Shown here piece by piece: positions 1 to 49,788 of a stretch of 49,788 nt of DNA. Every line of letters starts with the position of its first letter. The first letter of the stretch is position 1. Both the position numbers and the translations under genes were made by a program. The notes under the pieces were generated by a model, which worked only from the letters and a program-made list of their open reading frames with translations, had not been told where the DNA came from and did not search any database. This stretch comes from Candidatus Dormiibacterota bacterium (GTDB lineage: Bacteria; Chloroflexota; Dormibacteria; CF-121). The stretch covers positions 1 to 49,788 of the forward strand of contig DATBYU010000114.1 of the NCBI GenBank assembly GCA_036513555.1, read 5' to 3'.

Positions 1-208
1 CCTGGTGCTGCAGACGCTGCGGGCCTCCGATGAAACGAAGAACACACCGGTCGTCGTGATGTCGAACTTCAGCGAGCCGACGCTGATCAAGCGCGCGATC
101 CAGCTCGGGGCCCTGGAGTACGTCATCAAAACGCAGGTGGAGGGTGGCGCGCTACTCAACGCGATGCCGCGTTGGATGAACCGCGAGAAGGCGTTCGCCG
201 CCGCTTAG
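1..208 (+). CDS. Response-regulator receiver domain, C-terminal fragment (gene starts upstream of the window)
   Basis: Translation ...TPVVVMSNFSEPTLIKRAIQLGALEYVIK matches the beta4-alpha4-beta5 part of CheY-like receivers. It is paralogous to the receivers at 13304-13693 and 18793-19221. Confidence 0.7.
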   Translation, partial: LVLQTLRASDETKNTPVVVMSNFSEPTLIKRAIQLGALEYVIKTQVEGGALLNAMPRWMNREKAFAAA

Positions 209-2583
209 TTCCGGACGCGAAGCGTCGCGATCCCCCAGGCCGGCAACGAGATCGTGACCACCCCGGCGGCGACGGCGAGCGACGCCCGAGGAGCGCCGGC
301 GAGCGTCATGGCCGTGACCTCGGCAGGTTGTGGTTGGAGATCGATGGTCGCCTCGTGCGGAGCGTCCGAAGCATTGAGGACTCGTAGGTCGTACCCCTGC
401 CGGTGCGGTAGCAAAGCGGTCATCTGGATGCTATCCGGGGTCAACTCGATGCGGGGGGCAGGGGTGGTGACGGTCGGGCCGCGTCCGGGAACCAGGGGCG
501 TGAGGGTCGACTCGGCCATCCGCCAGACACCCCCACGTTCCCAATCGCCCTTATGGAAGTACAGGCTGTAGCGAAGCCGGTGCCCGCCCATCACCTGCGC
601 GCCGGGCGTTTCCATTTCGGGACCCGCGTGTCCGGTGCGGGTGGTCAAGTCGTCCCGCGACAGCCAGCCGACCGAGCGCAGCAGGGTCAGCGCCAGCTCC
701 TGTGGGTTCCCAGGTAGCACCTCGTACTCGTGCAGGCCGTCGGCGATCAACGCCAGTCCCGTTCGTCCATCGCTGAGATCAACGAACGACCACATGGGGT
801 AAGTAGGCAGCTCGACTTCCGCGGCGCCGGGATCGCGTCGAGCGCCGATGACGGGGCGGCGCGTGACGTGAAAGGGCGTGTCGGCGGCGGACTCGCTGAC
901 GAGAAACGGCATCGGGAAGTGGACTCGGAGCCGATGGTCCGGCGTCCGGTTGATGACCTCCGTCTCGATGTCGAGCCGCGGCGTATCGGCCTCGAGTGAG
1001 AGGGTCAGATGAATCGGCAGCATGGTTTCGCGAGCGCTGCGCGACGCGCGGTCCGGACCCAATCCCTCGAAGACGGCAAGGTCGAAGCGCGCTTCCAGCC
1101 TGGCACGCAGCGGACCGGTTTCGGCCACGGTGCTGCTGAAGTTGCGGACCGGATCGGGGGGCTGGGAATTCAGCGAAGGCGGAGAGAAGTTGTACTCGTC
1201 GCCGGCGTCGCCCTCGTCCACGAGTCGGTGCAGTCCCTCGTAACGCATTCCGGTCTGCCGGTCCACGATGGTGAGGGTCCCGTCCCGTAGAAGCTCGCAG
1301 CTGAGGCGCGCGTTCTCCAGCCGGCGGCCATCGGCGGTCACCGGAACCTGCGGACGTGCCGTGATCAGCCTGGCGACCGAACCGCCCGCGATTTCGGGAG
1401 TAAGGACCAGCGATCCGTCGACTTCCACCAGCCCGTGCCGGGGAAAGAGGCTGGGATTCCAGACCTGGTCCGCGCCGGCGAGGCGGGTCAGACCGCGCTC
1501 GACGACGGCCTCCGCCATATGCAGCGCAGCGATGCTCCGCTGTCGCGAGGCCTCGGCGACGGCATCGATGCCTGAGCCACACGCCGTGTCGTGGGCGGCG
1601 TTTTGCAGCATCAGCGTCCAGGCCTGCTCGAGCACATCCTCCGCCTCGGTCCCGGTCAGCGCGGCGATCGGCTCCGCCAACCGTTCGAGCGTTCGGCTGG
1701 CCGCGAAATGACGCTGCTTGTCGGGCACACGCACGGAAAGCGTCCCCATCAGGACATTCGCCCGCGCCGAGGATCGCAATTCTCCTCGCCACCGCGGCCA
1801 TCCCTCGGCGGGAAGGGTCGCCAGGTAGTCATCGAGGCGCGCGAGCCGAATAATGGTCCCGTTGAGCCGGCCACTGGCACTCCGGATGGCCTGGCTCAGG
1901 GCGGCCTGCGGCAGGACATGGTCGTTGCCGTTCATGAGCAACACGTTTGCCGTCGGACGAAACGGCTCGATCGCCTCCAACGCGGACGCGACCCGTGTCG
2001 CCAGGGCCGCCGGGTCGGTGGGCAGATCGACGCCCTGCGCGTAGGAATTCCCCATGTAGGCCGTCAGAATGCGGCTGCCATCCGGTGCTTCCCAGGAGAA
2101 CGCCACGCGATCGATCTCGAGCGGGACTCCGCGCCAGACGGCGGCATAGCGAAAGCCGAGCTGGTGGTAGAGCTGCGGCATTTGCGCCGCGTGGCCAAAG
2201 GAGTCGGGCAGATACCCGACCCGCATCGAGCCGCCATGCGCCTCAGCCGCGGCAATCCCGCGCTGCAGGTCGCGGAGCAGCGTCTCGCCGCTGACAAGGA
2301 ATTCATCAGGGAGCGTGTACCAGGGCCCCACCTGGATCTGGCCGCGACGAATCGCTCCCTCGAGGCGTTCTTTCGCCTGCGGACGGACCTCCAGATAATC
2401 GTCGATCACGACCGTCTGGCCGTCCATCAAGAATCGGAAATCGGGATCCGCATCGGTCAGCGCGAGCAGCTGGTCCCAGAGCTCGACCAGCTGGGCTCGG
2501 AACGTCTCAAAGGTCGCGTACCATTCGCGGTCCCAGTGGGTATGCGGAACGACGTAGACGGTGGTCGCGCCGCGCTCAGGCAC
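205..2583 (-). CDS. Glycoside hydrolase family 38 (alpha-mannosidase / mannosylglycerate-hydrolase-like)
   Basis: 792-aa ORF. The N-terminus VYVVPHTHWDREWY is the GH38 metal-binding signature, and the length fits bacterial GH38 enzymes. Confidence 0.85.
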   Translation of the reverse strand: MPERGATTVYVVPHTHWDREWYATFETFRAQLVELWDQLLALTDADPDFRFLMDGQTVVIDDYLEVRPQAKERLEGAIRRGQIQVGPWYTLPDEFLVSGETLLRDLQRGIAAAEAHGGSMRVGYLPDSFGHAAQMPQLYHQLGFRYAAVWRGVPLEIDRVAFSWEAPDGSRILTAYMGNSYAQGVDLPTDPAALATRVASALEAIEPFRPTANVLLMNGNDHVLPQAALSQAIRSASGRLNGTIIRLARLDDYLATLPAEGWPRWRGELRSSARANVLMGTLSVRVPDKQRHFAASRTLERLAEPIAALTGTEAEDVLEQAWTLMLQNAAHDTACGSGIDAVAEASRQRSIAALHMAEAVVERGLTRLAGADQVWNPSLFPRHGLVEVDGSLVLTPEIAGGSVARLITARPQVPVTADGRRLENARLSCELLRDGTLTIVDRQTGMRYEGLHRLVDEGDAGDEYNFSPPSLNSQPPDPVRNFSSTVAETGPLRARLEARFDLAVFEGLGPDRASRSARETMLPIHLTLSLEADTPRLDIETEVINRTPDHRLRVHFPMPFLVSESAADTPFHVTRRPVIGARRDPGAAEVELPTYPMWSFVDLSDGRTGLALIADGLHEYEVLPGNPQELALTLLRSVGWLSRDDLTTRTGHAGPEMETPGAQVMGGHRLRYSLYFHKGDWERGGVWRMAESTLTPLVPGRGPTVTTPAPRIELTPDSIQMTALLPHRQGYDLRVLNASDAPHEATIDLQPQPAEVTAMTLAGAPRASLAVAAGVVTISLPAWGIATLRVRN

Positions 2584-2671
2584 AGCTAATTGTGCCTCGG
2601 GCCCCGCCGGCCCACGCGAGCCGCGCTTTAGTGCGATGCGAGCGTTTGAGGCGTTCCTTCCTTTGGAGCGA

Positions 2672-4237
2672 TCAGCCGATCATGTGCCATTTTTCGGAGC
2701 CGATCACGTGGACCCAGGTCAGCCCGTTGTCAAGGTCGATCGGGTTGCCGGCGGCATCCAGGTAGACTGCCGGCACATTTGGATCCGGGTGATGCCAGGT
2801 GGCGTGGACCACGACGCCATCGACAAAAATGTCCGCCTTTCCGTCACCGGTGAGCTCGTAGGCCTCGGTGAAGTAGCCGTGGAAACTGTTCGCCGGGTTG
2901 GTGTCGAGATACGAATTGACGTATTGCACGATGACGGTCTTGGCATGCACGCGGCCCGTGCCGACGTTGTTGAAAGCCGCACCGTCCTGCGTTTTGAAGT
3001 ACTGTTTCGATGCCGCGTCGTAGTGCCAGACGGCCCCGTGATCGGGCACATTGACCGTGGGTGCCGCATCGCCGGTAAAGGTCGCATCCGGATGCTTGGG
3101 AGCGATGTCATAGACCAGGGCGGGCAGGTTCTGCTGCGCGGTGAAGGCGGTTGCGTTGTTGCCATGCATCATCACGTTGTGGGGCGCGTAGCGGGTGTTG
3201 TTGTCGCGATAGAAGACGTTGCCCGCGCCGTGGCTGTAGTCGTTGACCAGGTTCGGATGCTGCCAGGTCAGCCCAAGGATGTAATCGTTGGCGCCTGAGC
3301 AGTAGATCATGCCCTTGAACATGATCACCAGGCGGATGGTGATCAGCCGGCAGCTGCGGACCGGCCCAACGAGGTCAGGAAGGGGATGCCAGTAAATGAC
3401 GCTGAGTCGTGGGATCGACCCCTCGCTGATGTACTCGTAGACCATATCGGCTTGCTGCATCCCGGCCTGCGGACGGGCATCGATGCTGTTCTCGATCTGG
3501 ATGATGGTCGGGGCCCCCGAGCCGATCCGGCCGGGGTCGCCCTGTGACGGCACTTCGATGACAGTGGTGAACGTCAGCTTCCAGTCGGCCGCCAGCGGGT
3601 CCTGCTTGCGGTTGACCGCAGTTTGCGGGATCGACAGCTGGTACTGGTGGCTGTGCCCGAGCTTGAGGCCCAGGCTTGCGCTCTTGCCGTCGCTCGCCCA
3701 CGTAATGGGCTTGTCGTAGGGCTTGCCGTTCAGCGAGATCGCCGTTTTGGCGCCGTCCATCGGCTGGGAGAAATTGATCGTGACGTCGCCGGCCGGCTTC
3801 ACCGCCTGCTGGCCGTCGACGACCGCCTTGCTGTTAACCATGACGGCAGCAATCGCCGGCGCGGGCTCGGTTTTGAAGCTGAACCCGTTGGTGACGCCAC
3901 GCCCGGACGTGTTTTTCGCGTCCTTGATGCTGACGTGATACGCGGTGTTCGGCGCCATGTGCGGCCGAAACTGGAATTCCCTCGGGCTGACGGCCTTGAA
4001 GGCGACCAGCACCGAAGGGCTGAGGCTGAAGGCATGCTGCACGGAGTCGGCCTTCATGTCCTGGTTGAAGTGAAGGTCGATGGTGGCCGTTCGGGGAACC
4101 GCCTGGTCACCGTCGTTGACGTTAGCGCTGACCTCGAGCGGCGTGGTGATGATGCGAATCACGATGGCGGCCGCCACCACGAGGATGGCGACTGGGGCCA
4201 GCCACCAGCGTTCGCGAAGTGTTTGCGTCCAGGTCAT
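2672..4237 (-). CDS. Membrane-anchored DUF3048 (YerB-like) protein with N-terminal Ig-like domains
   Basis: Has an N-terminal TM helix. The core IQIENSIDARPQAGMQQADMVYEYISEGSIPRLSVIYWH resembles the DUF3048 signature. Paralog of 4234-5829. Confidence 0.8.
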   Translation of the reverse strand: MTWTQTLRERWWLAPVAILVVAAAIVIRIITTPLEVSANVNDGDQAVPRTATIDLHFNQDMKADSVQHAFSLSPSVLVAFKAVSPREFQFRPHMAPNTAYHVSIKDAKNTSGRGVTNGFSFKTEPAPAIAAVMVNSKAVVDGQQAVKPAGDVTINFSQPMDGAKTAISLNGKPYDKPITWASDGKSASLGLKLGHSHQYQLSIPQTAVNRKQDPLAADWKLTFTTVIEVPSQGDPGRIGSGAPTIIQIENSIDARPQAGMQQADMVYEYISEGSIPRLSVIYWHPLPDLVGPVRSCRLITIRLVIMFKGMIYCSGANDYILGLTWQHPNLVNDYSHGAGNVFYRDNNTRYAPHNVMMHGNNATAFTAQQNLPALVYDIAPKHPDATFTGDAAPTVNVPDHGAVWHYDAASKQYFKTQDGAAFNNVGTGRVHAKTVIVQYVNSYLDTNPANSFHGYFTEAYELTGDGKADIFVDGVVVHATWHHPDPNVPAVYLDAAGNPIDLDNGLTWVHVIGSEKWHMIG

Positions 4238-5829
4238 TGATCACTCCCTATAACGTGAACCCAGGTCAGCCCGGTGTTCAAATCCACCGGGTTGCCGCCG
4301 GCATCGTAGTAGACAACGGGTAAGTCGGGATTGGGATGTTTCCACGTGACGTGGATCATGCCGCCGTCGGAGTAGATGTCGGCGTAACCGTCCCCGCCGA
4401 GCTCGTAGTACTCGGTGTTGTAGGTGTGATGTACGCCGGTGTTCGCGGGGTTGGTGTCGGGGCGTGAAATCACGCGCTCGATAATCAGGTTTTTGGCATG
4501 GACCTGGCCGGTGCCGACGTTGGTGAACGGCGCTCCGTCCTGCCACTTGAGGTACTCACGCGAGTTGGGATCATAACGCCAAACGGCCCCGTGCTGCGGG
4601 ATCGTGACGCTGGTCGCCGGCGTGGCGCCCGGCAGCGGAACGTCCGGGTGGGCGGGTGCGATGTCGTAGTTAAGGGCGCCCAGGTTGGCCTGCGCGGTGT
4701 GGGCGGTGATCTTGTCGGGGCGGGCGATCACGTTGTGGGGGGCATAGCGATCCGCGGCCCGGTACATGTAGTCGTACATGTAGTTGTAGTCGTAGACCAC
4801 GTTCGGCCATTTCCACACCTGGCCCAGGACGTAGTCGTTCGCGCCGGAGCAATAGATCATGCCGCGGTACATCTGCTCGAGCGCGACCGTAATCAGGCGG
4901 CAGCTTCGCACCGGGCCGAGCAGGCTCGACGGTGGATGCCAGTAGATGGCTGACAACCGCGGGATGCCAAACTCGCTGATGTACTCGTAGATCATGTCGG
5001 CCTGCTGCATGCCGGTCTGTGGCCGCACCGTCGGCTGTGAGCTGTTTTCTATCTGGATGATGATCGGAGCTCCCGAGGCCCCGATCCGCACCGTGGATCC
5101 CGCTGAAGGAACCTGAACCACAGTTGCAAAGCTCAGCGTCCAATCGGCGATCGCGAGATCGTGCCTGCGGTTTTCCGCGGTCTTTGGGACCAGCAGCGTG
5201 TGGGTACGGCTGTGGGTGAGTGTCAGGGCGAGCGTGGCGCTCTGGCCAGTCTTGTCCCAGGTGATGCCCTTGGCATCGAGCGCCGTTCCGTCGAGAAGGA
5301 TGGGCGTGCGCAGGCTGTCCATCGGCTGGGAGAAGGTGAGCTTGAGGTTGCCTCGCAGCGGCACGGCTGGCTGGCCGTCGGTAAGCGCGCCGTCATTGAA
5401 GGTGGCGCTGGCGACTTTGGGCGCCGGCTCGGTATGGAACGCCATCGCATAATCCTGGCTCCCAAACCCGACGCTCTTGCGGGCGCCGATCACCTGGATG
5501 CGGTAAGCGGTATCGGGCTGCAACCAGGGATGGAACTCGAAGGTTCGGGGATTCTTGACCACGACGGTGAAAGGGGATAGTGGCGCGATGCGGAAGCCGT
5601 TCTCTACCGAGGCGACATCCATGTCCTGGTTGAATGCCAGGATGACGGCCGAGCTCCGGACGACGGCATGATCGCCGTCGGCAACGCTGGCGCTGACTGC
5701 CAGTGGCGCGGTGAGCGCGCGCAGCGCCAGCCCTGCGGCGGCCAGCAGGAGGACGATGGGGAAAATCCACCAGCGGCGACGCAGCGCCGCGGCAAGCCCG
5801 CTACCGCGGGTCGTGGTTTGACGCATCAA
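4234..5829 (-). CDS. Membrane-anchored DUF3048 (YerB-like) protein, tandem paralog
   Basis: Same architecture and the same conserved block (IQIENSSQPTVRPQTGMQQADMIYEYISEFGIPRLSAIYWH). Its TGA overlaps the ATG of the downstream paralog (ATGA at 4234-4237). Confidence 0.8.
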   Translation of the reverse strand: MMRQTTTRGSGLAAALRRRWWIFPIVLLLAAAGLALRALTAPLAVSASVADGDHAVVRSSAVILAFNQDMDVASVENGFRIAPLSPFTVVVKNPRTFEFHPWLQPDTAYRIQVIGARKSVGFGSQDYAMAFHTEPAPKVASATFNDGALTDGQPAVPLRGNLKLTFSQPMDSLRTPILLDGTALDAKGITWDKTGQSATLALTLTHSRTHTLLVPKTAENRRHDLAIADWTLSFATVVQVPSAGSTVRIGASGAPIIIQIENSSQPTVRPQTGMQQADMIYEYISEFGIPRLSAIYWHPPSSLLGPVRSCRLITVALEQMYRGMIYCSGANDYVLGQVWKWPNVVYDYNYMYDYMYRAADRYAPHNVIARPDKITAHTAQANLGALNYDIAPAHPDVPLPGATPATSVTIPQHGAVWRYDPNSREYLKWQDGAPFTNVGTGQVHAKNLIIERVISRPDTNPANTGVHHTYNTEYYELGGDGYADIYSDGGMIHVTWKHPNPDLPVVYYDAGGNPVDLNTGLTWVHVIGSDQ

Positions 5830-5967
5830 GGGATCCTCAGCAGGGTACTCCGACCGGCCGCACAGGCTATTTCAGGCACATGCCGCATTCAACTGCAACG
5901 GCTGTCCGGCTTATTGAGCGCCGTGCCTTACGGTTTTCTTGCCGGCTGGATCCCCCCCGCGTCTAGA

Positions 5968-6279
5968 TTACGCCACCATTAGCCGGGGCAGGAGGAGTTG
6001 CTGGACATCGAAAAGGACGTCCAGAACCCGCACCGGGTCACGTGTGACGTTGCGGTTGAGCGCGCGCAGCAGTTTCCGGCTCAGCGGGCGCACGAACTGG
6101 GTGATCTCGTCCATCAGCGGTGCCGGCACGACACCCCGCCGATTCTCGATGATGTCTTCGACCGAGAGCAGAAAATCGTCAGCGCGGCGGACATCGGCGC
6201 GCCGCTTCAGCTCCTGGTTCCGCCGGTCGGCCGCCGCCTCGAACTCGCGATGAATCTCCTCGATGGCGTCGCTTAACAT
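5968..6279 (-). CDS. Hypothetical protein (103 aa)
   Basis: ATG at 6279 is preceded by AAGGGAG at appropriate spacing. The protein is helical and charged. I recognise no family. Confidence 0.5.
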   Translation of the reverse strand: MLSDAIEEIHREFEAAADRRNQELKRRADVRRADDFLLSVEDIIENRRGVVPAPLMDEITQFVRPLSRKLLRALNRNVTRDPVRVLDVLFDVQQLLLPRLMVA

Positions 6280-6437
6280 TGAATCGCTCCCTTCACTAAC
6301 CCCGATTACACCCAATTCACCGACGCATGAAAATTGATACGCACACTGTTACATAGTCGGCACTAGCTGTCAAGCACTTTCGCAATAGCCGGCCCCGGTG
6401 TGGGAAGGCCGGCGTGTAAAGTCCTGAACTCAGGCAA

Positions 6438-6785
6438 TCAGGCGATCAGGCCGTCTCCGGAGACTTCCTGTAGCGAGTCGAGCTCGCGGACCTGGTTGAG
6501 ATCGAGGCCCTGGTCGCCAAGTCTCTGGATCAACTGGAGGACGTACTTGACGCCGGCCAGGTTCACGCCTTTCTGGCGGGTGAGAAACTGGATGACGCGC
6601 ACGCGACGAATGTCGTCCTCGGAGTACCGGCGGCGGTTGGTCGCCGTCCGCTGCGGCTTGATAAGGCTCTCGCTCTCATAGATCATCAAGGTACGCGGAT
6701 GGAGGTTCAGAATCTCGCTCGCAATACTGGGCGTGAAGACCGCCCGTCCAGGAGCGATCGCTGGCATTCGCTTCCGCTTTCCCAT
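6438..6785 (-). CDS. HspR-like MerR-family transcriptional regulator (paralog 1)
   Basis: The core IASEILNLHPRTLMIYESESLIKPQRTATNRRRYSEDDIRRVRVIQFLTRQKGVNLAGVKYVL is the MerR HTH of the HspR type. ATG at 6785 is preceded by GGGTGAGGGA. Divergent from otsA. Confidence 0.8.
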   Translation of the reverse strand: MGKRKRMPAIAPGRAVFTPSIASEILNLHPRTLMIYESESLIKPQRTATNRRRYSEDDIRRVRVIQFLTRQKGVNLAGVKYVLQLIQRLGDQGLDLNQVRELDSLQEVSGDGLIA

Positions 6786-6930
6786 GTCCCTCACCCCTAA
6801 GACGGGACACCCATCCATCCCGCATGGCGGTAATTTTACAGCCACGATATCACATATTGGTCTGGGGCGCAACCTTGGCCGGAAGCTGAGAACTGGCCCG
6901 GGGGGGCCCGCGTAGAGTTAGAAGCAGGCC

Positions 6931-8493
6931 ATGCTGGCGATCGAGCAATATACCCGCCGCCTCCTCAAGGACTTCCACCCCATCGTGGCGGCCAACCGTC
7001 CGCCGGTGGACGTGGCGCACGATCCGGCCGATCGAACGCGATTCGTTCGCGGCGCCGGCGGGCTGGTGACCGGCCTGTCGGGGCTGGCGCTGGCGACGGG
7101 AGCGGTGTGGGTCGCCTCCATTCGGGACGGGCTGGAAGGGGAACTCGAACTCGACGGCGGCGGCGAACCCATGATGGTCGAAACCACCGACGGCTCACGC
7201 TTCCAGGTGAGCTGGGTCAATGCCCCACGCCTGACCTACGACCTTTACTACAACACGATTGCCAACCCGCTGCTCTGGTTTGTTCAGCACTACCTCTGGA
7301 ACCTGGCCGAGGCCCCCGTGCTCGACGACAGTACCCACCTCGCCTGGAACGAGGGGTACCGTCGGGTCAACCAGCTCTTCGCCCAACAGGTCATCCGTGA
7401 GGCACGCCGTGGCCGCAAGCGCCCGCTGGTCCTCTCGCACGATTACCACCTCTACCTGGTTCCCCGACTCGTCCGTCGCGAGCTTCCCGATGCGGTCCTT
7501 CAGCACTTCGTCCATATTCCGTGGCCGACTCCGCAGTACTGGAAAGTCTTGCCGAGCTACATGCGCGAGGAGATCATGGACGGCTTACTCGCAGCCGACA
7601 TCATCGGTCTGCAGACCCACTCGGATGTGCGCAACTTCTTGCTGACCTGTGAGGAGAACATGGGGTTGCCCGTCGACTTTCGCCAGCAGACCGCCTTCTA
7701 CCGCGGCCGCACCATCTGGGTCCGGCGCTACCCGATCTCGATTGATGTTCGGGAGTTCGAACGCACCGCAGCCAGTCCGGCCGTGGAGCGGGCAGAGCGT
7801 GAGATCTTGCGCTGGCGACCGGAGCAGCTGATCTACCGCGTCGACCGCATGGATCTCTCGAAGAACATCATCCGCGGCTTCTTCGGCTATGAGCGGCTCC
7901 TGCACGCGCATCCGGAGTGGCGGGGCCGCGTCGTCTTCTGGGCGCTCCTGCAGAAGACGCGGCAGGATGTCCCGCAGTATCGCGAGTATGCCCGGCAGGT
8001 GGTCCAGGTGGCCAGGGTGATCAATCAGAGGCTCGGGTCCGATTCATGGCAGCCGATTCGTCTCGAACTGCGCGACGACATGAATCGGGCGGTTGCGGGC
8101 TACAAGCAGTTCGACGTGCTGCTGGTGAATCCCATCTACGACGGCATGAACCTGGTTGCCAAGGAAGGAATCACGGTCAACCAACGGGGCGGCGCACTCG
8201 TCCTATCGGAGAATGCCGGGACCCACGAAGAGCTCGGAGAGTGGGCGATCACCATCAATCCCTTCGACGTCGACGCCACGGCGCAGGCGCTGCACCGCGC
8301 ACTGCTGATGGACCCGGTCGAACGTCACGCGCGCGCCGAGAAGATGCGTGCGGTCGTGCAGCAGAACGATGTGGCTCGTTGGATCTCCGCGCAGTTGCAG
8401 GACATCCGCGATCTGGTGGAGCCCTCCGCCGCTCGCCGGTCCGAGGTCGGGCTCGACGAACCGCTGCCGCTCGAGCGTGAGGTTATCCGTTAG
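6931..8493 (+). CDS. otsA: Trehalose-6-phosphate synthase (GT20)
   Basis: 520 aa with GT20 hallmarks: NPLLWFVQHYLWN and VNPIYDGMNLVAKE. Confidence 0.9.
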   Translation: MLAIEQYTRRLLKDFHPIVAANRPPVDVAHDPADRTRFVRGAGGLVTGLSGLALATGAVWVASIRDGLEGELELDGGGEPMMVETTDGSRFQVSWVNAPRLTYDLYYNTIANPLLWFVQHYLWNLAEAPVLDDSTHLAWNEGYRRVNQLFAQQVIREARRGRKRPLVLSHDYHLYLVPRLVRRELPDAVLQHFVHIPWPTPQYWKVLPSYMREEIMDGLLAADIIGLQTHSDVRNFLLTCEENMGLPVDFRQQTAFYRGRTIWVRRYPISIDVREFERTAASPAVERAEREILRWRPEQLIYRVDRMDLSKNIIRGFFGYERLLHAHPEWRGRVVFWALLQKTRQDVPQYREYARQVVQVARVINQRLGSDSWQPIRLELRDDMNRAVAGYKQFDVLLVNPIYDGMNLVAKEGITVNQRGGALVLSENAGTHEELGEWAITINPFDVDATAQALHRALLMDPVERHARAEKMRAVVQQNDVARWISAQLQDIRDLVEPSAARRSEVGLDEPLPLEREVIR

Positions 8494-9281
8494 GCGTTTG
8501 CGCAGACGTCGAGCAGTTGGGTGAGGAGATGGGTCACGCCCGGCACCCCATCCACCATCAGGTCGCAGTCGACGAACAGGTCGTCCGCGACCTCAGCTGA
8601 GCGCACGCCCACGGCCACGGTTCTGCGGCCGGCCATGCCCTTGAGGGCAGAAAACGCACTGGCATCCGTGCGGTCGTCGCCGGCATAGACGAGGCCCGCC
8701 GGCTGCAGGGCGACCGCCAGCCGGCGCAGGACCTCGCCCTTGTCAATCTCGATCGGCGGTCGGAGCTCCCACAGCAGTCGTCCGGGTTGGAGCTGCAGTT
8801 GCTCGTGACGCGCGATCTGTTGCATGGCCGGCTGCAGCGCCGCTTCGGACGCGGATGGATCCGAGGCCTGCCGAAAATGGACGCTGATCGCCGCCCGCTT
8901 GCGTTCGATTACGATGCCGGCCGCGCGGGCCTGGGGAAGCGCCGCCACCGCATCGGCGGCGCGCCGCAGTCGTTTCAGATATGGCTGCGCCTCAGCAACG
9001 ACGCGCGAGGCGCCATCCTGTCGCTCCTCTAGCCCGTGGTTACCAATGAAGAGGGCGTGAGGTAGCGGTAATCGGCTGACCAGGAAATCCGTGTCGCGGC
9101 CGCTGATGATGACGACCCGTTGCAGGCACTGGCTGAGCTCGCTGAGGAGCGTGACCGCGTGTGGATCGGGAGCCGCTTGCTCCGGGTCCGGCACGATGGG
9201 CGCCAGGGTCCCGTCGAAGTCGAGGCCGAGCAGGATGCGCGAGGCGGGAACGCCGAGGAGACGCTCGCGGAGTGAGGTCAG
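8490..9281 (-). CDS. otsB: Trehalose-6-phosphate phosphatase (HAD)
   Basis: Contains HAD motifs IISGRD and YAGDDRTD. The catalytic motif I, LGLDFDGTL, lies upstream of the first ATG/GTG/TTG at 9194. I therefore extend the CDS to the in-frame CTG at 9281, which overlaps the upstream gene's TGA. The start is uncertain. Confidence 0.75.
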   Translation of the reverse strand: MTSLRERLLGVPASRILLGLDFDGTLAPIVPDPEQAAPDPHAVTLLSELSQCLQRVVIISGRDTDFLVSRLPLPHALFIGNHGLEERQDGASRVVAEAQPYLKRLRRAADAVAALPQARAAGIVIERKRAAISVHFRQASDPSASEAALQPAMQQIARHEQLQLQPGRLLWELRPPIEIDKGEVLRRLAVALQPAGLVYAGDDRTDASAFSALKGMAGRRTVAVGVRSAEVADDLFVDCDLMVDGVPGVTHLLTQLLDVCANA

Positions 9282-9580
9282 GCCCAGAGATGGCGGGCGC
9301 CGGCGAGCTCCGGAAACTCCGTCTCCGGGATCTGGAGCCGGCTCTGGACGGCCGCCTCCATCAGGGAGAAGATCACCTTGACGCCGGCGAGATTGATGCC
9401 GTGCACCGTGGTGAGCTCGCGGATCAGCCGGATCCGCTCGATGTCCCGGCGGGAGTAGCGGCGGCGCTGGGTCGGCGTCCGTTCAGGCGCGATCAGGTTC
9501 TCACTCTCGTAGACGAAGAGTGTCCGCGGCTCGATGTCGAACATATCGGAGACTTCGCTGGACTTATGCGGCATTGTCAC
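9278..9580 (-). CDS. HspR-like MerR-family transcriptional regulator (paralog 2, most divergent)
   Basis: RTLFVYESENLIAPERTPTQRRRYSRRDIERIRLIRELTTVHGINLAGVKVIF. GGAGGG lies 6 nt before the GTG at 9580. It sits directly upstream of otsB. Confidence 0.8.
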   Translation of the reverse strand: MTMPHKSSEVSDMFDIEPRTLFVYESENLIAPERTPTQRRRYSRRDIERIRLIRELTTVHGINLAGVKVIFSLMEAAVQSRLQIPETEFPELAGARHLWA

Positions 9581-9827
9581 GTGCTGCCCTCCAGGACCCG
9601 AGACTGCAAACCATTATAACCAACATATCAAAATTTGTTATAAACGGCGAAGCGAAGCCTCGTTTGTGTGTTTTGTGGCGTCACTGTGCGCAGCGTGACG
9701 GAGCACAAGAGGTCACCCATTGACTGTACGGTCGCGTATCACCTTAGCCGTGGGAACTCCCGCTTGAACGAAGGCGGGCTTGTCGCTACTGTCACGCCCG
9801 AACGGCACCTGTGCCGAGTTTTCGAGC

Positions 9828-10958
9828 ATGTCGCGCATCTTACGGCAACTCACGGTGTTTGGAGGGAGGGTCGTGCTGGGTGTGATGCTTTTTGCACTCC
9901 TCACGCCCCCCTTTGGGCTGCGCGCCTATCTGGAGGCCCGCGCCCAGGATCAAGCGCAGGCGGCCCGCGTGGTCAGCAGCTTCGGGCGCCCGGTCGGCGC
10001 GATCCTCAAGCTGCCGGTCAGCGCGCGTGGGTTTGCGCAGACCCCACGCTCACCGCTCGACGGCATCCGCGGCAAGGGGTCCTGGCTCATGATCTTCGAC
10101 GGCGATTGGAACGATCCGGATGCGGACCGCGCGGCGGCGATCGTCGATGCGGCCGTGCGGGCTGACCTCAGCCACCTCTACATCCGAATCGCCGATTCCA
10201 AGCACCATTTCTACGGCGCTCCGGCGCTGCAGGACCTGCTGCCGATCGCCCACGCGCACGGGCTGAGCATCATCGGTTGGATCGAGCCGATGCTCGACGA
10301 CCCGACCGCCGACACCGCCGATGCGCTGGCGGCCGCCCAGTTCGAGGAACAGGGCCAGCGGCTCGACGGCCTGGCGCTCACCATCGAGGGCAACAGCACC
10401 TCGGACCCGAACGTCGGCCAGTACCTGTCGGGAATCCGCGGCGGCATCACCGGCATGAATGGGCTGGGCGACCGCTACCTGCTGATCGCCAGCACGTTGC
10501 CCACGCCTTATGACCACCCGGGCTATGCGTACGCCACCATGTCGCGTTACTGCCAGGTCTTTGCGCCGATGGTCTACTGGCGTGCCACCGGGCTCCCGCA
10601 GTACAGCGGCGCCGACGGGACGCGGGCCTATGTCGACCAGGTCTTTCAACAGTTCCGCGATCCCGGGGTCAATCCGTTCAAGCGTCCCCTGACGATCACC
10701 GCGCAAACCTACGACGCCGCACCCGAGTACGGCACGCCGGGGGCACCGCCCGCCGACGAGATCATCACCTCGATGAATGAGACCCGCGCCCAGGGCGGCA
10801 TCAGCTGGTCCTATTACCGGCTGGCGAATGCCGACAATGGCGTCACCGGGGACGAGCAGCAAGCGATCACGGCTTACCCGTTCTGGCAGCGATACCGCGG
10901 AGGGGGGATCGCGGCCAAGGCATTGATCGCCCTACCTGACCAGCCAGTCGCCTATTAA
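9828..10958 (+). CDS. Secreted/membrane-anchored hypothetical protein, possibly a glycoside-hydrolase-like TIM barrel
   Basis: Long ORF (the track starts it at 9780; the ATG at 9828 gives a signal/TM-like N-terminus). High GC3. The functional call is weak. Confidence 0.6.
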
Positions 10959-10980
10959 GAGAAGAGGGGTTGAGGAACAA

Positions 10981-12948
10981 ATGAAAACCTTTTTCCGCCG
11001 TCTTTCCATCCCGGCGGGCCTGCGCACAAAGCGCGTCGTGGTGCCCGCGCTCGCGCTGGTCGGGGTGCTCCTCCTCGGTGGGCTATGGTTCCTCGGACAC
11101 TCCGGCACCAATTCCGTCTGGAATCAGCCCCAGACACCGATCAGCGACGTGCTCGACCGCGTCGATCGCGGTGACATCGTGGCTGCCACCATCAGCGGCC
11201 AGCGCATCCTGCTGACCGATACCGCCGGCCGGCAGTCGTGGACCATCGAAAAAGAGTCGTCGATGGGCACCACCGAGCAGTATCTGCGCAGTCACAACGT
11301 CAAGGTCGGCGTCCAATCGACGGACGATGTCTCCTTCACCTCGGTGCTGCCGAACCTGCTGGGCCTCCTGGTCCTGCTCGCGCTGCTGTTCATCATGTTG
11401 CGCCGTTCGAACCTGATGGGAAATCCGATGGGCGCGATGACCAAGCACCTGGCCGAAGCCAAGGTCGGTGACGGCGACCAGGTCACGTTCGACCAGGTGG
11501 TCGGTGTTGACGAGGCCAAGCACGAGTTGGAGGAAGTCGTCGAATTCCTCAAGGCACCCGGGAGTTTCGGCCAGCTCGGAGCGCGGATGCCGCGCGGGAT
11601 CCTGTTGGTCGGTCCGCCTGGCACCGGCAAGACGCTGCTGTCGCGCGCCGTGGCGGGCGAGGCAAAAGTCCCCTACTTCTCTCTCAGCGGCTCCGACTTC
11701 GTCGAGATGTTCGTGGGCGTCGGCGCGGCGCGGGTGCGCGACCTCTTTAAGCATGCGAAGAAGAACGCGCCCTGTATCGTCTTTCTCGACGAGATCGACG
11801 CACTCGGCCGCAAACGGGGTGGCGCCCAGATCCGGACCAACGAAGAGCGCGAGCAGACGCTGAACCAGCTGCTGGTGGAGATGGACGGGTTCAACACCGA
11901 TTGCGCGGTGGTCGTGATCGCGGCCACCAACCGGCCCGACGTCCTGGACCCGGCTTTGCTCCGCTCCGGCCGGTTCGACCGCCGCGTCGCGATCGACGCC
12001 CCGGACCTCAACGGCCGCCGCGCCATCCTGAACCTCTATGCGGCGCAGAAGCCGCTCGCCGACAACATCAACCTCGACATCGTGGCGCGGCAGACGCCGG
12101 GATTCACCGGGGCCGACCTGGCGAATCTCCTCAACGAGGCGGCGATCCTGGCGGCGCGCAACAAGAAGCTGGCGATCGGCAAGCAGGAGCTGGAAGAGGC
12201 CGGCCTGCGCGTGATGGCGGGCCCGGAAAAGCGCAGCCGGATGATCACACCGGAAGAGAAGGCGATCATCGCCTACCACGAGGTCGGACACGCCCTCGTC
12301 ATGAAGTCGATTGCCAAGAGCGATCCGGTGCACAAAGTCTCGGTCGTCTCGAGGGGGCAGGCGCTCGGCGTCACCATCCAGTTGCCGTTGAAGGATCGCT
12401 ACCTGACGTCGAAGTCGGAGTTGATCGCGCGCATGGCGGCCGCGATGGGCGGTCGAGCCGCTGAAGAGATCATCTTCGGGGACGTCACCACTGGCGCCAA
12501 GCAGGACATCGAGTACGCGACCAACGTTGCACGCCAGATGGTGTGTGAGTTCGGGATGAGTGAGCGGCTTGGGCTGGTGACCCTGCACCGCAAGGGCGAT
12601 GGTGACAGTCTTTTCTTTTCCGAGTTAACCGCGGCCGACGTCGATGCCGAGGTCAAAGCGCTGACCGATGCGGCCTACCGCCAGGCGTATGAGATCTGCG
12701 AGTCACGACGTGCCACGCTCATCCGGATCGCCGATCACCTGCAACTGGTGGAGACGATGGATGGAGAGGAGCTCGATCGGTTGCTGCTCGAGGAGGCCGC
12801 CGCGCCGCCCGTCAGCGTGGGGCTACCCGAGATCGCGGAGTCAGCCGCCGCGCCCAGGATCGCAGCCGCTGAGGCGCATAACTGGGACGATGGCTCGAGC
12901 GATTCGGTGCACGAGAACGAGCCAGGGCCACCGATCGCGGCCAGCTAA
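10981..12948 (+). CDS. ftsH: ATP-dependent zinc metalloprotease FtsH
   Basis: Two N-terminal TM segments, Walker [12 protein letters not shown] second region of homology, and the zinc motif HEVGHAL. Confidence 0.95.
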
Positions 12949-12955
12949 CGACGAA

Positions 12956-13300
12956 CTAAATAATCTCCTCGTAGAGGTCGTAGACCTGCTTCAGGTCGTC
13001 GGGCGGTTTGATGCCGCCGCGCTTCAATGACTCCAGCAGCATGAGGATGTACTTGACGCCTGCGAGATTGACCCCTTTCTCCCGGGTCAATTGCTGGATC
13101 ACCTGCAGCTTGCGCACGTTGCGCTGCGAGTAGCGGCGCCGGTTGGTCGCGGTGCGATAGGGCTCGATCAGCCCAAGGTCTTCGTACATCATCAGGGTTC
13201 GCGGGTGGGTCTCGAGGATCTCGGAGGCCACGCTGATCGTGTAGAGCGCCTTGTCGAGGTCGAAGGCTCCACCGATCCGTGGATCGCGGTTGGGGACCAC
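12956..13300 (-). CDS. HspR-like MerR-family transcriptional regulator (paralog 3)
   Basis: YTISVASEILETHPRTLMMYEDLGLIEPYRTATNRRRYSQRNVRKLQVIQQLTREKGVNLAGVKYIL. The GTG start lies 3 nt after the stop of the receiver gene. Confidence 0.85.
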   Translation of the reverse strand: MVPNRDPRIGGAFDLDKALYTISVASEILETHPRTLMMYEDLGLIEPYRTATNRRRYSQRNVRKLQVIQQLTREKGVNLAGVKYILMLLESLKRGGIKPPDDLKQVYDLYEEII

Positions 13301-13303
13301 CGT

Positions 13304-13693
13304 CTATTCCTTGACCCAATCCTGGACGCCGCGGCTCAAGCTGGCGGGCGTGGTCTCGGACTTGATCAGGTAGTCGAGGGCGCCGAGCTTCAGTCCGCGA
13401 TCGACTAATTCCTTCTCGCCGTAGTTGGACAGGATGATGACCGGAATGTTCTTGGTGACTCCATCGGACCGAAGGTTCTCGAGAACGGCGAAACCGTCCA
13501 TCTTCGGGAGTCGAATGTCGAGGAAGACGATGTCCGGGACCTGGTTTTTGGCGTGGTCGAGGCCCTCCTCGCCGGATTTCGCGACCGTGACCCGGTAGCC
13601 ATCCAACTCCAGCTTGAGCTTGTACATCTCAGCCACCGCCGGATCATCTTCGATGAATAGGACGTTTACGTCCTCGTCGACGACTTCACTCAT
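13304..13693 (-). CDS. Stand-alone CheY-like receiver protein
   Basis: 129 aa. Acidic pocket IEDD, phospho-acceptor context DIVFLDIRLPKMDG, ILSN and YLIK. No output domain. AGGAGGGG RBS. Confidence 0.9.
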   Translation of the reverse strand: MSEVVDEDVNVLFIEDDPAVAEMYKLKLELDGYRVTVAKSGEEGLDHAKNQVPDIVFLDIRLPKMDGFAVLENLRSDGVTKNIPVIILSNYGEKELVDRGLKLGALDYLIKSETTPASLSRGVQDWVKE

Positions 13694-13903
13694 GTCCCCT
13701 CCTTAGGACGCCAGATCGCAAAACAGACATCATGCCTGTCATCTTTCCTCCCTTCCCATCGGTGGTTAGTATAAAACAACTTCACCCAATTTCCTGAATG
13801 GGCGACGTACCCAACCGAATGTCCGGCGCGCCCAAAGGCAAGTGATACGATGGCGTCGCGGTCCCCCGGAAGCACCGTGCTGCCGTGGAGGCGCGCGTTT
13901 TGC

Positions 13904-14125
13904 ATGCGATATCTACGAGGTCTTCGGCACGGCGCGATCGCCGGGGCGATCCTGGGGCTGCTGTACGCGCCGGAATCGGGCGTGGCCATGCGGCGCCGGC
14001 TCTCGCGACTGCTGGGCCAGGCCCAGGCGATGATGGCCGGCGATGGCGGTGCGCCGGTGACCCCCGCGGCAACACCCCGGCGCCGAGCGGCAGGAGCAGG
14101 AGAAAGCAGGGCCAAGCGCCCGTAG
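13904..14125 (+). CDS. YtxH-domain protein
   Basis: GAIAGAILGLLYAPESGVAMRRRL matches the YtxH motif (G-rich TM followed by APxSG). ATG at 13904 lies inside the longer track ORF. Confidence 0.6.
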   Translation: MRYLRGLRHGAIAGAILGLLYAPESGVAMRRRLSRLLGQAQAMMAGDGGAPVTPAATPRRRAAGAGESRAKRP

Positions 14126-14135
14126 GAGGACGAGG

Positions 14136-14510
14136 ATGGATCAGACTGTGGAGAAGACGATCGACCGGTTGAGCGAGCTGCTCGACCGTGCCACCAAAAC
14201 CGCTCAGGACCTCGAGGTGAAGGACCGCCTGACGGATGCCGTCTCGGCCTTGCGCCGGACCCGGATCACCCAGGACGACGATGCCGGCGTGGAGCGTTTT
14301 GTCACTGGACTCCTGCTCGGGGTCGCGGTCGGCTTTGGGCTTGCGCTGCTGCTCGCCCCCAAATCCGGCGAGGAGATGCGCGACGACTTGATGCAGCGCG
14401 GCATCGAGCTGCGCGACCGAGCCGGCGGGCTGGCGTCAAAGATGTCCTTCGGGGATGGCGAGCAGGGCCGCACCGAGAAAGCATCCAGCGACCAGCCGGG
14501 GATCGCCTAG
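14136..14510 (+). CDS. YtxH-domain protein
   Basis: GLLLGVAVGFGLALLLAPKSGEEMRDDL carries the YtxH motif. ATG is preceded by GGAGGA. Confidence 0.7.
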   Translation: MDQTVEKTIDRLSELLDRATKTAQDLEVKDRLTDAVSALRRTRITQDDDAGVERFVTGLLLGVAVGFGLALLLAPKSGEEMRDDLMQRGIELRDRAGGLASKMSFGDGEQGRTEKASSDQPGIA

Positions 14511-14526
14511 TTCAGACTCGCGCTCG

Positions 14527-16788
14527 TTAGTTGTTTCCCTGGTTGTTGGGGGTCGGTGAGGGCGACGGCGTGGGTGGCGGCGCGGGTGGTGGTGGCGGCG
14601 GGTTGATGATGCAGTAGACGCCGTTGACCGTGATTTGCGAGTAGGTCAGCGTGTAGGGGTTGTAGTTCGCGGGGAGCTTGCACTGCGGCCAGGGCTGCGC
14701 GAGTGTGCCCGGCAGGCTCTCGGTACCGGGCAAGAAGTAATTCGCGCCCACGGCGTGAACGCTGGCCGGCACCGGGTACCACTCGTCGGGTTTCCCGGCA
14801 AGCGCCTGCATCATGAACTTGTGCCAGATGGGCGCAGCGCCAACGATGCCCGTCGAGTTGTGGCTGAGCGGCTTGTTGTCCGGGTTGCCGACCCACACCG
14901 CCGTCGCCAAGCTCGGCGTGAAGCCGATCGTCCAGTTGTCCTTGAAGTCGTTGGTGGTGCCGGTCTTTGCGGCGACCGTCCGGCCGGGCAGCGTGAGGTC
15001 GCCGTGGCAGCCGAATTCCAGGCAGCGGTTGCGGTCGTCCGACATGATCTGGGCGATGATGAACGCGACGTTCTCGTCTACGGCGCGGAACTCATTCTTC
15101 TTCGCGTCGTAGGTGAAGACGTCGCGACCTAGGCCATCTTTGATGTTGAGAATTGGCGCCTCGCGATGACGGACCCCGAGCGTCGCCAGCGTCGAGGCCG
15201 CCGTCGCCATGTCGGCGAGCCGCACCGGGTACGCGCCCAGGGTCAGGCTCATCCCGTAGTTGTCCGGGCTCTGGTCGACGCACGGGAGCGGACCCAAGCA
15301 GGTCAAGCCCATGCGGTGCGCCATGTCGACCACCGCCGGGATGCCGGTGCGCAGCTCCGTCTTCAGCGCCGGGATGTTCATCGAGTTGCCCATCGCCATC
15401 TTCAGCGGCAGCGTGCCGTGAAAGCGGCGATCGTAGTTTTGCGGGATGTACTTGCCGAAACCGGCCGGGTCGCCGCCGATGGGAAAGACCAGCGGCTCGT
15501 CCAGGATCGGACTGACCATGTTCACCTTGCGGCTTTCGATGGCGGCGGTGTAGGTGAAGATCTTGAAGCTCGAGCCCGGCGGGCGCGGCTGGTCGTAAGC
15601 GAAGTTGAACTGACCGCCTGGACGGTTGTAGTCGACGCCGCCAACCATGGCCAGCACCTCGCCGGTCTTCGGATCCATGCTCACTAGCGCTGCGTCGTGG
15701 AAGTTATAGAAGTTGCCCTTCTGGGCCACCTGGTCGTAGACGGTCTGCTCCGCGAGATGTTGCAGGTTGAGGTCGAGGCTGGTGTAGACGCGGTAACCTT
15801 TGCGATCGTCGGGTTTGATGTTGTAGGGGGGATTGGCGAGCGTCTTCAAGACGTAATCGACGAAGTAGGGCGCCTCGAACTTCGTGGTCGGTGGGAAGAT
15901 CTGCAGTTTGACGGCATAAGCGGCTTCGGCCTGCGCCGCAGTGACGTACTTCTCGCCGACCATCGCGGCGAGCACCTGCGCCTGCCGCTGCTTGGCGGAT
16001 TGCAGGTTCACCACCGGGTTGTACTGCGTCGGCGCCTGCGGGAGTCCGGCGAGCATGGCGGCCTGTGCCAGGGATAAGTCGTGCGCGTTGGTCTGGAAGT
16101 AGCTGCGTGCCGCCGCCTCGATACCGTACGTCTGACTGCCATAGAAGATGGTGTTGAGGTACATCTCGAGGATCTGGTTCTTGCTGTACTCACGGTTCAG
16201 CTCGATGGCCAGGATGGCTTCCTTGAGCTTGCGTTGGATGTCCGCTGGGGCATTCGAACCGATGTAGACCTGCTTGACCAGCTGCTGGCTGATGGTGCTG
16301 CCACCCTGCTTGACCGCGTGGTGCTGATAGTTCGCGATGGCGGCGCGAACGATGCCGCCGAGGTCGATGCCACTGTTCGAGTAAAACGTGCGGTCCTCGG
16401 TGGCGAGGGTCGCCTTCACCACCCAGGGCGAGATGTAATTGAGCGGCACCACGATGCGATGGTCGCCGGCCTTGCCGATGTCGGCGAGCAAGGTGCCATG
16501 GCGGTCGTAGATCAGGGTGTCCTGCTGCATCTTGTTGGAGGCCAGCCCGCTGACGGCCGGCAGGGTACCCACGGCCTGCGCCGTGATCGCCGGAATGCCG
16601 AGCAGAGGCAGCAGGAAGACGACCAGCAGGCCGAGGATCAGGACCCGCCGAAAGTCCGCACGGCTACGCCGGCGCCAGCGCTCGACGTTGCGCTGACTCC
16701 GTCGGCGGGTGGCGAGGCTTAGGCGCTCAGAAACCCGAAGATCCCTGAAAGGAGGAGCCACAGAGAGACGAGGATAACGGCTCCCCAC
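14527..16788 (-). CDS. Class A penicillin-binding protein (transglycosylase/transpeptidase)
   Basis: GT51 motifs EDRTFYSNSGID and RKLKEAILAIELNREYSK. Transpeptidase motifs SSFK, SMN and KTGTT. Proline-rich C-terminal tail. Confidence 0.9.
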   Translation of the reverse strand: MGSRYPRLSVAPPFRDLRVSERLSLATRRRSQRNVERWRRRSRADFRRVLILGLLVVFLLPLLGIPAITAQAVGTLPAVSGLASNKMQQDTLIYDRHGTLLADIGKAGDHRIVVPLNYISPWVVKATLATEDRTFYSNSGIDLGGIVRAAIANYQHHAVKQGGSTISQQLVKQVYIGSNAPADIQRKLKEAILAIELNREYSKNQILEMYLNTIFYGSQTYGIEAAARSYFQTNAHDLSLAQAAMLAGLPQAPTQYNPVVNLQSAKQRQAQVLAAMVGEKYVTAAQAEAAYAVKLQIFPPTTKFEAPYFVDYVLKTLANPPYNIKPDDRKGYRVYTSLDLNLQHLAEQTVYDQVAQKGNFYNFHDAALVSMDPKTGEVLAMVGGVDYNRPGGQFNFAYDQPRPPGSSFKIFTYTAAIESRKVNMVSPILDEPLVFPIGGDPAGFGKYIPQNYDRRFHGTLPLKMAMGNSMNIPALKTELRTGIPAVVDMAHRMGLTCLGPLPCVDQSPDNYGMSLTLGAYPVRLADMATAASTLATLGVRHREAPILNIKDGLGRDVFTYDAKKNEFRAVDENVAFIIAQIMSDDRNRCLEFGCHGDLTLPGRTVAAKTGTTNDFKDNWTIGFTPSLATAVWVGNPDNKPLSHNSTGIVGAAPIWHKFMMQALAGKPDEWYPVPASVHAVGANYFLPGTESLPGTLAQPWPQCKLPANYNPYTLTYSQITVNGVYCIINPPPPPPAPPPTPSPSPTPNNQGNN

Positions 16789-17105
16789 CCCGCTCCGCTG
16801 GCGATGGTCCGAAGAGGTGACCGGCGCAGCCGCCGGATCTGGCGCCGACGAGCGTCGAGGGACGAGAGGCCGCTAGCAGTTACTGAGTGAGTCGCGTGCG
16901 GGATACTTATCAATTCAAGCCCCTAAAATCCTACTCTGTGGGTGAACTAAAAGCTGATGGAGCCAGTATAACGTAAGTAGGATTCGCTTGTGAGAGTCGA
17001 GTACGCGTTGCCATCGTCGACTGTCCAACGGGAGCCCGGGGCGGATGGTTACGCCGACGGTGAATGGGCGGATCCGCGTGATCGCGGCCCTATAATGGGG
17101 CCGCC

Positions 17106-17627
17106 TTGTCGCCTTCGGAAGCCACGCCCAAAGTCGGAACGGTATTCTGTCGCGAGTGCGGCAGGCCGATCGAGGCGGACGCCCGTTTTTGTCGATTCTG
17201 CGGGAAGTCCCAGGCCGACCCCGCGGCCGGCTCCGCCTCCACCGCCTCGCATTCTGGCTCGACTGGCCCGACCGGCGCCGGGCTTGAGCACTGGCTACGC
17301 GAGCTCTTTCCCCGCCACCATCTGCAAGACGAGTTCATGCACATCGGGACCATTGCCGCCTTCCTCATGGCGCTGATCGGGTTTGTGCTGGGTTTCTTCC
17401 TGGCCTACAGCTGGCTCGGCACGAACTTTCTGCTGGGGTCCGTCGCCCTGCTCCTTTTCCTCATTCTGCGAGAGTCGACGCTGAGTCACATTCGGGTCCG
17501 TGGAAGCGCACCAACACCGACCCCGACTGGCGGCCGGACCCACGCGGGTCGCCGACCCGCACCGACGCCCGGAGTCCCCGCCGAGGCCGCCAACGCCGAA
17601 TCCTCGCCGCCCCCGACGCCGAAATAG
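17106..17627 (+). CDS. Zinc-ribbon membrane protein (hypothetical)
   Basis: CRECGRPIEADARFCRFCG zinc ribbon, followed by two TM helices and a Pro-rich tail. TTG start. Confidence 0.6.
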   Translation: MSPSEATPKVGTVFCRECGRPIEADARFCRFCGKSQADPAAGSASTASHSGSTGPTGAGLEHWLRELFPRHHLQDEFMHIGTIAAFLMALIGFVLGFFLAYSWLGTNFLLGSVALLLFLILRESTLSHIRVRGSAPTPTPTGGRTHAGRRPAPTPGVPAEAANAESSPPPTPK

Positions 17628-17630
17628 AAA

Positions 17631-17654
17631 AGCCGGCCTGGCGGCAGGCCGGCT
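17631..17654. terminator. GC-rich hairpin between convergent genes; intrinsic terminator mainly for csbD
   Basis: AGCCGGCCT-GGCGGC-AGGCCGGCT. On the minus strand it is followed by TTTTC. Confidence 0.55.
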
Positions 17655-17670
17655 CCTCAGCTCTTAAGAG

Positions 17671-17859
17671 CTAGAGGTTCTTGTCGCCTTCGGTCGCTTC
17701 GCCCTCGAGTGGCTCACCATCCCGCATCTTGCGGGCCGCGCCTTCGACAGCGCCCTTCGCCTTCTGGCCTTTGCCTTCCCACTCCATTTTCTTGTCGCCG
17801 GCCAGCTTGCCGCCAGTATCCTTAGCCTCGCCCTCGACTTTGTCCCGCAACTCGCCCAT
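17671..17859 (-). CDS. csbD: CsbD-family general stress protein
   Basis: 62 aa. KVEGEAKDTGGKLAGDKKMEWEGKGQKAKGAVE is typical CsbD. Confidence 0.8.
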   Translation of the reverse strand: MGELRDKVEGEAKDTGGKLAGDKKMEWEGKGQKAKGAVEGAARKMRDGEPLEGEATEGDKNL

Positions 17860-17994
17860 CTGGCACCTCCGGTAATGTTTGACGCGATATCGCGCCTGTT
17901 ATGAAGCATTATAACGTGCCACTAATGGTCGGGCTACAACTTGATGCCGGGGCTGGGGGTTTATTTGAGTTCACATGTATTTACGAATCCTCCC

Positions 17995-18023
17995 TTGAGC
18001 CCGCTCACGTTGCCACCTATACT
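17995..18023 (+). promoter_or_regulatory. Sigma-70-like promoter for HspR paralog 4
   Basis: TTGAGC, 17-nt spacer, TATACT. The small inverted repeat TGAGC-CC-GCTCA overlaps the -35. Confidence 0.45.
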
Positions 18024-18106
18024 GACCATCGCCTCGCTCGACGCGACATCAGGCGGTGGCGTTATGGTCTTCGATCGGAAACCGGTAAACATTTTTGGAG
18101 GGCCGC

Positions 18107-18454
18107 ATGGCTATCGCCGTCAAGCGTGAAACCCGACGCGACACGAACATCTCCCTGGACAAACCGATTTACACCATCAGCGTGGCGTCTGAGATCTTGG
18201 AGACCCATCCGCGGACGCTGATGATGTACGAGCACCTCGGGCTGGTCGTGCCGAAGCGGACCTCGACCAACCGACGACGCTTCTCGCAGCGCGACGTCAT
18301 GAAGCTCCAGACCATTCAGAAGCTGACCCGGCAGCACTCGGTCAACCTGGCCGGTGTCCGCTACATCCTCAAACTCCTCAAGCTGTTGCACGAACACCAG
18401 CTGCCGTCGCCAGTCGAGCTCCGCGACATCGACGTCGCGCAGCTGGACGTCTGA
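18107..18454 (+). CDS. HspR-like MerR-family transcriptional regulator (paralog 4)
   Basis: YTISVASEILETHPRTLMMYEHLGLVVPKRTSTNRRRFSQRDVMKLQTIQKLTRQHSVNLAGVRYIL. ATG at 18107 follows GGAGGG (the track ORF starts at the TTG at 18095). Confidence 0.85.
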   Translation: MAIAVKRETRRDTNISLDKPIYTISVASEILETHPRTLMMYEHLGLVVPKRTSTNRRRFSQRDVMKLQTIQKLTRQHSVNLAGVRYILKLLKLLHEHQLPSPVELRDIDVAQLDV

Positions 18455-18588
18455 ACACCGCGCGTCACTTACGCGGCGACTGACCGTAACCGTGCGATTT
18501 AGCCTGCGTAGTTTTTTTGCGGATTGTTATGCGCTCGCCATAGGCTTTGCCGACAGTCAGCCGTGGATACTTTCTGATGGCGTCCATG

Positions 18589-18617
18589 TTGACATGGCTC
18601 CAGGGCTTGCCTATAAT
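18589..18617 (+). promoter_or_regulatory. Perfect consensus sigma-70 promoter
   Basis: TTGACA (18589-18594), exactly 17 nt, TATAAT (18612-18617). It lies in an AT-enriched intergenic region. Confidence 0.6.
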
Positions 18618-18645
18618 TTCACGTAGTTCTCTTGCCCCCCTCTTC

Positions 18646-18677
18646 GGGCCCTCCCTTCGGAGGGCCTTAACTTTTCT
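18646..18677 (+). terminator. Terminator-like hairpin, possibly an attenuator
   Basis: GGCCCTCC-CTTC-GGAGGGCC (8 bp) followed by TTAACTTTTCT, about 25 nt downstream of the predicted transcription start. Confidence 0.5.
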
Positions 18678-18792
18678 GGGGCTGTTCGGAGGGACCCGCG
18701 TATGCCTTGTAGAGACTGCACCGTTTTGCTATCCATAAGTCCCGCGCGAATCACGGAGTTCGTCTATACTGCTTCGCGCCAAGAGGAGTGTT

Positions 18793-19221
18793 ATGGAAAG
18801 TAAGACGCGCCGCAGCGCCGGCGCGAACCGCACGACCCAGGCCGACGAAGACCTGGTCGATGTCCTCCTGGTGGAAGACGATCCATCGGTGCTCGAGATG
18901 TACCGATTGAAGTTGGAGCTCGACGGTTATCGGGTCAACACCGCCCTCGACGGTGAGGAGGGCCTCAAGAAGGCCGGCGACCTCGCTCCCGACATCATCT
19001 TTCTCGATATCCGCCTGCCGAAAATGGACGGGCTGGAAGTCCTGAGGAAATTGCGCGCGCAGGAGAAGACCCGCGATATTCCGGTTATCATCCTCTCTAA
19101 CTACGATGAAGAGGATCTGGTCGCGCGAGGGCTGCGCCTCGGGGCGCATGAGTACCTCATCAAGGCCCGCACGACGCCGACCAGCCTCTCGGAAGGTATC
19201 GAGGATTGGCTAAAGGAGTAA
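18793..19221 (+). CDS. Stand-alone CheY-like receiver protein
   Basis: VEDD, DIIFLDIRLPKMDG, ILSN, YLIK. Paralog of 13304-13693. GAGGAG RBS. Confidence 0.9.
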   Translation: MESKTRRSAGANRTTQADEDLVDVLLVEDDPSVLEMYRLKLELDGYRVNTALDGEEGLKKAGDLAPDIIFLDIRLPKMDGLEVLRKLRAQEKTRDIPVIILSNYDEEDLVARGLRLGAHEYLIKARTTPTSLSEGIEDWLKE

Positions 19222-19553
19222 CGCGCCGGGCGCCGACCGAAACGACTCTCTCCCTGGACAAACCTATCTACACCATTAGCGTGGCGTCCGAGATCCTCCA
19301 GACGCACCCGCGAACCCTGATGATGTACGAGCACCTTGGCCTGGTGATCCCCAAGCGCACGTCGACGAACCGCCGGCGCTTCTCGCAGCGGGACATCCGG
19401 AAGCTCCAGGCGATCCAGACCCTCACGCGCCAGCATGGGGTCAACCTCAACGGCGCGCGCTACGTCCTGCGGCTGTTGCGCATCCTTGTCGATAACGGCC
19501 TCCAAGCGCCACCCGAGTTGCGCGACCTCGACGTCAAAGAACTAGACGTCTAG
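19206..19553 (+). CDS. HspR-like MerR-family transcriptional regulator (paralog 5)
   Basis: YTISVASEILQTHPRTLMMYEHLGLVIPKRTSTNRRRFSQRDIRKLQAIQTLTRQHGVNLNGARYVL. The TTG start overlaps the receiver gene by 16 nt. Confidence 0.85.
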   Translation: MAKGVTRRAPTETTLSLDKPIYTISVASEILQTHPRTLMMYEHLGLVIPKRTSTNRRRFSQRDIRKLQAIQTLTRQHGVNLNGARYVLRLLRILVDNGLQAPPELRDLDVKELDV

Positions 19554-19668
19554 CGCGCCGCGGCGGCGGCCTTACGGCCGTAACCCGTTACGCGCGAGCA
19601 ACAGCTCGGCGGCGAATCGGTTCCCGAAATGTTGGCTTCGATCTGCGCCGATACCGTTAGCGACACGT

Positions 19669-20160
19669 ATGAGCTTTCGGCCGGATAGCCCACTCAACCG
19701 GCTGGTCATTCTCTGGCCCGGCGTGCCGATCACGGCGTGCGCGCTGGGCTTCGTCCTCGCCGTGATCGAGATCTCCGAGACGCACAGCGGCTCATTCGCG
19801 GCGCTCGCGATCGCGATGGGATGCGGCCTCGCCTTTAGTCTGGGGCTGCTCTTCCATAGTTTCTTCATCGAGTGGATGGAGGTCATCGTGACTCGGGAGG
19901 GGATTGCACTCCGGCCGGTCGGGCATGCTTGGTTCAATCGCCAGCCGCGCCTGGTCCCCTGGGACCGGGTCCACGGGATGAACCAGGTCATTACCCGCGA
20001 GGGGGGACATCTCGAAATCGCGGCCGCCGGCCAGGTGCTGAAACTCAACCGGTCCCTGTTTCGGCAGGACACCTTCGAGAACCTGTGTGCCGCCGTCGCG
20101 CAGCGAACTCGTCAGTGGGGTCCGGCCGAGTACGATGACGAGCTCGCCGCCGCGGCCTGA
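19669..20160 (+). CDS. Hypothetical membrane protein (two TM helices plus a soluble C-terminal domain)
   Basis: 163-aa ORF with hydrophobic N-terminal helices. No family recognised with certainty. Confidence 0.55.
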   Translation: MSFRPDSPLNRLVILWPGVPITACALGFVLAVIEISETHSGSFAALAIAMGCGLAFSLGLLFHSFFIEWMEVIVTREGIALRPVGHAWFNRQPRLVPWDRVHGMNQVITREGGHLEIAAAGQVLKLNRSLFRQDTFENLCAAVAQRTRQWGPAEYDDELAAAA

Positions 20161-20172
20161 CGGGCGCGGCCG

Positions 20173-20793
20173 TTAGCTGCGGTAGTAGACCTGCGCCGAG
20201 TGTACGGCCTGACGGTAACTCCCGTAGCGGGCTTGCAGGGTGGTCCGATCCCCGAACCACGGATCATTGATATAGAGGATGTCGCCGCGGTGGCCGGTGA
20301 TGACGACGAAGTGCATGCCACCGTAGAGTCGAACCTCAGCGACCACCAGACGTCCCGCGTCGAGCTGAGCCTCGACCAGCGATTGCGGTGGCAGATCCTC
20401 GATGTCCTGGTCGTCGGTGCGCAGCTGTGACACCATCCCGGGGACGTGGAGCCACTGCCAGCGGACCGAACCCTGCGTGACGGCGGTTGCCTGCCGCCAG
20501 AGCAGCAGGTCGTTCTCGATGTAGCCGCCGTGGGCAGTGAGCCACTGATTCAGCTGCGCGGGGTTTGTCGGATAGCCGTACGCCGACGCCACCATAGTGA
20601 CCGCGGTCAAGGCACAGCCGGACGACCCGATGGTATCCACGCGATCGCTTCCGAGCGCCTGACGTGCCCACGGCAGCGACCGCTGGCTGATTGTCGGCAC
20701 AGGCGGGCCGGCCAGGGCCCCGAGCCCTCCCAGCGACCAGAGCGTGAGCGCGAGGACGCTTGCCGCCGCCGCCCGGCGCCATCCCCTCATCAC
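20173..20793 (-). CDS. Secreted papain-fold cysteine peptidase, C39-like
   Basis: Signal peptide, and a GSSGCALTAVTMVASAYGY block resembling the catalytic-Cys region of C39-like domains. Confidence 0.55.
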   Translation of the reverse strand: MMRGWRRAAAASVLALTLWSLGGLGALAGPPVPTISQRSLPWARQALGSDRVDTIGSSGCALTAVTMVASAYGYPTNPAQLNQWLTAHGGYIENDLLLWRQATAVTQGSVRWQWLHVPGMVSQLRTDDQDIEDLPPQSLVEAQLDAGRLVVAEVRLYGGMHFVVITGHRGDILYINDPWFGDRTTLQARYGSYRQAVHSAQVYYRS

Positions 20794-20877
20794 GGCGCCA
20801 TCTTACGGTCGAGGATGGGGCAAGTCCAGTGCCGAGGCGGTTTGCTTTGGATTGTTACCGGCTGGTGACAGTCGCGC

Positions 20878-21198
20878 CTAGCGAAGCAGACTGGCCAGGT
20901 CACCATCGAAGCCGGCGAGAGCCAACCGGGCATCGAGCACGTCATCGGTCGTGATCGGCCCGCCGAGCTCATCGATCGGCTGATCGCGAACCTCGATCAC
21001 GGGTACCTGGGCTTCGGTGTCGGCAGCGATTGCGACCGCGATCATCCGTGTGTCCTGGCAGTGCCCGCAAGTCACTTTGACCAGCGACTGCTCATCGGCA
21101 TGCGCGACCATCTCGAGCTGGCAGTCGGCCAGACTTTCCCCACACTTGGGACATTGAAAACGGCCTGCCTGGCGGCGAAGAATATCCAGAAGATCCAC
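20878..21198 (-). CDS. Zinc-ribbon hypothetical protein
   Basis: CPKCG ... CGHC motif pairs, with an acidic C-terminal half. Confidence 0.55.
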   Translation of the reverse strand: MDLLDILRRQAGRFQCPKCGESLADCQLEMVAHADEQSLVKVTCGHCQDTRMIAVAIAADTEAQVPVIEVRDQPIDELGGPITTDDVLDARLALAGFDGDLASLLR

Positions 21199-21343
21199 GG
21201 TTTTTTCCTACCCGGAATCGTACCCTGCAAACCGGCAAAGCTGATAGCGCCAACTCGGGGTAAGGCGCTAACGGCTGGGGCTGAGTTGGTGCCACTTCGA
21301 TCGTTTGCGGTGCCATCCACCTGCCGGCGATACTCGCGCGGGC

Positions 21344-22987
21344 ATGCGCCTTCCGCTCGTCCTGGGCACCGGCGCGCTGATGACTGGGATGCTCCTCATG
21401 GGTGGCCTGGTCGTGACGGCATTGGACCCGATGCCGGTCGTCAACGTCGATGCCATGGAACTCGACGGGGCGTCAATGCTGTCGAGCCCGCTCCCCGAGG
21501 TGTCGCCGCGTCCGCAATTGGTCGTCAGGGTGAGCCGCCCGCTCCAGCCCGGCGACTGGCGGGTCGTCATGGACGGCCGAGCGGTCACCGTGTCCGTCAC
21601 CACGACGGGGGCGCTGCTGCGCGTCGCCCTCCCGGGGCCCATGCCATTGGGCAGCCGTCACACGGTGCAGCTCGCCGCCGGCGCGATGCACATCAAGGCC
21701 GCCTTCAAGATCGTTCCACCGCTGACCGCGGTGGTGAACATGCATCTCTACCACCTCCAGGCGGACGCGCCGGCCAGTGTGGTCGCCACGATCCACTTTT
21801 CTCGGCCGGTGGCGGACCGCGCCCGGACCCAGGAACACGTTCGGATGACCGGCCACGCCACGATGAGCTGGCCCGACGCGCAGACGCTCCAGCTGGTCTC
21901 GACCGGTTTCGGGTTATCGGACCACGCCAGCGTCACGGTCGACGCCGGGATCCAGGCCGCAGATGGGACGTGGAGTCGCGAAGGTGCGAGTGCCGAACTC
22001 ACCGTCCCTTCGACGCTGACCCGAGTACTGCCGGACCGGATGGTCCAGATGTACTACGTCAACACCGATGATGGCCGAGCGTCGCTCATGGCGCACCTGA
22101 ACCAGATCGACGTGCTGAGTCCCGCCTGGTACGACGCGAACGCCGACGGGAGCATCACCGGCTACGCGCGACGGGACGTCATCGATGCCGCCCACGCCGG
22201 TGGGGTCGCGATCATTCCGCTGGTGGTCAACAAGGATGTCAATCCCGATGTCGGCCACGCCATCCTTTCGGATCCTGCTCGCCGCGCCGCCCTGGCGCGC
22301 AACCTTGTCAACGAGGCCAAGACCTTCGGCTACTCCGGCTTCCAGCTGGATTTCGAACAAATCGCATGGACGGATCGGGACCTGTTGACGGCGATGGTGC
22401 AGGACTGCGCCACCGCCTTCCATGCCGCCGGTCTGAACCTGTCGATTGCCGTCATTCCGCGCCTCCCCGGCGACGACGCGAGCAGCGGGACGCTGCTCGA
22501 CTACTTCCACCAATGGTCGGGAGCCTACGACTTCGCCGCATTGGCGAAGGCGGCCGACTTTCTCTCCTTCATGACGTACGACGAGCACAACGGTGTTACG
22601 CCACCGGGTCCGGTCTCGGGCACTCCCTGGATGCGCCGTGCGCTTGAGTTCTCGATGCAGGGTGTCCCGCCGGAAAAGGCAACGATCGGCCTGCCGACCT
22701 ACTACCATGATTGGACGGGTGTCGGGCGATTGACCTCGAGCTCCTACGCCGATGCCATGATCCTCGCCCAGGCTCATGGGGCCACGCCGGCCTTCGATGG
22801 TACCGAAGAGGAAATACACTTCGGCTACAACGCCTACGGCGTACATCACGAGCTCTGGATTCAGAGCACCGACACATTGCGACGCAAGCTGCCCCTGATG
22901 TACGAGTACGGGCTGAAGGGAATCAGTGTCTGGCGGCTGGGCTTCGAAGATCCTTCGTTTTGGACCTTGATCCCACCGCGGCGCTAG
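21344..22987 (+). CDS. Glycoside hydrolase family 18 (chitinase/YaaH-like) with N-terminal Ig-like region
   Basis: GYSGFQLDFEQI matches the GH18 DxxDxDxE catalytic-strand position. LSFMTYDEH and GISVWRLG are typical. The track ORF starts at the TTG at 21305; the ATG at 21344 gives a TM anchor. Confidence 0.8.
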   Translation: MRLPLVLGTGALMTGMLLMGGLVVTALDPMPVVNVDAMELDGASMLSSPLPEVSPRPQLVVRVSRPLQPGDWRVVMDGRAVTVSVTTTGALLRVALPGPMPLGSRHTVQLAAGAMHIKAAFKIVPPLTAVVNMHLYHLQADAPASVVATIHFSRPVADRARTQEHVRMTGHATMSWPDAQTLQLVSTGFGLSDHASVTVDAGIQAADGTWSREGASAELTVPSTLTRVLPDRMVQMYYVNTDDGRASLMAHLNQIDVLSPAWYDANADGSITGYARRDVIDAAHAGGVAIIPLVVNKDVNPDVGHAILSDPARRAALARNLVNEAKTFGYSGFQLDFEQIAWTDRDLLTAMVQDCATAFHAAGLNLSIAVIPRLPGDDASSGTLLDYFHQWSGAYDFAALAKAADFLSFMTYDEHNGVTPPGPVSGTPWMRRALEFSMQGVPPEKATIGLPTYYHDWTGVGRLTSSSYADAMILAQAHGATPAFDGTEEEIHFGYNAYGVHHELWIQSTDTLRRKLPLMYEYGLKGISVWRLGFEDPSFWTLIPPRR

Positions 22988-24464
22988 ACGGAAAGAGCAG
23001 GTCGTACAGGTCTTGCTGGCGACGCCGGGCGCGTTCATAGATGGCGTGTACGCGGGTACGTGGACGGAAAATACGGCCGCGTGCCGGTGTCGTTGACCAG
23101 AATCGCGGCAGTTTGCCCAGGGCGTGGAGCACGAGCAGTGCAGCCCCGCGACTCGAGGCTTCCGGCTCCGGGGAGGTCATGACCCGCTGATTCAGCGCAT
23201 CGGCCAGCATCTGGCTCCACGCTGGTGAGTGAACCAATTGGCCACCCGTCGCGATCACCGACTCCGGCCGAGTGACGACGCGCTGCATCGCCGAGGTCAC
23301 CGTGACGAGTTGATACGTGATCGCTTCCATCGACGCCCTGAGCATCTGCGCCGGCTGCGTCCCAAGTGACAGGCCGGCGATCACGGCGCGCGCATCACCT
23401 CGCCAGTTGGGACTGCGCTCACCTGCCCAAAACGGCAGGATGGTCAGCCCGTGGCTATCAGGCTGAATCGCTGCGGCCGCTTGCTTGAGCGCTTTCTTGT
23501 TCCGCAGACCGAGGCCGTCGGTGAACCACCGCACCACGTTGCCACCCTCACTGAGCGCCCCGCCAAGCACGAATCGGTGCCGATCGAGGCGGTAGACGAA
23601 CGTACCCCACGGCACGGTGATGCGATCGCGTTCCAGCACCACTCGCATCGCGCCCGACGTTCCGATGGTGGCGCACACCCAGCGCGGCCTCACGGCGCCG
23701 GCTCCCACATTCGCGAGGGCGCCGTCGCCGACCGGAAGATACCAGGGTATGTCGCGAAGCTCCGGCCAGCGTCGCGCGAAGGCGGGACGCAGCGAGTGAA
23801 GCGGCTGATCCCAGTCGGTGAGCCTCGATAGCTGCGTGTCCTCGATGCCCGACAGCTGCAACGCTTGCTTGTCCCACTGGCAGCGGTTGACATTCAGCAG
23901 GCCGGTGCCGGAAGCGATCGAGTAACTGACGGGGCTCTCTCCAAGGAGCTGCTGGTACAGATACTCGCCCAACGACACCCAGCGGACCGTGCGCCGGACG
24001 GCGGCGGGCCGCGTCGCCTGCAACCAACGCAACTTCGACGGCCAGTAGCTGGCGTGGAAAAAACATCCGGTGCGGGCGTGGTAGGCGCGTTCGTCGAAGC
24101 GGGTGCGTAAGGCGCGTGTCTCGAGCGTGCTCCGTGTGTCGCCCCAGGTGAGCAGCTCGGTGGTGGGGCGATCCGCGCGGTCGACTCCCATCAGGCTGTG
24201 CCAGTAGCAGGAGACACCGACGGCGAGGATTTCGACCTTCCCTTTGCGGGCGGCCATAAGCGCGCCATCGATGCTTTGCGCGATGAGCGCGACCAATTCG
24301 CTGGGGTCAGAGGAGACCTCACCCGGCTCTATCGTCCGGACTTTGTATGGCACATCGAACAGTGTCGAGGGCCGCATTCGTCCATGGATGTCGTAGACCA
24401 CGGCACGAACAGAGGACGTTCCGATGTCGAGGGCTAGGACGCCCTGCTTATGAGGCTTCGCCAC
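22923..24464 (-). CDS. FGGY-family carbohydrate kinase (gluconokinase/xylulokinase-like)
   Basis: N-terminus VLALDIGTSSVRAVVYD. FGGY N- and C-terminal domains across 513 aa. Confidence 0.85.
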   Translation of the reverse strand: MAKPHKQGVLALDIGTSSVRAVVYDIHGRMRPSTLFDVPYKVRTIEPGEVSSDPSELVALIAQSIDGALMAARKGKVEILAVGVSCYWHSLMGVDRADRPTTELLTWGDTRSTLETRALRTRFDERAYHARTGCFFHASYWPSKLRWLQATRPAAVRRTVRWVSLGEYLYQQLLGESPVSYSIASGTGLLNVNRCQWDKQALQLSGIEDTQLSRLTDWDQPLHSLRPAFARRWPELRDIPWYLPVGDGALANVGAGAVRPRWVCATIGTSGAMRVVLERDRITVPWGTFVYRLDRHRFVLGGALSEGGNVVRWFTDGLGLRNKKALKQAAAAIQPDSHGLTILPFWAGERSPNWRGDARAVIAGLSLGTQPAQMLRASMEAITYQLVTVTSAMQRVVTRPESVIATGGQLVHSPAWSQMLADALNQRVMTSPEPEASSRGAALLVLHALGKLPRFWSTTPARGRIFRPRTRVHAIYERARRRQQDLYDLLFPSSAAVGSRSKTKDLRSPAARH

Positions 24465-24491
24465 CGTTCAATTCTGGCCGACTCCGGGGGG

Positions 24492-25271
24492 TTAGTTCAG
24501 CCAGTAGCCAACCCGAGGCCCAAAGACGTCGGAATGGAGCTTGAGCGCCTCGATCACGGCCACGCCATCGAAGGCGCGGACGTCGTAGGCGCATATCGTG
24601 ACCACGGGAAATCGTTTGAAGACCGCATCGACTTGCCGCTCCACGACCAGGTGCTCGGCCACCGATCCCAGGGTTTGGACATCGGCCAGCACCTCCGCCA
24701 GGATACGGATTGGCCCCGGGCGTTTGCGGGAGGCTTCCATGAGGAGCTGCTCGAAGCGGGCCACCTGCTCCGTGGCTGAACCGGGGACTTCCGGATAGAC
24801 CGTCAGCAAACCGATGCGCATCGCCTCCGTGGCGTCGACGCCCTCGTTCCGGAGCGCGGCGAAATACTGTTCGCGCACATCAGGCGTGGCCCGGAGCACG
24901 ACCGTTTGACCCGCCAGCAAGCCGTCGCGCATCATCGGAAGGCCGAGGCGGAGCCGGCCGGCATCGGTGGTGTAAAAGGCGGCAAGGTGGTCCCCCAGCG
25001 AGACGACGACATCCTGGATGACCATGGTCGACGGCGGGCTGGTGTCCGCGGTGGCCGTGCCCTGGCCGGGACCCGCCTCCATGAAAGACGTCAGGTCTTC
25101 TTCGCGCAGGCGGCGGGCACGGCGGCGACCGACACGCCTCGCCGGTAGCAGGCCGCTATCCGTCCAGCGTCGAATCGAGGCCTCGCTGACCTTCAAAAAG
25201 GTCGCGGCTTCACGCGTCGTTAGAAGCCGCTCGCGGGCGACCGGTATCTCTTTACGGTTAGCAGCGCTCAT
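24492..25271 (-). CDS. HTH (excisionase/MerR-like) plus MEDS-like sensory-domain regulator
   Basis: LLTTREAATFLKVSEASIRRWTDSGLLPARRVG is an HTH_17-type motif. The C-terminal ~170 aa (GDHLAAFYTTD...) resembles MEDS domains. Confidence 0.6.
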   Translation of the reverse strand: MSAANRKEIPVARERLLTTREAATFLKVSEASIRRWTDSGLLPARRVGRRRARRLREEDLTSFMEAGPGQGTATADTSPPSTMVIQDVVVSLGDHLAAFYTTDAGRLRLGLPMMRDGLLAGQTVVLRATPDVREQYFAALRNEGVDATEAMRIGLLTVYPEVPGSATEQVARFEQLLMEASRKRPGPIRILAEVLADVQTLGSVAEHLVVERQVDAVFKRFPVVTICAYDVRAFDGVAVIEALKLHSDVFGPRVGYWLN

Positions 25272-25378
25272 CGGTAGTACCGCGGACCAAGTCTCAGGTT
25301 CCTCGCCGAGTCAGAGAGCCGGATTTCTGCGCGCACTTACTGTAAAGGACAACGTTGGCGGTCCGCAAACGTGAACGG

Positions 25379-25705
25379 TCAGCTAGGCGATTCCCGCCCC
25401 CGCCAGGTCGGGCCGCCGCCCAGGCTCGCCAACTCGAGCATGATCTGGCCCTGGGCTTCCAGAAGCTGGCCTTGCGCGATCGTGATCTCGTGCCCTGGCA
25501 CGTCGGCGACGCCCTGAACAGTGCCATCGTGCGCCCGTGCGAGATCCGCGATCAAGGCGCTGACGCCAGCTGGCAGCGTGGAAGCGCCCTCCAGCCGCAT
25601 GAATTCGAGATCGTTGAGGACAAGGTCCAGCACTTGCAGGCGCAACTGGGCGAGGCGGCGCGGCACGAGCTGCGCGCTCGACCTCGCGTACTCGATCTCG
25701 CTCAT
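25379..25705 (-). CDS. Hypothetical protein (108 aa)
   Basis: Its ATG overlaps the TGA of the upstream transposase-like ORF (ATGA at 25702-25705). By manual reading, third-codon positions are overwhelmingly G/C. No family recognised. Confidence 0.45.
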   Translation of the reverse strand: MSEIEYARSSAQLVPRRLAQLRLQVLDLVLNDLEFMRLEGASTLPAGVSALIADLARAHDGTVQGVADVPGHEITIAQGQLLEAQGQIMLELASLGGGPTWRGRESPS

Positions 25706-26712
25706 GCCGCCTGCACCAGGCGCCGTTCGTCGCGGGAGCCGGTGGAGTCGAGCCCCGTCCAGGGCTGGCCCACCGATGTTGGAGTGCCGTCGCGTCGGCG
25801 GCCGACATAGCGTGGGCCGGCGATCCATTCGTCGTTCTGTTCTTGCAGGATCACGCCGCATAGCCGCAGAAGCGAAAGTCGGTAGGGGAAGATGCCGATC
25901 ATCCGGCAGTGCCGCTGGATCTCAGTACGCGCGTGGGCCAGGCAGCGTGCGGAATTGACGCGGCGACGGTGGGGTGGGGGCAAATCGTAGAAGGCGAGAA
26001 TCGACTCTTCCCCATCGCGTAGGTGATTGACGAGGGTTGGGTTGGGGGGAAAGCCGTTCGGAATGCCTCGCAGCAGCGACTGGGCGGCAACCCGATCGTC
26101 CTGCACGAAGACGGCCCGCAGCTGCGTCGCGAGGCCGGGGCGATCGGATTCGGGCACGACATCGAGCAGATCAGGGATCAGCCCGGAGCGCGAGCGCTGG
26201 AAGCTGGCCGCGGGAAACGTTTGCGCGATCGCCAACGCGATGCCCGGATGCGCCTCCGCCGTAACCAGGCGAACGCCATAGACGCCTCGGTCTCGCAGCC
26301 CGCTGAGCAGCCGTAGCCAAGCCGCGGGTTCCTCCGCTTCGTCGACCTCGAGCGCAAGGACCTCCCGGTTCCCGGTCGCGGCGACGCCGACCGCAACCAT
26401 CGCCGACATGCTCGCCAGCCGGCCGTGTTGCCGCACGCTCTGGGTGATCGCGTCGATGATGATGTACGGGTAGGCGCCCGACACCGGGCGCGTGCGGAAT
26501 ATCTGTAATTGCCGGTCGAGCTCGTGGCCCGCACGAACCACGTCATCATCGCTGACCCCGTCGACGCCCACGAGGCGTGCCATGGCTTCCACGTGACGGG
26601 TGGCGGCGCCGCTGACATACGCGTCGCGGATGGCCGCCAGCAGCGCCCAATCATGGCGGCGCCGGGGCTGCAGCAATCGGAGCAGGTGTTCCGTGCCAGG
26701 TCGCGGCAACAC
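25702..26712 (-). pseudogene. IS256/Mutator-family transposase-derived ORF, N-terminally truncated with substituted catalytic residues
   Basis: Colinear with Transposase_mut: LLQPRRRHDWALLAAIRDAYVSGAATRHVE, YPYIIIDAI, GNREVLALEV, IGIFPYRLSLLRL. The family's conserved SDAHxG is AEAHPG, QRCxVH is QRSRSG, and TNxxE is NSARC. Homology continues upstream past a stop codon, to about 26800. Confidence 0.65.
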
Positions 26713-27207
26713 CGGTCCGCGGCGGGCAAATCGCTGCGCGGGTACCGCCCAGTGGTAATCCGATTGCTCTTGGAAGTGTTACAGCCGGCCGAAAGCCGAG
26801 GACCCCTCGTCCATCCCGGAGATAGCTGTTTTCATGGCCCGATGCTATGGCCGGCGCGTCGGGGTGTCGCCTCGTGCTGGTAGGGATGGCCGGCCCGCAG
26901 ATGCAGGGGTTGGCGCGTGGGTGCGATGCGGGAGCCATCATTTGCAGGCAGACTTGCGCTCGGTGCGCGCCTAAGGTCGTACGGATGGTAGGAGACCGGC
27001 GGCCAACGATAGAAGGCGACACGATGAGGCCCCACCCCCACTCCCCCTCGTCGCTCGTCGCCGAGTCGTGCGGCCGCCGGTCACGACTCACCGCTAGGCA
27101 TCAGTGGGCGTCACCCAGCCGCAGCGCCTTCAGGCGCTGATCGTTACACTCGCGCTCGCAAGGAGCCCGGGCACCTCTCGTTGCCCAGAGTGACCGCAAG
27201 GGAGTCC

Positions 27208-27867
27208 ATGCCGCAACCGATTCGCGTGCTGCTCGTCGAAGACCATCGGCTCGTCGCCGAAGGGATCGAGGCCTTGCTCAACCGAGAAAGTGACATCACG
27301 GTGGTGGGCGTGGCCGGCTCCGTAAAGGACGCGGTCACCATGTCCGATGCGGGTGCGCCTGATGTCGTCGTCATGGACTTTCGCCTTCCGGACGGGACAG
27401 GAGCGCAGGCAGGCGAGCGGATACGTAACCAGCGGCCGCGGCCGCGCCTGGTGTTCGTCAGCGGCGATGAAAGCGAGGACGCGCTGCTGTCCGCCGTTCG
27501 CGTTGGTGCGTGCGGATTCTTGCCGAAGTCGCGAGCCTCGGCGGATGTGGTGGCGGCTGTCCGAAAGGCTGCCGAAGGGGAAATGTTGATTCCGGCGGCC
27601 CAATTGGCCGGACTGCTGACCCGCGTCCACCAACGCGCACGCGAAGAGCAGGATCGCACCCAGCTGCGGTCACAGTTCACGCCACGCGAGCATGAGGTGC
27701 TCCTGCTGATGGCGCAGGGGCTCGACAACAAGGCCATCGCCCGTGAGCTCGGCCTCACGCTCAACACCGTGCGCAGCTATGTCCAGGACATCCTGGAAAA
27801 GCTCGACGCCCACTCGAAGCTCGAGGCGGTGGCTGCGGCCGCGCGCTACGACCTGCTGGTCGCCTAA
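27208..27867 (+). CDS. NarL/FixJ-family response regulator (REC + LuxR HTH)
   Basis: VLLVEDH, VVVMDFRLPDGTG, and the C-terminal LTPREHEVLLLMAQGLDNKAIARELGLTLNTVRSYV. ATG at 27208 follows AAGGGAG. Confidence 0.9.
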   Translation: MPQPIRVLLVEDHRLVAEGIEALLNRESDITVVGVAGSVKDAVTMSDAGAPDVVVMDFRLPDGTGAQAGERIRNQRPRPRLVFVSGDESEDALLSAVRVGACGFLPKSRASADVVAAVRKAAEGEMLIPAAQLAGLLTRVHQRAREEQDRTQLRSQFTPREHEVLLLMAQGLDNKAIARELGLTLNTVRSYVQDILEKLDAHSKLEAVAAAARYDLLVA

Positions 27868-27871
27868 CTCG

Positions 27872-28108
27872 CTAAACCAGGCCGTGCTCGACAGCGTAAC
27901 GAGTCGCTGCGCTACGAGAGCCGACGCCGATCTTGCCGAAGATCGAGCGCAAATGTGCGTCGATGGTGCGCGAGCTGAGGCCGAGCCGTTCGGCAATTTC
28001 TCGGTTGGTCAAGCCAGCGGAGACTAGCTTCAGGACATGCACCTCGCGGGATGTCAGATTATCCGGATACGTCTCGCCCAAAACCACGCCTCGCCACCGA
28101 TGCTGCAT
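27872..28108 (-). CDS. LuxR/GerE-type HTH-only protein (LuxR solo)
   Basis: 78 aa. LTSREVHVLKLVSAGLTNREIAERLGLSSRTIDAHLRSIFGKIGV. Confidence 0.75.
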   Translation of the reverse strand: MQHRWRGVVLGETYPDNLTSREVHVLKLVSAGLTNREIAERLGLSSRTIDAHLRSIFGKIGVGSRSAATRYAVEHGLV

Positions 28109-28182
28109 TGTGCTATACGGTGCTAAGCATAACGGTCACGGACGCTCCGAGTCATTGGCGTATTCAGGCTGATGCCCAGCGA

Positions 28183-28509
28183 CTAAGCCAGGCCGTGCTC
28201 GATCGCGAAGCGGGTCGCGGCGCTCCGATGAGAGACGCCCAACTTACGAAAGATCTCCCGAAGATGGGCGTGCACCGTGCGACGGCTTAGAAAAAGCTCA
28301 TCCGCGATCTGGGCATCGGTCCACCCGCGGGCCAGCAAACGCAGCACTTCGGCCTGGCGCGGCGTCAGGTGATGGACGCCTACGCCCACCGCATTGACAT
28401 GCCCCAGCCGGACAGCTGGCATGCCGCTATCCAATTGTGCTCCCCCTTGCCCCACGCTCATCGCCCCCGGGGACCTATAAATCTTCGTTGTGCGCAGCGT
28501 GCCACTCAC
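28183..28509 (-). CDS. LuxR/GerE-type HTH-only protein (LuxR solo)
   Basis: LTPRQAEVLRLLARGWTDAQIADELFLSRRTVHAHLREIFRKLGV. The true start may be an internal Met. Confidence 0.7.
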   Translation of the reverse strand: MSGTLRTTKIYRSPGAMSVGQGGAQLDSGMPAVRLGHVNAVGVGVHHLTPRQAEVLRLLARGWTDAQIADELFLSRRTVHAHLREIFRKLGVSHRSAATRFAIEHGLA

Positions 28510-28524
28510 TGTGAGTGCCCTGCA

Positions 28525-28544
28525 TCGGCAGGACTGCCTAATTC
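28525..28544 (+). promoter_or_regulatory. Conserved box upstream of kinase 1 (TCGGCAggACTGCCTAAtTC)
   Basis: An almost identical box lies at 31601-31621 upstream of kinase 2. Each is followed by CGTTCAC. Confidence 0.4.
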
Positions 28545-28589
28545 ATAAGCCTAAGGCGCGCGTTCACTCATCCGTGCGGCTCGGTATTA

Positions 28590-29675
28590 GTGCCTAAGTT
28601 TCCGGCCATTCGCAAGGATGCCGATGGGAACGCGTCGCGCGAAGACGTGGGCATCCCCAAAGCGGGCACAACGCTGCCGTGCTCTGCGGACTCGCTTGGC
28701 TGGCTGCCCGAGGCTGTTCCGGACGCGATGGCGATCGTCGGAGCAAACGATGCATTCCGGTTCGTCAACGCGGCGTGGGGAACCTTGTTCGGATACCGCG
28801 AGGCGGAGTTGGTCGGTGAGCCGATGACCTCGCTGCTTGGGGTAGGACCACTCGTCACCGGGATTCCACCCGCCCTGCCGTTCAACGAGCACGCCCCGCG
28901 GGACCGAGCCGAGATGGTCGGCCGCAAGAAGGACGGGTCGTGGATCCCCATCGACGTCAGCACGAAGCGTCACGAGACTCCCGGTGGATATGTGCGCGTG
29001 GTGATCGTTCGTGACATGACCGAACGCTGGCAGGCCGAGGATCTGTCACAGTCCGCGCAGGAGCTAGACCGCAAACGGATCGCCGACGAAATCCATGACG
29101 GGAGCATCCAATCGGTCACGGCGGCCAGCCTACGGTTGCAGCTGCTCCGCCGCAGCGTCAGCGACCCCGCCGATCTCGAAATCCTGACGACCATCGAGGG
29201 GTTGCTCGAAATGACAAGCGTGCGATTGCGAGAGCTGATGGTGAAACTCCACGCCCCTGGGCTGGATGGCCTGGGCCTCGCCACCGCCATCCGCGAACTG
29301 CTCGAGGTGTTGCGCGCCGACTATGGCGTGGCAACGGAGGTCCGAAATCGGCTCCGGCAGCAGCCCGGCTTTCAGCGCCGCGTCACGCTCTTCCGCATCG
29401 CCGAAGACGCCTTGCGTGCCGCGTGCACCGCGCGTCCCCGCCAGGTCGTGGTCGAGATCGATGACCACAATCATGGCTTTCTGCTCAGCCTGCAACATGA
29501 CGGCACCGTCGACGTGGGTACGGACTTTGCGATGGCGGCCGATCGCGCCCGGATTGCGGTTCGAGCGCGGCTCGGCGGCGGCTGGGCTCGATTCGACCGG
29601 AGAGTCCGAAGCCACGCGCGAGCCTCGATCTGGATCCCGGCCGGCGCGTCGGTGGTGCAAGGGTCCGCGGCATGA
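28590..29675 (+). CDS. PAS + HisKA_3 sensor kinase homolog with a degenerate ATPase domain
   Basis: Has a PAS region and an H-box ADEIHDGSIQS. In the HATPase region the N-box Asn and the G1/G2 boxes are substituted, when compared with 31678-33621. Confidence 0.8.
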   Translation: MPKFPAIRKDADGNASREDVGIPKAGTTLPCSADSLGWLPEAVPDAMAIVGANDAFRFVNAAWGTLFGYREAELVGEPMTSLLGVGPLVTGIPPALPFNEHAPRDRAEMVGRKKDGSWIPIDVSTKRHETPGGYVRVVIVRDMTERWQAEDLSQSAQELDRKRIADEIHDGSIQSVTAASLRLQLLRRSVSDPADLEILTTIEGLLEMTSVRLRELMVKLHAPGLDGLGLATAIRELLEVLRADYGVATEVRNRLRQQPGFQRRVTLFRIAEDALRAACTARPRQVVVEIDDHNHGFLLSLQHDGTVDVGTDFAMAADRARIAVRARLGGGWARFDRRVRSHARASIWIPAGASVVQGSAA

Positions 29676-30385
29676 ACCCGTCGACGACCAGCCGGACGGG
29701 GCCCATCGTGGTGCTGGTCGTGGAGGATCACCCGATCCTGGCGGAAAGCTTGGTCGCACTACTCAGCGAGGTGCCGGATTTCGCCGTCCTCGGATCGGTC
29801 GACACCATGCGGGATGCCATCGCTGTCGCCGAGGAGCGCAGCCCCGACGTCGTATTGATGGACTCGCGCCTGCCCGACGGTACCGGGTCGGAGGCGGCCG
29901 CCTGGATTCGGCGGCTGCGGCCCCAGATCGCGATCGTCTTCCTCAGCGCCGACGACAGCGACGACGCGGTGCTGGCCGCCGTCGAGTCCGGCGCCTGTGC
30001 CTATCTCTCCAAGGCGGTAGCGGCGACCCAGGTGCGAGGCGCGATCCGCCGTGCCGCCGGCGGTGAGATGCTCGTGCCCGCCGACCGGCTCGTCGCGCTT
30101 GCCGGCCACCAGCGTCTGCTGGAAGCCCGAGCCATCTCTCGTTGTCGCCTTTTTTCCGACCTGACCACCCGCGAGCAGCAAGTCCTGAACCTGCTGGTCG
30201 CCGGCCTCGACAACCGTCAGATTGCCGGTCACATGGGGATCGCCTACGGAACCGTCCGGTCCCACGTCCGCAACCTGATGGACAAGATCGGCGTCCATTC
30301 CCGCTTGGAGGCGGTGGTCCGTGCCGGCGAGCAGGGCTTCGTCGCTTCTTCGGCCATCCCTGTCCGGCTGCCTCAATTAGGGTAG
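29672..30385 (+). CDS. NarL/FixJ-family response regulator (REC + LuxR HTH)
   Basis: ATGA overlap with the upstream kinase homolog. VVLMDSRLPDGTG. LTTREQQVLNLLVAGLDNRQIAGHMGIAYGTVRSHV. Confidence 0.9.
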   Translation: MNPSTTSRTGPIVVLVVEDHPILAESLVALLSEVPDFAVLGSVDTMRDAIAVAEERSPDVVLMDSRLPDGTGSEAAAWIRRLRPQIAIVFLSADDSDDAVLAAVESGACAYLSKAVAATQVRGAIRRAAGGEMLVPADRLVALAGHQRLLEARAISRCRLFSDLTTREQQVLNLLVAGLDNRQIAGHMGIAYGTVRSHVRNLMDKIGVHSRLEAVVRAGEQGFVASSAIPVRLPQLG

Positions 30386-30444
30386 AGCGCTCTCCCGCGT
30401 TTGCCCGTGTGCTGGTGGCCTGAGCCCGACTAGCGTAGCCACGA

Positions 30445-31392
30445 ATGCTGGCTCGGTACGACGTGCCCCTGCGCTACAGCTCCCGCACCGTGCTGGTCGT
30501 GGACGACAGCGAGCTGGTCCGGTCGAGCCTTTCGGCGTTCATCGATGGACATCCGGGGATGGTGGTATCGGCGACGGCCGCCAACGCCCGGTCCGCGATC
30601 GAAATGGCCGACGCCATGCACCCTGACATCGCATTGCTGGACATGAACATGCCAGGCGGCGGCGCGGTGGCCGCGACAGGAATCCACTCGGTTTGGCCCC
30701 GCACGCGCATGCTGGCGCTGACGGTGCGCCGCGATGAACAGAGCGTCATCAGCATGCTCCAAGCAGGGGTCAGCGGCTACTTGCTGAAGGGCACCCGGCC
30801 GCAAAAGATCCTGACGGGCATGGAGCACGTCCTCAAAGGCCGCGCCGTGCTTTCTCCCGAGTTGGGCCGCCACGTGGCCCAGCGGCTGGCGGTCATCAAC
30901 GAGCCCGCACCCGATAACCGCGACTTCGAGCGCGACCCTGTGCGCGTCCTCGCTGTCGATGATGACCCGGGGGTCCTCGAGGCGGTCGACGCGTTGATCA
31001 ACGGCGAGCCCGGAATGCGACTGGTTGGCACGGCGACCAACGTCGAAGATGCGATCGAGCTGGCTTCCACGGCCCGCCCCGACGTGGCCTTGATCGATGT
31101 TCGGATGCCCGATTGGGGTGGTGAGCGCGTAGCGTTCGAGATCGCTCGGGTCGCACCGTCTACCCGCATGATCGCCTTCTCGGCGAGTGACGATGCGGAG
31201 GAGGTCGCGGCGATGCTCCGTGGGGGCGCCTGCGGCTACATCGTTAAGGGCTGGGGCAGCCAGGATCTCACCGACAACATTCAGTCGTGCGCGCGCGGCC
31301 ACGTCGTCCTCGATATCGGCGCCGACGTTCTCCGCAACCTCGTCATGACGCCGCATTTCGAAGCGCACGGCGCCTACGCCGACGCGGCCTAG
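30445..31392 (+). CDS. Dual-receiver protein (REC-REC, no output domain)
   Basis: Two receiver units: VLVVDDS...DIALLDMNMPGGG...YLLKG, and VLAVDDD...DVALIDVRMPDWGG...YIVKG. Confidence 0.8.
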   Translation: MLARYDVPLRYSSRTVLVVDDSELVRSSLSAFIDGHPGMVVSATAANARSAIEMADAMHPDIALLDMNMPGGGAVAATGIHSVWPRTRMLALTVRRDEQSVISMLQAGVSGYLLKGTRPQKILTGMEHVLKGRAVLSPELGRHVAQRLAVINEPAPDNRDFERDPVRVLAVDDDPGVLEAVDALINGEPGMRLVGTATNVEDAIELASTARPDVALIDVRMPDWGGERVAFEIARVAPSTRMIAFSASDDAEEVAAMLRGGACGYIVKGWGSQDLTDNIQSCARGHVVLDIGADVLRNLVMTPHFEAHGAYADAA

Positions 31393-31600
31393 AGCCAACC
31401 ATCATGGACAAACGAGACGAATCGCAAGTCGAAGGTGACTCCGACGCCCTGCTCAGTCAGCGGCTCGCGGCGACCCCTGCGGCGAGTGACCAACCGCCAG
31501 TCGGACGCTTCCGTCGCCGGCGCTCCAGCGGACTACTTTTCCAGGTCCGTCGGCGGACGCCGCGTGCTGGCTCAGGGCGTTAGGCTGCCCTCCGCCGACC

Positions 31601-31621
31601 TCGGCAATACTGCCTAAATTC
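31601..31621 (+). promoter_or_regulatory. Conserved box upstream of kinase 2 (TCGGCAatACTGCCTAAaTTC)
   Basis: Paralogous to 28525-28544. CGTTCAC lies at 31628-31634, and the inverted TTAGGC at 31580-31585. Confidence 0.4.
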
Positions 31622-31677
31622 CGTATTCGTTCACGCAAGAAAAGCCGCAACAATCCGTCGCGCCGTCAACGAGGTAA

Positions 31678-33621
31678 GTGCTGGTCCCCAACAGCGTGAC
31701 CGTCCTGGTCGCCGACGACGACGCAGCAGTCCGACAGGCACTGGCTGACCTCATCTCCGACGAGCCAGGGATGCGCCTCGTGGCGATCGCCACTAACGCC
31801 GACGAAGCCATCCACTTCGCGGGGGAGCATCGACCCACGGTCGCGTTGCTCGATGTGCGGATGCCGGGGGGCGGCGGGCTGCGCGCGGCCCGAGAAATCG
31901 CGGTGTGCTCCCCGGGAACGCGGGTTCTGGCCCTGTCTGCCTACGAAGAGAAGACGGGCGTCTACGAAATGATGGAGGTGGGTTCGTCGGGTTACCTCGT
32001 CAAGGGCTCGTCCGACGCCGAGCTTGTTGATGCCATCTTTCGGACCGCTCGCGGCCAGCTCAACATGTCGGCCAACCTGGCCACCGCCTGCTTCCAGGAT
32101 CTGCTGCGCGACATCAGGGAGAGCGAGCATGCCGAGGCCGTCCACCGCAAGAGCCAGGAGCAGTTCCGCGGTCTGCTCGAGTCGGCCCTGGATGCCATGG
32201 TGGTGGTCAACGCCAGAGGCGAGATCGAGGCCGTGAACATGCAGGTCGAGCGGTTATTCCGCTATGAACGGAGTGAGCTGGTCGGTCATCCGGTCGAGAG
32301 GCTCCTAGCGGAGCGCTTCCGAGAAGCCCTGGTTGCACACCGCGAGCGGTACATTGCCGTGGCTCAGTCCAGACCAACTGCGGTGGGTCTCGAGCTGACC
32401 GCGTGCCGCAAGGATGGGACCGAGTTTCCGGTGGACATCAGCCTGAGCCCGCTGGAAGCGGACGAAGGACGCCTTGTGGCCGCCATTCGGGACATCACCG
32501 AACGCAGGCAGGCCGCGGAGGCACAGCGGAAGTCCGAGTCACAATTTATCGCCCTCGTCGAGTCGTCTCCGGACGCGATGGTCATGGTCGACGCGAGTGG
32601 CATCATCCGGCTTGTCAACACGCAGACGGAAGTGCTGTTCGGCTACGCGCGGAACGAGCTGATTGGTCGGCCAGCTGAAAGGCTGCTGCCCGAGCGATTC
32701 CGGGATTCTCACGTGTTTCATCCCGCTGCAGACCTGGGCAATCCCACGACGGGGCCGCCGCGGGCCCCCCTCGAGCTGGTGGGGCGGCGTAAAGATGGCA
32801 GCGAGTTTCCGACGGACATCAGCATGAGCGTCATCAGCTCGGACGCCGGGCAGCTGGCGGCCGCACGGGTGCGCGACCTGACGGAGCGGAAGCGTGCCGC
32901 GGCGGACCTGGAGGCGAGCTTCGAGCTGGTCCGGAAGATCGGCCTCGAGCGACAAGAATTGCTGGGACACCTGGTGCGGGCCGAGGAGGCCGAGCGCTTG
33001 CGTATCTCTGCGGACATCCATGACGACAGCATCCAAGCGATGACGGCGGCTGGGCTGCGGCTCCAGCAACTCCGCAAACGACTGACCACAACCAAGGAGG
33101 TCGAGGCGCTCGACAAACTGGAGGAGGCCATCCAGGGATCGGTCAGCCGGCTGCGCCATCTGATGTTCGACTTGCGCCCGCTCGCCCTTGACCGCACGGG
33201 CCTCGCCGCGGCCTTGCGCACCCAGCTGGAGAGGATCCAGTCGGAGGTTGGCCTCGAATTCGAAGTCGAGAATCGATTGACTACCGAGCCTCCGTCCGAG
33301 ACGCGCGTCATCCTTTATCGGATTGCGATGGAAGCGCTCGTCAATGTCCGCAAGCACGCTCGAGCGCACCGGGTGCGGGTCCGTCTCGAGGATGTCGACC
33401 GGGGATGGGAGGCCCAAATCAACGATGATGGCGACGGTTTTCAGCCAAATGGCGGGTCGGCCCCGGGCCACCTCGGATTGACCGCTATGCGCGAGCGTGC
33501 GCAGATGGCTGGCGGCTGGTGGAAACTCGAATCCAGCCCAGGGTCGGGAACGAACATCTCCTTCTGGCTTCCTGCCGTCGAGCCGGTTCCTCAGGTCGTG
33601 CTGCCCAGGCTTTCAGCTTAG
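31678..33621 (+). CDS. Hybrid REC-PAS-PAS-HisKA_3-HATPase histidine kinase
   Basis: N-terminal receiver (VLVADDD, VALLDVRMPGGGG), at least two PAS units, H-box SADIHDDSIQA, and a canonical ATPase (EALVNVRKHA, NDDGDGF, GHLGLTAMRERA, GSGT). Confidence 0.85.
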   Translation: MLVPNSVTVLVADDDAAVRQALADLISDEPGMRLVAIATNADEAIHFAGEHRPTVALLDVRMPGGGGLRAAREIAVCSPGTRVLALSAYEEKTGVYEMMEVGSSGYLVKGSSDAELVDAIFRTARGQLNMSANLATACFQDLLRDIRESEHAEAVHRKSQEQFRGLLESALDAMVVVNARGEIEAVNMQVERLFRYERSELVGHPVERLLAERFREALVAHRERYIAVAQSRPTAVGLELTACRKDGTEFPVDISLSPLEADEGRLVAAIRDITERRQAAEAQRKSESQFIALVESSPDAMVMVDASGIIRLVNTQTEVLFGYARNELIGRPAERLLPERFRDSHVFHPAADLGNPTTGPPRAPLELVGRRKDGSEFPTDISMSVISSDAGQLAAARVRDLTERKRAAADLEASFELVRKIGLERQELLGHLVRAEEAERLRISADIHDDSIQAMTAAGLRLQQLRKRLTTTKEVEALDKLEEAIQGSVSRLRHLMFDLRPLALDRTGLAAALRTQLERIQSEVGLEFEVENRLTTEPPSETRVILYRIAMEALVNVRKHARAHRVRVRLEDVDRGWEAQINDDGDGFQPNGGSAPGHLGLTAMRERAQMAGGWWKLESSPGSGTNISFWLPAVEPVPQVVLPRLSA

Positions 33622-33680
33622 AAAAAGGCGGCCATTCGTATACGCGTTTGATAGACTGGCGACGCTTTTTCAGCACCCGC

Positions 33681-33756
33681 TGGGGCGTGGCCAAGCTGGT
33701 AAGGCGCCTGACTCTGGATCAGGTAATCCTAGGTTCGAATCCTAGCGCCCCAGCCA
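33681..33756 (+). tRNA. tRNA-Gln (anticodon CTG)
   Basis: Folds by hand into a cloverleaf: acceptor TGGGGCG/CGCCCCA, anticodon stem CCTGA/TCAGG with loop CTCTGGA, T-arm CTAGG-TTCGAAT-CCTAG, encoded CCA. Very similar to E. coli tRNA-Gln. Confidence 0.9.
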
Positions 33757-33766
33757 CTGTCTTGTC

Positions 33767-33955
33767 TCAAGACATCGCGGACGCCTGTCGCAAGACATTA
33801 TGGACAGGCCAGCGTCCGTTGAGGGGCTGGTAGTCGCGGGTTGGGTCGATGGTCAGAGCGCGGAGGAGCTCGCCCTCCGGGGTCACAATCCGGACCTGAC
33901 CGCCAGCCACGAGGATGTGGACGGGTTTGTTCCGGTGAGCGGCGCCGACGCCTAC
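33767..33955 (-). pseudogene. C-terminal remnant of an IS481-type (rve-integrase) transposase
   Basis: The minus-strand frame reads ...HRNKPVHILVAGGQVRIVTPEGELLRALTIDPTRDYQPLNG..., the characteristic C-terminal tail of IS481-family transposases. It is truncated at the GH1 gene's 3' end. Confidence 0.5.
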
Positions 33956-35166
33956 TTAGACCCGTCTGGAAGCGATTGTGCGCGTGCGACTTCGCCGAAC
34001 CAGTGCGCACTTGGCTTGGGATGGCGAGCGAAGGTTGCGCGGTCGACGGCGACCATGCCGAACTTCGGGTCGTATCCGAGTGACCACTCGAAGTTGTCCA
34101 AAAGGCTCCAGTAAAGGTAGCTCCGCACCTCGATGCCCGCCGCCAGACAGGCCAGAACCCCTCGCATGGCGGCATCGACGTAGCTGATGCGCTTCTCGTC
34201 GAAGGTGGTCGCGATCCCGCTTTCGGTCACCAGGATCGGAGTCCCGCCGGTACTCTGCCAGGCCCGTCGGATCGTGTTGCCCAGGGCTTGCGGGTAATAC
34301 TCCTGGCCCAGCTGGGTCGTATCGGCCGTCTCCTCGGAAAGTCCTTTCCCCCACTCGACGTGCGGTCCCCGTGGGCCCTCTGGTCCGAACCGGTTGCGCG
34401 TGTACGTCTGGACGCCGACGAAGTCGTCGTCGCGCGCCAGCTCGAAGAAGCGATCGCTCACCTGCGAGTTGAGCTCGACATGGCGCTCGCCCGGCCGGGC
34501 GCCGTCCTCGTATTGCAGGTCTGGCAGTGCCAACGTGACGCCCACCGGAATCTTCGCGCGCGAACGGATCGCTGCGGCGCCGAGACGGTGCGACTCCAAC
34601 GCCTGTTCGGCAACGCGCCACATGGCCGCCACGTCGCCTTTCCGGCCGGGTGGGTTCACGCCCAGGACGTAGCCGCCTTCGCCGAGCCCCTCGGGCTCGT
34701 TGATGGTGCAGGCGTAAGCGATCAGATCGCCGAGGCGGGCCGCGGCGCGCTCGCAGTAGCGCGCGAAACGGGCCGGGAACTGGTCGAAAAGGAAGCCGCC
34801 TTTCGCCTGCAACCAGCGGGGAAGCGTGAAGTGGTGGAAGGTCACGATCGGCGCGATCCCATGCTCGCGGCAGTTGATCAGCACCCGACGGTAGTGCTCC
34901 ATTGCCGCCCTCGAGAACTCGCCTTCCTCGGGCTCGATCCGCGCCCACTCGATGCTGAACCGAAATGCATTGAGGCCCAGGCCGGCCATCAGGGTGATGT
35001 CGTCGCGATAGCGATGGTAGAAATCGCAGCCGTCTCCCGACGGCTCGATGCATGGTGTGCCTTCCGTGTGTTCCCATGCCCACCAGTCGCTGTTCACATT
35101 TCCTCCCTCGACCTGGTGAGCCGATTGCGCTGTGCCAAACAGGAAGCCCGCAGGGAAGGTCGCCAT
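33952..35166 (-). CDS. Beta-glucosidase, glycoside hydrolase family 1
   Basis: FPAGFLFGTAQSAHQVEGG N-terminus, TINEP acid/base motif, and VTESG nucleophile motif. Confidence 0.9.
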   Translation of the reverse strand: MATFPAGFLFGTAQSAHQVEGGNVNSDWWAWEHTEGTPCIEPSGDGCDFYHRYRDDITLMAGLGLNAFRFSIEWARIEPEEGEFSRAAMEHYRRVLINCREHGIAPIVTFHHFTLPRWLQAKGGFLFDQFPARFARYCERAAARLGDLIAYACTINEPEGLGEGGYVLGVNPPGRKGDVAAMWRVAEQALESHRLGAAAIRSRAKIPVGVTLALPDLQYEDGARPGERHVELNSQVSDRFFELARDDDFVGVQTYTRNRFGPEGPRGPHVEWGKGLSEETADTTQLGQEYYPQALGNTIRRAWQSTGGTPILVTESGIATTFDEKRISYVDAAMRGVLACLAAGIEVRSYLYWSLLDNFEWSLGYDPKFGMVAVDRATFARHPKPSAHWFGEVARAQSLPDGSK

Positions 35167-35184
35167 TCGCCGTAGATTAAGGCG

Positions 35185-36852
35185 TTGCCCTCGACCCCGA
35201 GACCCGAGTACCCACGCCCGCGGCTCCGCCGGCGCGAATGGGCCAACCTCAACGGCACATGGCAGTTCGCCTTTGATTCACCCGACTTCGATCGATCGAT
35301 TGTCGTGCCGTTCGCCTATCAATCAGAGCTGTCCGGGATCGGCGAGCGCGCGCTCCACGACACAGTCTGGTACAGGCGTCGCTTCACGCCACCGGACACG
35401 GACCGGCTGGTGCTTCATTTCGGTGCAATCGACTACCAGGCGACGGTCTGGGTCAATGATATCGAGATTGCCCGCCACGAGGGAGGCCACACGCCATTCA
35501 GTGCCGACATCAGCGCCGTTGCACGTCCTGGCGACAACGAGCTGGTCGTGCGCGCTGATGACCCCGCGACCGACCGCACCTTGCCGCGCGGGAAGCAGTA
35601 CTGGCGCGAGGAACCAGAAGGGATCTTCTACACAGCCACGACTGGGATCTGGCAGACGGTCTGGCTGGAGCCGTTGCCGCCGCGTCATGTCACGTCACTG
35701 CGGCTGTGGCCCAAGCTCGATGAAGGCGTGCTGGAGTTCGACGTGGGGACCTCGGCTTCCGACGCCGACGTCGAGCTCAACGTCACGCTGCGGGGCCGGC
35801 GAGTCGGCGGGTTCACCGGCCGGCCCGGGCGTGGTCGTTTGTCCCTCGAAGAGGTGGAATCCTGGACTCCAGAGTCACCGGTTCTCTATGAGCTGGCCGT
35901 CGGGCTCGTCGACCAGGCCGGCCGCCACATTGATCGGGTCGAGAGTTATTTCGGCATGCGAACCATCCGAACGCGTGACGGCCGCTTTTTGTTGAATGGT
36001 GAGCCGTACATTCAAAGACTGGTACTAGACCAAGGGTACTATCCGGGCGGTTGGTACACGGCTGCCACCGATGCCGCTTTCCGTCGAGACATCGAGCTCG
36101 CGAAAGCCTTCGGCTTCAACGGCGCCCGCAAACACCAGAAGGTTGAAGACCCCCGCTGGCTGTACTGGGCGGATTTGCTCGGCTTCCTGGTCTGGGCCGA
36201 GATGCCCAACTTTCAGGAGCACAGCGCGCTGGCGGAACGGCGCCTGCTGGACGAGCTGGCCGCCGCCATTGAGCGGGACCGAGACCACCCATGCGTAGTG
36301 GCGTGGGTACCGATGAACGAAACCTTCGGTTTCCACCGGCCATTGCAAGAGCGGGTCGTCGCGACGTTACTCGACCGGCTTTACCGCCGGGCACATGAGC
36401 TCGATGGGACGAGGCCGGTCGTTTCGAATGACGGCTGGGAGCACGCGCTGACCGACCTGTGCACCCTGCACGACTACGGGGCCATGGCGGATCTACGGAG
36501 TGCGTACCGTACGCTCACGTCCGCCCTCCATTCCGGGAGTACGCTGCACCCGCCGTATCTTTCGGGCTATGCACATCGAGGCGAGCCGCTGCTTGTCAGC
36601 GAGTTCGGTGGCATAGCACTTCAGGGATCGGCCGGCTGGGGTTATAGCAAGACCGCCACGATCGATACGCTGGTGGACCGCTACCGGGAGATGGTCGGCG
36701 CGTTGATGGCCGAGGGGCCGGTTGAAGGGTTCTGCTACACGCAGCTCACCGACATCGAGCGGGAGCGCAATGGCCTCCTCACCTTCGACCGCCGGACGAA
36801 GGTCGACCCCGCGGTCCTGCTCCCGATCACCCAAACCGTGAAGCGGCGCTAA
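35185..36852 (+). CDS. Glycoside hydrolase family 2-like enzyme
   Basis: RPEYPRPRLRRREWANLNGTWQF N-terminus, sugar-binding-domain block HFGAIDYQATVWVNDIEIARHEGGHTPF, and TIM-barrel block NGARKHQK...WAEMPN. TTG start. Confidence 0.8.
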   Translation: MPSTPRPEYPRPRLRRREWANLNGTWQFAFDSPDFDRSIVVPFAYQSELSGIGERALHDTVWYRRRFTPPDTDRLVLHFGAIDYQATVWVNDIEIARHEGGHTPFSADISAVARPGDNELVVRADDPATDRTLPRGKQYWREEPEGIFYTATTGIWQTVWLEPLPPRHVTSLRLWPKLDEGVLEFDVGTSASDADVELNVTLRGRRVGGFTGRPGRGRLSLEEVESWTPESPVLYELAVGLVDQAGRHIDRVESYFGMRTIRTRDGRFLLNGEPYIQRLVLDQGYYPGGWYTAATDAAFRRDIELAKAFGFNGARKHQKVEDPRWLYWADLLGFLVWAEMPNFQEHSALAERRLLDELAAAIERDRDHPCVVAWVPMNETFGFHRPLQERVVATLLDRLYRRAHELDGTRPVVSNDGWEHALTDLCTLHDYGAMADLRSAYRTLTSALHSGSTLHPPYLSGYAHRGEPLLVSEFGGIALQGSAGWGYSKTATIDTLVDRYREMVGALMAEGPVEGFCYTQLTDIERERNGLLTFDRRTKVDPAVLLPITQTVKRR

Positions 36853-36889
36853 TACTTCCTAATGCTTGCGCCGGTGGGCGAGAATTCAT

Positions 36890-36919
36890 TGACAAAGCGG
36901 AGGGGCCGGTCATAGACTC
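36890..36919 (+). promoter_or_regulatory. Candidate promoter of the sugar ABC operon
   Basis: TTGACA, 18-nt spacer, TAGACT. Overlaps the first copy of a CCGGTCATAG direct repeat. Confidence 0.35.
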
Positions 36920-37001
36920 GCTGCGACGGGTCAAAGGGCGCGACCTAATATGACGGGCGATCGCGCCGGGCCGTGTCCCGGTCATAGGGAGGAAGGAATC
37001 A

Positions 37002-38306
37002 ATGCGAAGGCTAACCCGACTTCTGGCCGCGATGGCCATCGTGGTTCTCGGCGTCACCGCATGCGGTACCAGCAACCAAGCATCCGGAAAAATCGGTGGC
37101 ACCGTCCACATCCTGGGGACCTGGACCGGCGGCGAGAAGGATTCGTTCGACGCGGTTATGAAGCCGTTCACGGATCAGACCGGGATCAAGATTTCGTTCG
37201 AGGCCACCCGTGACCTCGATGCCATCCTCCAGACCAAGATCGCGGCCGGCAACCCGCCCGACGTGACTGGAGCCCCAGGCATCGGCACGCTGATCAAGCT
37301 CGCCCGCGCGGGCAAACTCCCGACGCTCGACGACAAGCTCGACGTGAGCGCGCTCAACGCGAACTACGGGGCGGACTGGATCAACCTCGGCAAGATCGAC
37401 GGCAAACTGTACACGCTCTATGCGTGGGCCTCGCTGAAGGGCCTGGTCTGGTACGACCCCAAGGCCTTTACGGCGAAGGGCTACCAGGTTCCCAAGACCT
37501 GGGACGCCCTGATCACGCTGCAGGACAAGATCAAGGCCGACGGCGGAAAGCCGTGGTGCGTGGCGTTGGAGAGTCAAGCCTCCTCCGGCTGGCCTGGGAG
37601 CGATTGGGTGAAGGAGATCGTGCTGAGCCAGTCTGGGTCAACGGTGTATGACAGCTGGTGGCAGGGCAAGACGAAGTGGACCTCGTCCGAGATCAAGCAG
37701 GCCTGGACGACTTGGGGCAAAGTCCTCGGCACCGGTGACGCTAATGTCTACGGCGGCGCGCAGTACATGGTGGCCACCACCTTCGGCGACGGCGGCCAGG
37801 GGCTGTTTACCAGTCCACCCAAGTGCTATATGTTCAACCAGGGCTCGTTCATCACCTCGTTCTTCGACGGCTATACTCCCAAGCCGACCGCTGGGACGGA
37901 CTACGCGGTCTTCGCATTGCCCGATGTCAACCCCGCGAATGCGGGCGCCCACGTGGTCTCCGGTGATGCCTTCGTTATGACGAAGGACACACCGCAGTCC
38001 CGAGCGCTGCTGAAATACCTGGCCACGGCGGAAGCGCAGGACATCTGGGTCAAGCGCGGCGGCGGCAAGATCGCGATCAACAAGCAGGTCAGCCTCAGTG
38101 ATTATCCGGATGCCATCTCGAAGTCTCTCGCCCAGGTCGTCGTTGACACCAAGATCGCGCGCTACGATGCGGGCGACCTGATGCCCAGCGACATGGGAAA
38201 GGCCTACTGGGGGGCCGTCCTCAAGTTCGTCCAGAACCAGGGTCAGCTCGATGCCATCCTGGCCGATCTGGACAAAACGCAGGTGGCGGCCTATGCGGCG
38301 CCATGA
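37002..38306 (+). CDS. Sugar ABC transporter substrate-binding lipoprotein (family 1 SBP)
   Basis: Lipobox-like LGVTAC, 434 aa, typical SBP_bac_1 composition. GGGAGGAAGG RBS. Confidence 0.9.
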   Translation: MRRLTRLLAAMAIVVLGVTACGTSNQASGKIGGTVHILGTWTGGEKDSFDAVMKPFTDQTGIKISFEATRDLDAILQTKIAAGNPPDVTGAPGIGTLIKLARAGKLPTLDDKLDVSALNANYGADWINLGKIDGKLYTLYAWASLKGLVWYDPKAFTAKGYQVPKTWDALITLQDKIKADGGKPWCVALESQASSGWPGSDWVKEIVLSQSGSTVYDSWWQGKTKWTSSEIKQAWTTWGKVLGTGDANVYGGAQYMVATTFGDGGQGLFTSPPKCYMFNQGSFITSFFDGYTPKPTAGTDYAVFALPDVNPANAGAHVVSGDAFVMTKDTPQSRALLKYLATAEAQDIWVKRGGGKIAINKQVSLSDYPDAISKSLAQVVVDTKIARYDAGDLMPSDMGKAYWGAVLKFVQNQGQLDAILADLDKTQVAAYAAP

Positions 38307-38335
38307 TGGGACACGCTCGCTGACGGGATAACGAC

Positions 38336-39373
38336 ATGGACGGGAGCTTAGGCTTGATCGCCCGGTTGCCGGCGCTCCAGGTCGACTGGGGGACGCTGGT
38401 ATCGGTCAATCTGCCGACGCTCCTGTTCGTGGTCCTGGGCGTCCCGCTGGCGCTGGTGGGCTACATCCTGGGTACCGACGTGCTGGTGCGACGGCTGCCG
38501 AAGCGCAGCCAGCCGTCGGTTCGTCCCTGGGTGTGGGTCGGACCGGCCATCCTCTTCGTCGGCCTAATCCTGGTCTACCCCATGGTCGGCACCATCGTGC
38601 GAAGTTTCTTCGACCGCCATGGCGACAAGTTCGTCGGACTGGACAACTTCCGTCTGATGCTCACCGATAACGGCGTGCTGATTGCCCTCAGAAACAACGT
38701 GTACTGGCTGGTCCTGTACACCGGGTTGGTACTGACATTCGGGCTTCTTCTGGCATTCCTCGCCGACCGGGTGCGATACGAAAAGACGGTCAAGACTCTG
38801 ATCTTCATGCCGATGGCCATCTCCTTTGTGGCGATGGCGGTCATCTGGCAGTTTGTCTATTACTACCGGCCGTCGGATGTCCCACAGACCGGGACCTTGA
38901 ACGGGATCCTGGTCAACATCTTCCACGGCCAGCCAATCACGTGGATTCAGGACACCCGATTCAACAACTTCGCCCTGATCCTCATCGGCGTCTGGGGCGC
39001 CACCGGCTTTGCCATGGTCATCCTTTCGGCGGCGCTCAAGGGCATCCCTGCGGAACTCCTGGAAGCCGCGCGCGTCGATGGTGCCAACGAACTCACGATC
39101 TTCCGGCGGGTCATCCTGCCGTTGATGATGCCCACCATCGTGGTGGTCGGCACCACCATGGTGATCTTCGCCCTCAAGGCCTTTGATGTCGTCTACGTGA
39201 TGACGGCCGGCAACTACAACACCGACATCCTGGCGAGGCGGATGTACGCCGAGCTCTACAGCGCCGGGAACAATGCGAACGCGAGCGCGCTCGCCGTGAT
39301 TTTGCTGCTGGCGGTGGTGCCGGTTTTGATTTTCAACCTGCGCCAATTCCGGGCCGTCGAGGAACGGCGATGA
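38336..39373 (+). CDS. Sugar ABC transporter permease (MalF/UgpA-like)
   Basis: Multi-TM protein with an EAA-loop region LEAARVDGANELTIFRRVILP. Confidence 0.9.
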   Translation: MDGSLGLIARLPALQVDWGTLVSVNLPTLLFVVLGVPLALVGYILGTDVLVRRLPKRSQPSVRPWVWVGPAILFVGLILVYPMVGTIVRSFFDRHGDKFVGLDNFRLMLTDNGVLIALRNNVYWLVLYTGLVLTFGLLLAFLADRVRYEKTVKTLIFMPMAISFVAMAVIWQFVYYYRPSDVPQTGTLNGILVNIFHGQPITWIQDTRFNNFALILIGVWGATGFAMVILSAALKGIPAELLEAARVDGANELTIFRRVILPLMMPTIVVVGTTMVIFALKAFDVVYVMTAGNYNTDILARRMYAELYSAGNNANASALAVILLLAVVPVLIFNLRQFRAVEERR

Positions 39374-40317
39374 GCGTCGCGACGGCGGCACCGCCAGCCG
39401 CCCCTCCAGTCCGTACCGCGACAAAGAGGCTGCGATGGTCCGAGCGGATCTCGGCGGGTGTCTCGAGCGCCGGCCTGAACGTGGCGGTCGTGGCGCTGAC
39501 GCTGGCCTGGATTGTGCCAACGCTGGGGCTGCTGATCAACTCGTTCCGGCAGGGCGGCGCGTTCAATACCAGCGGGTGGTGGACGGCGCTCGCGCCGCCA
39601 TTCAACTTCACCCTCGACAGCTATCGAGCCGTGCTCGGCGCCAGCGATCTCGCCCCCAGTTTCTTCAACAGCTTCATGATCACGATCCCCGCCACGCTCA
39701 TCCCGACCGCGATCGCGGCCTTCGCCGCCTATGCCTTCGCCTGGATGAAATTCTGGGGCCGGAACTGGATCTTCCTTGCACTTGTTGGACTGCTCGCGGT
39801 GCCGCTGCAACTGACGTTCATCCCACTGCTCACCCTCGCGGTCAAGCTGGGCCTCAATTCGGGCAACACGCTTCCTGGTGGCCTCAACGCCGGTTTTCTT
39901 GCCGTCTGGATTGCCCACACCGGCTACGGGTTGCCCTTTGCCATTTACCTGCTGGCAAACTTCTTCCGGGTGTTGCCGACGGACCTATTCGAATCGGCCG
40001 AGATCGACGGGGCCGGTCCGGTGACCGTATTCTTCCGCCTCGTCCTGCCGCTGTCCGTCCCGGCGTTGGCATCGCTGATCATCTTCCAGTTTCTCTGGGT
40101 CTGGAATGATCTGCTGGTGGCGTTGATCTATGTCGGCGGTACGCCAGAAGTCGCCCCACTGACGGTGACCCTGACCAACCTGGTTGGCTCGCTTGGGCAG
40201 CACCGAGAGTACCTCACGGCGGCGGCCTTCGTGTCGATGATCGTGCCCCTGATCGTGTTCTTCACCCTCCAGCGCTACTTCGTTCGGGGGATCCTGGCCG
40301 GGTCGGTCAAGGGCTAG
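39370..40317 (+). CDS. Sugar ABC transporter permease (MalG/UgpE-like)
   Basis: ATGA overlap with the upstream permease. EAA loop FESAEIDGAGPVTVFFRLVLP. Confidence 0.9.
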   Translation: MSVATAAPPAAPPVRTATKRLRWSERISAGVSSAGLNVAVVALTLAWIVPTLGLLINSFRQGGAFNTSGWWTALAPPFNFTLDSYRAVLGASDLAPSFFNSFMITIPATLIPTAIAAFAAYAFAWMKFWGRNWIFLALVGLLAVPLQLTFIPLLTLAVKLGLNSGNTLPGGLNAGFLAVWIAHTGYGLPFAIYLLANFFRVLPTDLFESAEIDGAGPVTVFFRLVLPLSVPALASLIIFQFLWVWNDLLVALIYVGGTPEVAPLTVTLTNLVGSLGQHREYLTAAAFVSMIVPLIVFFTLQRYFVRGILAGSVKG

Positions 40318-40323
40318 CTGCGC

Positions 40324-41001
40324 TCAGCGCCGCGTCAGCACCATCGCGAGCAGCGTCATGGTCAGCAAGAGGGGAATCGCCATGATCGCCAGTGTGAGGA
40401 GCAGGAAGAGATTCGGCGAATCGCCCGTGGTTCCTGTGTCCGCGGCAATCCGTGCTTCCTGCTGCGAGGGCGCGATCGCCGCTGCCTGAGCTGATCCGGT
40501 CGGTGCCACGGCCGTAATAGGTAGCGTACTAGCGTCCGGTGCGGCTGCATTCGGCGGTGGCGCCGGTGGTGGCACTGGCGGAGTTGCCGTGGCGTTTACT
40601 GTCGGCGTTGGTTGCGGGGCGGGCGTCGGGGACGGCGTTTCGGTCGGCGCCGGCGTTGGTGACGCCGACGGCGAGGGGGTTGGCGGCGGGGTTGGCAGCG
40701 GGGTTGGCGTTGGTGGTGGGGTTGGCGTCGGTGTCGGCGTTGGTGGCGGTGTCGGTGGTGGTGTGGGCGTCGGCGTCGGCCTCGGTGTGGGGGTTGGCGT
40801 CGGCCGTGGCGTGGGCCGCGGGGTGGGCGAGGGCCAATCCGTATCCGACGGAGGCGGGGTCGGTACGAGGGACGGCAGCGCCACGGCCGCCGGGTTCAAT
40901 GCCCACGCCTCGCCCGCCAGCACGAGGCCACCAAGTGCTCCGCAGGCGGCAAACAGCAGCAATGCAACGGCGAGCGTGACCGTACGCTGGCGCCCATCCA
41001 T
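40324..41001 (-). CDS. Pro/Thr-rich envelope protein with N-terminal and C-terminal hydrophobic helices
   Basis: N-terminal TM, about 100 aa of (P-T/P-x) low-complexity sequence, then a C-terminal TM ending in TRR. Confidence 0.6.
40550..40865. repeat. Low-complexity GC-rich microrepeat DNA encoding PTP repeats
   Basis: Reiterated GGCGTTGG/GGTGGTGG-type units on the plus strand. They lie within the CDS at 40324-41001. Confidence 0.6.
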
Positions 41002-41101
41002 TCCTTCCCCTCGCCTCCTGCCCGGATATTCCTTCCGAAATGATACGCAGTGTGACGAGAAAAGGACAGACCGTGAGACTGGCGGTCCCGCCTACCATTA
41101 A

Positions 41102-41857
41102 GTGGTGCCCTCCTCAGACCGAGTCGCCGTGGTGACGGGAGCGAGCTCGGGAATCGGCGAGGCCACCGCGCGCGGCCTCGCCCGCGAAGGCTTCACCCTG
41201 GTGCTCGGGGCGCGTCGGGAGGACCGCCTCGGCGCGGTTGCGAAGGAGCTCGGGGGACTGGCCATTCCCCTCGATGTCCGGGATCTCAGCAGCATCCAGA
41301 CCTTCGTTCGAACCATTGAAGCCCGATATCCGCAGGTCGAGATCTTGATCAACAACGCGGGGCTGGCAGCCGGGCTGCAACCGCTCGCCGACGGCAACGA
41401 CGACGACTGGGTGCAGATGATGGAGACCAATGTGCTGGGCCTGCTTCGGGTGACCAAGGCCATGCTCCCGCTGCTTCGGCGCGCCCCTCGCGCTCATATC
41501 GTCAATCTCGGCTCCGTCGCCGGCTTTGAGGTCTACCCCGGCGGCGTCGGTTACACCGCGAGCAAGCACGCCGTACGGGCCATCACCAAGACCCTCCGGC
41601 TGGAGCTTCTCGGCGAGCCCATCCGGGTGACCGAGATCGAGCCAGGCATGGTGGAGACCGAGTTCAGCCTGGTGCGATTCAAGGGCGACGAGCAGCGCGC
41701 CGCCGCGGTCTACCAGGGCATGAAGCCGATGACCGGGGCCGATGTCGCTGACTGCATCATCTGGGCCGTGACTCGCCCACCCCACGTGAACGTCGACGAG
41801 ATGGTGGTCCGCCCGATCGCGCAAGCCACCGTCCGGGACGTCGCTCGCAAAGGCTGA
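41102..41857 (+). CDS. Short-chain dehydrogenase/reductase (SDR)
   Basis: VVTGASSGIG cofactor motif, NNAG, and the YTASK catalytic motif. GTG start. Confidence 0.9.
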   Translation: MVPSSDRVAVVTGASSGIGEATARGLAREGFTLVLGARREDRLGAVAKELGGLAIPLDVRDLSSIQTFVRTIEARYPQVEILINNAGLAAGLQPLADGNDDDWVQMMETNVLGLLRVTKAMLPLLRRAPRAHIVNLGSVAGFEVYPGGVGYTASKHAVRAITKTLRLELLGEPIRVTEIEPGMVETEFSLVRFKGDEQRAAAVYQGMKPMTGADVADCIIWAVTRPPHVNVDEMVVRPIAQATVRDVARKG

Positions 41858-41935
41858 GCGCCCGGCCGCTTATACACAACCCTTCCACATATGCACACGG
41901 GCTCGGATTTCTCTGAGTGAACTACGCAGTCAATA

Positions 41936-41964
41936 TTGACGCCGGGACAGGCAACTGATATGAT
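41936..41964 (+). promoter_or_regulatory. Sigma-70-like promoter for a small membrane protein gene
   Basis: TTGACG, 17-nt spacer, TATGAT. An AGGGAGG RBS follows before the ATG at 42004. Confidence 0.5.
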
Positions 41965-42003
41965 AGCGACGGTATCACCTAAACACGTACCAGGGAGGTA
42001 ATT

Positions 42004-42219
42004 ATGGCAGTCGTTCATGAGCATGACGATGGCGACGGTGGCTCGAGCGCGGCGGTGGTGGCGATCTTCCTGATCGCGATGATCGTGATCCTGGCGATCC
42101 TCTTCTATGGCTTCGCGGTCGGACACTGGTTCGGCGTCGGCGGTGGCAACACGACCATCATCAACCCGCCGTCGAGCGCACCGTCAATCGCGGCCTCGGC
42201 CTCGGTGTCGCCCTCGTAA
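42004..42219 (+). CDS. Small membrane protein (71 aa, hypothetical)
   Basis: Acidic N-terminus, one strong TM (AAVVAIFLIAMIVILAILFYGF), and a Ser/Ala-rich tail. Flanked by a promoter and a terminator. Confidence 0.55.
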   Translation: MAVVHEHDDGDGGSSAAVVAIFLIAMIVILAILFYGFAVGHWFGVGGGNTTIINPPSSAPSIAASASVSPS

Positions 42220-42245
42220 TTCTGAAGCAGCCCAGGAAAGGAAAA

Positions 42246-42269
42246 GACCGGCGCGGGCCGGTCTTTTTT
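42246..42269 (+). terminator. Rho-independent terminator
   Basis: GACCGGC-GCGG-GCCGGTC followed by TTTTTT. Confidence 0.7.
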
Positions 42270-42376
42270 CTTCTCGGTCAGCGGACCGGTGGCGGCGCCC
42301 AATGTGACGCCGCCCGATCGTGCGCTGCAACGATCCCGTAACGGGATGCGAAAGGTCGGTGACGGACAATGCCGGC

Positions 42377-42559
42377 ATGTATCTGGATGGACTCATTGCG
42401 TACGTCCGTCGTTCGACGCGGAGCGAGCGCGGCCAGGGAATGGTCGAGTACGCGCTAATCCTGGTCTTGATCGCGGTAGTCGTGATCGTGATGCTGATCG
42501 TCCTGGGTAACCAGGTTGCCAACGTCTTCTGCAACATCAGCGGGGCGATCGGGCAGTAG
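42377..42559 (+). CDS. Flp/Fap-family type IVb pilin
   Basis: ERGQGMVEYALILVLIAVVVIVMLIVLG is the Flp signature (G/xEY cleavage context). ATG at 42377 lies inside the longer track ORF. Confidence 0.75.
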   Translation: MYLDGLIAYVRRSTRSERGQGMVEYALILVLIAVVVIVMLIVLGNQVANVFCNISGAIGQ

Positions 42560-42580
42560 CCGGGCCGGTAGGCTCTTGGC

Positions 42581-43177
42581 ATGCGCAGCGGGTGCAGCCT
42601 CGTGATCCTGGCGGGCGGGCTCAGCCGCCGCATGGGCCACGACAAGGCGACCTTGCCGGCGGGCGACGGTACGTTTATCGAGCACCTCGCTCGCCGGCTG
42701 GCGCCCGTGGTCGACGAGACGATCATCGCCGGGGGATCGGTCCGCCCGCCGTTTGAGGGCGCGCGCGTCGTTCCCGACCATCAGCCCGGCCTCGGACCGC
42801 TCGCCGGGATGTTTGCCGGTTTGACCGCGGCGAAAGAGCGGCATGTCTGGGTGGTTGGCTGTGATCTGCCCGACGTCGAACCGGCGCTGGGCGGCCTACT
42901 CCGCGCGCTGGCCGGCGATTACGAAGCGGTGGTGCCCCGCCCTGACCAGGAGCCCGAGGGTGTGTGCGCGCTGTATGTCCGCGAGCTGGCGCCGCGGATC
43001 GAAATGCTGCTCGAGGCCGGCGAGCGAAGCATCAAGAGCCTGCTCGAGCGCAGCATCGTTCGCTATGTCGCGTCAGCCGAGCTACGCGCGGTGGATCCCG
43101 AGCTGCGCTCCTTTCGCAACGTCAATACCCCGGCGGACTACGAGGGCTGGCTCAAGACGCAACCGCTCTCGCGCTGA
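42581..43177 (+). CDS. mobA: Molybdenum cofactor guanylyltransferase
   Basis: [21 protein letters not shown]-terminal motif; about 198 aa. Confidence 0.8.
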
Positions 43178-45176
43178 ACGCATCAAGCTGGCGTTCCAGC
43201 TCCGCTGGGTCCGTGGTGGGCGTCTGGCAGACGAAGCCCTCGCAGAGATAGGCAGTCACCTTTCCACCAATCGCGGTTCGGTCGCTGAGCAACGGCAGCG
43301 GCTGAAGCGGTCGGCCGGGCGGGGCGACGGCGACCAGTCGGTTCGGCAGGTACCGCGCTCTGATCACCTCCAGAAACTCCCCGGCTTGCGGCTCCGCGGG
43401 CTCAGCGATCACCGCCAGCTCGACCGGCCGGCCCAGGTGGAAATCCATCGCCGCGAGGAGTCGGCCAAACGCCTGCGGCGCCTTGGCCGCGGTCGGTGCC
43501 AGCCGCTCGAGGGTGGCGCGGGCGCGGTCGATCCATGATTGTTCGCCGAAGAGCATGCCGGCGCGCAGCAAGACATCGACGGCCATCGAGGTCCCCGACG
43601 GCACCGCATTGTCGGTCACGTCCTGGGGTCGCACCACGAGCCGCTCCTGGTCTGCGGCGGTATCGAAGAATGCGGCCTCGACGTCGTCCCAAAATGCGGT
43701 CAGCATTTCCACCAGCAGGCCATGGACCTCGTCGAGCCAGATTGGATTGAAGGTTGCTTCGTACAGGCTCAGCAGTCCATCGGCGACCGCCGCCTGGTCC
43801 TCGAGGTAGCCAGCGAGTGGAGCTCGACCATCCTTGTAGCTGCGTCGCATTCGATGGGACGTACGCATCTGGGACAGCAGGAACGCAGCGTTGGCTTCGG
43901 CGACGGCGACCAGGTGGGGCCGGCGCAGCACGCGCCCCGCCTCGGCAAACGCCCGCAACATCAGTCCGTTCCACCCCGCGATAACCTTTTCGTCGCGATG
44001 CGGCCGGACGCGTTGCGCGCGCGCCGACAATAGCCGATCCCTGGCCGCGGCAAGCAGGTCGATCGCGCCTGGCGAGACCGGATGAAGAATATTGTGGCCT
44101 TCGAAATTGCCTTCAGGTGTGACATCGAAGGCCCGAGCCAACGCGGCACCCTGCTCCGGACCGAGTACCGCGTCGAGCTCCGCTGGGGTCCAAAGATAGA
44201 AGCGCCCCTCTTCGCCTTCGGTGTCGGCGTCGAGGCTGGCGTAGAAGCCCCCCTCCGGTGCTGTCATCTCGCGTTGCACGAAGGCGAGCGTCTCCTCAAC
44301 GACCCGGGCAAATACCGGGTCCTTTGTCAGCTGCCAGGCATCGAGATAGACGCGGGCCAGCAGGGCGTTGTCGTAAAGCATCTTCTCGAAGTGGGGAACG
44401 AGCCAGCGGTCGTCGACACTGTAGCGGTGAAAGCCACCGCCCAGCTGGTCATACATGCCGCCGGCGGCCATCGCGCGCAGCGTGTCGGTCGCCATCTGGA
44501 GCGCGGCCGGTTGGCCGCTCCGGACGTGGGTGCGCAGCAGAAACTCGAGCAGCATCGGCTGAGGAAATTTGGGTGCGCCGCCGAAGCCGCCGTGGGCGGC
44601 ATCGTAATCGCGGGCCAGTCGCGTGTACGCCTCGTCGAGCAGGGTCGGGTCCAGCGTCCCCGCCGCCAGCGGCAGCGCTGGACGCTTCAAGAACTCGCGG
44701 ACCTGGTCGGCCGTCTGGTCGACTTCCTGCTGCCGGTTTGCAAAGGCATCGGCTACGGCGGCCAGGACGCGACGAAAAGAGGGCATGCCGAACCGCTCGC
44801 TGGACGGGAAGTAGGTGCCGGCGAAGAAGGGCGTTCCGTCGGGCAGCAGAAAGACGGTCATGGGCCATCCGCCGGAACCCGTCATCGCCTGCACCGCTCG
44901 CATGTAGACCTGGTCGAGGTCCGGCCGTTCTTCACGGTCGACCTTGATGGCAACGAAATCCCGGTTCATCGCCGCCGCCGTCTCTTCGTCTTCAAAAGAC
45001 TCGCGGGCCATCACATGACACCAGTGACAGGCGCTATAGCCGATGCTTAGCAGGATCGGTCTGTTTTCGGTCCGCGCCCTGGCCAGGGCCTCGGCACCCC
45101 ACGGGTACCAGTCGACTGGATTCTGGGCGTGTTCCAGCAGATACGGACTCGTCTCCCCCGCCAGCCGATTGCCCAT
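43152..45176 (-). CDS. Thioredoxin-domain protein (DUF255/YyaL family) with six-hairpin glycosidase-like domain
   Basis: [20 protein letters not shown] and [12 protein letters not shown] are family hallmarks. Confidence 0.9.
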
Positions 45177-45258
45177 TCGACCACTCTAGCGGCCCTCCTC
45201 CGAACGGCCGTTGTAATGGGCCACATGGACTACCGGCTCGAAATGGAGGGCTCGTAGC

Positions 45259-45711
45259 ATGCATGCCATGCCAGAAGTGCAGGGCGTTGCCAGCGGCCGT
45301 ACCCTGTCCGCCGGGGCCCTGCTGGTTTTCGGCGCCGGCCTCGCCCTCTACCAGTTGACATCGCTGATGTTAGGTCCGGTCAGCAGTCGCCAGCTCGATC
45401 TTTCGCTCACGATTCCCAGCGTCGATGTCCAAGACCTCTCGGAGCCACTGGCCTCGACCATCAAGGTGGTCGGCACGCGCACGACGCCGGCTGCGCCGGC
45501 TTCGGGTGCCGACAGCATCTCGAGGTCATCGCGGCCATCCCCCACGCCGACCCCTCGGCCGGCCAGCCACCCGCTGCCGATTGTGGTTCCAAAGCCGGCG
45601 CCGACGGTGGTTCCCAAGCCCGAGCCGACGGCCGTTCCAAAGCCCGAGCCGGCCGTGGTTCCGACGCCCGAGTCGCATCCGGACGTCTCACAACTCAACC
45701 ACAACGACTGA
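45259..45711 (+). CDS. Membrane-anchored Pro-rich hypothetical protein
   Basis: N-terminal TM. The C-terminal part holds 8-aa repeats VVPKPAPT/VVPKPEPT/AVPKPEPA/VVPTPE (45583-45672). Confidence 0.5.
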   Translation: MHAMPEVQGVASGRTLSAGALLVFGAGLALYQLTSLMLGPVSSRQLDLSLTIPSVDVQDLSEPLASTIKVVGTRTTPAAPASGADSISRSSRPSPTPTPRPASHPLPIVVPKPAPTVVPKPEPTAVPKPEPAVVPTPESHPDVSQLNHND

Positions 45712-45716
45712 CTATC

Positions 45717-46613
45717 ATGACCCCGATGAGCGGAGCCCTGGACTGGCTCGCCGTCGGTGATGTGGCGGAGGAACGCACCGCCGACGGCAGTGCGATCCTG
45801 GGTGGGGGCGCGGCACGGCTCGCAGCCCATGCCGCGGCGCTCGGGGTTCGCACCGCGCTGGTTGCCAAGCTGGGAGACGATGACGCCGGCCACCGTGTTC
45901 GTGACGCTCTCGAACGGCTCAAGGTTGAGCTGCAATGGCTGCGGATCGCGCCCGGCATGCGAACCACCGTGTGGCATCAGCCCGATAGCCAGGCACCAGA
46001 TCGCCGCGTGGAGCGCGGTGCCGACCTCGCTCTTCGACGCGATGAGCTGCCGCCGCTCGCGCTGACCGCGGCGCTGACCGTGGTCTCGGGCTACAGCCTT
46101 TCGGTCGAGCCAGCCCGATCGGCCGCGCTAGGGGCCTTGACCACGGCGCGAGCCCGCACCGGTCATTCCGCGCTGCTGCTCGAGGCCGACCTCCTCTGGT
46201 GGACGAACGCCCGGATGACACGCCGCGTTCTGGAACCCGCGCTGGATGCGGCCGACAGCGTCGCCCTCCAGGCGACCGACGCCAAGGCCCTCTTCGGTTC
46301 CGTCGATGGTCGGGAGGCGCTCCGCATGCTCGGCGAGATGGGACCGCGCCTCGTCTATCTGACGCAGGCCGACGGTACCGTTCTCCTCCGGGATTCCGGT
46401 CGGGTTTATGCCTGCCCGGGTGAAGACACGCCGCGCGATCGATACGCCGGTCCGGCCGCCTTCTGGGTCGGGCTCGCGCAGAAAGCGGCGCCTCGGAAGG
46501 CAGCCCTCGACTCGGTGCGCTACGCGCAATCCGTGCGGCGAGCGGGCGCGCCCCGCCAGCCCATAAGCGGCCCCGGTGTGGAAAGGCCGCGTGTCAATAG
46601 CCCCCGGCTGTAA
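45717..46613 (+). CDS. PfkB-family (ribokinase-like) protein with degenerate signature motifs
   Basis: The overall pattern is PfkB-like: GGGAARLAAHAAALG and KLGDDDAG. The expected GAGD nucleotide motif reads DTPRDRYAG. Confidence 0.65.
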   Translation: MTPMSGALDWLAVGDVAEERTADGSAILGGGAARLAAHAAALGVRTALVAKLGDDDAGHRVRDALERLKVELQWLRIAPGMRTTVWHQPDSQAPDRRVERGADLALRRDELPPLALTAALTVVSGYSLSVEPARSAALGALTTARARTGHSALLLEADLLWWTNARMTRRVLEPALDAADSVALQATDAKALFGSVDGREALRMLGEMGPRLVYLTQADGTVLLRDSGRVYACPGEDTPRDRYAGPAAFWVGLAQKAAPRKAALDSVRYAQSVRRAGAPRQPISGPGVERPRVNSPRL

Positions 46614-46827
46614 CGCCGGCATGGCGCGAGTGGAGCAGGCCGGCGACGCCGGGTTGGTGGCGCCTGTTCGGGGCGTTGCTCCAGCATGGGTGGTTCCTGG
46701 CGTCGCTGGGTCCTCGCCGCGGCCGCCTGTGCCACGCTTCTGCCATCCGCCGCCGCGCTCCCCACACGGCCCCACCCAGCCTTGAGCGTTTCGTTCCTGG
46801 TGGAGCCGGCCGCGGTGGAGGCCTCGC

Positions 46828-47409
46828 CTACCCCTTCGCCAGCGCCGCTAGATGGGGCTGGATCCGCGACCACGCGATAGGGTGGGTCGGGATCCCGGCC
46901 TGGCTCAGGTATCGGTCGCGCAAGCCGCTCAGGTCAGGGTAGCCGTGCACGTAATAGATCGACCGGATGCCGGCGCTGATCAGGAGTTTGACGCATTCGA
47001 TGCAGGGAAAGTTGGTGCAAAAGATGTCGGCGCCGGCGGTTGAGGAGCCGCGGTAGGCGCTCTGTGCCAGGGCGTTGGCCTCCCCGTGGGCGCAGTATTT
47101 GAGCGAGAGGTCGGCGCCGCTGATCCCACCCACGCAGGGACACGGCTTGGGGAACTCTTCCGGGTGCCAGGTGCCTTTCGGTGTGCCGTTGTACCCCGTC
47201 GCGATCACCTGGCCGTCGCGCACGATGACGCAGCCGACTTTGCGGCTGAGGCAGGTTGAGCGTAGCGCCGCCGCAAACGCCAGGATCATCGCGTAGGAAT
47301 CCTTGTCAGGCCGACCCTGCTGATTCGACGAATGGACGTCGACGGCGTCAGGGTTGGGGGCGGCCCGGCGGGCGCGGCGCGCCGCAGGCCGGGAGGGCCG
47401 GGACGTCAC
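46828..47409 (-). CDS. dCMP/CMP deaminase (ComEB-like)
   Basis: VGCVIVRDGQVIATGYNG, CAHGEANAL (HxE) and PCIEC (PCxxC) zinc motifs. Confidence 0.85.
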   Translation of the reverse strand: MTSRPSRPAARRARRAAPNPDAVDVHSSNQQGRPDKDSYAMILAFAAALRSTCLSRKVGCVIVRDGQVIATGYNGTPKGTWHPEEFPKPCPCVGGISGADLSLKYCAHGEANALAQSAYRGSSTAGADIFCTNFPCIECVKLLISAGIRSIYYVHGYPDLSGLRDRYLSQAGIPTHPIAWSRIQPHLAALAKG

Positions 47410-47418
47410 CGATCGATG

Positions 47419-47634
47419 TTAACTTGCCTTGAGGATCCGGGTGATCGTGGTCCCGCAGTGCGCGCAGGTGCCGATCCGCGCCCAGTGTCCAGACCGCAGT
47501 GCCGTCGTAGTGGCGCCCAGGTCGACGGCGCAGTGGCACTGGTAGCAGAAGGTCAACTGAGCGGGGGTGCGATATTCATGCGGAACCGCCGGAGAGCCGA
47601 AGCGCAGTGAGAGGATATTTCCTGGTTGGTGCAT
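47419..47634 (-). CDS. Small zinc-finger protein (71 aa, hypothetical)
   Basis: CYQC ... CAHC pairs. Ends 9 nt upstream of the deaminase start. Confidence 0.5.
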   Translation of the reverse strand: MHQPGNILSLRFGSPAVPHEYRTPAQLTFCYQCHCAVDLGATTTALRSGHWARIGTCAHCGTTITRILKAS

Positions 47635-47819
47635 CTCTCTAATCCTCGTAACGTCTAGTATTCGCCTCTCTGTTCGCGGATAGCAGCCACGATTGCGTAA
47701 CGCTTTCTCATCCTCTTCTCAGGCTTACGGGCCGCCTTTCAAACGGACGACTTGACGGCGTCGGCGTCGGCCACGCCTAATAGGTTTGGGAGGGCAGGCG
47801 GCGCGCCTGCGCGGGAAGT

Positions 47820-48824
47820 ATGAGTCACTCGCCGGCCACCGGCGTGCCCGATGCGCCCGGTTCTCACCGCGTGCGCTGGATCGTACTGGGCGCGATCGCG
47901 CTCGCCCTGGCGTTGATTGCCGGCGTCCTCATCTACCTTTCCCCGGTGCTGGCACTGCTGGAGCCGCATGACCCATCGCTGGGGCGGGTCGCCGGCGCCC
48001 CGGTGGCGACTCCGCCGCCCCTCGACTCCAAGCAGCGGATCAATATCCTCCTGCTCGGCAGCGACAACGACCAGAAGTTCCGGCCGGATGCGCTGCTCTC
48101 GCAGACCATGATCGTGGTCTCGATCGACCCCTCGACCCACCAGGTCACGATGCTCTCGCTGCCACGTGACCTCTGGGTTGACATCCCGGGACACCCGAGC
48201 GCGAAGATCGACCTTGCCTTTAAGCAGGGCGGCGCCCCGCTGGCTCGCGCCACGGTCGAGAAGGCCTTCAAGATTCCGATCCATTACTACGCCTGGGTCG
48301 GCCTCAACGGTTTGGTACGCGTCATCGATCGCGTGGGGGGCGTCGACCTCGACGTGCTTCATCCCGTGCTCGACGACAACTATCCGAACGATTTCAGCGA
48401 TAGCGGCTATGGCACGGAGCGGGTGTATCTGGCCGCGGGCCCGCAGCACCTCGACGGCCGCCACGCGCTCCAGTACGTCCGATCCCGGCATGGCGACCTG
48501 TTGAGTGACTTCGGCCGATCGGTTCGGCAGCAGCAGCTGCTGCTTGCGCTTCAACAACGCGCTGCCGGGATGGACCTGGTAGCCGCGCTGCCTACCCTCG
48601 CGCGAGACCTCAACGGCCACGTCAAAACCGACCTTGACCTGGTGCGCCTCACCCAGCTCGCGCTCTTCATGCGCAACCTCCATCCAGCCGACGTGCATCA
48701 GTCGTACATCTCACCCTACGTGCGTGACGCGATCTCCGCGGACGGACAGCAAATCCTTCTGGCGGACTGGACAGCAGTCCATGCCTACCTGCGCCAGCTC
48801 TTTGGCGGCGACTTGCTGCCATGA
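47820..48824 (+). CDS. LytR-CpsA-Psr (LCP) family cell-envelope phosphotransferase
   Basis: N-terminal TM. INILLLGSDN, MIVVSIDP and LSLPRDLWVDIPG are LCP motifs. Confidence 0.85.
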   Translation: MSHSPATGVPDAPGSHRVRWIVLGAIALALALIAGVLIYLSPVLALLEPHDPSLGRVAGAPVATPPPLDSKQRINILLLGSDNDQKFRPDALLSQTMIVVSIDPSTHQVTMLSLPRDLWVDIPGHPSAKIDLAFKQGGAPLARATVEKAFKIPIHYYAWVGLNGLVRVIDRVGGVDLDVLHPVLDDNYPNDFSDSGYGTERVYLAAGPQHLDGRHALQYVRSRHGDLLSDFGRSVRQQQLLLALQQRAAGMDLVAALPTLARDLNGHVKTDLDLVRLTQLALFMRNLHPADVHQSYISPYVRDAISADGQQILLADWTAVHAYLRQLFGGDLLP

Positions 48825-49788
48825 CGCGACGTCCCGCAGTCCTTTTCCTGTCGGCGATGCTGGCCCTGGCCGGCTGTACGTCGAGCACCCCGGTGACACA
48901 CGATCCGGGACGCGTCGTGCTGCCGGTCAAGCAGGTGCCCGTCCCCGGCCGCCTGTACGCCACGAAAAGCCGCGCGCTCTACCGTTTCTCGGGCACCCAG
49001 TTGACCCGGTTACGGTTCGGGTCGACGGTGAAGGACCCAGCGGTGACCCCAACGGGCGATCGGATCGCGGTCGCGGAGCTGCAGTCCCAGAGCTCGACCA
49101 TCGTGGTCAGCGATCCGAACGGTCAGAACCGCCAGACCCTTACGCCGGTGGCGGCAGCGGAGGGGTCACTCTGGGCGTTCGCGCCCGGCTTCGATAGCGA
49201 CGGCCATCGGATCGTCTACCTCACCGACCGCGGCAAGCGGCCCTCGAGTCCCCAGAACCTCGAGCCGAACGATCTGGGGGTTTGGTCGTACGACTTCGCA
49301 ACCGGGCAATCGCGGCGGCTGGTACAGCCCTTCGCCTACACCGGCGGCGATAGCGACCCCAGCTACCGTCCGGGCATAAGCGACCAGCTTGTCTATACCA
49401 CCTACCTCTATGGTGGCGTGCCAACGGAGGCGGTCGCACGGATGACCTGGATGTCGTTAAGGACGGGGGCAACGGTCTATCTCTCACCGGACACCGGCCG
49501 GAGTCTCGAACCAGCCCTCTCACCCGATGGTCGCTTCGTCGCCTTCATCCGCGCCGGCGCGGGCAGCGACGACCTCTATGTGATGCCGCTCGCGCCCACC
49601 TATGCGCGCGAGCCGCAGCCCTACCCAAGCGAAAGCGGCGTGCTCGTCCAGTCGGGCATCATTGCCCAGCCGGTCTGGTCCCCTGACGGGCGATCGATCG
49701 CCTTCCTGATGCTGACCAAAGGCAGTTTCGACCTCTTCATCCTGCCGATCACCACTGACACTGCGGTCCACGCGGCCGGCGCCGCGCA
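48821..49788 (+). CDS. Lipoprotein with TolB-like beta-propeller (PD40) repeats; 3' end beyond the window
   Basis: Its ATG overlaps the LCP TGA (ATGA). Lipobox LALAGC. Repeated SPDGRxxAF-type motifs (LSPDGRFVAFI, WSPDGRSIAFL). The frame stays open to the window end, so it is absent from the ORF track. Confidence 0.7.
   Translation, partial: MTRRPAVLFLSAMLALAGCTSSTPVTHDPGRVVLPVKQVPVPGRLYATKSRALYRFSGTQLTRLRFGSTVKDPAVTPTGDRIAVAELQSQSSTIVVSDPNGQNRQTLTPVAAAEGSLWAFAPGFDSDGHRIVYLTDRGKRPSSPQNLEPNDLGVWSYDFATGQSRRLVQPFAYTGGDSDPSYRPGISDQLVYTTYLYGGVPTEAVARMTWMSLRTGATVYLSPDTGRSLEPALSPDGRFVAFIRAGAGSDDLYVMPLAPTYAREPQPYPSESGVLVQSGIIAQPVWSPDGRSIAFLMLTKGSFDLFILPITTDTAVHAAGAA

Follow-up and report, generated by a model that had tools for sequence, protein, structure and literature searches.

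The hspR gene autoregulates its expression from the end of the dnaK operon, and in Streptomyces and Mycobacterium the acidic C-terminal tail of HspR is bound by DnaK or another chaperone. For the GlnR/TnrA family of MerR regulators, an extra N-terminal arm and short C-terminal helices are the defining features, and the promoter spacers are 17 nt for TnrA and GlnR in comparison to 19-20 nt for classical MerR regulators (PMC4335299).

Here we analyzed a stretch of 49,788 nucleotides (the window) in which five MerR genes are clustered, two of them coupled to genes for stand-alone receivers (REC). The source organism is a soil bacterium belonging to Dormibacterota, a little-known phylum. A preliminary description had placed five MerR-HTH genes of 100-115 aa and two REC-only genes in this cluster, and all seven open reading frames were present at those positions. 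The genes of the cluster and the partial receiver at the window edge are as follows:

2-208, plus strand: third receiver, C-terminal part; REC reading frame truncated at the window edge
6438-6785, minus strand: M1, minimal HspR/GlnR-like MerR regulator, 115 aa (Pfam MerR_1, 6e-17; NCBIfam HspR, 83 bits)
6931-8493, plus strand: otsA, trehalose synthesis (Glyco_transf_20, 7e-114)
8490-9194, minus strand: otsB, trehalose synthesis (Trehalose_PPase, 4e-28)
9278-9580, minus strand: M2, MerR regulator, 100 aa, N-terminal arm absent
10981-12948, plus strand: FtsH protease paralog (Peptidase_M41 and AAA)
12956-13300, minus strand: M3, MerR regulator, 114 aa, GTG start, partner of R3
13304-13693, minus strand: R3, stand-alone, putatively phosphorylatable receiver, 129 aa (Response_reg, 1e-25), opening the R3-M3 bicistron
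13850-14510, plus strand: two YtxH-like genes (52 and 31 bits), divergent from R3
14527-16788, minus strand: class A penicillin-binding protein, PBP1A (Transgly and Transpeptidase)
17671-17859, minus strand: CsbD-like small stress protein (29 bits, E 8.6e-7), divergent from M4
18107-18454, plus strand: M4, MerR regulator, 115 aa
18793-19221, plus strand: R5, stand-alone receiver, 142 aa (Response_reg, 5e-26)
19206-19553, plus strand: M5, MerR regulator, 115 aa, partner of R5

M1 is transcribed divergently from otsA, and M1 and M2 bracket otsA and otsB, with M2 and otsB on one strand and M2 83 nt upstream; the neighbourhood comparison showed that this M1-otsA-otsB-M2 block is kept in >35 loci. 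The FtsH gene is convergent with R3-M3 and separated from it by 7 nt, and M4 lies 338 nt upstream of R5-M5. Among the stress genes previously named as neighbours, Pfam matches are solid for otsA, otsB, ftsH and one of the YtxH genes, while those of the second YtxH gene (31 bits, cut-off 37.5) and CsbD (29 bits, cut-off 40) are below threshold but plausible. The class A penicillin-binding protein inside the cluster was missing from that gene list.

All five regulators matched Pfam MerR_1 with E-values of 5e-17 to 2e-15, and the alignment showed that the HTH core named in the preliminary description is common to M1-M5, with PRTL..YE, RT.T.RRR.S and NL.G being invariant. Pairwise identities were 41% to 71%, the highest being that of M4 and M5 (71%), M2 was the most divergent of the five paralogs, and the start codon of M1 was kept in 39 orthologues. 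The profile search placed the five regulators in one subfamily with HspR as the best NCBIfam match for all, at 70-92 bits in comparison to a curated cut-off of 105. The earlier term HspR-type needs correction in that sequence and predicted fold place the regulators nearest to the GlnR/TnrA branch of minimal MerR proteins. The closest solved sequences and folds were those of GlnR and TnrA; the AF2 model of M3 (pLDDT 89, pTM 0.78), whose best structural match was the GlnR-DNA complex 7tea (TM 0.93 normalised to target, rmsd 1.0 A), shows the extra N-terminal arm and the short C-terminal helices. Bona fide HspR was considered and rejected: in addition to the scores below the cut-off, no HAIR operator above chance was seen in the window and no dnaK among its annotated ORFs, which are part of the 49.8 kb ORF set. 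The five genes encode paralogous, minimal DNA-binding proteins of the MerR type that belong to the HspR/GlnR/TnrA branch, with a predicted layout of winged HTH, 15-20 residue N-terminal arm and short C-terminal helices, without a long coiled coil.

Response_reg was the sole domain of R3 and R5, and the CheY catalytic positions E/D12, D13, D57, S/T87, Y106 and K109 were retained in both and in >120 homologues, in agreement with the earlier observations of an intact acidic pocket and phospho-acceptor and of no output domain; judged from sequence, both receivers look active. The two share 67% identity, and all of the 120 closest R3 homologues examined were REC-only. The third receiver is indeed present as a partial REC frame, but its identity to R3 is just 38% over ~60 residues, which makes the term paralogous loose; no MerR gene follows it, the next gene being a GH38 gene on the opposite strand. 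No histidine kinase is adjacent to R3-M3 or R5-M5, and no HisKA-type kinase was found in the window, where kinases of the HisKA_3 type, at 28.6-33.6 kb, come closest. The receivers had been called orphans, which is right for their surroundings in the window, but relatives reveal a likely kinase partner of the PAS-HisKA type. One related REC stands alone beside clpB.

Receiver and regulator adjoin as first described. R3 and M3 are 3 nt apart, with the M3 start after the R3 stop and an AAGGA Shine-Dalgarno sequence within the R3 end, and R5 and M5 share an overlap of 16 nt, the position of the overlapping M5 start (TTG here, GTG in orthologues) being kept in four orthologous loci. REC was immediately upstream in 24 of 24 M3 orthologues from related Dormibacterota MAGs (72-97% identical), with an estimated gap of -4 to +6 nt in 21 and of 19-111 nt in three, in which the MerR ORF was called short; an adjacent REC was found for 0 of 39 M1 and 0 of 48 M2 orthologues. 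The MerR-REC-MerR triple M4-R5-M5 was kept in four distant MAGs, and at three loci with a different neighbourhood rsfS and a GT4 gene flank the pair (rsfS-REC-MerR-GT4), whose gap is still 5-11 nt. The pairing is thus not chance, it is paralog-specific and conserved in relatives, and the pair moves as a unit. The identity of M3 and M5 (64%) is similar to that of R3 and R5, and the pair looks co-duplicated on this comparison. Many M4/M5-like genes of other Dormibacterota have no REC beside them and three of the five paralogs (M1, M2 and M4) are not receiver-coupled, so that the regulators can work without one. No REC-MerR fusion was found among the 120 closest homologues per partner and the 150 best MerR-profile representatives, where the fusions seen were MerR-MerR, MerR-BON and MerR-Lon-N. 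We found no paper on REC-MerR pairing, consistent with the earlier opinion that a receiver with an HspR-type gene is an undescribed architecture.

The REC-MerR link crosses phyla. In Saccharibacteria, a PAS-HisKA-HATPase gene followed by a REC gene (52% identical to R3) adjoins the same MerR subfamily in a different gene orientation, and the best matches of this REC outside its own clade are Dormibacterota RECs. Three of these kinase-REC-MerR contigs also carry PBP1A, a gene that adjoins this MerR subfamily in other Dormibacterota as well, and four further Saccharibacterial contigs carry hrcA-grpE(-dnaK-dnaJ) alongside. In CPR, ~45 further loci with this MerR had neither REC nor kinase nearby.

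A candidate 17-bp operator, TKAYA-N7-TRTMA (ideal form TGATA-N7-TATCA), was derived after inspecting the data. At <=1 mismatch it has 13 sites in the window in comparison to 2.6 +/- 1.7 in shuffles, and the enrichment is seen at spacer 7 only, with 1-3 sites for other spacers within 2-12. In 39 upstream regions of CPR loci, which were not used to derive the dyad, 12 perfect sites were present in comparison to 0.66 +/- 0.79 expected, mostly of the form TTACA-N7-TGTAA, which is not -10-like. Individual sites are as follows:

6335-6351: promoter of orf5968 (5968-6315, minus strand, conserved unknown gene), TGATACGCACACTGTTA, overlapping the -10 box and transcription start
6836-6852: M1 promoter, TTACAGCCACGATATCA, 0 mismatches, within the M1/otsA divergent region
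9614-9630: M2 promoter, 0 mismatches, overlapping TATAAT
13725-13741: R3-M3 5' leader, minus-strand TGACAGGCATGATGTCT
16955-16971: PBP1A promoter, overlapping the -10 box
17079-17095: promoter of a zinc-ribbon membrane protein gene (17106-17627), weaker site overlapping TATAAT
41961-41977: unrelated promoter (TTGACG-17-TATGAT) 22 kb away from the cluster, serving a gene for a 71-aa membrane protein (42004-42219), perfect dyad TGATAGCGACGGTATCA overlapping its -10 box; this site had no part in deriving the pattern

The dyad was found at <=1 mismatch in 39 of 39 M1 promoters, 38 of 38 M2 promoters and 18 of 24 R3 leaders. The downstream half of the M1 site (with respect to M1) stays within T-R-T-M-A across orthologues, and in 38 orthologues of the orf5968 promoter the -35 TTGACA does not vary and the two half-sites are kept around a variable centre of 5 nt. 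The R3-M3 site, which follows the -10 box by ~20-35 nt in a leader RNA with no significant fold (z -0.69), also occurs in distant orthologues, e.g. TGATAGGATTGCCATCA; PBP1A orthologues keep TTAYA-N7-NRTCA, and only the -10 half of the zinc-ribbon gene site is well kept. The proposed desiccation/heat regulon is only partly backed: there are sites at M1 (divergent from otsA), M2-otsB, R3-M3, PBP1A and small unknown genes, but there is none at <=1 mismatch at ftsH, ytxH, csbD, M4 or R5-M5 (0 of 5 R5-M5 upstream regions). The dyad-bearing promoters have 17-nt spacers, like those of TnrA/GlnR and unlike those of classical MerR regulators. The dyad looks real, but promoter sequence may account for part of the signal, since TGATA coincides with the extended -10 element (TGnTA) and TATAA with -10 boxes.

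Our proposal, which we hold to be as probable as its opposite, is that M1-M5 are dyad-binding minimal MerR regulators, two of them gated by coupled phosphorylatable receivers. The regulators, most likely repressors, would be the proteins that bind TKAYA-N7-TRTMA, as weak dimers, both at their own promoters, where the dyad overlaps either the -10 box with the transcription start or the 5' leader, and at stress and envelope gene promoters (M1, divergent from otsA, M2-otsB, PBP1A and small membrane proteins). M3 and M5 are translationally coupled to stand-alone receivers that form a dedicated subfamily, and each receiver would act as effector protein of its partner MerR: a HisKA-type kinase, whose gene is adjacent in Saccharibacteria and presumably elsewhere in the genome here, would phosphorylate the receiver, alter its binding to the C-terminal helix or dimer surface of the regulator and thereby switch operator binding, giving a three-protein "split response regulator" (kinase to REC to MerR). 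Adjacency proves co-expression of REC and MerR, not contact; the direct contact, and with it the modulation of the repressor by the receiver, is what we infer.

Co-expression could also be all that unites the pair, a possible though rather unlikely explanation modelled on hspR, in which MerR autoregulates the bicistron and the receiver is a regulon member that has its output elsewhere and makes no MerR contact, e.g., by serving as a phosphate sink or by modulating a protease (the neighbouring FtsH, whose gene is convergent with R3-M3), a chaperone or another kinase. The operator-like dyad in the R3-M3 leaders fits autoregulation, and the missing fusions, the paralogs and relatives that manage without REC, and the REC beside clpB fit a separate role. 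However, the strict translational coupling of every M3 orthologue to its REC, retained after relocation, the parallel divergence of REC and MerR, and the recurrence of a kinase-REC link with this MerR in another phylum and in a different orientation exceed what shared regulation would require.

It is doubtful that M1-M5 are ordinary HspR paralogs under chaperone titration, with the receivers as an independent second input or irrelevant. HspR is their best profile match and the name JGI gives to their homologues, the CPR gene is divergent from hrcA-grpE-dnaK-dnaJ, and the operator has the N7 geometry and TGA...TCA core of HAIR; but the scores are below the equivalog cut-off, the window has no HAIR match above chance and no dnaK among its annotated ORFs, the CPR dnaK operon bears a CIRCE-like (HrcA) element, five copies with trehalose, PBP and hydrophilin genes are unlike a single-copy dnaK-operon repressor, and the conserved REC coupling is left unexplained. 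That the dyad is a promoter-class signature (extended -10 TGnTA and a conserved start region) of an alternative or housekeeping sigma factor, which would void the regulon inference, is improbable: TGATA does stand just upstream of plausible -10 hexamers at the M1 and M2 promoters and TATAA equals the -10 box at the M2, zinc-ribbon and PBP promoters, but the enrichment is spacer-specific, the half-site downstream of the -10 box is conserved or perfect at the orf5968 and 42004 promoters, the R3 site is well downstream of its -10 box, and the out-of-sample CPR sites are strongly enriched in a different form.

In general, the receiver-coupled repressors of our proposal suggest an undescribed wiring of a stress switch to a kinase signal. 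By sequence and predicted fold M1-M5 resemble a partner-regulated family, GlnR/TnrA, and a receiver acting on its MerR would have counterparts in glutamine synthetase and GlnK, which act on GlnR and TnrA, as well as in DnaK, which acts on HspR.

The preliminary description had located five MerR-type genes and two receiver-only genes in the window, and the ORF listing agrees with it at every coordinate.

MerR-type regulators (M1-M5) and receiver-only (REC) genes (R3, R5) of the cluster, from the ORF listing
6438-6785, minus strand: M1, MerR-type regulator
9278-9580, minus strand: M2, MerR-type regulator
12956-13300, minus strand: M3, MerR-type regulator
13304-13693, minus strand: R3, receiver-only
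18107-18454, plus strand: M4, MerR-type regulator
18793-19221, plus strand: R5, receiver-only
19206-19553, plus strand: M5, MerR-type regulator

The five regulators carry the Pfam domains MerR_1 and MerR, are 41-71% identical in pairs and keep the motifs PRTL..YE, RT.T.RRR.S and NL.G invariant, and Response_reg is the sole Pfam domain of R3 and R5. The R3 stop codon is followed after 3 nt by the GTG start of M3, with an AAGGA ribosome-binding site within the 3' end of R3, and the two genes share one frame, interrupted by the stop codon and one further codon. The M5 start lies 16 nt ahead of the R5 stop; it is TTG in the window and GTG elsewhere, and the position of this overlapping start is kept in four orthologous loci. 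The further receiver that had been read as ending at position 208 was found as a receiver C-terminus ending at that base, and the flanking genes (otsA, otsB, ftsH, two ytxH-like genes and csbD) were as described, except that one YtxH gene and CsbD fell below the Pfam thresholds. A class A PBP (14527-16788) is also within the cluster, and no dnaK, grpE or clpB was found among the annotated ORFs, which cover the 6-20 kb cluster out of the 49.8 kb of the window. Two tandem paralogous genes at 2672-5829 on the minus strand encode proteins of 521 and 531 aa, each combining a membrane anchor at its N-terminus with Big_5 Ig-like domains and the N- and C-terminal domains of DUF3048.

The top NCBIfam family for all five regulators was HspR (NF047375, an equivalog), with scores of 83, 70, 91, 92 and 87 bits for M1 to M5, respectively, all below the curated cut-off of 105, and homologues carry the JGI label 'HspR'. 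The NCBIfam TnrA model, for which the cut-off is 140 bits, gave about 25, and the nearest solved structures by sequence were GlnR and TnrA (4r4e, E 4e-10). The AlphaFold2 model of M3 (pLDDT 89, pTM 0.78) predicts a disordered N-terminus, a short strand at residues 18-20, a winged HTH from residue 22 and helices at 59-74, 79-95 and 101-111, with 79-95 and 101-111 as the only C-terminal ones. The model matched GlnR bound to DNA (7tea_C) with a TM score of 0.93 normalised to the target and an rmsd of 1.0 A over 76 columns, followed by 4r4e and 4r22. The rmsd was 1.0-1.4 A on GlnR-DNA complexes in comparison to 6-7 A on CueR, SoxR or BmrR, the poor superposition on these canonical MerR proteins being due to the absence of their long coiled coil. 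The TnrA/GlnR branch has been defined by an extra N-terminal arm, the lack of a coiled coil and weak dimers formed on DNA, and its C-terminal region binds effector proteins (PMC4335299). The predicted features of M3 match this published definition; the N-terminal arm is absent in M2. The profile search of 1.84 billion representatives yielded only 27 clusters at E <=1e-30; the subfamily is a narrow one. Natural fusions were seen among the search representatives (P0243, P0257, P0286 and P0341), including a tandem MerR-MerR protein, which amounts to a covalent dimer, a MerR domain with three BON domains, BON being an OsmY-type osmotic-stress domain, and a MerR domain with a Lon substrate-binding domain.

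We scanned one genome per species, which gave 508 stretches with the family motifs encoding a relative of the query. The best 80 of these 508 loci came nearly all from MAGs of Candidatus Dormibacterota, a good number of which bear the name 'Chloroflexi' in their deposits, and from a few Saccharibacteria; ORFs were called in these 80 and classified against the window proteins. A REC gene lay immediately upstream on the same strand in 24/24 genes orthologous to M3 (72-97% identical), in comparison to 0/39 orthologues of M1 and 0/48 orthologues of M2, so that the pairing of a receiver with an HspR-like regulator, first noticed in the window, is kept in all loci of the M3 class. The MerR-REC-MerR triple formed by M4, R5 and M5 recurs in L041, L066, L078 (Ca. 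Aeolococcus) and L080. For a more distant lineage, the pair was found between mreBCD-pbp2-rodA-rplU-rpmA-obg-nadD-rsfS and a GT4 gene, with a gap that is still 5 nt, and the rsfS-pair-GT4 arrangement is present on a second contig as well. R3 and R5 are 67% identical and M3 and M5 64%; this parallel divergence fits a duplication of the pair as a unit. The M4/M5-like genes of other Dormibacterota stand alone downstream of otsA-otsB-PBP1A, indicating that the pairing belongs to particular paralogs and not to the whole family.

The same two subfamilies were found together outside the Dormibacterota. Three related Saccharibacteria contigs carry a PAS-HisKA-HATPase kinase gene followed by a gene for a 129-aa REC with 52% identity to R3, and adjoining them are a 100-aa MerR of the window subfamily and a class A PBP. 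When the Saccharibacterial REC was used as the query, its best matches outside its own clade were the RECs of Dormibacterota. Four more divergent relatives (59-63% identical) all have the kinase gene ahead of the REC gene, with the MerR gene convergent to it and an hrcA-grpE operon, itself divergent, that continues into dnaK and dnaJ wherever the contig reaches far enough. These shared neighbourhoods place the REC subfamily and the MerR subfamily side by side in two phyla, and the CPR pair is accompanied by a cognate-looking kinase and a heat-shock operon. A metagenome scan with the Saccharibacterial MerR gave about 45 other CPR loci with neither a REC nor a kinase nearby, where the MerR gene is divergent from a KGG/LEA_5 hydrophilin gene, and the kinase-REC linkage is thus confined to some lineages.

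Several further features of the CPR loci were recorded. An IS200-like Y1 transposase gene separates the MerR gene from the kinase-REC operon at 4591-5367 of the Saccharibacteria locus L040, and the neighbourhood persists. The MerR gene of L085, L109, L125 and other low-GC CPR loci (about 4200-4900) is divergent from a gene for an 85-93 aa hydrophilin with KGG repeats and LEA_5 similarity, with ileS and pyrG as flanking genes, which ties the subfamily to desiccation-type protectants across phyla. The REC gene of L166 (4001-7124), the product of which belongs to the same subfamily and has 55% identity to the Saccharibacterial REC, stands alone and convergent with clpB, with no MerR, a further case of a heat-shock gene as neighbour. 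The hrcA-grpE-dnaK-dnaJ promoter has a CIRCE-like repeat, TTAGCAGTC-N9-TACTGCTAG, over its -10 box in L163 (5900-5950) and L164 (5830-5870), from which this CPR operon is probably controlled by HrcA, whatever the MerR does.

R3 and R5 contain the acidic pocket, the phospho-acceptor Asp and the Ser/Thr, Tyr and Lys switch residues, and every phosphorylation-site residue is retained across more than 120 receiver homologues. Both proteins and 240 homologues are REC-only with no fused output domain, which leaves interaction with another protein, or phosphotransfer, as the output of R3 and R5. Stand-alone receivers are known to act via partners, as CheY does through FliM, and as do Spo0F, DivK, CpdR and SdrG/MrrA, the last in general stress responses. 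As first reported, no kinase gene lies beside R3-M3 or R5-M5. The window has a separate signalling island at 24492-33621, which comprises an HTH_17-MEDS protein and a truncated Mutator-family transposase (25702-26712), two NarL-type regulators, a PAS-HisKA_3 protein without an HATPase_c match, a two-receiver protein (30445-31392) and a REC-PAS-PAS-HisKA_3-HATPase hybrid kinase; a tRNA gene follows at 33681-33753. The HisKA_3 kinases of this region (28.6-33.6 kb) were considered as partners of R3 and R5 and rejected, as they are of another class than the CPR HisKA kinases and each is found beside a NarL-type regulator, which is probably its partner.

A candidate operator was derived from conserved blocks in aligned orthologous upstream regions, which converged on the 17-bp dyad TKAYA-N7-TRTMA (ideal form TGATA-N7-TATCA). 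With at most one mismatch, 13 sites were found in the window in comparison to 2.6 +/- 1.7 in shuffled sequences, a count to be read with the pattern having been refined after inspection of the data. Six of the 13 fall in intergenic regions of the cluster, namely the promoters of orf5968, M1 (divergent from otsA), M2 (upstream of otsB), PBP1A and a Zn-ribbon gene, and the R3-M3 leader. Among spacers of 2 to 12, N7 had 13 sites and the others 1-3 each, and in the cluster intergenic regions the counts were 6 at N7 versus 0-1 elsewhere. A looser earlier pattern, TGAYAG-N5-CTRTCA, gave 2 sites with at most two mismatches in intergenic regions other than those used for its derivation, versus 0.06 expected (P ~0.001). 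The site is present in 39/39 promoters of M1, 38/38 of M2 and 18/24 leaders of R3, and across 38 genomes the orf5968 promoter keeps both half-sites while the central five bases vary. Out of sample, the upstream regions of 39 unique CPR MerR genes contained 12 perfect sites versus 0.66 +/- 0.79 expected, the excess again peaking at N7. No site with at most one mismatch was found at R5-M5, M4, csbD, ytxH or ftsH.

The gene orf5968 (5968-6315, minus strand), directly downstream of M1, encodes a conserved 115-aa protein without a Pfam family; its -35 box TTGACA is invariant, its dyad is the best conserved of the whole set, and it is probably a core member of the proposed regulon. A perfect copy of the dyad, TGATAGCGACGGTATCA, lies 22 kb distant over the -10 box of a gene at 42004-42219 (plus strand), the product of which is a predicted membrane protein of 71 aa with an acidic His-rich N-terminus, a single hydrophobic helix, a Ser/Pro-rich tail and no Pfam match.

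The TnrA/GlnR operator is the 17-bp TGTNA-N7-TNACA, in promoters with the optimal 17-nt spacing (PMC4335299), and the HAIR operator is CTTGAGT-N7-ACTCAAG (PMC6102357). The candidate dyad has the geometry of both and a half-site other than either. The promoter spacers of 17 nt and the placement of sites on the -10 box or the transcription start point to repression and not to MerR-style activation, although in some promoters the TGATA half coincides with an extended -10 motif. Other candidates were discarded: the canonical HAIR operator gave one match with 3 mismatches in the window, in a coding region, versus 0.87 expected; a TTATAAC repeat at the M2 and csbD promoters reads TTATCAC in orthologues; and exact shared palindromes (4- or 5-mer halves, spacers 0-14, eight intergenic regions) did not exceed those in shuffles, from which the operator would be degenerate.

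RNA-based readings of the conserved leaders were set aside: there was no Rfam match, and the fold z-scores were not significant for the R3 leader (-0.69) and weak for the M4-R5 spacer (-1.8). At 18589-18676 (plus strand), this 338-bp spacer includes a perfect sigma-70 consensus, TTGACA-17-TATAAT, about 30 nt past it a GC-rich hairpin, GGGCCCTCC-CTTC-GGAGGGCC, and then a T-rich tail; the element may represent a short RNA or else a leader or attenuator. The R3 leader (13694-13745, minus strand) shows a strong purine-rich SD-like run, GGGAGGAAAG, and an ATG/GTG ahead of the dyad, from which a small upstream ORF of about 18 codons runs into the start codon of R3. This ORF is open in several orthologues and its peptide is poorly conserved; conservation of the leader may reflect either the ORF or the operator. 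The R3 leader of L059, a related MAG, has at about 3790-3920 three tandem hairpin-forming repeats of about 45 nt (…GAGCCCGCTCCGGCGTGGAAAAGCCGGCGGTTCAAT…) of REP- or MITE-like look, inserted past the dyad and ahead of the ribosome-binding site of R3.

Based on these results, M1-M5 would be HspR/GlnR-like repressors that act on their own genes as well as on genes for trehalose, the envelope and small stress proteins, with two of the paralogs, M3 and M5, coupled to a dedicated receiver. To our knowledge, all members of this structural branch that have been characterised are switched by a partner protein acting on a weak dimer or a C-terminal helix, and by analogy the co-encoded receiver is proposed as the partner protein of its MerR, phosphorylation of the receiver setting its affinity. 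The main rival explanation is that the MerR merely autoregulates the operon and its receiver acts elsewhere. Consistent with this rival, many family members have no REC, and REC-MerR fusions were absent from the 120 nearest MerR homologues, the 150 best MerR-profile representatives and, for two REC queries, the 120 nearest REC homologues of each. We favour REC and MerR as a functional unit on genomic grounds, namely the conserved translational coupling, the joint relocation, the parallel divergence and the cross-phylum kinase-REC-MerR neighbourhood, none of which is proof of contact between the two proteins.

The full proposal is that a kinase, a stand-alone receiver and an HspR/GlnR-like minimal MerR make up an unrecognised three-protein 'split response regulator', in which a phosphorylated CheY-like protein is the effector of a separate MerR-type repressor, conserved from Dormibacterota to Saccharibacteria and controlling heat, desiccation or envelope protection genes through TGATA-N7-TATCA; we advance it tentatively and consider it somewhat more apt to fail than to hold. 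In the searchable literature, no relevant description was found, for Dormibacterota or Saccharibacteria, of an HspR/MerR regulator combined with a receiver or response regulator. The components are familiar; the conserved REC-MerR combination and the operator seem not to have been described before. Much of the bacterial response regulator repertoire consists of stand-alone receivers, the outputs of which are mostly unknown; a conserved and specific REC-MerR pairing would add a new class of receiver output and would be a case of a separate subunit bringing two-component signalling to a transcription factor. It would also provide a first regulatory model, with a candidate operator and a target list (trehalose synthesis, class A PBP, hydrophilins), in two poorly known groups: the Dormibacterota, abundant in dry and polar soils, for which we know of no cultured model, and the Saccharibacteria, which have reduced genomes.

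Compared with known systems, the window proteins share Pfam MerR_1 and the MerR winged HTH with the canonical activators MerR, CueR, SoxR and BmrR, and differ from them in that the long dimerising C-terminal coiled coil is absent in the M3 model, there is no ligand-binding domain and the promoter spacers are 17 nt instead of 19-20. R3 and R5 resemble CheY-like stand-alone regulators in being REC-only with an intact phospho-acceptor pocket, and the Saccharibacterial RECs share an operon with a HisKA kinase, whereas the conserved genomic partner of this receiver type is a MerR-type DNA-binding protein. TnrA and GlnR, the activity of which is set by a separate effector protein (GS, GlnK) binding the C-terminal region, are closest in solved sequence and fold, in having the N-terminal arm and no coiled coil, and in the 5-N7-5 operator geometry and 17-nt promoter spacers of the candidate sites; the candidate half-site is TKAYA and not TGTNA, no GS or nitrogen gene is linked, and the proposed effector is a two-component receiver. 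[quoted passage not shown] Among the curated families HspR scores best for M1-M5; it is itself a small MerR-type repressor, with an operator that is an inverted repeat with a 7-nt spacer and a TGA...TCA core as in the window dyad; the REC holds the operon position that DnaK has for HspR, and the CPR relatives adjoin hrcA-grpE-dnaK-dnaJ. The differences are five copies in the window against one HspR, a cluster without dnaK or clpB in which the genomic partner is a receiver domain and not a chaperone, and a half-site of TKAYA against TTGAGT. If the proposal is true, the activity of minimal MerR proteins, set by GS or GlnK for TnrA/GlnR and by DnaK for HspR, would gain a third kind of partner.
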